A stretch of DNA of 32,000 nt, taken from positions 90,001 to 122,000 of the forward strand of contig ACYB01000020.1 of NCBI GenBank assembly GCA_000175855.1, given 5' to 3'. Positions 1-32,000 of the stretch are shown piece after piece. Within the stretch, counting starts at the first letter, position 1. Every line of letters starts with the position of its first letter. The translations under genes were made by a program, and so were the position numbers. The DNA comes from Raphidiopsis brookii D9 (GTDB lineage: Bacteria; Cyanobacteriota; Cyanobacteriia; Cyanobacteriales; Nostocaceae). The notes below the pieces were generated by a model. The model worked only from the letters and a program-made list of their open reading frames with translations. It made no database searches and was not told where the DNA came from.

Positions 1-111
1 TAAATGCTCACTTTCTAGCTGCTGTTGTTCGTACTGTTTGGCTATATCAGGAGTATGAGCAATAGCTTCCCAGGCTTTTTCTGTAAATTGGTTAGGATTA
101 TTTGGCTGCAT
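1..111 (-). CDS. clpB: ClpB-type AAA+ disaggregase, first 37 codons only; the gene continues off the left edge
   Basis: Too short for the ORF track. The reverse strand from ATG at 111..109 reads MQPNNPNQFTEKAWEAIAHTPDIAKQYEQQQLESEHL with no stop before position 1. This matches the conserved Clp_N opening of cyanobacterial ClpB as I remember it. Confidence 0.6.
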   Translation of the reverse strand, partial: MQPNNPNQFTEKAWEAIAHTPDIAKQYEQQQLESEHL

Positions 112-212
112 ATTTTTTCATAACTCATAAACAACTCTGTTTAATTCTAATAGGGGATTCAGCTATTTTGGGATCGGTCTTCCTCTCCTGATAATGTAGT
201 ATTATCCGGTAC

Positions 213-1343
213 TTAAGTTAGAGTCTTTTGCGGCAAATAACCCTCAACTAAACAGTCACAACCAACTGTACGCCAATTAACCCGTTCTAAAACCAAAGAT
301 TCAGTCATAGAGTTCAAGCCCAAGTCACCAACGGGCGTAGGTGCGTATATACCACCAATAATTTTGGGAGCAATAAAAGCCAGGACTTTTTGCACTGCAT
401 TTTCGGCAATTGCTCTTGCAGCTAAAGTTCCCCCGCATTCCCACAGCACGGTACAAAAGCCACGCTCATACAGATGAGCCATTACCAGTCCCGGTGTTAA
501 TAGAGGTAGTTCCAGGACTTCTACACCCTTTTGGAGTAACATTTGCTGAAAATTAGGTGAACTACCTTCCTGAGTCAATACCAAGGTAGGAGCTACCCCG
601 GTGTCCCAAAGATGGGCATTTTCTGGCAAATTCAAACTAGCACTCATCACTACTCTCAAGGGATTATATCCTGCTTGTTGGTGAGTTGTTAACTGAGGAT
701 TATCCCGTCTAACTGTATTACCACCAACAATTACAGCATCACAAGCCGCTCTGAGTTGATGAACTTCGCTGCGGGCTTGATTGTTTGTAATCCAAGTGCT
801 GTGTCCAGAATTACTGGCAATTTTGCCATCTAAGGTCATGGCATACTTCAAAATGCCTAAAGGTTTCTGGTGTAGAATACGATAGACAAAACCTTCATTT
901 AGTTTCTGACAAGCTTCTTCTTCCACTCCTACAATTACCTCTATACCTGCTGCACGTAGTCTAGCAATACCAGCGCCAGCTACCAATGGGTTAGGATCAA
1001 CCATCCCCACAACGACTTTAGCCACACCCGCGTTAATTAAAGATAGAGAACAGGGAGGAGTCCTTCCATAATGGTTACAAGGTTCGAGACTTACATAAAT
1101 AGTGGCTCCACGAGCCCTTTCCCCAGCAGCTCTCAAGGCAAAAACTTCCCCATGGGGCTCGCCAGCACGAGGGTGAAAACCTTCGCCGACAATTTCCCCG
1201 TCTTTGACCACCACTGCTCCCACTAGGGGATTGGGGGAAGTGCGTCCCAAAGCCAACCGCGCTAATTGTAAACACCTTTGCATCATTAGCGCGTCAAACT
1301 CTATATCTAATATATTTGATGGTACTGTGAGTGGGGTTAACAT
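213..1343 (-). CDS. ribD: Bifunctional riboflavin biosynthesis protein RibD (pyrimidine deaminase / uracil reductase)
   Basis: 376 aa. Zinc deaminase motifs PHGEVFAL and LEPCNHYGRTPPC. C-terminal RibD_C-like reductase segment KYAMTLDGKIA. Confidence 0.9.
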   Translation of the reverse strand: MLTPLTVPSNILDIEFDALMMQRCLQLARLALGRTSPNPLVGAVVVKDGEIVGEGFHPRAGEPHGEVFALRAAGERARGATIYVSLEPCNHYGRTPPCSLSLINAGVAKVVVGMVDPNPLVAGAGIARLRAAGIEVIVGVEEEACQKLNEGFVYRILHQKPLGILKYAMTLDGKIASNSGHSTWITNNQARSEVHQLRAACDAVIVGGNTVRRDNPQLTTHQQAGYNPLRVVMSASLNLPENAHLWDTGVAPTLVLTQEGSSPNFQQMLLQKGVEVLELPLLTPGLVMAHLYERGFCTVLWECGGTLAARAIAENAVQKVLAFIAPKIIGGIYAPTPVGDLGLNSMTESLVLERVNWRTVGCDCLVEGYLPQKTLT

Positions 1344-1386
1344 TAGCTATTTTCCACCTGATAACTACATGATAAATTACAAGTTA

Positions 1387-2025
1387 TTAACTACGAGTTA
1401 ACTTAATAATTTTTTGCCACCAATGATTGAGAGGGTAATACACTACAGGAGCCCAAAGACTGCTAAGAATAGCAGAAGAAAGAGTAGATCTCTGGTAGTA
1501 TATCCGAATATCCTCGATCATCTCGAAACAATTAGGTCTACAACTATTATTCGTAAAGAATAACTGAACAACAAAAACAGTGTTTGATATAAGAACCATG
1601 ATAAATACTATCAAGGCAATGGAAATAAAATCCTCCTTAATAAAACGCTGTTTTTGCAGTCGACTAGTTAGTATTCCTACAATTGCTAGGCTCAAGGCGT
1701 GGGAAGGATGAGGTGCTGTTAAAGCATCTTGCAACAATCCCACAATTATACCCGCGAATGCACCAGCAATCGTGGGACGTTTGACACTCCAAGCCACTAG
1801 CCAAATCAATGGCCAGTTAGGTGCTATTCCCAATAGCTCTGTACCCAAAAATCTGGTTGGTGACATTAACAAGCATGCAAGCGCGGATGCAAATATAACT
1901 ACCCAATTCAAACCTTTGCGTAACCAAGGGTACCAGTCCTTCAGTGGGGGAATTAAGGGCTTTGATTCTTGGTGTTTTTTGCTTGGATCGTTATTTTTAC
2001 CTCTAAAAAATCCAGAAATTTTCAT
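1387..2025 (-). CDS. mreD: Rod shape-determining protein MreD (polytopic membrane protein)
   Basis: 212 aa with several hydrophobic helices. Lies directly downstream of mreB-mreC on the same strand. The call rests mainly on synteny. Confidence 0.65.
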   Translation of the reverse strand: MKISGFFRGKNNDPSKKHQESKPLIPPLKDWYPWLRKGLNWVVIFASALACLLMSPTRFLGTELLGIAPNWPLIWLVAWSVKRPTIAGAFAGIIVGLLQDALTAPHPSHALSLAIVGILTSRLQKQRFIKEDFISIALIVFIMVLISNTVFVVQLFFTNNSCRPNCFEMIEDIRIYYQRSTLSSAILSSLWAPVVYYPLNHWWQKIIKLTRS

Positions 2026-2081
2026 TGCTTTACCAGATTGGGTAGAAATACTCAGTTTCTGAAGGATCAGATTTTCTTTAG

Positions 2082-2888
2082 TTATTTATTGCTCTGGTTA
2101 TCCTTAGTCTTGTTTGGTATCGCCTCCAGCTTTGTGGTTACATGGGGATATATCATCACCCAGTCCAAATAACGAATTGGTGGAAACAATTCCACTTTAG
2201 CTAATGGGGCCGGTAATTTCTTTAAATCTAAAGACTTTATTTTACCTACTGGTTCACCAGGTGGAAATTTTTGACTGTAGGTGGAAGTGACTACTAAATC
2301 CCCTACCTTAATATTAGGGACTTTCTCATAAAACTCTAACACTCCCTCCCCAGAATAATCACCCCGCATAATACCTTTGGCTGCAGTTCGACTAATAGTT
2401 ACTCCTACTTGACTTGTGGCATCGCTAATTAGTAAAATACGACTAGTATGGGGGGTGACTGTCTGCACCAAACCCACTAGCCCACCTTCTGCTTTCACTA
2501 CAAAACCCGGTTTAATCCCTACTTTGGCTCCTCTATTTACAGTCACTTGTTGCCACCAATGGTCTGCACTACGTCCTACCACTCTTGCTACTACTGGACG
2601 ATTAGAAGCGCCCCCCTTCTCTACATAACCCATTAACTTTTGTAGTCTTTGATTTTGGGTTTGTAATTCGACTACGCGAGTTTGTAACTCCATCACCTTG
2701 GCATCACGAATTCTATTGTCAGTAGTATTACTAGATTGCAAAGTAGTTAAAGGAGACATGAAAGATTGGTATAGTTCCATTAATAACTCACCATTCTTCT
2801 CCTTTATTGTCCAAGCGCCACCCAATATTAAACCTAAGAGTGCTAGTTTTAATGTCTTATTTTCCCACCAACGCCTTGTAGTAAACAT
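2082..2888 (-). CDS. mreC: Rod shape-determining protein MreC
   Basis: 268 aa. N-terminal TM helix (LALLGLILGGAW), a coiled-coil segment (ELQTRVVELQTQNQRLQKL), then a beta-rich domain. Sits between mreB and mreD. Confidence 0.85.
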   Translation of the reverse strand: MFTTRRWWENKTLKLALLGLILGGAWTIKEKNGELLMELYQSFMSPLTTLQSSNTTDNRIRDAKVMELQTRVVELQTQNQRLQKLMGYVEKGGASNRPVVARVVGRSADHWWQQVTVNRGAKVGIKPGFVVKAEGGLVGLVQTVTPHTSRILLISDATSQVGVTISRTAAKGIMRGDYSGEGVLEFYEKVPNIKVGDLVVTSTYSQKFPPGEPVGKIKSLDLKKLPAPLAKVELFPPIRYLDWVMIYPHVTTKLEAIPNKTKDNQSNK

Positions 2889-2999
2889 TTGTACCTTGAT
2901 TTAACAGCTAATGGATTAGTCAGTCAGTGTTTTAGTAAAAAACAGTAATAGTGGCACCCATCAAACATTTTAATGATGATTTTTAACTCTTATTATTAC

Positions 3000-3052
3000 T
3001 TAGTGGATACTATCCAATCCTAATAGTTTAGATGGATTCGAGTATCCACTAA
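3000..3052 (-). terminator. Stem-loop in the mreB-mreC spacer; possible attenuator, partial terminator or mRNA-stability element
   Basis: Perfect 12-bp inverted repeat: ttagtggatact (3000-3011) and agtatccactaa (3041-3052). An inner aatcc/ggatt pairing is also possible. It lies between the mreB stop (3076) and the mreC start (2888). Confidence 0.3.
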
Positions 3053-3075
3053 AGTAGCACTAAGAATTTTATGTG

Positions 3076-4137
3076 TTACGTGTTACGAGATCTTCCACTA
3101 AACACACGTTCAAGCTGCTTGAAGTTTTCTAGTACACGTCCAGTTCCCAAAACTACACAGCTCAAGGGATCCGCAGCTATGTGGGTTACGATACCAGTTT
3201 CATGACTAATTAGTGTGTCTAGTCCTTTGAGTAGTGCACCACCTCCTGCCAACATGATACCTCTATCAATAATATCGGCTGCCAGTTCCGGTGGTGTTCT
3301 TTCTAAAGTACGTTTAACTGCTTCTATTATAATTGCTAATGGTTCTAGCATGCTTTCACGTACTTCTTGTCCTTGCACTGTGACTGTTCTTGGCAATCCA
3401 GAAAGCAGGTGGAGACCTCGAACTTCCATACTCCCCTGCTCCTCCTCGGTGCTGGGGTAGGCGGAACCAATGCGGATTTTAATTTCCTCTGCTGTTCTCT
3501 CCCCAATTACCAAATTATGAACTTTCTTCATGTACTGAATTATGGACTCGGTCAGCTCATCACCAGCAATCCGAACTGACTCGCTGACTACTGTTCCCTG
3601 CAAGCTAAGTACAGCTACTTCTGTAGTTCCCCCACCAATATCGATAATCATATTACCAGTGGGCTCTGCTACTGGTAAACCAGCACCAATAGCTGCTGCT
3701 ACTGGTTCGTCAATTAGATATACTTCCCTAGCTCCCGCTTGAGTAGCTGCATCCATAACAGCTCTTCTTTCCACTCCCGTAACTCCACTAGGAATGCCAA
3801 TGACAATCCTGGGGAGGAGCAGAGGTTTGCCTTCATTTACCCTTTGAATGAAGCTTTTTAACATTAGCTCGGCTGTGTCAAAGTCGGCTATAACACCATC
3901 ACGAAGGGGTCGAACTGCTATAATATTGCCTGGAGTTCTACCCAGCATCCTTTTGGCATCCTCTCCCACTGCTAAGGCTATTTTTTCATTCTGATCGATC
4001 GCCACTACCGATGGTTCCTGTAGTACTATGCCTTTACCAGACACATACACTAGGGTGTTAGCTGTACCGAGATCGATACCCATATCCCATGACGAGCGGA
4101 AGTTTCTAAAGAAAGGAACCACGCTTAATGCCCCCAA
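3076..4137 (-). CDS. mreB: Rod shape-determining actin-like ATPase MreB
   Basis: Motifs MGIDLGTANTLVYV and DIGGGTTEVAV, and full-length actin/Hsp70-fold similarity. The true start may be the internal GTG (VVPFFRNFRSSWDMGIDLG) rather than TTG at 4137. Confidence 0.95.
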   Translation of the reverse strand: MGALSVVPFFRNFRSSWDMGIDLGTANTLVYVSGKGIVLQEPSVVAIDQNEKIALAVGEDAKRMLGRTPGNIIAVRPLRDGVIADFDTAELMLKSFIQRVNEGKPLLLPRIVIGIPSGVTGVERRAVMDAATQAGAREVYLIDEPVAAAIGAGLPVAEPTGNMIIDIGGGTTEVAVLSLQGTVVSESVRIAGDELTESIIQYMKKVHNLVIGERTAEEIKIRIGSAYPSTEEEQGSMEVRGLHLLSGLPRTVTVQGQEVRESMLEPLAIIIEAVKRTLERTPPELAADIIDRGIMLAGGGALLKGLDTLISHETGIVTHIAADPLSCVVLGTGRVLENFKQLERVFSGRSRNT

Positions 4138-4398
4138 ATTTCATTAATTTCAATGTTAACAGTTAGGTGTTATTATTCTGGATCTCAGACACATCCTAGT
4201 CTAACTCCAGTTGATCAGACTATTTTTCCAGTAATTTTCTGGATATTTTCAGCAATTAGTTAGTCATAGGCATCTCCTTTACTCTATTCTTGATCTACTG
4301 AGTACAACCGCAAAATCGGGGAGAATATTCTCTCAAGAATTAACTACCATATTTCATGGGTTTTCACAAGAAAATTTCCCGCCTTGATAATGGTTAAA

Positions 4399-4427
4399 TT
4401 GTCAATACCCCATTTGTCTGTTATAAT
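4399..4427 (+). promoter_or_regulatory. Sigma-70-type promoter candidate for ssb
   Basis: TTGTCA (4399-4404), 17-nt spacer, TATAAT (4422-4427). This is about 43 nt upstream of the ssb ATG at 4470. Confidence 0.45.
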
Positions 4428-4469
4428 GTAACCTCATTTCTTTTTGGAAACAAGGTAACGGTAACACAA

Positions 4470-4533
4470 ATGAGCATTAATGTTGTCACTTTGGTGGGAC
4501 GTGTCGGTGGCGATCCCACTATCAAATATTTTG
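4470..4533 (+). CDS. ssb: Single-stranded DNA-binding protein, exon 1 (MSINVVTLVGRVGGDPTIKYF plus the first base of a Glu codon)
   Basis: Absent from the ORF track because the unspliced frame stops at 4545-4547. The N-terminus is the canonical SSB OB-fold opening. The exon ends immediately before the GTGCGAC intron 5' end. Confidence 0.8.
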
Positions 4534-5273
4534 GTGCGACCCGTTAAGTGGAAAACCAAGCCCTAGCCTGGAAACCATTACAAGGATGTGGCTGTGTGCC
4601 TACTTCACCTTGAAACTTAGCTCCTGAGAGGGTGAGATTTCTAAGAAATATGAGAAAACTATAACAAATGTCAATAAATGCTCATAGATTAAAATCTGTA
4701 ACAGGCTTCTTAGAACTTCAATTCCCTCCTTCTAGATGCCAGAAGATGCAACGCCCCCACTTTTGGGACTGACAATCACCAAGGGTGAAGCGGGGAGTAA
4801 AGGAGGTAACTTTGAACCTGGCAAGGAATCCCTCCCAGCAGAGATGGGTATGAGTAAGGTAATCTGAATCTATGTTGGAGCCGTCGTCATTGATATCAGC
4901 CTACACAGGTTATTGGCTGTGCCAAAAGGCAAGGATTTGGGCTAGGCAATCCAAAATTTGACCTAGGGCATTCCCGCATAAACCCGGCGGATAGTAGGAC
5001 TCTAACCCCATCGTCAAGCAGGAGCTAGGAACGGGATAACCCCCCAATTTCTCTCTCAATGTTCCATTGGTGAGTAGGGAGTCACCCGGATGATTTTGGG
5101 GGGAGGGATTGGCTCAGAAGCCAAAGCCTTTGGGAAAGCCAAAGGATATGCAGACAGAGCCACAATAACTCAAAATAGGTCCCATTGAGTTATTGAGGAG
5201 CCGTGTGCGGTGAAAGTCGCATGCACGGTTTTGAAGCAGAGGTAACCAGGGTGACCTGTTTATCGACTGTAAC
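4534..5273 (+). mobile_element. ORF-less group II intron (740 nt) inside ssb
   Basis: The 5' end GTGCGAC matches the GUGYG consensus. Domain V at 5198-5231 (GAGCCGTGTGCGGTGAAAGTCGCATGCACGGTTT) has the AGC triad and a GAAA tetraloop. A 10-bp hairpin lies just upstream (5164-5173 / 5185-5194), and the 3' end is ...TGTAAC. A hairpin loop carries CAAAAT (4952-4957), complementary to the last six exon-1 nt ATTTTG, so it is a candidate EBS1. No ORF of 60 aa or more lies inside. Confidence 0.85.
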
Positions 5274-5572
5274 AGTCGGGAACTGTTAAGTGCGAGTTGA
5301 CTTTAGCAGTTAATCGCAGAACTCGTAATAGTGACCAACCAGATTGGTTTAATCTGGAAATCTGGGGCAAAACAGCAGAGGTGGCTAATAATTATGTCCG
5401 CAAAGGTGCATTAATTGGCATTAAGGGTTTTCTTAAGTTTGATACCTGGAGCGATCGCCAGACCGGTACAAACCGTTCCAAGCCCGTCATTCAAGTAGAA
5501 CAACTAGAATTACTAGGTTCTAAACGAGATAGCGAAGCTGGGATGGCTGATATACCGGCGGAGAATTTCTAA
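5274..5572 (+). CDS. ssb: Single-stranded DNA-binding protein, exon 2
   Basis: Joining 4533 to 5274 gives G+AG = Glu and the sequence ...IKYF-E-SGTVKCELTLAVNRRTRNSDQPDWFNLEIWGKTAEVA... The product is a 120-aa OB-fold SSB from 363 spliced nt. The track ORF 5297..5572 is the tail of this exon. Confidence 0.85.
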
Positions 5573-5591
5573 GCACCAAAGCAAAAAACCA

Positions 5592-5617
5592 GGCAGACGG
5601 GGATTTACCAGTCTGCC
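5592..5617 (+). terminator. Candidate intrinsic terminator after ssb
   Basis: 7-bp stem ggcagac/gtctgcc with a 12-nt loop, followed by a T-rich tail (atccgtatttattt). It starts 20 nt after the ssb stop. Confidence 0.4.
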
Positions 5618-5633
5618 ATCCGTATTTATTTAA

Positions 5634-5677
5634 GGGCGAACGATGGGACTTGAACCGACGAGTGGTGGAACCACAAT
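5634..5677 (-). repeat. Orphan copy of the 3' half of tRNA-His (anticodon loop to 3' end); putative distal att-type repeat
   Basis: gggcgaacgatgggacttgaaccGacgagtggtggaaccacaat matches 7878-7921 at 43 of 44 positions (the mismatch is at 5657). With one indel the match extends about 4 nt further. The offset is 2244 bp in direct orientation. Confidence 0.8.
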
Positions 5678-5766
5678 TCCACCAGAAGATTTCTGGGTCC
5701 TTGTCCAGAATTCAACGCTACGAGGCCAACTTGATGCCGCGCGAAGGCGAGGATCTCCATTGAGAA

Positions 5767-6741
5767 ATGTTGCATAATGTAAAGATACCGTTAGCGAAAG
5801 AAATCATGCAGACCGTTACACTTGGCGACCGCGGACCTAGCGTTAGTGCTTTAGGGATGGGGACTTGGGCTTGGGGAGATACGCTTTTTTGGGCTTATGG
5901 CAAATCCTTTGGAGAGTCGGAGGTAGCAGCAGCATTTCAGGCATCCTTGGCAGCAGGGATTACCTTTTTTGATACGGCGGAGATCTATGGTTTTGGAGAA
6001 TCAGAACGGCTACTCGGCCAGTTTTGTCAGCAAACCCAGCAGCCGGTTCAAATTGCGACCAAGTATTTTCCCTTGCCCTGGCGCTGGAATCGAGTCGCGA
6101 TCGTCGATGCCTTAACAGCCAGTTTAGACCGCCTACGAATGTCGCGAATTTGCCTGTATCAAATCCATTGGCCCTTGGAATTTTTGCTGAAAACCCAAGA
6201 CTTTATGGAAGTGTTAGCGGCGGAGGTTAAAAAAGGACGCATCCAAGCCGTAGGAGTTAGTAACTATGGGGCGAAACAAATGACCCTCGCCCATGAGTAT
6301 CTGGCGGCAAAAGGTATTCCCCTAGCGACCAATCAAGTCCCCTATTCCTTATTGACGAGACAAATTGAGAGCAACGGCATTCTCGACCAAGCTCGTCAAT
6401 TGGGCGTAACCATTCTCGCCTACAGTCCCTTAGCGCAAGGACTACTCACAGGCAAATATACCCCCGAAACTGCTCCCAGTTTGCAAGGCGCACGCCGTCT
6501 TGATCCCCGCTTCAGTCCCCAAGGGCTGAAAAAACTAGCTCCCCTAATTTCTGCCCTCCAACAAATTGGAGAAAAATATGACAAAACCCCGGCCCAGGTA
6601 TCTTTAAATTGGTTGATTGCCCAGGGAAATGTCATCCCTATTCCTGGGGCGAAGAATGCCAACCAAGCTAAGCAAAATGCGGGAGCTTTGGGATGGTTGT
6701 TGAGTCCAGAAGAGGTGGAAAGCCTAGGTACAATTGTTTGA
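5767..6741 (+). CDS. Aldo/keto reductase family oxidoreductase
   Basis: AKR hallmarks: LGMGTWAWG, FFDTAEIYG, IHWP and VGVSNY. The more likely start is ATG at 5806 (MQTVTLGDRG...). G+C is noticeably higher than in the flanks. Confidence 0.85.
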   Translation: MLHNVKIPLAKEIMQTVTLGDRGPSVSALGMGTWAWGDTLFWAYGKSFGESEVAAAFQASLAAGITFFDTAEIYGFGESERLLGQFCQQTQQPVQIATKYFPLPWRWNRVAIVDALTASLDRLRMSRICLYQIHWPLEFLLKTQDFMEVLAAEVKKGRIQAVGVSNYGAKQMTLAHEYLAAKGIPLATNQVPYSLLTRQIESNGILDQARQLGVTILAYSPLAQGLLTGKYTPETAPSLQGARRLDPRFSPQGLKKLAPLISALQQIGEKYDKTPAQVSLNWLIAQGNVIPIPGAKNANQAKQNAGALGWLLSPEEVESLGTIV

Positions 6742-6782
6742 TTGTGCATATCAATCATAAACCTTGAGATAGGTTACACACC

Positions 6783-7674
6783 ATGAGCGAATACCAATAC
6801 TATGAATTCCAAGCTATCGATCGCCCCCTAACCCCAAGACGAAAGAGCGGCCATCAGCCAGCTATCGAGCCGCGTCAAGCCAACGGCGACGAGCGCCAGT
6901 TTTACCTACAGTTACGGCGATTTTCATGGCGATCCCAAACAAGTGCTGGCTCAGTATTTCGATATTATGTACTACATCGCCAACTGGGGGACGCAGCAAT
7001 TAATGTTTCGTTTTCCCAAATCCCTCATTTCCCAAAAAGCAATTGAACCTTGCTGTATTGATAATTGTATCAGCTTATCTTTTGTGGGAGATTGGGCAAT
7101 TTTAGATTGGGAGTTTAGTCAAGAAGAAGGTTTTGATTACTGGATAAAAGGAGAAGGGATTCTGTCCGAATTGATAGGATTACGCCAAGAAATTCTCCAG
7201 CAAGACTATCGAGGATTATATTTAGCCTGGCTTAAAGCTATTGCCTTATCTGAGGAATATATAGACATCGATAATACCCAACTAGAACCTCCTCTACCCC
7301 CGGGGCTAAATCAACTTTCTCCATCTCAAAAAGCTTTTGTAGAAATCTTTGATTTGGACGAAAACTTATTAAATGTTGCTTGTGCATCTAGTGGTCAGCC
7401 AACAACTATCTCTGAGCAAGTTTGGCAACAAGCTATTACCAAATTATCGGCTTCTGAATGCCAAGATTTCTTATTGCGATTGTTGAAAGAAGAATCTAAT
7501 TTATCCGCTAAATTTAAACGAAGGCTATCTCAATTAATCCCTCCTTCTCCTGCTTCTAACCAGCCTCGACGCACAATCCAAGAACTTCTTGAGGCTAGTT
7601 CTGAAGAAGGAAAAAAGGCAGAAAAACGGCAACAAAAAAGAAGCAGAAGCCAATTCAGGAAGTCGAGTCCCTAA
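6783..7674 (+). pseudogene. Conserved hypothetical protein (MSEYQYYEFQAIDRPLT... family) with a +1 frameshift
   Basis: Track ORFs 6783..7046 and 6943..7674 are one gene. The second frame is open back to 6832 and reads PQDERAAISQLSSRVKPTATSASFTYSYGDFHGDPKQVLAQYFD. The frame switch falls in the C-runs at about 6823-6836. Confidence 0.5.
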
Positions 7675-7878
7675 TTCATAAAGGTTCACGGGAAGCTCAA
7701 CGGGGCGATCGCTCTGTGAAAGCCGAGTCTCGCTGAGAGCGACAATCCCATCATTGACCTCAAAACCAAAAGGACTCCCAAAACCACGAAACCCTTCCGT
7801 AATCAACAAAACTTTTATCATTTATCTAAGATAATTCCGAATTTTAGTCTAGCCTGAAATCGGAAGCCTTGAAAACAG

Positions 7879-7952
7879 GGCGAACGATGGGACTTGAACC
7901 CACGAGTGGTGGAACCACAATCCACTGCCTTAACCACTTGGCTACGCTCGCC
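7879..7952 (-). tRNA. tRNA-His (anticodon GTG) with encoded G-1
   Basis: The reverse strand reads g-gcgagcg-ta-gcc-aagtggttaa-ggc-a-gtgga-ttGTGgt-tccac-cactc-gtggg-ttcaagt-cccat-cgttcgc-c. This folds as a cloverleaf with a 7-bp acceptor stem, a G-1:C73 pair and a TTCAAGT T-loop. No CCA is encoded. Confidence 0.9.
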
Positions 7953-8056
7953 ACTAACTCTTCTAAATTAACACGACCAGATGAAAAAGATCAAGTTCCT
8001 TAGTAAAAATTCATCTTTTTTGTTAAATTAATCGGAAAGTACCTATTTTCCTTGAT

Positions 8057-8437
8057 ATGAAACTCTCTGTGATCATCACATCTCTAAGTGTACTGGCAAT
8101 AGCCGGTTTGGGAGTAACTATGGCCCATAGCAATCCTAGGGAAGTAACTTATCAGGAATACGCAGTGAAAAAAATAACTACTGTCCTCAAGACTGATGGT
8201 TGTCAGAAAGTGCCGATTTTCTTGCGCAACCTGGTTAAGTTTGACTGTAACCAGCTGGTTGATTCCGCTAAGTCACAGATTAGGGATGTGGTGGTTTCTA
8301 CTACAAAAAGACAAAACTATGTTTTGATGAGTATATATATCACCAACTTAAAAATTCATGACTCCCTACCAGGTTACACTTTTGAGACCCTAGGGGCCTT
8401 CAATAGTTTTTACACTTACAGAGTAAAACAGGAGTAG
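8057..8437 (+). CDS. Small exported or membrane-anchored protein, DUF4359-like
   Basis: 126 aa. N-terminal hydrophobic signal or anchor (LSVIITSLSVLAIAGLGV), then SNP..YQEYA...C...C...RQNY..SIY, a pattern I recall for cyanobacterial DUF4359. The family assignment is from memory only. Confidence 0.5.
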   Translation: MKLSVIITSLSVLAIAGLGVTMAHSNPREVTYQEYAVKKITTVLKTDGCQKVPIFLRNLVKFDCNQLVDSAKSQIRDVVVSTTKRQNYVLMSIYITNLKIHDSLPGYTFETLGAFNSFYTYRVKQE

Positions 8438-8448
8438 GAAGAAATAAT

Positions 8449-8637
8449 TTATACATTTACGGTGATGCTCTCAATTTGTTTAGCCGCTTTTTCCCATTGT
8501 TTAGCAGTATCTTCATCTTGCCAGTGAGTGCGGAGGTTTTCCGCTTTTTTATGGCAAATTCGTTCTAAGATCTCTAAAACTGCCGCCAGTGTGAGTTCAT
8601 CAACCAAATGTTCTATAGCGTGGGTTGGTTCATTCAT
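8449..8637 (-). CDS. Small hypothetical protein (62 aa, acidic, helical)
   Basis: Clean ORF with no overlap, transcribed divergently from cbiX. No recognisable motif. Confidence 0.45.
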   Translation of the reverse strand: MNEPTHAIEHLVDELTLAAVLEILERICHKKAENLRTHWQDEDTAKQWEKAAKQIESITVNV

Positions 8638-8674
8638 AAAAACCTCTTGTAAAGTATAAAATCTATAAGATCTA

Positions 8675-9406
8675 ATGTCATCTGCTTACCTTTTAGTATC
8701 CCACGGTAGTAAGGACTCTCGACCAAACTTAGCCACAGAAGAACTGGCAAGGTTATTGTTTGAGAAACTAACCGCTGGAGAAGATCCAGAAAAGCACCTA
8801 GTAGGTGTAGGCACTTTAGAATTCAATAGTCAGCCATTAAGTGGACAAATAAAGGACTTTGCCCAAAGGGCTGTGGTTTGTGATTGCAAGTCTATTAAAG
8901 TCATACCTTTGTTTCTCTTACCGGGAGTCCACCTGATGTCAGATCTTCCCATGGAGGTGAAACTGGCTCAAGATTCTCTGGGGAATGACCGCCCCATTAA
9001 AATTAAACCATATTTAGGTAGTCATGCCATGATGGGGAAATTATTGGCTCTGGGAATGGCTCAAATATCAGCAGAAGCATTCATTCTTTTAGCCCATGGT
9101 AGTAGGCGTGCAAATTCTCATCACCCCGTAGAAACGATTGCCAACCAGTTAGGTGCATTTAGTGCCTACTGGTCAGTTCCCCCCAGCTTGGAAGCTAGAG
9201 TCATAGACCTGGTGAGTGCTGGTTATCAACATGTTGGCATCTTACCATACTTTCTCTTTTCCGGAGGGATTACGGATGAGATTGCCATTATGGTGGAAAG
9301 GTTAACATTAAAATTTCCAGAAATCAAGTTAGAGTTGGCCTCACCTTTGGGAGTAACTTCCCAATTAGTTGATATAATCTGGGACTTAGCAACACAAGAG
9401 GAATAA
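8675..9406 (+). CDS. cbiX: Sirohydrochlorin chelatase, CbiX/SirB family (two-repeat form)
   Basis: Two CbiX half-domains, each opening with the LVSHGS / LLAHGSRR histidine motif. Lies immediately upstream of cobA. Confidence 0.8.
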   Translation: MSSAYLLVSHGSKDSRPNLATEELARLLFEKLTAGEDPEKHLVGVGTLEFNSQPLSGQIKDFAQRAVVCDCKSIKVIPLFLLPGVHLMSDLPMEVKLAQDSLGNDRPIKIKPYLGSHAMMGKLLALGMAQISAEAFILLAHGSRRANSHHPVETIANQLGAFSAYWSVPPSLEARVIDLVSAGYQHVGILPYFLFSGGITDEIAIMVERLTLKFPEIKLELASPLGVTSQLVDIIWDLATQEE

Positions 9407-9410
9407 ATTT

Positions 9411-10163
9411 TTGGGTAAGGTGTATTTAGTTGGTGCTGGACCTGGTGATCCAGGACTGATGACTCTCAAGGGTAAGGGTTTATTAGAACGTGCTAACGTG
9501 GTTGTCTATGATGCGTTAGTTAGTCCACAGGTTTTGGACATGATTAGTCCCCACGCGGAAAAAATAGATGCTGGTAAGCGAATGGGAAGACATTCACTCT
9601 TACAAGAGGAAACTACTCAACTACTGATAGAAAAAGCCCAAGAACATGAAATTGTCGTGCGATTGAAGGGAGGCGACCCTTTTATTTTTGGGCGTGGTGG
9701 CGAGGAAATGGCTGAGTTGATAGCTGGGGGAATTAGCGTAGAAGTTGTTCCAGGGATTACCGCTGGTATTGCAGCACCAGCTTATGCTGGCATTCCCTTG
9801 ACCCATCGTCTTTATAGTTCTTCTGTGACATTTGTTACTGGACATGAAGCCATGGGTAAGTACAGACCAGCGGTCAATTGGCAAGCAATTGCCCAAAGTT
9901 CGGAAACTATTGTAATTTATATGGGTATACACAATCTTCCCTATATCCTGGAACAGTTGATGGGGGTAGGAATGAGTTCACAAACTCCTATTGCTTTAGT
10001 TCGCTGGGGAACTCGTCCGGAACAGGAGGAATTAATCGGTGAGTTGGGAACTATTATTCAACAAGTGGCAAAAACGGGATTTAGCGCTCCAGCTATAGCT
10101 GTTATTGGCTCAGTAGTAAAAATGCACGGTGTTTTATCCGTTCTCCAGGGAGTTTTAAATTGA
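9411..10163 (+). CDS. cobA: Uroporphyrinogen-III C-methyltransferase (SUMT)
   Basis: VYLVGAGPGDPGLMTLKG and RLKGGDPFIFGRGGEE tetrapyrrole-methylase motifs. The start is TTG at 9411 or GTG at 9420. Confidence 0.9.
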   Translation: MGKVYLVGAGPGDPGLMTLKGKGLLERANVVVYDALVSPQVLDMISPHAEKIDAGKRMGRHSLLQEETTQLLIEKAQEHEIVVRLKGGDPFIFGRGGEEMAELIAGGISVEVVPGITAGIAAPAYAGIPLTHRLYSSSVTFVTGHEAMGKYRPAVNWQAIAQSSETIVIYMGIHNLPYILEQLMGVGMSSQTPIALVRWGTRPEQEELIGELGTIIQQVAKTGFSAPAIAVIGSVVKMHGVLSVLQGVLN

Positions 10164-10200
10164 CCGGGTTCTAGAAGGACTAAAAACTTGCAAACAGCTA

Positions 10201-11172
10201 TTGGTAGAGTTATTGGCAATTTTCACTAAATATACTAAATTATTGTGGATTGTGGTTAAAATTCATCTTTCTATTACCCAAAAAACCCAACGATTAGACC
10301 GTTATTTGTCATCTGTAATACCAGACCTATCTCGTTCTCGAATCCAAGACCTAATTGAACAAGGTTATGTTCAGGTAAATGGAAAAGTCTGTTACTCCAA
10401 GAACATTACCTTGGATGGGGGAGAGTATCTGGAAGTAGAAGTTCCCCCAGTACAAGCTGCTCAACTAGTAGCACAAGATATTCCCCTAGATATTCTCTAC
10501 GAAGATGAACAATTACTAATTCTCAATAAACCCGCAGGTTTAGTGGTTCATCCAGCACCTGGTCATTTAGAAGGTACGTTGGTTCATGCTCTGTTGGCTC
10601 ACTGTCCCAATTTACCAGGAATTGGAGGTGTGCAGCGTCCAGGTATTGTACATAGGCTTGACAAAGATACCACAGGGGCAATTGCCATTGCAAAAACAGA
10701 CATTGCTTACAAACAATTACAATTACAATTACAATCTAAGACGGCAAGAAGGGAATATTTAGGAGTAGTTTATGGTGCGCCTAAAAGTGAAAGTGGGACA
10801 ATGGACCTACCCATTGGTCGTCACCCTCAGCAGCGGAAAAAAATGGCCATAGTTCCAGTAGAGCAGGGAGGTAGAAATGCAATTACTAACTGGTACATTA
10901 AAGAAAGATTAGGTAATTATACACTAATTCATTTTCAACTAGAAACTGGGCGTACCCATCAAATTAGAGTGCATAGTGCCAAAATGGGTCATCCTATAGT
11001 CGGGGATCCGGTATATAGTTCTGGTCGTTCCGTGGGGGTAAACTTGCCAGGACAAGCGTTGCATGCTTGGCAACTGAAACTACAACATCCCACTTCTGGA
11101 AAATGGGTAGAAGTGACCGCTCCACTTCCTGATAGCTTGACAAAATTAATCGAGGTTTTACGTCGACGCTGA
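10201..11172 (+). CDS. rluD: RluA/RluD-family 23S rRNA pseudouridine synthase
   Basis: S4-like N-terminus (RLDRYLS). Catalytic HRLDKDTTG and GRTHQIRVH motifs. The start is uncertain; candidates are TTG at 10201, 10213 or 10243, or GTG at 10252. Confidence 0.85.
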   Translation: MVELLAIFTKYTKLLWIVVKIHLSITQKTQRLDRYLSSVIPDLSRSRIQDLIEQGYVQVNGKVCYSKNITLDGGEYLEVEVPPVQAAQLVAQDIPLDILYEDEQLLILNKPAGLVVHPAPGHLEGTLVHALLAHCPNLPGIGGVQRPGIVHRLDKDTTGAIAIAKTDIAYKQLQLQLQSKTARREYLGVVYGAPKSESGTMDLPIGRHPQQRKKMAIVPVEQGGRNAITNWYIKERLGNYTLIHFQLETGRTHQIRVHSAKMGHPIVGDPVYSSGRSVGVNLPGQALHAWQLKLQHPTSGKWVEVTAPLPDSLTKLIEVLRRR

Positions 11173-11341
11173 AAGATTGGCTAAAGATGAAGGAATATGG
11201 CGAAATATCTCGAAATGTAAAATTTATAATGTCTAGTTCACATTAGTTAATAATGATCACCCTATCCAGGCAAGCCAGGAACATCAATCCAGTTCAGTCT
11301 TGGTAGATTTTTGCAGAATTCTTAAATTATTATGAAGAGGA

Positions 11342-11376
11342 CAGAGTTTGTCAAACTCTGGAAACTTCATGAAGTT
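11342..11376. promoter_or_regulatory. Two adjacent perfect palindromes upstream of cpcB; candidate dimeric transcription-factor sites
   Basis: cagagtttg-t-caaactctg (11342-11360) and aacttca|tgaagtt (11363-11376). In addition, caaactcNNgaaactt occurs twice (11352-11367 and 11383-11398, 14 of 16 identical). All lie about 370-400 bp upstream of the cpcB ATG. Confidence 0.25.
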
Positions 11377-11747
11377 GTGTAACAAACTCGAGAAACTTTT
11401 AGGGTATCTAAGACTTGTAGATAAAGGATTTCAGAGGTTTTCTCTCTCCTGACTCATTTTATTCATAAATTGTAACAAATAAAGTATCTATGGCATTGTA
11501 TAAACTAATCAGAAAGGGGTTCAAAACCAGAGCAAAGTTAAATAAGACAACCAATCGGGTTGAGTTAGCTGGCTTCTCATAAAATTCCCTGTGGTTCTCA
11601 GAATTTCAGTCTAGAGCTAGATGAAACACCAAGACACAGGAGATAGAGAGTAAGGTTAGCACTAATGAGCTTAAAGTTTTTGATCATTCATCCCCGGTTG
11701 TTCTGATCAGCCCATCTCTCAACTAAGTAATTAGGAGATTAGAGTCC

Positions 11748-12269
11748 ATGACATTAGATGTATTTTCCAAGGTTGTTTCCCAAGCTGACGCCAGAGGCGA
11801 ATTTTTGAGCACTGAACAGTTAGACGCTTTGACAGCAGTTGTAGCTTCCGGCAGCAAACGTCTAGACACTGTTAACCGTATTACAAGCAATGCTTCTGCT
11901 ATCGTTACCGATGCTGCTCGTGCACTGTTTGAAGAACAGCCCCAACTAATTGCTCCTGGTGGTAATGCTTACACCAACCGTCGCATGGCTGCTTGTCTGC
12001 GAGATATGGAAATCATCTTACGCTATGTTACCTACGCTGCATTAGCTGGTGACGCTAGTGTTCTCGATGACCGTTGCTTGAATGGCTTACGCGAAACCTA
12101 TATAGCTTTGGGTACTCCTGGTGCATCCGTAGCTGTTGGTGTTGGCAAAATGAAAGAAGCTGCAATCAAGATAGTTAACGATCCCAATGGTATTACCAAG
12201 GGTGATTGCAGTCAGATAGTTTCTGAATTGGCTGGCTACTTTGATCGTGCAGCAGCAGCTGTTGCATAG
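11748..12269 (+). CDS. cpcB: C-phycocyanin beta subunit
   Basis: [21 protein letters not shown]... Bilin-attachment Cys residues sit in MAACLRD and KGDCSQ. AGGAGA ribosome-binding site upstream. Near-identical to the Anabaena CpcB sequence I recall. Confidence 0.97.
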
Positions 12270-12382
12270 TCCATTACCTATTCAGTCAACTAGTCAACTA
12301 CAAGTAGTTCAGAAGCTAGAAATCCTAGTTCTGCTTTATTACTCCCAATAAGATACGAAACCAATCAAGGAGAAAATTAACC

Positions 12383-12871
12383 ATGAAAACCCCCATTACC
12401 GAAGCTATTGCAGCTGCTGATACCCAAGGACGCTTTTTGAGCAATACTGAATTACAAGCAGTTAACGGTCGTTTTGTACGTGCTGCTGCCAGCATGGAAG
12501 CCGCCCGTGGTTTAACAGCTAATGCTCAAAAATTAATTGATGGTGCTACTAACGCCGTATACCAAAAGTTCCCCTACACCACTTCCACCCCCGGCGCTCA
12601 GTATGCTGCTGATGCTCGTGGTAAATCCAAGTGCGCTCGTGACGTTGGTCACTACCTCCGCATTGTTACTTATAGCTTAGTTGCTGGTGGCACAGGTCCC
12701 TTGGATGAGTTCCTGATTGCTGGTTTGGCTGAAATTAACGGTGCTTTTAACCTATCTCCCAGCTGGTATGTGGAAGCTTTAAAATATATCAAAGCTAACC
12801 ATGGATTGGGTGGTCAAGCTGCTAATGAAGCTAATACCTACATTGACTACGCTATCAACGCTCTAAGCTAG
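12383..12871 (+). CDS. cpcA: C-phycocyanin alpha subunit
   Basis: [20 protein letters not shown]... Bilin Cys in KSKCARD. C-terminus [10 protein letters not shown]. Confidence 0.97.
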
Positions 12872-13041
12872 ATAGATCCTTGCCCGGAGAGGGGTACAAG
12901 TGCTGGATGAGAAGATCCCTTTGGGGTTTATTCAGTTGTGCGTAGGGAAGTGAGATTCCTGCGGGTAGACTGAATCACCTAGCAGTTGAATCTCGCTCCG
13001 GGCATAGCTTTATGTGTAGATGTGTAACCAAGGGGAAAACA

Positions 13042-13902
13042 ATGGCAATTACAACAGCAGCGTCTAGACTGGGAACAGAACCATTTAGTGAAGCGCGTCG
13101 GGTTGAGCTGCGCCCCAGTGCCAGTCGCGAAGAGGTGGAATTGGTTATTAGAACGGCCTATCGGCAAGTATTAGGCAATGACTATATACTGGCATCAGAT
13201 AGACTTGTCAGTGCGGAGTCGCTTTTGCGTGATGGCAATTTGACCGTTCGTGAGTTTGTAAGAGCGATCGCTAAATCTGAACTTTACAAAGTCAAGTTCT
13301 TCTATAACAGTTTTCAGACCAGACTGATAGAGCTGAACTATAAACATCTGTTGGGTAGAGCTCCATTGGATGAGTCAGAAGTGGTATACCACTTAGACTT
13401 GTATAACAACAAGGGATACGATGCAGAAATCGACTCTTACATAGATTCAGTGGAGTATCAAAACAACTTTGGAGAAAATATAGTTCCCTACTATAGGGGG
13501 TTTGACTTTCAACCAGGGCAAACCAGTGTGGGATTTACACGGATGTTTCGATTATACCGTGGATATGCCAACAGCGACACAGCCCAGGTAGAGGGGAGCA
13601 AATCCAGATTAGCCAGGGAACTTGCTGGTAAGAAAGCATCTTCCATAGTTGGTCCATCAGGGAGTAATGACAACTGGTCATTCCGTCCATCAGCAGACAA
13701 TGCTCCCAAACAGAATTTGGGTAATGCTGTGGGCCAATCTGATCGCGTTTACCGAATTGAAGTAGCAGGCATTCGCAGTCCAGGATACCCCAGCGTGCGC
13801 CGCAGCAGCACAGCCTTTATAGTACCTTACGAGCGTCTTTCTGACAAGATCCAGCAAATTCACAAACAAGGTGGAAAAATTGTCAGTATTACAGCCACGT
13901 AA
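13042..13902 (+). CDS. cpcC: Phycobilisome rod linker polypeptide (LR, about 32 kDa)
   Basis: Start taken at ATG 13042 ([11 protein letters not shown]), which follows an AAGGGGA ribosome-binding site. PBS-linker domain ([18 protein letters not shown]) plus a C-terminal CpcD-like domain (VYRIEVAG...GGKIVSI). Confidence 0.9.
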
Positions 13903-13945
13903 GATAAGTAGTTGATATTACCCATCAAGAGGAGATAGAGAGGTA

Positions 13946-14188
13946 ATGTTTGGTCAGACAACACTAGGTGCTAGTAGCGTTTCTTCATCTGCAAGTCGTG
14001 TATTTCGTTACGAAGTTGTAGGGTTGAAACAAAACCAAGAAACGGACAAGAACAAATTCAGTATCAGACGCAGTGGTAGTGTGTTTATTACCGTGCCCTA
14101 CAGTCGGATGACAGAGGAAATGCAGCGGATCAACCGACTGGGTGGCAAAATCGTCAAAATTGAAGCCCTGACAGCAGCAGAATCCTAA
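13946..14188 (+). CDS. cpcD: Phycobilisome rod-capping small linker
   Basis: 80 aa consisting of a CpcD domain only (RVFRYEVVGL...LGGKIVKIE). Confidence 0.9.
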   Translation: MFGQTTLGASSVSSSASRVFRYEVVGLKQNQETDKNKFSIRRSGSVFITVPYSRMTEEMQRINRLGGKIVKIEALTAAES

Positions 14189-14195
14189 AGTCCTG

Positions 14196-15023
14196 GTGAT
14201 GATAGAACCCAGTATATCCGAAGTATCTCCGGAAAGTGGGGCACAGTTGACACCAGATCAAGCCATAGCTAATCTGCAATCATCGGATTTAAGTCTCCGC
14301 TATTATGCCGCCTGGTGGTTGGGTAAGTTCCGTATTAATCGGACAGAAGCTGTAGAGGCGCTAATCGAAGCCTTAACAGATGAAGCTGATAGAACGGAGT
14401 TGGGGGGGTATCCACTCCGACGCAATGCAGCCAGATCCCTAGGCAAATTAGGGAGTTCCCAGGCCATAGAGGGATTGATTAGTTCCTTAAACTGTGAAGA
14501 CTTTTATGTGCGAGAAGCAGCAGCTGAGTCCTTAGCCATGCTTAACGCCAAAACCGCAGTACCAGAACTGATAAAAATGCTAGATGGGGGTTTGGCCCAA
14601 GCTGTGCAAGTGCCAGGTCGTCCCCATCTAGTTCAACCTTATGAAGCAGTATTAGAGGCTTTAGGTTCTCTTGGTGCGACTGAGGCCATTAGTCTAGTTG
14701 AACCCTTTTTAGAGCATTCCGTTCCCCGGGTAAAATGTGCCGCTGCTAGGGCCATGTATCAACTCACCCAAGATTCCCAATATGGGGAATACCTGGTGGA
14801 AATGCTAGGAAGCAGCGACCTGAAATTGCAAAGGGTGATTTTGGGTGATTTGGGGGCAATTGGCTATATGGGTGCTGCAGAGGCAATTTTCCAAGCCAAG
14901 GCGGAAAATAGCTTTAAACTCATGGCATTGAAGGGATTGTTGGAACATCATTTAAAAGATGTGTCACAAAGTATTTCTGAGTCAGCAATTCTAGTCATGA
15001 ATCTTATGGACTCGCTTTTATAA
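14196..15023 (+). CDS. cpcE: Phycocyanobilin lyase subunit CpcE (HEAT repeats)
   Basis: LRYYAAWWLGK, repeated HEAT-like units, and its position after cpcD. Start is GTG at 14196 or ATG at 14199. Confidence 0.9.
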   Translation: MMIEPSISEVSPESGAQLTPDQAIANLQSSDLSLRYYAAWWLGKFRINRTEAVEALIEALTDEADRTELGGYPLRRNAARSLGKLGSSQAIEGLISSLNCEDFYVREAAAESLAMLNAKTAVPELIKMLDGGLAQAVQVPGRPHLVQPYEAVLEALGSLGATEAISLVEPFLEHSVPRVKCAAARAMYQLTQDSQYGEYLVEMLGSSDLKLQRVILGDLGAIGYMGAAEAIFQAKAENSFKLMALKGLLEHHLKDVSQSISESAILVMNLMDSLL

Positions 15024-15673
15024 TGACCCAGGAATTAATTGGTGAATTGGGTGGGATGGGTCAATTAAATCAGTTAATTGACGCAGTTAATCAGGCTCAA
15101 ACGCCACTTGAAATGGTAACAGCAGTCAAAAACCTAGCTGCTGCCAAAAGTCCCGCTGCTATTGCCACCCTAATTGCCGTCTTTGGCTATAATAACCCAC
15201 CAGCAGCAGGACTAGCCCTAGCCGCACTTACCGACTTAGGAACAGTAGCAGTTCCCAGCCTGCTCGCACAAATAGATGATTATAACTATGGCGCACGGGC
15301 TTATTCGATTCGCACTCTAGCAGCGATCGCAGATCCCCGTGCTTTAGACGTATTGATCACTGCTGGGGTGACAGATTTTGCACCCAGTGTACGTCGTGCT
15401 GCGGCTAAAGGGCTAGGAAACTTAAACTGGTCCCAATTGGGGGATAATGAACGTGATTTAGGTATAGAACGAGCTTTGGAGGCACTATTGTTAATTTACC
15501 AGGATACAGACTGGTCAATTCGGTATGCAGCCATTGTAGGACTGGAATACCTAGGAAAAACCAGGAGGGAGACAGTTTTGAACAAATTCCGAGAAATGAT
15601 AGCTAATGAGGAAGAAAAAAGCATCAGGATCCGGATTCAATTGGCGACCAGTAAGGTAACTAGAGATAATTAA
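15023..15673 (+). CDS. cpcF: Phycocyanobilin lyase subunit CpcF (HEAT repeats)
   Basis: Its start overlaps the cpcE stop (TAATG). HEAT-like repeats with ...VRRAAAKGLG and IRYAAIVGL. Confidence 0.9.
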   Translation: MTQELIGELGGMGQLNQLIDAVNQAQTPLEMVTAVKNLAAAKSPAAIATLIAVFGYNNPPAAGLALAALTDLGTVAVPSLLAQIDDYNYGARAYSIRTLAAIADPRALDVLITAGVTDFAPSVRRAAAKGLGNLNWSQLGDNERDLGIERALEALLLIYQDTDWSIRYAAIVGLEYLGKTRRETVLNKFREMIANEEEKSIRIRIQLATSKVTRDN

Positions 15674-15695
15674 GGACGATTAAAAAGGTAAAAAG

Positions 15696-16535
15696 ATGTC
15701 AATACCATTGTTAGAATACTCACCTTCGTCACAAAATCAGCGTGTAGAAGGGTATGAAGTTGCAAATGAAGACACGCCCATAGTCTATAAGCTAAATTAT
15801 GCCACATCAGATCAAGAAATTGATGAGATTATTTGGGCATCATACAGACAAATTTTCAGCGAGCATCTGATTTTAACCAGCTATCGGCAAAAGTTTTTAG
15901 AATCTCAACTACGGAATCGGGCAATTAATGTTAGAGACTTCATTAGAGGTTTAGGAAAATCCGAAGTTTTTCGTACTCAAATAGCAGAAGTTAACTCTAA
16001 CTATCGGTTAGTAGATATTATTCTGCAGAGATTTTTAGGTAGAAAAGCCTACAATAGGGAAGAAGAGATAGCCTGGTCCATAGTAATTGGTACCAAAGGT
16101 GTACATGGATTTATTGATGCCCTATTAGAGTCTGAAGAGTACATAAACAACTTTGGTGATGACATAGTACCCTATCAACGGAGAAGATTTGGGTCACGTC
16201 CCTTCAACCTAGTGAATCCTCGCTATAGCTCCTATTGGCGAGATGCCCAAAGTATGCGTGTCCTAGATTATCGTTCCTTCTACAGTGCTCGCACTTATGG
16301 TACTGCTACCTCCGAGGATATTCGGAAAGCGATTCCAGCTAACTTCTTTGCCATGGCGGGAAAAATCATTACTCCCGAGCGTAATTACCAAAGAACAATT
16401 GCTTCGGTTACTACCCAAATTGGATCCCTGGAAATTCCGGATACATCTAGGGAAGTTTCCACCTCGGAGGTGACTATTAAACCAGTAGCAGTGTCTCTAC
16501 CCTACAGCTATATCCCACCCATCTCCAAAAATTAG
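15696..16535 (+). CDS. cpcG: Phycobilisome rod-core linker CpcG, paralog 1 (279 aa)
   Basis: [17 protein letters not shown]... and a PBS-linker domain ([34 protein letters not shown]). Confidence 0.9.
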
Positions 16536-16573
16536 TCATTAGTTAACCAACATCTGAAAAACAACCCCCTAAT

Positions 16574-17317
16574 ATGGCCATACCCCTACTTGAATACAAA
16601 CCCAGTTCTCAAAATCAAAGAGTACCTGGTTACGAAGTACCTAATGAAGACACCCCCAGAATTTACCGCATAGAAGATTATGCTTTTACTGGCGAAGTGG
16701 AAGAGTTAATTTGGGCAGCTTATAGACAATTGTTTAGCGAACATGTAATTCTCAAATTCTACCGTCAAGGCAATTTAGAATCCCAGTTAAAAAACAAAGC
16801 CATCACCGTGCGGGACTTCGTTCGAGGTTTGGCCAAATCCCAAGCTTTTGACGATTTAGTCATTAAGACCAATTCCAATTATCGGTTGGTAGAAATTGCA
16901 CTGAAACGGTTATTAGGTCGTGCTCCCTATAACAAGGAGGAAGAAATCGCTTGGTCGATTAAAATTGCCACCAATGGTTGGGATGGTTTTGTAGATGCTC
17001 TGGTAGATTCAGAGGAATATCAAAACAGTTTCGGTGAAAACATTATTCCTTACCAAAGACGGCGCTACAAAGATAGACCCTTTAATTTAGTCACACCTCG
17101 TTACGCCAACTACTGGCGTGATAAAATAGAAGCAGGACGTTACAAGCCTGGTAGCATTAGTGACTTTATGAAAATGGCTGCTTCGGTGAGTATCAGAACT
17201 GTCACCTATACACCTGTGAACACAGCTAACATCGCAATTCCTAAGACTACTAGGGAAACAGTACCTACAGGTATACCTGTGTCTATTAGCCCCAGTGCTA
17301 ACTTCCCCGTCAAATAA
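16574..17317 (+). CDS. cpcG: Phycobilisome rod-core linker CpcG, paralog 2 (247 aa)
   Basis: [17 protein letters not shown]... The linker-domain motifs match paralog 1; the C-terminal tail differs. Confidence 0.9.
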
Positions 17318-17386
17318 ATCCCCTAGGTGTGTAACCTAATGGGGGAAAATAATTAAAGTCAAATTTATCAATCAGAGGAATACAGC

Positions 17387-18148
17387 ATGGCACTGCCATT
17401 ACTTCAATACAAACCTACTACTCAAAACCACCGTGTTAGCAGTTTCGGTGTTGCTGATCAAAATGAGGATACACCTTACATCTACCGCTTGGAAGATGTT
17501 AGTTCTTATACTGACATTCAATCTATTATCTGGGCATCCTATCGCCAGATTTTCAGCGAGCACGAGATTTTAAAATTTAACCGCCAAATCACCTTAGAAT
17601 CTCAGCTCAAGACGGGTTCTTTGTCCGTTAGGGATTTTATTCGTGGGTTAGCTAAGTCTGAAGCTTTTTATCGTCTGGTTGTTTCTGTTAATAATAACTA
17701 TCGTTTAGTAGATATTACTCTCAGACGCCTACTAGGTCGTTCTGCTTACAACAAAGAAGAGGAGATAGCTTGGTCAATTGTCATTGGTACCAAGGGATTT
17801 GGTGGTTTTGTTGATGCTTTAGTTGATAGTGAAGAATATACTTCGAGTTTTGGTGACAATACGGTACCTTACCAGCGTAAACGGATGGAAGGTCGTCCCT
17901 ATAATTTAGTCACACCCCGTTATGGTGAGGACTTCCAAGAAACTGCGGGCACGGTCAGAACAGATTGGCGCTTTGTTTTGGCAAATTTCTACACCGAGAA
18001 AGCCAAATTAAAACGTCTCAAAGAAGGCGATCCAGGCAGATTTGCAGCTATGGCGGCTTCTGTGTCTCGTAAGGGCAATTATGCTCAAAGAATCTCTTCT
18101 TTTGATATTGATTATTTGAGTGCTGTTCCCTATCGCGGTAGACGCTAA
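17387..18148 (+). CDS. cpcG: Phycobilisome rod-core linker CpcG, paralog 3 (253 aa)
   Basis: [17 protein letters not shown]... Same linker domain, with a basic C-terminal tail ending in YRGRR. Confidence 0.9.
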
Positions 18149-18167
18149 TATCAGCTGGTTGTCTCTG

Positions 18168-18243
18168 GGGGTGGGTTTTTACCGTGATAAAACATTGGCG
18201 ATTTGTTCGTGAATTAGTTATGATGTTTGGTAAATACCACCCC
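18168..18243. repeat. Imperfect long inverted repeat between convergent genes (cpcG paralog 3 and the ABC permease); possible bidirectional terminator
   Basis: ggggtgg(g)tttttacc (18168-18183) pairs with ggtaaataccacccc (18229-18243), giving about 14 of 15 bp plus one bulge and a loop of about 45 nt. T-rich sequence follows on the plus strand. Confidence 0.25.
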
Positions 18244-18270
18244 TATTATTAAATGTTTTTAAATAAACTT

Positions 18271-18987
18271 TTACGGTGTTCGTTTCAGAGAACTTTCATG
18301 CCATTTTCCTAAAAGTAAATTTGAGAAGGCGGTCAAAATCAAAAATATCAAAATTCCTAGCGCACTAATCATTATTAAAGCCGCAAACATACGAGGAATT
18401 TGTAAATTATAACTAGCCATGAGCATTTGATAAGCTAATCCCGAATTAGTACCTCCACTTCCAGCAACAAATTCCGCAACTACAGCACCAATTAATGATA
18501 ACCCACCGCTAATCCGCAAGGCAGATAAAAAATAGGGTAGTGCACTGGGTAATCTTAAATAAACCATAGTTTGCCAGGGATTCGCTTTATAGAGACGAAA
18601 TAGATCCCGCAAGTTTGGATCAATGCTATTCAGTCCAAAAGTGGTATTAGAAATGATGGGAAAAAAGGCCACAATCCAAGCACAAAGTACCAAAGCAGCA
18701 AAGGTATTATTTCTCAGCCAAATAATAATTAAAGGCGCGATCGCCGCTATTGGCATTGTTTGCAGAATTACCGCATAGGGATATAAGCTTTTTTCAATCC
18801 ATTTGCTCTGAGCCATAATCATAGAAATTAATAACCCTAAAACTGCTGCATAAAAAAAAGCCACGACGGTAATTTTTATGGTAATCAGCAAAGCGGGAAA
18901 TAAAATAAACCAGTCACTAATTAAGGTTTGTATAATTCGACTGGGAGAGGGTAGAAGATAGGGAGGTATACCAGTAATTTTTACCAA
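18271..18987 (-). CDS. ABC importer permease, NitT/TauT (binding-protein-dependent inner-membrane component) family; the N-terminus is displaced by a frameshift
   Basis: 238 aa, polytopic, with ...IPPYLLPSPSRIIQTL... typical of SsuC/TauC-like permeases. The track ORF 18917..19099 encodes the missing first helix in another frame (see findings). Confidence 0.8.
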   Translation of the reverse strand: MVKITGIPPYLLPSPSRIIQTLISDWFILFPALLITIKITVVAFFYAAVLGLLISMIMAQSKWIEKSLYPYAVILQTMPIAAIAPLIIIWLRNNTFAALVLCAWIVAFFPIISNTTFGLNSIDPNLRDLFRLYKANPWQTMVYLRLPSALPYFLSALRISGGLSLIGAVVAEFVAGSGGTNSGLAYQMLMASYNLQIPRMFAALIMISALGILIFLILTAFSNLLLGKWHESSLKRTP

Positions 18988-19143
18988 AATCCCAGGTAAA
19001 TATGGCGAAAATTCCTACTCCAATTGGGGCGATAATATCTGGAGATAGTAAATTTTTAATTTGGAGTTTTTCAGAGAATAATTTTTTCAACCAACTCATA
19101 TAATTCTTTCTTCAGTTGTTTTAAATAAACACGAAATCTGCTC

Positions 19144-19914
19144 TTAACCCATGATTCCGGAGGATAATTCATGGGCTACTTGCTGACAATATTGGGAATA
19201 GACAAGGGAAGTACGAAATTCTTCCGAACGGGGATAGGGTTGGTCGATCACAATATCCGCCACTACTCGACCGGGACGAGGTGCCATGACCACCACCCGA
19301 TTGGATAAATAAACTGCTTCATAAATATTGTGAGTGACAAAAATAATTGTCCAACTTTGTTGACTCCATAAATTAAGTAACTCCACATTTAATTGAGTGC
19401 GGGTAATATCATCTAAAGACCCAAAAGGTTCATCCATAAGTAATACCATGGGAGAGGTGACTAAAGTTCTGGCGATCGATACCCGCATTTTCATCCCTCC
19501 AGAAAGCTGACGGGGATAAGATTGAGCAAACTTTTCTAACCCAACCAATTGTAGGGATTTGTTAATTGCCAGATCCGCCATATTTTTCGGGATTCTAGCT
19601 AATTTTAAGGGTAAACGAACGTTTTCCTGTACTGTAGCCCAGGGCATCAATGCCGGTTCTTGGAAGACAAAAGAGAGATTTTTTTGAGCAGTGAGATTGT
19701 GCCATTGAACTGTTCCTGAATTGTGATTAGTCAGTCCGGCAATAATCCTAAGTAAGGTACTTTTCCCACAGCCGGAAGGCCCTACCAAACTAACAAATTC
19801 ACCAGCATTAATCGTCAAATTTAAGTTAGTCAGAGCAAGGATATCATTGTCAAAAAACTTATTTATCTGACTTAAGGTAATCAAAGGTTGAGAATTCATC
19901 AGTGATTTTTTCAT
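19144..19914 (-). CDS. ABC importer ATP-binding protein (NitT/TauT family)
   Basis: Walker A GPSGCGKST, ABC signature LSGGMKMR, Walker B VLLMDEPF. Confidence 0.9.
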   Translation of the reverse strand: MKKSLMNSQPLITLSQINKFFDNDILALTNLNLTINAGEFVSLVGPSGCGKSTLLRIIAGLTNHNSGTVQWHNLTAQKNLSFVFQEPALMPWATVQENVRLPLKLARIPKNMADLAINKSLQLVGLEKFAQSYPRQLSGGMKMRVSIARTLVTSPMVLLMDEPFGSLDDITRTQLNVELLNLWSQQSWTIIFVTHNIYEAVYLSNRVVVMAPRPGRVVADIVIDQPYPRSEEFRTSLVYSQYCQQVAHELSSGIMG

Positions 19915-19989
19915 TCTATCTATTTGTTGACTCTCCCCACGCCTAAAGGGGATGCTCTGGTATATAATGGCTACATTAATTATATTAAG

Positions 19990-21030
19990 CTAGGAGTTTT
20001 TATAATAATCCATTCCCTTATTCACAAACCTGAGAGTATAAGCCTGTTTGTAATTTGTCTTGGCATCAACAATACCCACGGACACTAAATCTTTAAATAA
20101 AGTTTCCCAGCGTTGGTCGTTCATTGCCCCAATTCCCAAAGTTTTAGCATCTCCTGACATAATTACCTCATAAGCTTTTAGTTGATTAAGTCCATAATCC
20201 ATCAAATCTTCAGTCATTTCTGGGTTATCTTTTTTAATCAGTTTATTGGCGGGTTGAGGATTTTCCAGATAACTATACCATCCCTTAATTGATGCATCAA
20301 CAAACTGTTGCACTAAGTCTGGATTGGTTTCGACTAATTTTTTAGTAGTTTCTATGGTAAAAGCATAGGGATTATACACTGCATCAGCTAAGAGTAATAT
20401 ATTAGGTTTAAATCCACCTTCTTTTTCAATTGTATAAGGTTCGGATGTTAATAAACCTTGTTGGGCGGAATTTTTATCCAATAAAAAGGGGCTTACATTA
20501 AAATTATAAGGGCGTTTTTGGTCATCACTTAACCCATATTTTGCTTTGATTATCGGCCAATAGTCTACCCCGATACTGAGATAAATTGGTTTGCCTTTTA
20601 AGTCCTCAAACGAATCATTACCAACTCCAGGATGGGTTAATAAAACTTGGATTTCTTTTTGAAAAATAGAGGCAACAGTTATTTTTGGAATCTCTTGTTC
20701 TACGGCTTTAATGGCATTAAGACCGCCCCCAATTATGAAATCAACAACCCCTCCCATCAATAGTTGGGTTCCATTCGTTTGGGGACTACCCGGTTGAATG
20801 GTGACATCTAGTCCATATTGGCGATAAATTCCCTTTGCTACTGCTTGATAAAATCCACCATATTCTGCTTCCGCTTTCCAAGAAAGCAGAAGTTTAATAG
20901 ATTCGGCAGATTGTGAACTTGAAAATGTAGAACTTGACTGACTGCAACCGGTAGAAATGCTACCAGCCAAAGCTAAAGAACTCAGTTTGATGAATTGACG
21001 ACGTTTGAGTTGATAATATTTTTCCATCAT
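19990..21030 (-). CDS. ABC importer substrate-binding lipoprotein, NMT1/THI5-like (ThiY/SsuA-like) family
   Basis: The N-terminus KRRQFIKLSSLALAGSISTGC looks like a Tat-type RR motif plus a lipobox Cys. The body resembles NMT1/THI5-type periplasmic binding proteins. The substrate cannot be determined from the sequence. Confidence 0.8.
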   Translation of the reverse strand: MMEKYYQLKRRQFIKLSSLALAGSISTGCSQSSSTFSSSQSAESIKLLLSWKAEAEYGGFYQAVAKGIYRQYGLDVTIQPGSPQTNGTQLLMGGVVDFIIGGGLNAIKAVEQEIPKITVASIFQKEIQVLLTHPGVGNDSFEDLKGKPIYLSIGVDYWPIIKAKYGLSDDQKRPYNFNVSPFLLDKNSAQQGLLTSEPYTIEKEGGFKPNILLLADAVYNPYAFTIETTKKLVETNPDLVQQFVDASIKGWYSYLENPQPANKLIKKDNPEMTEDLMDYGLNQLKAYEVIMSGDAKTLGIGAMNDQRWETLFKDLVSVGIVDAKTNYKQAYTLRFVNKGMDYYKNS

Positions 21031-21258
21031 TTTTTATGGTTTGAGTTGGATCCCATAAACTTTTACAGATTTACACAACTATTATTAATGATTTAGGGTA
21101 TTTTTGGCAATATGGCGGTATGCAGCCAGATTGATTGTATAATTAGGAAGTTAACTAACTAGACAATGGGTGAAATTGTTCACGACTAGACCAAGACTAA
21201 TATAAATAATTTAAATAGATAGTATAAGATTCAACCATTATTAAAAACAATAATAAAA

Positions 21259-21909
21259 ATGAAAAACACATTAACACAGGAAGAATTAAATCAAATTATT
21301 CGAGAGGTGCAATCCTTAGAATTACGTCAGGAGTCAGAATTTGATCGAGAACAGATTCAGGAAATATTGAGGGAGTTGAACTTACCACCAGAATTATTAG
21401 ATCAGGCCTTAATTGGACTACATAATCGTCAAAGACTAGAAGTGAAAAAGCGCCGCAACAAATGGATAGTTATGGGTACAGTTAGTGTAGTTAGCGTAAT
21501 TGTTCTTGCCATAGGATTTTTTAATCAAAAACAGGCTAACTTGCTAACCAAGGTTTCTGTCCAACAGGATAAAATTGTTCTAAGTAGTCAACTAGATGCA
21601 AAAAATGTTACCATGGAGAAGATTATTCCCAAAGACGCTATTAATCCTCAATCCAACAGTGAGATTTTATATGTCGTAACCTTAAAAGATGCACCCCTGG
21701 GGAGAAAATTATCTATGAGCTGTAATTGGATAAATCCCCAGGGCGAAATTGTCAAGCAGAATAATTATCAAACTCGGGAAATTAAAACCTCTGTTTGGGA
21801 AACCCGCTGTCGTTATTCAGTGGATACTGATGTATCCACTGGTAATTGGCAAGTAGAGATGTTTCTGGAAAATCGAGAAATTAGCCAGGAACAGTTCGTC
21901 ATTAAATAA
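21259..21909 (+). CDS. Hypothetical single-pass membrane protein
   Basis: 216 aa. Helical acidic N-terminus, one TM helix (WIVMGTVSVVSVIVLAIGFF), and a beta-rich C-terminal domain. No recognisable motif. Confidence 0.55.
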   Translation: MKNTLTQEELNQIIREVQSLELRQESEFDREQIQEILRELNLPPELLDQALIGLHNRQRLEVKKRRNKWIVMGTVSVVSVIVLAIGFFNQKQANLLTKVSVQQDKIVLSSQLDAKNVTMEKIIPKDAINPQSNSEILYVVTLKDAPLGRKLSMSCNWINPQGEIVKQNNYQTREIKTSVWETRCRYSVDTDVSTGNWQVEMFLENREISQEQFVIK

Positions 21910-21948
21910 TTTTAATTAAATTAAATAGATGTGAACTCACTTTTTCTG

Positions 21949-21978
21949 TTGACAGTTTATATGGTGAGATGCTAGAAT
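21949..21978 (+). promoter_or_regulatory. Sigma-70-type promoter candidate for the AsnB-like/LysA-like operon
   Basis: TTGACA (21949-21954), 18-nt spacer, TAGAAT (21973-21978). This is about 38 nt upstream of ATG at 22016. Confidence 0.45.
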
Positions 21979-22015
21979 AGCAGCGCGGCGAAGGCTTGGT
22001 ATATCAGGTAAATGT

Positions 22016-23851
22016 ATGAACAGGGAATCCCTTAAGGAAGGAAGCGTCAACAATCATATTATTGGATATTGTAGTGACAAGCAACAAGAAAAGCTAACCA
22101 GAAAGATCCAGGGTAGAAAAAAAACCATCAAAAATGGCAAATTTATTTGTGAAGTAATTGACATTGGATACAAAACGGTAGCTAGAAGAGGGAAAAAAAC
22201 CGCCAGAGGAGAGAATATTGATCATGTTATTGTCAGCATTTGTGCAGGGAGAATTGGCAATGCTGACATTTGGGTAAAGTGGGAACATAACAAGTTAATT
22301 TTGGGTAGAGAAATATTTGGCAGAGTTCCCTTATTTTGGACCTGTACAAAAGATGTTATTTGGTTTAGCTCCCAGTTACAATTACTTTTACAGATTCTGG
22401 ATAAATGGGAAATTTATCTTCCTAGTTTATATAGTTATTGTTGTTTCTCATATATAACTAATCCCCTAATGCCCGTGGAGGGAGTATTCTCTGTAATTGC
22501 GGGTCAAGAGATAGTTTTTAGTCTGGATAATCACTTTAATGAAGCAGGAAATATTCCCCCTAAGATTAATTCTCCTCAAGTTAGAACAACTTATCAATGG
22601 CGGGAAAATCCAGAGAAGATAACCGATGAAACAGTGGCAATTTACCAATTGCAGAACTTATTGAAAAATGCCATAGAAAACCAAGTTCAGGATTTAAATC
22701 ATGAACCTGTAGGAGTTTTTTTATCTGGTGGTTTAGACTCTTCTATAGTTGCTGCTTTGTTGGTAGAATCTGGAGTGAAAGTTCGTGCTTATGCTTTAGA
22801 CTTTGGTGAGTTTGGCACTTCTGAATATCCATACGCGCAAAAAGTAGCAGAGTTTTTGAACATACCTCTTGTGAAAGTTGATGTGAGTCCTAAAAATATT
22901 AAAAAAGCCATTATTCCTACAGTTAAAGCCCTAGATTTACCCTTCGGTGATGGTGTTACCGTTCCCCTATATTTAATCAATCAAATTGCCTCACAAGAAA
23001 CTCAAATTGTTTTTAATGGCGAAGGGGGAGATCAACTGTTTGCAGGTTGGACAAATAAACCCCTAATTGCTGCTGGCGTTTATCAAAATCAATATTCCCA
23101 ACATCCTGAAAATGCCAGTTTTATTCAACAATATCTACACACCTTTCATCGTCTATGGGGTTATGAATCCAAAGTATATCAGGCAGAAACTTATGACCAG
23201 ATTCGGCAATTAAATGCCCAAGAATGGCTATTAGATGCTCTCGATAGTCATTTTTGTCCTTCCTTGTTACATCGTCTGCGTCGTGCCAACTTAATGTTAA
23301 AAGGATCCCAAAATATTCACCCCCGTGCTACAGCCATTAGTTTTGCAAATGGTTTAAATGTGCGATCGCCATTTTGTGATTTAGCCCTAGCTGAATGGAC
23401 ATTTCAGCTATCCGGAGAATTGTGTTTACAAGGTGCTTGCGAGAAGTATATTCTCAAACGTGCTGTAGAAAATTGGCTACCAGCAGAAATTGTATGGAGA
23501 CAAAAGCGGGGTATGGGGGTTCCCCTGACTTCCTGGTGTTTAAATGATTTATGGTATGATCTGGGTAACTGGCTAAATCCAGGTATTCTAGGAGAAGAAA
23601 ATATTTTTTATCCCGATATAGGGATAAAAGTTATCACAGGAAAATTAGGAGGAAACATCCATGGGAGACGGATAGGTGAGATACTTTGGTTACTAATTAT
23701 GTGGCAACTTTGGTACACTCACGTTTTTGGTGTTAACCCGACAGCAACGTCTAGCAAAAAGTCCAGCAATCATCCATTTTTACTACCCTATTGGTTATGG
23801 AAAGGATACAGAAAGTTCACCGAAAATCTGATGGAGAGTCTCCCGGTTTAG
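22016..23851 (+). CDS. Asparagine synthetase (AsnB) family protein lacking the N-terminal Cys nucleophile; adenylating PP-loop enzyme of unknown substrate
   Basis: 611 aa. PP-loop VGVFLSGGLDSS, then FNGEGGDQLFAGW, then SPFCD...EKYILKR...LPAEIVWRQKRG, which aligns with E. coli AsnB (VPFLD...EKHILRE...LPASVAWRQKEQ). The N-terminus is MNRESLKEG..., not MCG... Confidence 0.8.
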   Translation: MNRESLKEGSVNNHIIGYCSDKQQEKLTRKIQGRKKTIKNGKFICEVIDIGYKTVARRGKKTARGENIDHVIVSICAGRIGNADIWVKWEHNKLILGREIFGRVPLFWTCTKDVIWFSSQLQLLLQILDKWEIYLPSLYSYCCFSYITNPLMPVEGVFSVIAGQEIVFSLDNHFNEAGNIPPKINSPQVRTTYQWRENPEKITDETVAIYQLQNLLKNAIENQVQDLNHEPVGVFLSGGLDSSIVAALLVESGVKVRAYALDFGEFGTSEYPYAQKVAEFLNIPLVKVDVSPKNIKKAIIPTVKALDLPFGDGVTVPLYLINQIASQETQIVFNGEGGDQLFAGWTNKPLIAAGVYQNQYSQHPENASFIQQYLHTFHRLWGYESKVYQAETYDQIRQLNAQEWLLDALDSHFCPSLLHRLRRANLMLKGSQNIHPRATAISFANGLNVRSPFCDLALAEWTFQLSGELCLQGACEKYILKRAVENWLPAEIVWRQKRGMGVPLTSWCLNDLWYDLGNWLNPGILGEENIFYPDIGIKVITGKLGGNIHGRRIGEILWLLIMWQLWYTHVFGVNPTATSSKKSSNHPFLLPYWLWKGYRKFTENLMESLPV

Positions 23852-25086
23852 TTACAGATCCAACTACGAGTCCCACCATACCTTTTTCCTTAGAATTGGC
23901 TGAGGAATTGTTAGGTACTTATGGCTCTCCTCTGTACGTTTACGATAGCGACATTTTAAATCAAACCATTGCCCATATTACCAAGTCCTTTAAATATCCC
24001 GAAACCAGATTTTATTTTGCCACTGTCACCAATGGTAATATTGCCCTGTTGAAAGTTTTTAAAAATGCCCATTGGGGACTACATGCGAACACACCGGGAG
24101 ATATTTATTTAGGGTTAAGTGCAGGGTTTGCACCCGATAGCATTATATATAGCGGTACTAACTTAAATCGGGAGGAGATAGAGCAGGTATTAAGTTGGGG
24201 TGTAACTACCCTAAATTTGGATAGTCTTGCCCAAGTGCAATTGTTATGTGAAGTTTGTTCATCTCTTAAAAATACAGCAGGAAAAGGGAAAAACTTAAAT
24301 ACATTTAGTCGATTAAACCAGTTAGATATTGGACTGCGGTTAAATGTTGGAGGAGAGAGTCGAATTGGGGTGAGATTACAAGACTTTAACACAGCGATTG
24401 CTATAGCCAAAAATGTGGGATTGGAGATTTCAGGTTTACATTTTTATCGAGGTACAGGAACTAATGCGACCAAAGCATTCACCGATGCAATTGATGAAGT
24501 TTTAGTAGCTGCTCAAAATTTACCACACTGGAAATATATAGACTTTGGTGGTGGTTTTGGTTATCCCTATAATCACCAAGGAATTGCTTTTGATTGGGAA
24601 TTATTTGGAGGAGAGATCATTCAAAGAATTAGTAACTTAGATAGAACAATCAAATTAATCATTGAACCAGGACGTGCTGCTATAGCTAGTTGTGGTACTT
24701 TACTGGCCAAAGTTGTTTCAGTCAAATGGCAAGATAACAAGCAAATTTTAGGAGTAGATTCCACAGTTGGTAATATTGCTGTCCCCTCCGTTTATGGAGG
24801 TTATCGAGAAATTATTAGTTGGAAAAATCACAGTCCTAAATATATCACAGATATTTGTGGAAATACCACCTACTCACGGGATTATCTGGGTAAAAATTGC
24901 CAACTTCCCTCTCTAGAGATGGGAGATATTATCGGTATTTTAGACGTAGGTGCTTATGGTTATGCTATGTCCTCTCATTTTTTACATCGTCCTAAACCAG
25001 GAGAGGTATTATTGGAGAATAGTCAACATCGTCTAATTAGAAACCGGGAGGACTACAGTGTTTTATTGACTAATCAGATATGGTAA
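23797..25086 (+). CDS. Diaminopimelate decarboxylase (LysA) / fold-type III PLP-decarboxylase homolog with a substituted active-site lysine
   Basis: GSPLYVYD, DFGGGFGYPY, EPGRAAIA, DVGAYGYAMSS and HRLIRNRE align along the full length of E. coli LysA. Start is ATG at 23797 (or TTG at 23791), which overlaps the upstream gene by 55-61 nt. Confidence 0.8.
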   Translation: MERIQKVHRKSDGESPGLVTDPTTSPTIPFSLELAEELLGTYGSPLYVYDSDILNQTIAHITKSFKYPETRFYFATVTNGNIALLKVFKNAHWGLHANTPGDIYLGLSAGFAPDSIIYSGTNLNREEIEQVLSWGVTTLNLDSLAQVQLLCEVCSSLKNTAGKGKNLNTFSRLNQLDIGLRLNVGGESRIGVRLQDFNTAIAIAKNVGLEISGLHFYRGTGTNATKAFTDAIDEVLVAAQNLPHWKYIDFGGGFGYPYNHQGIAFDWELFGGEIIQRISNLDRTIKLIIEPGRAAIASCGTLLAKVVSVKWQDNKQILGVDSTVGNIAVPSVYGGYREIISWKNHSPKYITDICGNTTYSRDYLGKNCQLPSLEMGDIIGILDVGAYGYAMSSHFLHRPKPGEVLLENSQHRLIRNREDYSVLLTNQIW

Positions 25087-25111
25087 TAGTTATTATTTTC
25101 AAGTGTTGGGC

Positions 25112-25150
25112 TAGATTACTGTAGATTACTTTAGATCAATCAAGATTACT
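25112..25150 (+). repeat. Four tandem 10-bp-phased direct repeats (tagattact-like) immediately upstream of the 25157 start codon
   Basis: tagattact (25112-25120), tagattact (25122-25130), tagatcaat (25132-25140) and aagattact (25142-25150). Confidence 0.7.
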
Positions 25151-25156
25151 AAAACC

Positions 25157-26461
25157 ATGAAATGTGTAAACTGCGGAACTGATAACAAGCTAAGGGACAG
25201 AAAAGAAAGGAATGGAAGATGTAAACAATGTCATCACCAGTTCACTTTTGAACCAACAGATATGGGAGCGGTAAAAATTACAGATGCCATGTTTTCTAAA
25301 ACGTTGGCTGATATCTCTGTCAATCATACGTTACATTTTACAAATAAACAGTTTTTATATTTTTTAGATAGTCGTCTGAAGAAGAAAGCATTTAAATCCT
25401 CTGGTTTTTGGATACTGTACTTTTCGTTGAGTATTTTCCTAGCATCTATTTTTGGAATAGTGGGCAATTTAATTTTGCAAGTGTTATTTGTTACTTACTT
25501 ATTTCTCCTTGCTCAGTCCAATAAACTTGATAGTTTTACTCGCAGAAATAGTGCCAAGAGATTGGTGTTTGTTGGCGTATTCATCTTAATATTTAGCACA
25601 TTATTGTGGTGGTCATCTTACAATGTAAACTTGATTTTTTATTCCTTCACCTTTTTAGGAATCTTGTCAGTATTATTGGGAATACTCCAATTAGTCAGGA
25701 TTAAAAATTCACGAGACTTAGGATATGATAGTCAAGAATTTTTAATTACTCAGTCAAATGTCAATGATTGGTTAGCAAGATGGCAATTATTGAATGGCAA
25801 AGTTGATAAAATCTTACCGGAAACACCAACCGAAATTGAAGCAGCATCTATTAATCCAGAAATAACCGCTTACAGTTTTGATAGACTAGTGGTTTGTAGT
25901 AGTCCCAGTATAGCTCAAGTGTTAATTGCTAATAACTTACATTTTGAGCATAATTGTGCAATTTTAAGTATGAATGGTTATCCTGAAAATATTTTTGGGA
26001 TAACCATGGAAATGTTAAAAAGAAACCCTAATTTACAGATTTTTGCTTTACATGATTGTAGTCCTGAAGGTGTGAGTTTAGTAAATTATATTCGCACCGA
26101 TGAAAATTGGTTTTTAAATAGTCAACTCCCCATTATTGATATTGGGTTATTACCAAGACAAATTCTAGGCAATAAGGGAGGAATGTTTATACAAAATACA
26201 GCTACCTCAGCGGAAAAATCCAAGAACTTACCCATGGAAATTCGTCAAACTCTATCTGCTCAAGAATTAGCTTGGTTAGATGCTGGTAACTTTATCGAGT
26301 TAGAATCCTTTTCACCACAAACATTGATTCAAGTGATTAGAAATGCTATTTCTAGAAGTTTTGATTTAGTACCTGATAGTAATGGTTTATTAGTAATCAG
26401 CGATCCAGTTAATTATGTTGATACTAATAATAGTATTTACATGATTGAAAGTTTTGGTTAA
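25157..26461 (+). CDS. Zn-ribbon membrane protein with an uncharacterised C-terminal cytoplasmic domain
   Basis: 434 aa. N-terminal CxxC-15 residues-CxxC (CVNCGTDNKLRDRKERNGRCKQC), about four hydrophobic helices (residues roughly 85-180), and a soluble C-terminal domain of about 230 aa with no motif I can name. Confidence 0.6.
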   Translation: MKCVNCGTDNKLRDRKERNGRCKQCHHQFTFEPTDMGAVKITDAMFSKTLADISVNHTLHFTNKQFLYFLDSRLKKKAFKSSGFWILYFSLSIFLASIFGIVGNLILQVLFVTYLFLLAQSNKLDSFTRRNSAKRLVFVGVFILIFSTLLWWSSYNVNLIFYSFTFLGILSVLLGILQLVRIKNSRDLGYDSQEFLITQSNVNDWLARWQLLNGKVDKILPETPTEIEAASINPEITAYSFDRLVVCSSPSIAQVLIANNLHFEHNCAILSMNGYPENIFGITMEMLKRNPNLQIFALHDCSPEGVSLVNYIRTDENWFLNSQLPIIDIGLLPRQILGNKGGMFIQNTATSAEKSKNLPMEIRQTLSAQELAWLDAGNFIELESFSPQTLIQVIRNAISRSFDLVPDSNGLLVISDPVNYVDTNNSIYMIESFG

Positions 26462-26476
26462 GTTTATACATAAAAT

Positions 26477-28213
26477 TCATCGTTGGGATTTATTGACCTG
26501 TAACCAAATTTCTAAACTAACCAACAACCATAATTTCACACCATATCTTCCCCAAGTATCACCTTGAAAATCCAACCAGTTACGGATAATATCCTGATTT
26601 ATATAGTTGGCAATTTCACCGTTTTTGTTCAATAACAATTTTCTGGCTTGTTTTTGCCAATATTTTCTAAACCCTAATTGTACGGGAACCATCATACCAC
26701 TTTTAGGACGCTGAATGATTTCCTTAGGCAAAATATTACTGACCGCGTTTTTAAAAACGGCTTTTTCCTCAACTCCTGAAAGTTTATACTCCGGAGGAAT
26801 TTGCATACTAAAATCAACTATACGCCGATCAAATAGAGGTGATAACCCTTGCAAACCAGCTCCTTGAGTGAGATTATTAACCTTGGTTAAAATATGGTCT
26901 GCTCCCTTAAATTTGATATTTAATATCATTAATCTGTTGAGATAATTTATCTTAGCATTTAAATCATCAACAAATACACAGGGTTGGTTTACTAGAGTCT
27001 GCCAAACTTCAGTTTTTAGCAGTTGCGGTAGGTCTAGAGCGCATTTTTGAAAAGATATTAAATAGGCTTTTAAAGAATCTTGATGATTAATTCTACTATA
27101 TAAACTATTAATCAACATTGGTTGATTTTTGGGTCCACCAAAACAGGGATCTCCCCCTTCTCCATTCAAGATAATTTGCACATTTTCTCTAGCCAATTTG
27201 CCCAACAATAAATTTGGTACTGTCAATGGGTCACCTATAGGGTTATCCAGATATAACATAGTTTGTGGTAAAAGTTCCCACATTTGTTTAAATGTAATTT
27301 CTAAAATGTGATGTTCGGTTTGACAATGTTGGGCAACTAAACTAGAAAATTCGAGTTCGTTAGGTGTTTCGGTGCCAAAATGAATGGAATATGTATGAAC
27401 TGGTGAATTATGAAATTTTCTGGTCAATGCTGTAATACTACTAGAATCCAATCCACCGGAGAGAAATACTCCCACGGGTTGATTTTCAGGTAAATATTCT
27501 TTGACAACTTGTTCCAGTAAACAACGTAATTTTTCACCATACCATTCCAGAGGTTGATATGGTTCTATAATATTCTCTTTTAATTGCCAATAATGAGTAA
27601 TTTCATGGGATGGAATTTTTAAAAATGTCCCTTGAGCAATTTCTTGCACATTTTGCCAAAGTGTCTTTGTTCCGGGAACAAATGCACAACATAAATAATC
27701 TCGTAATGCAATTAGATCCAACTGATGGTAGTGGTAAGGTGCAAGAGTTGTTAATTTAGGAGCTATGTAATATGTGCCACGATCAAGAGTGTAATATAAA
27801 TTCTTTTTCCCTATGGCATCCCTAATCAAGTATAATTCTTGTTGGTTCCTATCCCAAATGACAATATTAAACATTCCCAATAACATGGTCAATGATTGAT
27901 GGTTGTATTTTTCCCACAGTTGGGCTACTATTTGTTGATCACTAATTTCAGTATGATTATCAAGACATAACTTTTCTAAAAGTTGCCAGCGATTACTCAA
28001 CCATATATCACCCATGATAATAAATCTTTGCTTGGGACTAACACTGAAATTCTCTGAGGAAACAAAGGCGATTTTTCGATCTTGCCAAATTATCTTCTCC
28101 CTTGATTTATTGATCTCATCCAGGTTACCATAGACCACAAACCAACTGGGAATTAAGTCAAGATGTCCCGGTGGGAATTGACGATTTGGTCCAAGTTTAA
28201 AAAACATTCTCAC
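26477..28213 (-). CDS. Second asparagine synthetase (AsnB) family protein lacking the N-terminal Cys nucleophile
   Basis: 578 aa. A GATase-2-like fold is retained (MGDIWLSNRWQLLEKL, GMFNIVIWDRNQQELYLIRDAIGKKNLYY), but the N-terminus is MRMFFKLG... PP-loop VGVFLSGGLDSS and LNGEGGDPCFGG are present. Confidence 0.8.
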   Translation of the reverse strand: MRMFFKLGPNRQFPPGHLDLIPSWFVVYGNLDEINKSREKIIWQDRKIAFVSSENFSVSPKQRFIIMGDIWLSNRWQLLEKLCLDNHTEISDQQIVAQLWEKYNHQSLTMLLGMFNIVIWDRNQQELYLIRDAIGKKNLYYTLDRGTYYIAPKLTTLAPYHYHQLDLIALRDYLCCAFVPGTKTLWQNVQEIAQGTFLKIPSHEITHYWQLKENIIEPYQPLEWYGEKLRCLLEQVVKEYLPENQPVGVFLSGGLDSSSITALTRKFHNSPVHTYSIHFGTETPNELEFSSLVAQHCQTEHHILEITFKQMWELLPQTMLYLDNPIGDPLTVPNLLLGKLARENVQIILNGEGGDPCFGGPKNQPMLINSLYSRINHQDSLKAYLISFQKCALDLPQLLKTEVWQTLVNQPCVFVDDLNAKINYLNRLMILNIKFKGADHILTKVNNLTQGAGLQGLSPLFDRRIVDFSMQIPPEYKLSGVEEKAVFKNAVSNILPKEIIQRPKSGMMVPVQLGFRKYWQKQARKLLLNKNGEIANYINQDIIRNWLDFQGDTWGRYGVKLWLLVSLEIWLQVNKSQR

Positions 28214-28282
28214 TCCTTACTATTGCTTAACCTGTTGGTGTAACCTTTAGTATAACTAATCAAACTAATCATTTAACCTAAA

Positions 28283-29020
28283 ATGAATGATCAAAACATG
28301 ATCAAAACAATTTTCGTTCCCCAGGGATCAGAGTACCAAGCTGTTTATCGTGGATTAAATTCTGTGTTCAGGAATTCTGTCTCTAATTCAAAGATACAAG
28401 TCATTGGCATACCTATGGGCATTTCATCACTTCAAGAATTCCTCACAAGGAAATATCAACACCTAAAGCAATCAAATCAAAGAATATTACTTATGGGACT
28501 ATGTGGTAGTCTCCACGGAAGTTATCGTGTGGGTGATACTGTATTATATGAAAAGTGTATATATGATAAAAAACAATTAGATAAGACAAATCCAGTAAAC
28601 TCAATAAATCAAATAAACTGCGACATTAGTTTAACTCAAGATATATATGAGCGTATTGGAAATAGGGTATCGTTAGTGAGGGGAATAACAAGTGATACAG
28701 TAGTTTTTAAATCCTCTGAAAAACGGAGTCTACATCAAAAATTTGGTGCTGATGTGGTGGACATGGAAGGATTTGGGTTCCTAGAGTTTTTCCAGGGAAC
28801 AGGGATATCCACCGCAATACTAAGAGTTGTTAGTGATGATTCAATTCATGACATACCAGACTTGACCAAAGCTATCAACTCCCAAGGTTTACTGGAGATC
28901 TTACCTTTAGTAATCACTTTAACTCGACAACCTATAGCTGCTAGTCACTTAATTAGGGGTTCACTATGCGGATTAAAGCAATTAGAGACAGTAACTAGGT
29001 GTTTAGCAATTCAGGAGTAA
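28283..29020 (+). CDS. PNP/UDP-phosphorylase superfamily protein (MTA/SAH-nucleosidase-like)
   Basis: 245 aa. FVPQGSEYQAV, LLMGLCGSL, VVDMEGFG and LRVVSDD resemble the MTAN/futalosine-hydrolase-type motifs (E..., ME, SD). Confidence 0.65.
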   Translation: MNDQNMIKTIFVPQGSEYQAVYRGLNSVFRNSVSNSKIQVIGIPMGISSLQEFLTRKYQHLKQSNQRILLMGLCGSLHGSYRVGDTVLYEKCIYDKKQLDKTNPVNSINQINCDISLTQDIYERIGNRVSLVRGITSDTVVFKSSEKRSLHQKFGADVVDMEGFGFLEFFQGTGISTAILRVVSDDSIHDIPDLTKAINSQGLLEILPLVITLTRQPIAASHLIRGSLCGLKQLETVTRCLAIQE

Positions 29021-29101
29021 GTCCCTGAAATACCCAACAAATCAGGGACAGGCAAAATTGAAGCAAATTCAGTTCTTTAACAATCACTATTAAATGAATC
29101 A

Positions 29102-29233
29102 TCAAATTGCTGATAGTAGTATTTGAGAATCAAAAAACATTTTAAAAGAATCATTAGGGACAAGTTGACGCAGATGCTGAATATAGCCATCCATATCTGA
29201 CTTACTGCGAAAGCGAGCAACAATACGCTGCAT
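29102..29233 (-). CDS. Possible small ORF (43 aa) downstream of the HlyD gene
   Basis: Not in the ORF track. ATG at 29233..29231 to TGA at 29104..29102 reads MQRIVARFRSKSDMDGYIQHLRQLVPNDSFKMFFDSQILLSAI. No clear Shine-Dalgarno sequence. It could be a chance ORF. Confidence 0.2.
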   Translation of the reverse strand: MQRIVARFRSKSDMDGYIQHLRQLVPNDSFKMFFDSQILLSAI

Positions 29234-29304
29234 TAGGTTAAGTAAGAAATAGGCGTTCAGTCTAGCACTAGTTGCCAAAAGTTAGCAAGTGGATAACTAG
29301 TTAA

Positions 29305-30870
29305 TTACCTTACTTTCTGTAAGCTCTCAAATTGATTAGTAAACACATCCGTAAACAAACTCATAACGCTCCTTTCCTCACGCACTTTGATATTGGCAGT
29401 AATGGCCATACCAGACTGTAAAGCAATAGTTCTACCTTGAGATTCTATAGTTTGTTTATTTAAACTAACCCGCGCTGGAAAGCGATAAAACTGATGGGTC
29501 TGGTCAGGAGGTAAAGCATCTGAACCGATATTAGTTACTTTACCTTTGATATCGCCAAACTCAGTAAAGGGGAAGGAATCAATTCTCACATCCACCTTCA
29601 TTCCCTCCTTCACAAATCCAATATCCTTATTGGTGATAAATACCTCTGCTATATATTTATCATTGGGGACAATCTGGAGTAACTTTTGTGTTGGGTTAGC
29701 CACAAAACCTGGGTTTTTTGCCTGCATATCAAATATTATACCTGACACGGGAGCACGAAGTTCTTGATATTTGACGTTTAATTTTGTCTGGGAAATTTTA
29801 CTGTTAATGTCTGACAATCTCTGTTCATTTTCTAAAATTATTCTCATAAATTGGCTGTCTATTTCCGCCATTCGCTTTTTGTTAGTAGCTATCTGTTCCA
29901 ACACGTTCTTATCGGTGACTGCTACAGTGTTAGCTACCTCTTGTTGTGCCCTTTGAATATCAAACTGTAGACGCTTTTCTTCTTCCAACAACTGAGCTAT
30001 TTCCGCTTTCAAGTTTTGCACCTGCTGTTGCTGATTGAGATATTGCAGTTGAGAAATACCTCCCTCTTTGGCGAGGACTTCTACCCTATGTAAGATTCCT
30101 TGTTGAATTGATAGACTGTTCTGTGTATCCTTTCTCTTCACTATTGTTTGAGATAGTTGTTTCTTAATTTTTTCTACCTCGAATTTGGCCGCATTGGAGC
30201 GAGATTCTAATTCTTTTCTAGCTACAATTAGTCTTTGTTGCTCATCAATTCCTCCTCCTACTTGCGCGTTGGAATTTCCCAGTTGTGAACGTAACAATTG
30301 ATTTTCTTCTACTAGAGAAATCCGACTTTTTAATAGAAATGCTGCTTCTGCTGGTAGACCACCACCCAGAAAATTCAATTCTGAACTGACAGCACTACTT
30401 GCATTCATCAAACGACGATAGATGTCATTCTCCCTGATTAAAACAGCACGAACGTTATTGAGAGATCCGAGCTCAGCTCGGGTAGCAATGGATTCAAATG
30501 TTAATAGTAGATCTCCCTTTTTCACCTCCTGTCCATCCTTGACATGAATAGACTCTACCACACCACTAATAGGTGCTTGTACATCCTTTACCGTACCCTC
30601 TGGTTTTAATTGTCCTGTAGCGGGAACTACTTGTTCAATTTTTGCATAATAAGCCCAACCCACGCCAAAACAGGCCACAAGCATCAAGGTAATCATGATT
30701 GTGCGTGACCAAATGGGTGATTGTCGTAAAACTATGGATTGTTCAAAGCTGTCTTGATAAGCATGACTTAAATTCCCTGCTTTGGCTTTTGATAGGGTTT
30801 GAAGTACCCCCAGATTAGTATTTTTACCATTACTATTGCCTATTGGATGATCGTTATTAAATTGAGTCAT
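29305..30870 (-). CDS. HlyD-family periplasmic adaptor (membrane fusion protein) of a type I / bacteriocin-type exporter
   Basis: 521 aa. N-terminal TM helix (IMITLMLVACFGVGWAYYA), a lipoyl-like hairpin (VKDGQEVKKGDLLL), a long coiled coil and a C-terminal beta-barrel. Lies 28 nt downstream of the ABC gene. Confidence 0.9.
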   Translation of the reverse strand: MTQFNNDHPIGNSNGKNTNLGVLQTLSKAKAGNLSHAYQDSFEQSIVLRQSPIWSRTIMITLMLVACFGVGWAYYAKIEQVVPATGQLKPEGTVKDVQAPISGVVESIHVKDGQEVKKGDLLLTFESIATRAELGSLNNVRAVLIRENDIYRRLMNASSAVSSELNFLGGGLPAEAAFLLKSRISLVEENQLLRSQLGNSNAQVGGGIDEQQRLIVARKELESRSNAAKFEVEKIKKQLSQTIVKRKDTQNSLSIQQGILHRVEVLAKEGGISQLQYLNQQQQVQNLKAEIAQLLEEEKRLQFDIQRAQQEVANTVAVTDKNVLEQIATNKKRMAEIDSQFMRIILENEQRLSDINSKISQTKLNVKYQELRAPVSGIIFDMQAKNPGFVANPTQKLLQIVPNDKYIAEVFITNKDIGFVKEGMKVDVRIDSFPFTEFGDIKGKVTNIGSDALPPDQTHQFYRFPARVSLNKQTIESQGRTIALQSGMAITANIKVREERSVMSLFTDVFTNQFESLQKVR

Positions 30871-30898
30871 AAGGATTTTTCGGGTTGATGATTGAGTA

Positions 30899-32000
30899 TT
30901 AAAGATTGACTTCCTGTTGCTGGTAAAGGTAGAAATAGTGTCCTTTAGCAGTCATTAGTTTTTGGTGACTACCCTGTTCCACAACTCTACCGCCATCCAT
31001 GACTACAATTGTATCTGAATTGCTCACAGTATTGAGACGGTGAGTGATAAAGAAAACAGTTTTGCCCTGGAATGCTTTAGCCAAGTTCAAGCATATTTGC
31101 CTTTCTGTGGGATAGTCTAGGGCACTTGTGGCTTCATCTAAAACTAATATTTTAGGTTTTTGCAGTATGGAACGAGCAATGGCTATTCTTTGTCTTTGTC
31201 CTCCAGACAGGTTCGACCCTTTTTCCCCAACTTTGGTGTTATAACCATTGGAGAGATTCATGATAAATTCATGAGCAACTGCTATTTGAGCTGCTTCCAC
31301 CACTTCCTCCGTGGTGGCGTCAGGATTGGTTAGGGCTATATTATCGAATACTGTTCCATCAAATAATAGAGTATCTTGGGGAACCACACCGATTTGTCTT
31401 CTGACGGAATAAAGCTCAACCTTGCTGATGTCGTAACCATCAATAAAAATTCTCCCAGACTCAGTATTATAAAGTCTCAGGAGTAATTTCATCATGGTAC
31501 TTTTTCCTGACCCACTTTGTCCCACAATGCCCACAAATGTGCCCGCTGGAAAATCTAAACTGACGTTATTTAGTTGCAGGGATCCGTTTGTCGCAAAGCG
31601 GAAGCAAACATTTTCATATTTGACTGCACCAACAACACTGGGTAAGGGAATATTATCTTTGTCTACTTCTGCTTCCTGAGGTGTGTCCACAATATCACTC
31701 AATCTCTCCAGGGATAATCCTGTTTCTTGGAAGTTTTGCCAGATTTGTGCCAGTCTCAATATGGGACTGGTAACATAACTAGAAATAATTCTAAAAGCAA
31801 TTAATTCCCCTAGAGTTAATTCTCCTTGTAAAACTAAATAAGCTCCTACCCATAATACTAACAAGCTACTTAGTTTATTGAGAAACTGACTAGTAGAATT
31901 AGCTAATGTTGATGTAATAACTGTTTTAAAACCTGCGGAAACAAACTTAGCATAACGCTCTTGCCAAGAAAAGCGCGATCGCAGTTCAATATTTTGGGCC
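30899..32000 (-). CDS. ABC exporter (fused TMD-NBD, HlyB/bacteriocin-exporter type), C-terminal part; the gene continues off the right edge
   Basis: Walker A GQSGSGKST, signature LSGGQRQR, Walker B ILVLDEATSALD. The frame stays open upstream of the track start (31864) through position 32000, reading TMD sequence. Any N-terminal C39 or cNMP domain would lie outside the window. Confidence 0.9.
   Translation of the reverse strand, partial: AQNIELRSRFSWQERYAKFVSAGFKTVITSTLANSTSQFLNKLSSLLVLWVGAYLVLQGELTLGELIAFRIISSYVTSPILRLAQIWQNFQETGLSLERLSDIVDTPQEAEVDKDNIPLPSVVGAVKYENVCFRFATNGSLQLNNVSLDFPAGTFVGIVGQSGSGKSTMMKLLLRLYNTESGRIFIDGYDISKVELYSVRRQIGVVPQDTLLFDGTVFDNIALTNPDATTEEVVEAAQIAVAHEFIMNLSNGYNTKVGEKGSNLSGGQRQRIAIARSILQKPKILVLDEATSALDYPTERQICLNLAKAFQGKTVFFITHRLNTVSNSDTIVVMDGGRVVEQGSHQKLMTAKGHYFYLYQQQEVNL

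Follow-up and report, generated by a model that had tools for sequence, protein, structure and literature searches.

An ORF-less, probably functional group II intron in the alr0088-type ssb gene of Cylindrospermopsis and Raphidiopsis

The 32,000-nucleotide stretch of the Raphidiopsis brookii D9 genome analysed here (the window) contains, in its ORF list, only one SSB ORF of at least 60 aa, a 91-aa frame with a TTG start at 5297–5572, which is also the 'SSB' called by gene callers in public annotation. The question raised by this locus is whether this short frame is the whole gene or the 3' part of an interrupted one. A sequence-only reading of the region had favoured the latter, regarding the frame as the C-terminal 91 codons of an ssb gene split by a 740-nt ORF-less group II intron. 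Both points were borne out, the second by an Rfam match, colinearity with orthologs, signs of selection, and covariation. In the following, coordinates are window positions, all features lie on the + strand, and intron numbering counts from 4534 as base 1.

Exon 1 (4470–4533) starts with an ATG and encodes MSINVVTLVGRVGGDPTIKYF plus a G, i.e. 21 codons and the first base of Glu22. Without splicing, the ORF (4470–4547) reads through MSINVVTLVGRVGGDPTIKYF, enters the sequence GTGCGAC at 4534, and ends after GATR at a stop codon, four codons beyond the boundary as the earlier reading had noted. Exon 2 (5274–5572) provides bases 2 and 3 of Glu22 and extends to the stop codon. Joining 4533 to 5274 (...AAATATTTTG|AGTCGGGAAC...) yields a 363-nt frame with a single terminal stop, in which G|AG forms the Glu22 codon. 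The predicted 120-aa product matches the Pfam SSB family (PF00436) over positions 1–104 of 104 (E=2e-27) and aligns gap-free with 120-aa intron-less orthologs, in which the residues across the junction (Y20, F21, E22, S23, and G24; YFESG) are invariant. Two sister genera that share the mreDCB-ssb synteny have an uninterrupted site, which reads TATTTTG|AGTCGGG; the IBS1 bases (see below) occur at this site in orthologs of the Sphaerospermopsis type and from Dolichospermum. Excision at 4533/5274 is thus predicted to restore the ssb reading frame, and the Glu codon and 120-aa SSB proposed for this join agree with the comparison with orthologs. Upstream of exon 1, the sequence TTGTCA-17 nt-TATAAT with a TG extension (4399–4427) is a candidate promoter by consensus match alone (11/12), and its 3' end lies 43 nt upstream of the ATG. 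The region containing this promoter-like site is among the most diverged stretches between lineages.

It is extremely unlikely that the true product is instead a 91-aa protein initiated at TTG 5297, with exon 1 and the intron serving as an upstream leader. This ORF is called in all public annotations examined, and the protein is highly conserved, but the annotation carries no weight because gene callers are blind to introns. Such a product would lack residues 1–29, which correspond to positions 1–27 of the 104 positions of Pfam SSB and include many residues invariant in orthologs. In addition, the ATG and the frame of exon 1 are retained in all 13 haplotypes compared within Cylindrospermopsis/Raphidiopsis (among them CS-505, NIES-932 of R. 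curvata, and GIHE-G1 of C. curvispora). Of the 10 sites that vary in this exon, 7 show synonymous changes and three cause the amino acid changes V12A, T17S/N, and K19R. Such conservation is unexpected for a leader.

In the window, ssb is located beside mreB in the order mreDCB-ssb. Because alr0088 of Anabaena likewise adjoins mreB (all0087) (PMC7593598), the gene was assigned by synteny as the ortholog of alr0088, which encodes an OB-fold-only SSB of ~120 aa without a P/G-rich spacer. The alr0088/slr0925 type was present in 76 of 76 surveyed cyanobacteria and has been included among the core repair genes (PMC5101192). The view that the intron resides in an essential housekeeping gene is nevertheless an overstatement: Kirti et al. 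argued that All4779, not Alr0088, is the major canonical SSB in Anabaena and stated that All4779 homologs occur in all cyanobacteria (PMC3976300).

The intron (4534–5273) has a G+C content of 47% (40% in the window). It begins with GUGCG (4534–4538), which fits the 5' splice-site consensus GUGYG; GTGCGAC is invariant in the 13 haplotypes, and GTGCGA is common to three related introns from metagenomes (L156, L149, and L152). The Rfam model RF00029 matches positions 5196–5273 over its full length (1–77) with 58.9 bits (gathering score, 40) and an E-value of 2.6e-9 for the whole window. This match stops exactly at 5273, the position previously proposed as the 3' end of the intron. It includes the 34-nt domain V (5198–5231), which has the AGC triad, a bulge, and a GAAA tetraloop, and none of whose 34 sites varies among the haplotypes. 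Domain VI (5236–5270) has a GUGA loop and a bulged candidate branch point, A5266. The RF00029 alignment leaves this A unpaired; it is the eighth base from the 3' end of the intron, which terminates in AC. In group II introns, the branch-point A of domain VI is characteristically located 7–8 nt from the 3' splice site, and the 3' end is AY. In L156, an A is found equally far from the 3' end of that intron. Two substitutions were found in domain VI within the genus: an A-to-G change at 5248 that keeps the pair as G.U and a U-to-C change at 5252 that keeps the GNRA loop. The whole intron folds better than 20 of 20 shuffled sequences (z=-3.7).

Domain I (intron 7–502; 4540–5035) is closed by a stem formed by CCCGUU (4540–4545) and AACGGG (5030–5035). 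In relatives, this stem reads CUCGUU/AACGAG (L156) or UCCGUU/AACGGA (L149/L152), i.e. two compensatory changes that leave it 100% paired. The interior helices of domain I are predicted; the closing stem and the EBS1 hairpin are supported beyond prediction. The 5' periphery of this domain (4547–4715) evolves rapidly and contains predicted hairpins at intron 14–46 and 48–79 and an A+U-rich hairpin at 106–182. Within the genus, pairing is preserved despite changes at sites 15, 57, and 117 of its helices, and a 2-nt indel falls in a bulge; no counterpart of intron 13–88 was placed in the relatives by MAFFT alignment. The Rfam group II models for D1–D4 gave no match to the intron even at E<=10. Domain II (intron 507–570; 5040–5103) has the basal stem CCCCCCAA/UUGGGGGG, in which four of eight pairs are changed on both sides in relatives. 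It is followed by the J2/3 linker AGGGAU (5104–5109), in which G5106 is the candidate gamma nucleotide, inferred to pair with the last intron base, C5273; in L156, an A is aligned with G5106 and the intron ends in U. The neighbouring G5105 is replaced by A in C. curvispora while 5273 is unchanged, which argues against 5105 as the gamma nucleotide. Domain III (intron 577–629; 5110–5162) consists of a basal stem (UGGCUC/GAGCCA) and an inner hairpin (CCUUUGG-GAAAG-CCAAAGG), with both sides changed in relatives at four of six and five of seven pairs, respectively (e.g. UGAGUA/UACUCA in L156).

Domain IV is reduced to a 31-nt hairpin (5164–5194) with 10 perfectly matched base pairs (5164–5173/5185–5194) and an 11-nt loop, and it contains neither an ORF nor an ORF remnant. 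An A-to-G change at 5164 converts one pair of this hairpin to G.U, and its loop contains two additional changes. The longest ORFs within the intron encode 43 aa (+ strand) and 49 aa (- strand), and the 43-aa ORF had no Pfam match. Because domain IV carries no ORF for a reverse transcriptase (RT)/maturase, the element was classed as ORF-less, in line with the earlier view of this hairpin as a truncated domain IV.

The last six bases of exon 1 (AUUUUG, 4528–4533) represent IBS1 and are invariant in the 13 haplotypes. Their predicted partner is EBS1, CAAAAU at 4952–4957, which resides in the 15-nt loop of a hairpin with a 5-bp stem (4942–4966), is invariant in the genus, and forms six of six Watson–Crick pairs with IBS1. 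EBS1 is located 246 nt upstream of domain V; in L149/L152 and L156, exact complements of their own, different IBS1 sequences are found 250–255 nt upstream of domain V. Covariation in three lineages at a fixed distance from domain V thus supports the EBS1-IBS1 pairing, which the earlier reading had put forward as a candidate. A second CAAAAU (intron 638) was rejected as EBS1; it is inside the D4 stem, whereas EBS1 of the relatives is situated ~250 nt upstream of domain V. As a second interaction, UAUCAA (exon positions -14 to -9; 4520–4525) and UUGAUA (4890–4895, invariant in the 13 haplotypes) are complementary and represent candidate IBS2 and EBS2, respectively. In one lineage, the candidate IBS2 is UAUCAG, and the pair with the EBS2 candidate is kept as G.U. 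This 6-nt match has an estimated chance expectation of ~0.17 and is not significant alone. In a rough alignment, the region of L156 matching the EBS2 candidate contains GCACG, which is complementary to CGUGC in its own exon.

A semi-degenerate domain V pattern matched at least 120 loci of unrelated bacteria in a genome collection; loci of this kind were used as distant relatives, as were metagenome loci. Comparison of the closing D1 stem and D2, D3, D4, and D6 with these relatives revealed 26 of 59 pairs changed on both sides, a number reached by none of 500 shuffles, and the helix cells of the relatives were paired in 84.7% of cases (38–53% in slid controls). These results support the domain helices by covariation; the interior of D1 is a prediction. 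The same 34-nt domain V was found in AT-rich, rRNA- or tRNA-associated introns from metagenomes. Five of these (L156, L160, L162, L149, and L152) share with the ssb intron the identical domain V, the GUGCGA 5' end, a similar length (710–714 nt; 740 nt in ssb), the EBS1-domain V spacing, a minimal D4, and covarying helices, but have a G+C content of 33–36% and reside in RNA genes of probably organellar genomes. Their sequence similarity to the ssb intron is low outside D5/D6, with the nhmmer match of L156 confined to intron 495–737, and the ssb intron carries extra peripheral domain I hairpins compared with these organelle-type introns. The plastid domain V model RF04356 also matches the ssb intron, below its threshold. 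Introns of Ktedonobacter racemifer (L081) and a Burkholderiales MAG (L121) show nhmmer similarity in D1–D3 and D5/D6 (intron 151–627 for L081), but, unlike the ssb intron, contain RVT_N-RVT_1-GIIM-HNH ORFs of 585–590 aa in domain IV.

The IIB/chloroplast-like class is marked by EBS3 in the coordination loop, rather than delta beside EBS1, and by D1 features and the phylogeny of the IEP. In the ssb intron, C4951, the base 5' of EBS1, and A5274, with which exon 2 begins, are unable to pair; this speaks against an IIA-type delta-delta' pair. The relatives are either organelle-like or associated with RVT_N-RVT_1-GIIM-HNH proteins. The segment 4534–5273 is very probably a functional group II intron that lacks an ORF, has an organelle-like architecture of putative IIB type, and resides in the alr0088-type ssb gene. 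Its in-vivo splicing, which we infer from the sequence evidence, almost certainly takes place. Transcription would start upstream of 4470 and proceed through exon 1, the intron, and exon 2, and the intron would fold into six domains, with the EBS1 loop (4952–4957) and probably EBS2 (4890–4895) gripping the terminal bases of exon 1. The 5' splice site (4533/4534) would then be attacked by the 2'-OH of A5266, the bulged base of domain VI, and the freed exon 1 would attack 5273/5274, releasing the lariat, forming Glu22 from G|AG, and generating an mRNA for the 120-aa OB-fold SSB. This proposed chemistry follows from established knowledge of group II introns.

The intron is present in all 13 haplotypes, and the spliced ORF is intact in each of them, with no stop or frameshift and with 3, 5, and 24 variable sites at the first, second, and third codon positions, respectively. 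In exon 2, 22 of 299 sites are variable, and 18 of these are third codon positions. The intron has 43 variable sites, of which 25 are within intron 1–176, and its variation, with up to ~10% divergence in the 5' part, tracks that of the flanking exons. In the ribozyme core (intron 177–527), 6 of 351 sites (1.7%) are variable, compared with 18 of 100 (18%) linked third positions of exon 2, a roughly 10-fold difference (Fisher P=1.9e-8). The 121 predicted pairs are 99.3% paired within the genus; six one-sided changes were found, all of which preserve pairing, and double compensatory changes were absent from these pairs within the genus. In a pairwise comparison based on substitutions alone, the spacers differ by 2.8–4.2% (the hypervariable block 4400–4710 excepted) and the core by 0 of 351 sites, a weak contrast (P ~0.013 with the lowest background rate). 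Since blocks of high and low divergence form a mosaic in this region, any single pairwise comparison is a weak test, and the argument for selection rests on the 13 haplotypes. They reveal purifying selection on both exons and the ribozyme core. It could be argued that the intron is dead, that ssb is a disrupted pseudogene, and that an All4779-type SSB does the work; the canonical non-Alr0088 SSB described in Anabaena, with its reportedly universal homologs (PMC3976300), would be available for this role, the evidence for splicing is sequence-based, and neither a maturase among the window ORFs scanned nor an intron with the same domain V elsewhere in one metagenome was found. A pseudogene would, however, be expected to decay as fast as the flanking spacers, whereas the exons evolve as coding sequence, the core is far less variable than linked third positions, and domain V, the splice sites, EBS1, and IBS1 are invariant, making this alternative highly improbable.

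In the assembly collection, variants of the truncated 91-aa ORF appear in 54 and 197 indexed blocks, including named strains of four species, and no 120-aa protein with >85% identity to the spliced SSB was found among 5.8 billion protein clusters. In all genomes examined, the intron is fixed across the genus. A single gain on the stem lineage of the genus, followed by vertical inheritance, is the most likely origin. Recent spread of an actively mobile retroelement by retrohoming from a maturase-encoding donor would be conceivable in that sister genera have conserved the empty site, which could act as a homing site, the high-divergence 5' block (4400–4710) could mark recombination or conversion tracts, and ORF-less introns are mobile in T. 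elongatus (PMC2882425). This scenario is nevertheless improbable, given that every haplotype of the four named species contains the intron, that the protein database contains no intron-less allele of this genus, that the copies differ at 43 sites in step with their flanking exons, and that a metagenome holding the organism contains no second copy with the same domain V. The locus provides a clean natural example in which a core gene carries an ORF-less intron genus-wide, with measurable purifying selection on the ribozyme.

Because domain IV is a 31-nt hairpin, any protein help in splicing would have another source, which could be a host factor, a free-standing maturase, or a maturase belonging to another intron; the ssb intron may also self-splice. 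No RT/maturase was found among the window ORFs scanned, and no sibling intron in the window. When one JGI metagenome holding the organism was searched for the exact domain V plus one base, a single Cylindrospermopsis contig and no sibling were found. By analogy with other systems, a trans-acting maturase is plausible, and the odds are roughly even between splicing helped by a maturase encoded elsewhere in the genome and splicing without one. More tentatively, and with rather less likelihood, the genus may be devoid of any group II maturase, and the ssb intron may be a solitary, vertically inherited, domesticated ribozyme that is self-splicing or aided by host proteins. If so, it would be the equivalent, in a free-living bacterium, of the ORF-less organellar introns with the same domain V, kept in some of the smallest filamentous cyanobacterial genomes, and the locus could be used to test directly how a bacterial group II intron is maintained without a protein of its own. 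The small size of the host genomes makes a complete list of possible splicing helpers feasible.

Two cyanobacterial systems are comparable. In Trichodesmium, 17 group II introns are documented to splice in vivo, and 10 of these are ORF-less introns located in genes (PMC4649490). The sequence-only reading had held that bacterial group II introns mostly avoid essential housekeeping genes; these 10 spliced ORF-less introns leave that rarity weaker than stated. As with the ssb intron, the ORF-less introns of Trichodesmium erythraeum interrupt conserved protein-coding genes (PMC4649490, citing Meng et al. 2005), whose expression requires splicing, and help by maturases from elsewhere has been demonstrated or proposed (PMC4649490). 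Trichodesmium differs in having many introns, maturases in the same genome, and documented splicing, whereas the ssb intron is known from one copy and from sequence evidence in small host genomes. TeI3 of Thermosynechococcus elongatus is similarly compact and ORF-less, with good EBS/IBS pairing and dependence on the proteins of other introns, but retains ORF-end remnants and DIVa, and is mobile, with 17 copies mostly outside genes (PMC2882425); the ssb intron, in contrast, has a 31-nt D4 without an ORF remnant and is apparently a single fixed copy inside a core gene. Both systems are precedents for the in-vivo splicing of ORF-less cyanobacterial introns with help in trans (PMC4649490, PMC2882425). 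On present evidence, the ssb intron extends the pattern known from Trichodesmium and Thermosynechococcus and does not reveal a new one. No published report of the ssb intron was found in the Cylindrospermopsis/Raphidiopsis literature, the genome paper of the genus, or the supplements of the G2I and bacterial RT surveys.

The gene is annotated as a 91-aa SSB in CS-505, D9, LB2897, S07, NIES-932, and GIHE-G1. This call is an artefact of the unrecognised intron and omits 29 N-terminal residues. Reference strains of a toxin-producing bloom former that is invasive worldwide are among those misannotated. In some annotations, a spurious 43-aa 'hypothetical protein' also appears within the intron, and comparative and proteomic studies inherit both errors.

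The sequence-only reading had described the ssb gene as split by an ORF-less group II intron of 740 nt at 4534-5273 on the forward strand, and its coordinates proved accurate to the base. The sole sizeable SSB ORF in the window (5297-5572, TTG start) covers just 91 aa. Upstream of the intron, exon 1 (4470-4533) encodes MSINVVTLVGRVGGDPTIKYF from the ATG at 4470, and its frame then enters GTGCGAC at 4534 and reaches a stop codon four codons on. When 4533 is joined to 5274, a 363-nt ORF results, and its 120-aa product contains a complete Pfam SSB domain (1-104 of 104, E=2e-27). Alignment with intron-less orthologs is gap-free at the junction, which lies within the invariant sequence Y-F-E-S-G, and the closest database relatives of the spliced product are 120-aa SSBs from other Nostocales, sharing up to 85% identity.

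The intron is richer in G+C than the window (47 versus 40%), folds better than 20 of 20 shuffled sequences (z=-3.7), and contains no ORF longer than 49 aa. In the Rfam check that had been proposed, RF00029 (domain V/VI) matched 5196-5273 over the full model at 58.9 bits (gathering score, 40), and the match stops precisely at the 3' splice site that had been proposed. This match and a tRNA-His were the only two obtained for the whole window at gathering thresholds, and no second domain V was found there by Rfam. Domain I (intron 7-502) is closed by the stem CCCGUU/AACGGG and is followed by domain II (507-570), the J2/3 segment AGGGAU, domain III (577-629), domain IV (631-661), which is a 10-bp hairpin, domain V (665-698), and domain VI (703-737), in which the bulged A is intron position 733 (window 5266); the 3' end is AAC. 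Because none of the Rfam D1-D4 models matched the intron, the interior of domain I is a prediction only. A 43-aa ORF (4736-4867, forward strand) sits within the invariant ribozyme core, and many public assemblies list it as a hypothetical protein (e.g. L001, 9440-9571). It had no match in Pfam and is probably spurious, its conservation being explained by the RNA.

Annotations of Cylindrospermopsis raciborskii CS-505, LB2897, and S07, Raphidiopsis brookii D9, R. curvata NIES-932, and C. curvispora GIHE-G1 list the 91-aa ORF as 'single-stranded DNA-binding protein'. In the assembly collection, one sequence variant of this ORF is indexed in 54 blocks and another in 197. The direct practical result is a systematic annotation error. 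Another 24 copies of the locus, taken from named genomes and metagenomes, form 13 haplotypes when combined with the window copy; these contain seven distinct intron sequences, and the intron occupies the identical site in all 13 haplotypes. Among 5.8 billion protein clusters, none represents a 120-aa protein with more than 85% identity to the spliced product, and the genus therefore has no sequenced intron-less allele. The closest intron-less genera, represented by a Sphaerospermopsis-type metagenome contig and Dolichospermum compactum, share the mreD-mreC-mreB / ssb arrangement and carry an uninterrupted ...TATTTTG/AGTCGGG... across the insertion site (slash). The simplest history is one gain on the stem of Cylindrospermopsis/Raphidiopsis.

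Selection was assessed by comparison of the 13 haplotypes, in each of which the joined exons form a 363-nt ORF whose only stop codon is the terminal one. The sites that vary in this ORF number 3, 5, and 24 at the first, second, and third codon positions, respectively, and 7 of the 10 variable sites in exon 1 are synonymous. Exon 1 thus evolves as translated sequence, and splicing is therefore required. There is no variation in GTGCGAC, CTGTAAC, IBS1 (the last six bases of exon 1), EBS1, or any of the 34 nt of domain V. The ribozyme core (intron 177-527) varies at 6 of 351 sites, compared with 18 of 100 linked third positions in exon 2 (Fisher P=1.9e-8), and of the 43 intron sites that vary, 25 fall in intron 1-176, where peripheral hairpins lie. 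A comparison of the core (0/351 differences) with spacers (12-23%) overstates the contrast, since most of the spacer differences are indel columns. When only substitutions are counted, the region is a mosaic, with a hypervariable block at ~4400-4710 amid a 1-4% background. This block of ~310 nt extends from the promoter region through exon 1 to intron position 176, and in it the window differs from the LB2897-like lineage by 10-25% substitutions, as against 1-4% in both flanks. Judged from these sequences, it resembles a mosaic or a recombination tract and may derive from a more divergent donor in which the intron was also present.

Within the genus, six one-sided changes in predicted helices keep the pairing (A-U/G.U or G-C/G.U), a U>C change in the domain VI loop leaves its GNRA intact, and a 2-nt indel falls in a bulge; one peripheral predicted pair is broken in most lineages. 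Variation among these haplotypes is too shallow for compensatory changes, and none was found. Scans with the domain V sequence identified ORF-less introns of 710-714 nt with an identical domain V and a GUGCGA start in five metagenome loci (L156, L160, L162, L149, and L152), where the hosts, assigned by eye from exon sequences, are A+T-rich LSU-rRNA-like and tRNA-like genes. In an alignment of the intron 5' end and 3' half with distant relatives, 26 of 59 pairs show changes on both sides, a number reached by none of 500 shuffles, and 84.7% of cells are paired, compared with 38-53% for slid partners; the domain I closing stem and domains II, III, and VI contribute to this signal. The exon ends differ by lineage (AUUUUG in ssb, AAAUCC in L149/L152, and CUUUAC in L156), and in all three lineages an exact complement of the own exon end lies 246-255 nt upstream of domain V, which confirms the proposed EBS1 (CAAAAU, 4952-4957). 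A candidate EBS2 (UUGAUA, 4890-4895) pairs with exon positions -14 to -9; this pairing is not significant alone but is compatible with the data. In two bacterial relatives, from Ktedonobacter racemifer (L081) and a Burkholderiales MAG (L121), similarity to the ssb intron extends into domains I-III, and domain IV encodes RVT_N-RVT_1-GIIM-HNH proteins of 585-590 aa, whereas the ssb intron has no trace of such an ORF, which is read here as loss.

In L149 (oriented 2168 and 3047) and L152 (4035 and 4914, with a third, weaker match), the same domain V is repeated, giving two or three copies per contig, ~880 nt apart on one strand of very A+T-rich DNA. One copy is preceded by an exon whose end, GGTTCAAATCC, resembles a tRNA T-arm, and the copies appear to belong to ORF-less group II introns lying close together in an organelle-like genome. 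Separately, tblastn with the spliced SSB detected SSB-like ORFs of 25-30% identity in three Caldilineaceae MAG loci of 8 kb chosen for a group II domain V (L117, L130, and L101), with three such segments in L117.

Ordinary group II splicing is the best-supported account, its chemistry being that known for the family: EBS1, and probably EBS2, would grip exon 1, A5266 would serve as the branching site, and exon ligation would form Glu22. The interpretation in the sequence-only reading is supported apart from essentiality and a trans-acting maturase. No RT/maturase was found among the window ORFs scanned, nor a second intron with the same domain V in one metagenome containing the organism, and the searched literature and supplements make no mention of introns or maturases in these genomes; a whole-genome absence of maturase in the genus, if true, would raise the significance of the finding.

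From its position beside mreB (all0087 in Anabaena, according to primer names; PMC7593598), the host gene is read as the ortholog of Anabaena alr0088. Kirti et al. describe Alr0088 as an SSB that consists of the OB fold alone, lacking both a P/G spacer and an acidic tail, and argue that the major canonical SSB is All4779 (PMC3976300). The designation of ssb here as a core, strongly conserved gene, short of an essential, sole SSB, is justified, since the slr0925/alr0088-type gene occurs in 76 of 76 surveyed cyanobacteria and is classed as a core repair gene by Cassier-Chauvat et al., who also cite its role in UV and mitomycin C tolerance (alr0088; PMC5101192), and homologs of both Alr0088 and All4779 are, according to Kirti et al., present in all cyanobacteria (PMC3976300). 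The C-terminus of the spliced product (...MADIPAENF, 5540-5569; ortholog consensus ...DMSPENF) is loosely similar to the D-D-D-I-P-F tip found in canonical SSBs, and its last F is invariant across all aligned orthologs.

ORF-less group II introns within cyanobacterial protein-coding genes are established: in Trichodesmium, in vivo splicing is documented for 17 introns, 10 of them ORF-less, and help from a trans-encoded maturase has been shown (PMC4649490), while in T. elongatus 'driver' proteins serve 17 ORF-less copies (PMC2882425). Unlike these, the ssb intron appears solitary, is fixed throughout a small-genome genus, has a domain IV reduced to a hairpin, and shares its domain V with organelle-like ORF-less introns. 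No earlier report of it was found in the searchable literature.

Twenty nucleotides past the ssb stop codon, at 5592-5631, lies a G+C-rich hairpin (GGCAGAC ... GTCTGCC, 7 bp, 12-nt loop) with a T-rich tail after it. This putative terminator, skipped by the terminator scan because its loop exceeds 8 nt, could end a monocistronic ssb transcript. A 45-nt direct repeat (98% identical; 5633-5677 and 7877-7921) is the duplicated 3' end of tRNA-His (7878-7951, minus strand). The 2.2-kb insert between the repeats contains an aldo/keto reductase gene (5767-6741) and two small ORFs. The arrangement is that typical of integration at a tRNA gene, but no integrase is evident; the insert is missing from lineages such as CS-505, NIES-932, and GIHE-G1, in which ssb is directly followed by a DUF4359 gene. 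Beyond the ssb region, genes at 22016-31864 look like a small biosynthesis-and-export cluster, comprising two asparagine-synthase-family genes (22016-23851, plus strand; 26477-28213, minus strand), a PLP-dependent Orn/DAP/Arg decarboxylase gene (23791-25086), a 434-aa ORF with no Pfam match (25157-26461), and genes for an HlyD-type membrane-fusion protein and an ABC ATPase.

Follow-up and report, generated by a model that had tools for sequence, protein, structure and literature searches.

Organization of the locus

The window analyzed here is a 32,000-nt stretch of the Raphidiopsis brookii D9 genome (contig ACYB01000020.1, positions 90,001 to 122,000, forward strand). Four of its genes form a single block on the + strand. 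The first, hyp216 (21259-21909), encodes a single-pass membrane protein; it was recognized by synteny and lies outside the region covered by the preliminary description of this DNA. It is followed by AsnB1 (AsnB-like 1, an ortholog of AsnB-a; 22016-23851; 611 aa), which was identified from the ORF list and a Pfam Asn_synthase match. Next is a LysA-like gene (23791-25086, with a probable ATG at 23797) that matches Pfam Orn_Arg_deC_N/Orn_DAP_Arg_deC and overlaps the 3' end of AsnB1 by about 55-61 nt. The block ends with the ORF for a Zn-ribbon membrane protein, ZnTM (25157-26461), which was characterized through an AF2 model, Foldseek, and Pfam PF21180. On the - strand, AsnB2 (AsnB-like 2, an ortholog of AsnB-b; 26477-28213; ORF with Pfam Asn_synthase and GATase_7 matches) converges onto this block, and the ZnTM and AsnB2 stop codons are exactly 15 nt apart (26462-26476). 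A nucleosidase-like gene (28283-29020, + strand; Pfam PNP_UDP_1), HlyD (29305-30870, - strand; Pfam HlyD_3), and an ABC exporter (30899 to past 32000, - strand; Pfam ABC_tran) complete the region. The ORFs and the convergent stop-codon gap were found where they had been described earlier.

A sigma-70-like promoter candidate, TTGACA-18-TAGAAT with a TG extension (21949-21978, + strand), lies 38 nt 5' of the AsnB1 start. It had been called a good promoter, and it is indeed the top-scoring site of the region, with 11/12 matches. However, the region contains 41 promoter-like sites and shuffled DNA is expected to give 40.2, so the site is only suggestive. The gap between hyp216 and AsnB1 is just 3-6 nt in several relatives and, therefore, transcription may also continue from hyp216 into the operon.

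A conserved five-gene system

The functional unit was shown to be a conserved system of five genes: hyp216, AsnB1, the Lys-less LysA-fold protein, ZnTM, and AsnB2. In 73 of 75 Nostocales loci, hyp216, AsnB1, and the LysA-like gene were colinear with, and upstream of, ZnTM. AsnB1 was present at all 75 loci and the LysA-like gene at 74, and hyp216, the fifth member of the system, was directly 5' of AsnB1 in 74. AsnB1, the LysA-like gene, and the Zn-ribbon gene, colinear in essentially every Nostocales locus examined, are thus not chance neighbors. Throughout the order, the system occupies a fixed chromosomal position and is inherited vertically. Its base composition resembles that of the flanks, and no mobile-element or island context was found at the locus.

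AsnB2 is less tightly linked. Of the 60 full-flank Nostocales loci, 27 had an ortholog no more than 10 kb away, and three different arrangements were seen; among genomes with an unlinked AsnB2, the gene was on another contig in at least two cases (Sphaerospermopsis BCCUSP55 and Cronbergia UHCC 0137). The co-occurrence of the two AsnB-like genes was nevertheless borne out, as AsnB2 recurs with the other genes and, in distant high-GC bacteria, even shares a single operon with them. In L098 (GC 55-69%), the LysA-like gene, AsnB-a, ZnTM, and AsnB-b share one operon. Within a high-GC soil lineage (L175-L184), long contigs such as L175-L179 carry overlapping genes for the LysA-like protein, a hyp216 homolog, AsnB-a, ZnTM, and AsnB-b, while the shorter contigs of this set end before the whole operon is covered. 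The hyp216 homolog (L175-L183) is 140 aa long and was detected by hmmsearch at E=1e-33. Two further loci (L173 and L174) have AsnB-a, ZnTM, and AsnB-b with a 4-nt overlap and no LysA-like gene within 10 kb, and Iningainema (L037) also lacks the LysA-like gene at its locus. The core reaction may, therefore, not require the LysA-fold protein. The deepest core of the system is AsnB-a, ZnTM, and AsnB-b. Named ZnTM relatives include Acidobacteriota MAGs, and the system spans filamentous cyanobacteria to high-GC soil bacteria.

No protein of the system reaches the cut-off of a characterized family among the curated NCBIfam families, the PADLOC defence models gave no match beyond the PP-loop, and no published description was found in the literature searched. 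The five-gene system is thus not previously described by a curated family, a defence model, or a paper. This agrees with the earlier failure to match the gene set to a known pathway.

The exporter and the nucleosidase

The preliminary description had included the nucleosidase and the HlyD/ABC pair in the gene set and suggested a pathway to an amide, lactam, or lasso-like product, made from a DAP- or Lys-like or peptide substrate, possibly with secretion through HlyD/ABC. In this strain, the exporter is separated from the nucleosidase-like gene by about 1.1 kb and from the ZnTM stop by about 2.8 kb, and it bears a C39-like region. In addition, Cys-less AsnB relatives include lasso cyclases and beta-lactam and carbapenam synthetases; on the lasso cyclase model (NF033535), AsnB2 reaches 178 bits, and direct matches to CarA and beta-lactam synthetase are weak (E=1e-10 to 1e-12). 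However, HlyD/ABC was found in 0 of 60 full-flank loci and was missing from the corresponding locus of the closest relative, Raphidiopsis BLCC-F218, leaving export with no comparative support. The junction looks like a recent rearrangement, where an adjacent small gene has lost its N-terminal 20 codons. The C39-like region, although present, apparently lacks the catalytic Cys in a by-eye reading. The lasso cut-off of 525 was not approached. No small ORF, NRPS, or lasso B-protein was conserved among the gene families common to 85 related loci, nor was any precursor ORF or B-protease/RRE, as had been noted for this window. Finally, vertical conservation at a fixed position across the order is unlike a specialized-metabolite cluster. 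The secreted-product model is largely refuted by synteny and we regard it as extremely improbable. The system is not a lasso or RiPP export cluster.

The HlyD/ABC exporter is, then, a chance neighbor and not a member of the system. The nucleosidase stood beside the system at only 6 of 60 loci; an HpnG-like nucleosidase adjoins AsnB2 in Aphanizomenonaceae. It is a lineage-specific neighbor and likewise not a member. AsnB1, the LysA-like protein, ZnTM, and AsnB2 remain from the set first proposed.

The AsnB-like and LysA-fold proteins

Both AsnB-like proteins match the Pfam Asn_synthase domain, which activates carboxylates (E=5e-58 for AsnB1 and 2.4e-69 for AsnB2). AsnB1 scores 174.6 against TIGR01536 (cut-off 267.1), and every NCBIfam match of AsnB2 is under its cut-off. 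As had been read from the sequence, both retain the PP-loop SGGLDSS, kept in at least 95% of orthologs, and the N-terminal Cys nucleophile (position 2) is absent from both. The GATase_7 match of AsnB1 is only a 37-residue remnant, and across 80 orthologs its N-terminal region is variable, degenerate, and length-variable, with no conserved Cys. AsnB2 (GATase_7 E=6e-16) keeps a partial GATase fold, likewise without the Cys nucleophile, which its orthologs also lack. In other phyla, AsnB-a starts with a conserved xSGICG. If this start is a processed Ntn nucleophile, then the ancestral system may be glutamine-dependent.

Other catalytic regions are also conserved. In AsnB1, NGEGGDQLFAGW is kept in at least 95% of orthologs. 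Both paralogs conserve, at the same level, the GEGGD motif (equivalent to AsnB Glu348/Asp351) and the RQKRGMGVP/RPKSGMMVP region. Together with SGGLDSS, these motifs hold in cyanobacteria and distant phyla alike. Judged by these residues, such conservation of the ATP-pyrophosphatase motifs is the pattern of active adenylating enzymes. With two intact PP-loop synthetase domains and no glutaminase nucleophile, adenylation-driven amide formation, which had been suggested at the outset, appears a reasonable reading.

The LysA-like protein scores 246.1 against TIGR01048 (cut-off 297.9) and can be aligned end to end with DAP decarboxylase 2p3e (E=1.8e-46). The reported loss of the Schiff-base Lys was confirmed: it aligns with Val79 (FATVTNGN vs YAVKANFN). 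Four replacements are invariant in 81 orthologs: K to V79, H to Y219, CESGD to TTYSRD, and RPxxY to VPSVY. The GGG loop, EPGR, and GAYG motifs are retained. The protein falls in a broad Lys-less clade, whose 37 representatives show coordinated changes (K to M/V/F, the KFG Lys to R, H to Y, S to T, and Y to F) and no replacement Lys. An AsnB-like gene was found beside the LysA homolog at 6 of 17 Lys-less loci versus 0 of 69 Lys-bearing loci (Fisher p=2.6e-5, with loci that are not all independent). Some distant Lys-less relatives lie within small-molecule biosynthetic clusters (L088), and some are fused to spermidine synthase or methyltransferases. In DAP decarboxylase, RPxxY is the stretch that binds the distal carboxylate. 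The replacement of this motif and of CESGD weakens the earlier idea of a meso-DAP or Lys substrate. The edited catalytic residues of the AsnB and LysA homologs are real and strongly conserved across orthologs.

One explanation for these losses is a mostly non-catalytic pseudoenzyme complex, in which the AsnB and LysA homologs would be ligand sensors or adaptors controlling ZnTM, with no new covalent chemistry. Both AsnB nucleophiles are gone, as are the Schiff-base Lys, stacking His, and CESGD of the LysA homolog, and the AsnB1 N-terminal domain is degenerate. The synthetase motifs, however, are conserved in both paralogs, including those of distant phyla, and the remodeled LysA pocket is polar (H, Y, R, T, S) as well as invariant, pointing to a new active site instead of decay. 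We therefore consider a pseudoenzyme complex quite improbable.

ZnTM and hyp216

ZnTM begins with a CxxC...CxxC zinc ribbon and helical domain (residues 1-78), followed by a helical TM bundle (residues about 81-187), a Topo VI-A/Spo11-type Toprim domain (residues about 239-403; nt 25871-26365), and a disordered acidic tail that terminates in Phe-Gly-COOH (residues 407-434; nt 26375-26458). The AF2 model had a pLDDT of 86.7 and a pTM of 0.83; the tail was below pLDDT 50 and took no docked conformation in the model. The top Foldseek matches were Topo VI-A 1d3y (E=3.7e-4, prob 1.0), 2zbk_A (177 columns, rmsd 5.2), and Spo11, and 47 of 47 ZnTM orthologs matched Pfam PF21180 (best E=1.5e-7). From the predicted structure, we are confident that ZnTM carries a Toprim fold. 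The TM helix count is even, so the zinc ribbon and the tail share one side of the membrane, presumably the cytoplasmic one. Across phyla, 237 of 240 homologs end in FG, while the linker is hypervariable. The tail contains no Lys, so any ligation there requires an external amine.

In hyp216, a helical N-terminal region and one TM segment precede a C-terminal domain of about 125 aa with two Cys kept in at least 95% of orthologs. It has no match in Pfam, NCBIfam, or PADLOC. hyp216, the Toprim fold and invariant -FG tail of ZnTM, and the distribution beyond cyanobacteria had all been missed in the preliminary description.

Toprim domains usually handle Mg2+ and phosphodiester or nucleotide chemistry, and TilS and QueC are PP-loop enzymes that modify nucleobases or nucleotides. 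The system could be nucleic-acid-directed, in housekeeping or defence, with ZnTM binding or cleaving DNA or RNA at the membrane and the PP-loop enzymes modifying a nucleobase or nucleotide. The acidic residues D248 and D300 at the Toprim metal positions, the top structural neighbors, which are all DNA-cleaving enzymes, and the N-terminal zinc ribbon are consistent with this, as are weak QueC, MnmA, and NAD-synthase PP-loop matches. Yet the synthetase domains are full-length members of the carboxylate-activating Asn_synthase family, and the QueC-type matches cover the PP-loop only. ZnTM has also lost the second Asp of the Toprim DxD (HDCS/HDAT), and a search of the protein for a 5Y-CAP catalytic Tyr identified none. 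The absence of PADLOC matches beyond the PP-loop and of an island context, with the flank-like composition and fixed synteny, also argues against a nucleic-acid-directed system, which we consider very unlikely.

A proposed role in amide-bond formation

We propose that the five proteins form a unit for membrane-associated, glutamine-independent amide-bond formation, a reading to which we give a probability of roughly 40%. AsnB1 and AsnB2, with PP-loop domains intact and the glutaminase nucleophile absent, would adenylate a carboxylate with ATP and join it to an amine (ammonia or organic) without glutamine hydrolysis, the chemistry of lasso cyclases and beta-lactam synthetase. ZnTM would organize them into a complex working on the cytoplasmic side of the membrane. 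The LysA-fold protein cannot form a PLP aldimine and its remodeled pocket is invariant; it may, therefore, handle the amine or amino-acid partner, either as a PLP-independent enzyme or as a ligand-binding subunit.

The most specific candidate substrate would be ZnTM's own cytoplasmic disordered acidic tail, with its invariant -(D/E/Q)-x-Phe-Gly-COOH ending. The Asp/Glu side chains or the terminal carboxylate of the tail could be amidated or ligated, and ZnTM would then be a membrane-tethered carrier, scaffold, or switch. We consider it rather unlikely that the tail is the substrate. This idea draws only on conservation, which a docking or autoinhibitory peptide at the C-terminus would account for equally well. 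AsnB-type enzymes are known for the adenylation of side-chain or small-molecule carboxylates and are not known to adenylate protein C-termini. Amide-bond formation as proposed also leaves the need for a Toprim domain without explanation.

Another possible explanation is that the substrate amidated or ligated by the AsnB-type enzymes is a small molecule, lipid, or cell-envelope precursor close to the membrane. Examples are a lipid-linked intermediate of peptidoglycan or exopolysaccharide synthesis, an amino-lipid, and a hopanoid polyol. In this case, ZnTM and hyp216 would serve as scaffold or sensor subunits and the LysA-fold protein would bind an amino-acid-like moiety. The conserved set includes two membrane proteins, and upstream of the L098 operon lies a gene for a protein with bacterial SH3 domains, which often bind the cell wall. 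The best NCBIfam relatives, although far under cut-off, include the exopolysaccharide-linked XrtA/PEP-CTERM amidotransferase and its associated decarboxylase, and characterized AsnB paralogs such as LtsA/AsnB1 amidate the mDAP of peptidoglycan. The contexts and fusions of the distant Lys-less relatives and the HpnG-like nucleosidase of Aphanizomenonaceae also fit. However, in none of the lineages examined does the system have a conserved glycosyltransferase, flippase, Mur, hopanoid, or lipid gene beside it, the DAP-decarboxylase substrate-binding motifs are replaced in the LysA-like protein, and the invariant FG tail and Toprim fold are left unexplained. An envelope or small-molecule substrate of this kind seems somewhat unlikely.

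Comparison with known systems

Lasso cyclases (McjC type, NF033535), beta-lactam synthetase, and CarA resemble AsnB1 and AsnB2 in that a non-catalytic Ntn-like N-terminal domain accompanies the Asn_synthase PP-loop domain, and the inferred chemistry is the same: ATP adenylation of a carboxylate and amide formation without glutamine hydrolysis. The present system differs in lacking a precursor peptide, a leader protease/RRE, and clavam or carbapenem partner genes, and its scores are far below cut-off. Here two paralogs are always paired with a Toprim membrane protein, in a vertically inherited core locus rather than a specialized-metabolite cluster.

The XrtA/PEP-CTERM amidotransferase (TIGR03108) and exosortase-A decarboxylase (TIGR03099) are the sole NCBIfam-curated pairing of an AsnB-family and a LysA-fold protein in one system. 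Both models match the two adjacent genes here (147-230 vs a cut-off of 817, and 116 vs 478), but the surroundings have no conserved exosortase, PEP-CTERM protein, acyl-CoA ligase, or ACP. LysA and the alanine-racemase-fold decarboxylases (BtrK, FslC, and D-Orn/Lys decarboxylase) share the two-domain fold, Gly-rich phosphate loop, EPGR, and GAYG with the LysA-like protein, which differs by its separate Lys-less clade and by replacement of the Schiff-base Lys, stacking His, KFG Lys, CESGD, and RPxxY with no compensating Lys.

ZnTM shares with the Topo VI-A/Spo11 Toprim an acidic residue after beta1 and the first DxD Asp after beta3. In contrast to those enzymes, it is membrane-anchored, with a zinc ribbon and TM bundle preceding the Toprim domain; D stands in place of the Toprim Glu and DCS/DAT in place of DxD, no recognizable 5Y-CAP domain with a catalytic Tyr was established, its -FG tail is unique, and its operon is shared with amide synthetases. 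A further likeness, by analogy only, is to the LysW/ArgW amino-group carriers. LysW combines a zinc-ribbon module with an acidic C-terminal tail that has a conserved terminal motif, and it is through this tail, as a covalent handle, that an ATP-dependent amide ligase acts. LysW is a soluble protein of about 55 aa that ends in EDWGE and is loaded by the ATP-grasp ligase LysX, whereas ZnTM is a 350-450 aa membrane protein with a Toprim domain, an FG terminus, and AsnB-type partners.

Gene content and conservation of the locus

The locus opens with a gene for a single-pass membrane protein, hyp216 (window 21259-21909, plus strand). It is followed on the same strand by an AsnB-like gene (AsnB1, 22016-23851), an overlapping LysA-like gene (23791-25086) and a gene for a membrane protein with a Zn ribbon and a Toprim domain (ZnTM, 25157-26461). 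The LysA-like gene probably starts at the ATG at 23797, which agrees with the 429-aa call in a near-identical contig (L086). A second AsnB-like gene (AsnB2, 26477-28213, minus strand) converges on ZnTM with 15 nt between the stop codons. Next come a PNP_UDP_1 nucleosidase-like gene (28283-29020, plus strand), HlyD (29305-30870, minus strand) and an ABC exporter gene (minus strand, from 30899 and cut by the window end at 32000). The ORF map reproduced exactly the layout, overlap and 15-nt gap of the preliminary description, and the family assignments were upheld by Pfam and NCBIfam scans. HlyD was the only one of eight scanned proteins to reach a curated NCBIfam cut-off, so no protein of the five-gene system (hyp216, AsnB1, LysA-like, ZnTM and AsnB2) reached the cut-off of a characterised family. 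The promoter proposed previously (TTGACA-18-TAGAAT, with a TG extension, 21949-21978) is present and scores best in the region, although shuffled sequences contain promoter-like sites just as often.

Window positions 213-18148 hold ordinary housekeeping genes: ribD, mreB-mreC-mreD, an aldo-keto reductase, DUF4359, cbiX, a tetrapyrrole methylase, a pseudouridine synthase and the phycocyanin operon (cpcBA, linker and lyase genes). Between hyp216 and the final phycocyanin linker gene (17387-18148) is a three-gene ABC importer (18271-21030, minus strand) that consists of an ABC ATPase, an NMT1/SsuA-like binding protein and a 238-aa ORF, probably its permease. Since that linker gene directly adjoins hyp216 in Raphidiopsis BLCC-F218, the importer represents a strain-level insertion or deletion.

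In a GTDB scan, a ZnTM alignment matched relatives from 374 species, and the best 80 of the 374, all Nostocales, were inspected together with earlier loci. Upstream counts were taken from the 75 loci with at least 4.5 kb of upstream sequence. AsnB1 was upstream of ZnTM in 75/75 loci, the LysA-like gene in 74/75 and a hyp216 ortholog in 74/75; all three were found together in 73 of the 75. This bore out the expectation that the genes co-occur. The locus was real and uncharacterised, as had been suggested, but the boundaries first drawn for it (21949-32000) were wrong, as they left out hyp216. The sole adequately flanked locus without a LysA-like gene between AsnB1 and ZnTM was from Iningainema tapete (L037, 7588-11314).

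An AsnB2 ortholog was found within 10 kb in 27 of 60 loci with full flanks (18 downstream and convergent, eight upstream on the same strand and one upstream on the opposite strand). Genomes without this linkage, such as those of Sphaerospermopsis BCCUSP55 and Cronbergia UHCC 0137, still carry it on a different contig. AsnB2 orthologs were also named from Aerosakkonema and Microcoleus, and the window AsnB2 shares 99% identity with a protein of C. raciborskii. The five genes apparently form a core locus of all heterocystous cyanobacteria examined. Its carriers include bloom-forming Cylindrospermopsis/Raphidiopsis, Dolichospermum and Aphanizomenon.

Three other associations were considered and set aside. 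The locus follows the cpc operon in the window; a phycobilisome link was rejected, as cpcG was within 10 kb in only 9/60 full-flank loci. The nucleosidase gene, which adjoins AsnB2, was present in 6/60. Its product scored 64.3 bits against the TIGR03468 (HpnG) cut-off of 187.1, and a hopanoid link through this HpnG-like gene was unsupported by any conserved neighbourhood. The idea of a defence island was dropped because PADLOC recognised no defence system, apart from matching the PP-loop to QueC, the synteny is fixed and the composition is unremarkable.

The exporter genes

The preliminary description tied the locus to export. HlyD is a true TIGR01843 member (223.7 bits, cut-off 208.65), and a protein of identical sequence is encoded on a near-identical contig, NBYN01000022. 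The full-length ABC exporter (1003 aa, L086 5253-8264) runs from an N-terminal cyclic-nucleotide-binding domain through a weak C39-like region to the ABC membrane and ATPase domains. The position of the C39 catalytic Cys reads N-S-T by eye, a hint that the C39-like domain does not act as a protease, as in type I secretion of the HlyB type.

The link to export did not survive comparison: HlyD was found in 0/60 full-flank loci, and the closest relative, Raphidiopsis BLCC-F218, has unrelated genes in place of the exporter. A 58-aa ORF (29102-29278, minus strand) covers the last three quarters of a small conserved protein of 78 aa, whose intact form (MPQDTGYKNTK...RFRSKSDADGYIQHLRQL...) is encoded after the nucleosidase gene in both Anabaena cylindrica and Raphidiopsis BLCC-F218. 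The first ~20 codons of this small gene have been lost or replaced in the window, which probably marks a recent rearrangement breakpoint that joined the HlyD/ABC block to the locus.

As had been reported, there is no lasso precursor peptide or leader protease/RRE (B protein) among the families common to 85 loci, and neither was found in the Pfam-annotated neighbourhoods of relatives. The synteny, together with the lack of both a precursor and a protease, essentially excludes an exported lactam or lasso product. The analysis therefore corrects the tempting but wrong inference of an exporter-linked natural-product cluster.

AsnB-type enzymes without a glutaminase nucleophile

As a class II amidotransferase, glutamine-hydrolysing AsnB uses an N-terminal Cys as its nucleophile (Cys2 before Met is removed); AsnB1 and AsnB2 lack this Cys. 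AsnB1 begins MNRESLK and has no conserved Cys among 80 orthologs, while AsnB2 begins (V)RMFFKLG and has none among 34. The synthetase-site motifs of AsnB (SGGxDS and GEG-D) are present in both paralogs, with the SGGLDSS PP-loop and the NGEGGD acid motif kept in at least 95% of orthologs. The first reading of these proteins, with a PP-loop and without the nucleophile, was therefore right. The N-terminal domain of AsnB1 varies in length and sequence up to a conserved LILGRExFG block.

Both paralogs scored below the TIGR01536 (AsnB) cut-off of 267.1 bits (AsnB1 174.6, AsnB2 232.8) and below the 525-bit cut-off of the lasso cyclase model NF033535 (44.3 and 178.1). On the latter model, the AsnB1 and AsnB2 orthologs of a non-cyanobacterial locus (AsnB-a and AsnB-b of L173) scored 143.7 and 113.1. 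Against TIGR03108 (cut-off 816.9), the AsnB homologs reached 146.9 and 229.6 bits.

Outside the cyanobacteria, AsnB-a starts with a conserved (M/V)SGICG(W/Y/F)VG (L173 8247-10004; L174 8250-10004; L175 5256-7004; L098 9203-10948). This start could be a four-residue propeptide ahead of an Ntn cysteine. The SGICG-type region is wholly lost from Nostocales AsnB1.

A LysA-fold protein without the Schiff-base lysine

Alignment of the LysA-like protein to the DAP decarboxylase 2p3e places Val79 (FATVTNGN) at the position of the Schiff-base Lys (YAVKAN motif). Val79 is invariant in 81 orthologs, which confirms the loss of this lysine noted at the outset. Further changes are HxHIGS to HFYRGT, CESGD to TTYSRD and RPxxY to VPSVY; the Gly-rich loop, EPGR and GAYG are retained. 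The protein scored 246.1 bits on TIGR01048 (LysA, cut-off 297.9) and 116 bits on TIGR03099 (cut-off 478.45). With CESGD and RPxxY replaced, the DAP substrate suggested earlier has no support.

With the glutaminase nucleophile and the PLP lysine both absent, a non-catalytic pseudoenzyme complex has to be considered, and we find it improbable. The adenylation motifs of the AsnB paralogs are intact, and the replacement residues of the LysA-like pocket are invariant or nearly so across the 81 orthologs, which argues for a re-tooled site under selection rather than decay.

In a full-library HMMER search with the LysA-like protein, 37 of 124 full-length top representatives belonged to a broad Lys-less clade that includes the LysA-like protein. 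The clade shows coordinated changes (K to M/V/F, the KFG Lys to R, H to Y, S to T, and Y to F), and a search for a relocated or substitute catalytic Lys within it found none. Two homologs with TTYSRD are fused to a SAM-methyltransferase domain (P0146) and a spermidine-synthase domain (P0238), a hint that the clade may handle SAM-related or polyamine-related ligands. Distant Lys-less relatives occur in heterogeneous contexts, and their sole common partner is AsnB-like genes. A metagenome scan that used distant Lys-less members as seeds yielded 86 LysA-type genes, and an AsnB-like gene shared the locus with 6/17 of the Lys-less and 0/69 of the Lys-containing ones (Fisher p=2.6e-5; the loci are not all independent). 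One Lys-less gene whose product is 39% identical (L088, 1-17278) lies in a natural-product-like cluster without an AsnB gene; this cluster encodes a thioesterase/PCP, four sulfotransferases, methyltransferases, a B12-radical-SAM enzyme, an AMP-binding enzyme and a carrier protein.

The membrane protein and its C-terminal tail

The window ZnTM is 93% identical to that of Raphidiopsis BLCC-F218, and an exact-sequence database look-up gave no record. A Nostocales-only alignment produced a poor AF2 model of the C-terminal domain (pLDDT 58), and a mixed-phylum alignment was used instead (pLDDT 86.7, pTM 0.83). In the resulting model, a zinc ribbon and helical domain are followed by a bundle of membrane helices, then by an alpha/beta domain (~239-403) and a disordered tail (407-434). 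The nine best PDB matches in Foldseek were all Topo VI-A or Spo11 (probability 0.98-1.0), with 177 columns aligned to 2zbk_A at an rmsd of 5.2 Å. A PDB profile search gave only a marginal Topo VI-A match (E=1.8). PF21180 was matched by 47/47 Nostocales orthologs (best E=1.5e-7), with the window ZnTM at 18 bits against a gathering score of 24.1. On this confident model, ZnTM has a Topo VI-A/Spo11-type Toprim fold. Invariant Tyr68, Tyr239 and Tyr275 are candidate counterparts of the DNA-cleaving tyrosine of the 5Y-CAP domain; the long Foldseek alignments had an rmsd of 16-20 Å, so there is no reliable CAP superposition.

The Toprim domain and Zn ribbon suggest a nucleic-acid-directed role, to which we give little weight. 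In ZnTM, Asp248 follows beta1 where Toprim has Glu, and Asp300 after beta3 corresponds to the first Asp of DxD, of which the second Asp is lost.

The C-terminus is Phe-Gly, preceded by D/E/Q-x, in 237/240 homologs of both the cyanobacterial and the distant groups. The tail linker is hypervariable, either Gly/Ser/Asp-rich or short (example tail peptide: LIGDSGNDIYMVESFG). Since the number of TM helices is even, the Zn ribbon and the tail lie on the same side, presumably the cytoplasmic one, which we infer to be the side of the soluble AsnB-type enzymes.

The system outside the cyanobacteria

A search with the ZnTM of L098, a locus with a GC content of 55-69%, found 924 relatives; those with names were Blastocatellia and Vicinamibacteria MAGs. 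The gene order in L098 is SH3b protein, Lys-less LysA-like, AsnB-a, ZnTM homolog and AsnB-b. The first gene (5911-7797), which encodes a 628-aa Pro/Ala-rich protein with bacterial SH3 domains, precedes the operon in place of a recognisable hyp216 homolog. In L173 and L174, AsnB-a, ZnTM and AsnB-b follow each other with 4-nt overlaps, and the LysA-like gene is not nearby. A soil lineage represented by ten contigs (L175-L184, GC 65%) carries all five genes on its long contigs, namely Lys-less LysA-like, a 140-aa hyp216 homolog (E=1e-33), AsnB-a, ZnTM and AsnB-b; the shorter contigs are incomplete. Taken together, the Nostocales and high-GC arrangements indicate that the five-gene set is ancient, mobile in order but cohesive. 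The deepest core of the set consists of ZnTM with an AsnB paralog on either side.

There is also a second, smaller architecture of overlapping genes without a ZnTM homolog: an AsnB-b-like gene, a ~240-aa gene and a Lys-less LysA-like gene (L092 1-2888; L094; L095 107-3818). A 166-aa gene follows the LysA-like gene in L092. Two separate high-GC lineages have a TrkA_N/Ion_trans_2 potassium-channel-like gene close to the system (L174 333-2099; L175 2383-3549), which may be a coincidence.

Possible function and comparison with known systems

We propose that the AsnB paralogs act at the membrane in a complex with ZnTM, where they would activate a carboxylate by adenylation and convert it to an amide without the use of glutamine. 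We put the probability of this general mechanism at about 0.4. The LysA-fold protein would be a PLP-independent enzyme or a binding subunit, and the ZnTM tail might be a substrate or a handle. The system could instead modify a small molecule or an envelope precursor; we consider this possible and rather doubtful. For the proposed membrane mechanism, the version in which the conserved tail itself is the substrate is more tentative still. A more speculative proposal is that ZnTM acts as a membrane-tethered carrier or scaffold, the invariant acidic -Phe-Gly-COOH tail of which would be covalently modified by the two AsnB-type ligases, with the LysA-fold protein working PLP-independently on the tethered or incoming amino-acid-like group. 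Though unlikely, this would, if true, amount to a new kind of protein-templated biosynthesis, or to a new post-translational switch, that filamentous cyanobacteria have in common with Acidobacteriota-like soil bacteria.

The system is found again in soil bacteria that are abundant, and its genes carry misleading database labels (asparagine synthase, 7-cyano-7-deazaguanine synthase, diaminopimelate decarboxylase, hypothetical protein). Solving it would give a function to two AsnB paralogs that are unable to make asparagine classically. It would also provide the first function for a large group within the alanine-racemase-fold decarboxylases that lacks the lysine and cannot use PLP in the usual way, explain a membrane-anchored Topo VI-A/Spo11-type Toprim domain and possibly reveal a new protein-tail modification.

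Among known systems, the Cys-less amide formers of the AsnB family (lasso cyclases, beta-LS and CarA) are the most similar in working, and the system falls short of their score cut-offs and lacks their partner genes. The tabtoxin pair of TblS (beta-lactam-synthetase-like) and TabA (LysA-like), raised in the preliminary description, serves as an analogy only. The sole curated pairing of AsnB with a LysA fold is TIGR03108/TIGR03099 of PEP-CTERM systems; the match is weak, and there are no exosortase or PEP-CTERM genes in the system's conserved neighbourhoods. LysW-type carriers are small Zn-ribbon proteins with an acidic tail that is loaded by an ATP-grasp ligase. ZnTM likewise has a Zn ribbon and an acidic conserved tail, but it is a large membrane protein with AsnB-type partners, and the analogy is conceptual only. 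The carrier proposal would share the logic of LysW carriers or scaffold-peptide pathways, with entirely different parts. Searches of the accessible literature found no description of the five-gene system. We conclude that it is an AsnB-superfamily adenylating system, its function inferred, of unprecedented architecture, in which two AsnB paralogs are joined by a Lys-less LysA-fold protein and by a membrane-bound Toprim protein whose -FG tail is invariant.
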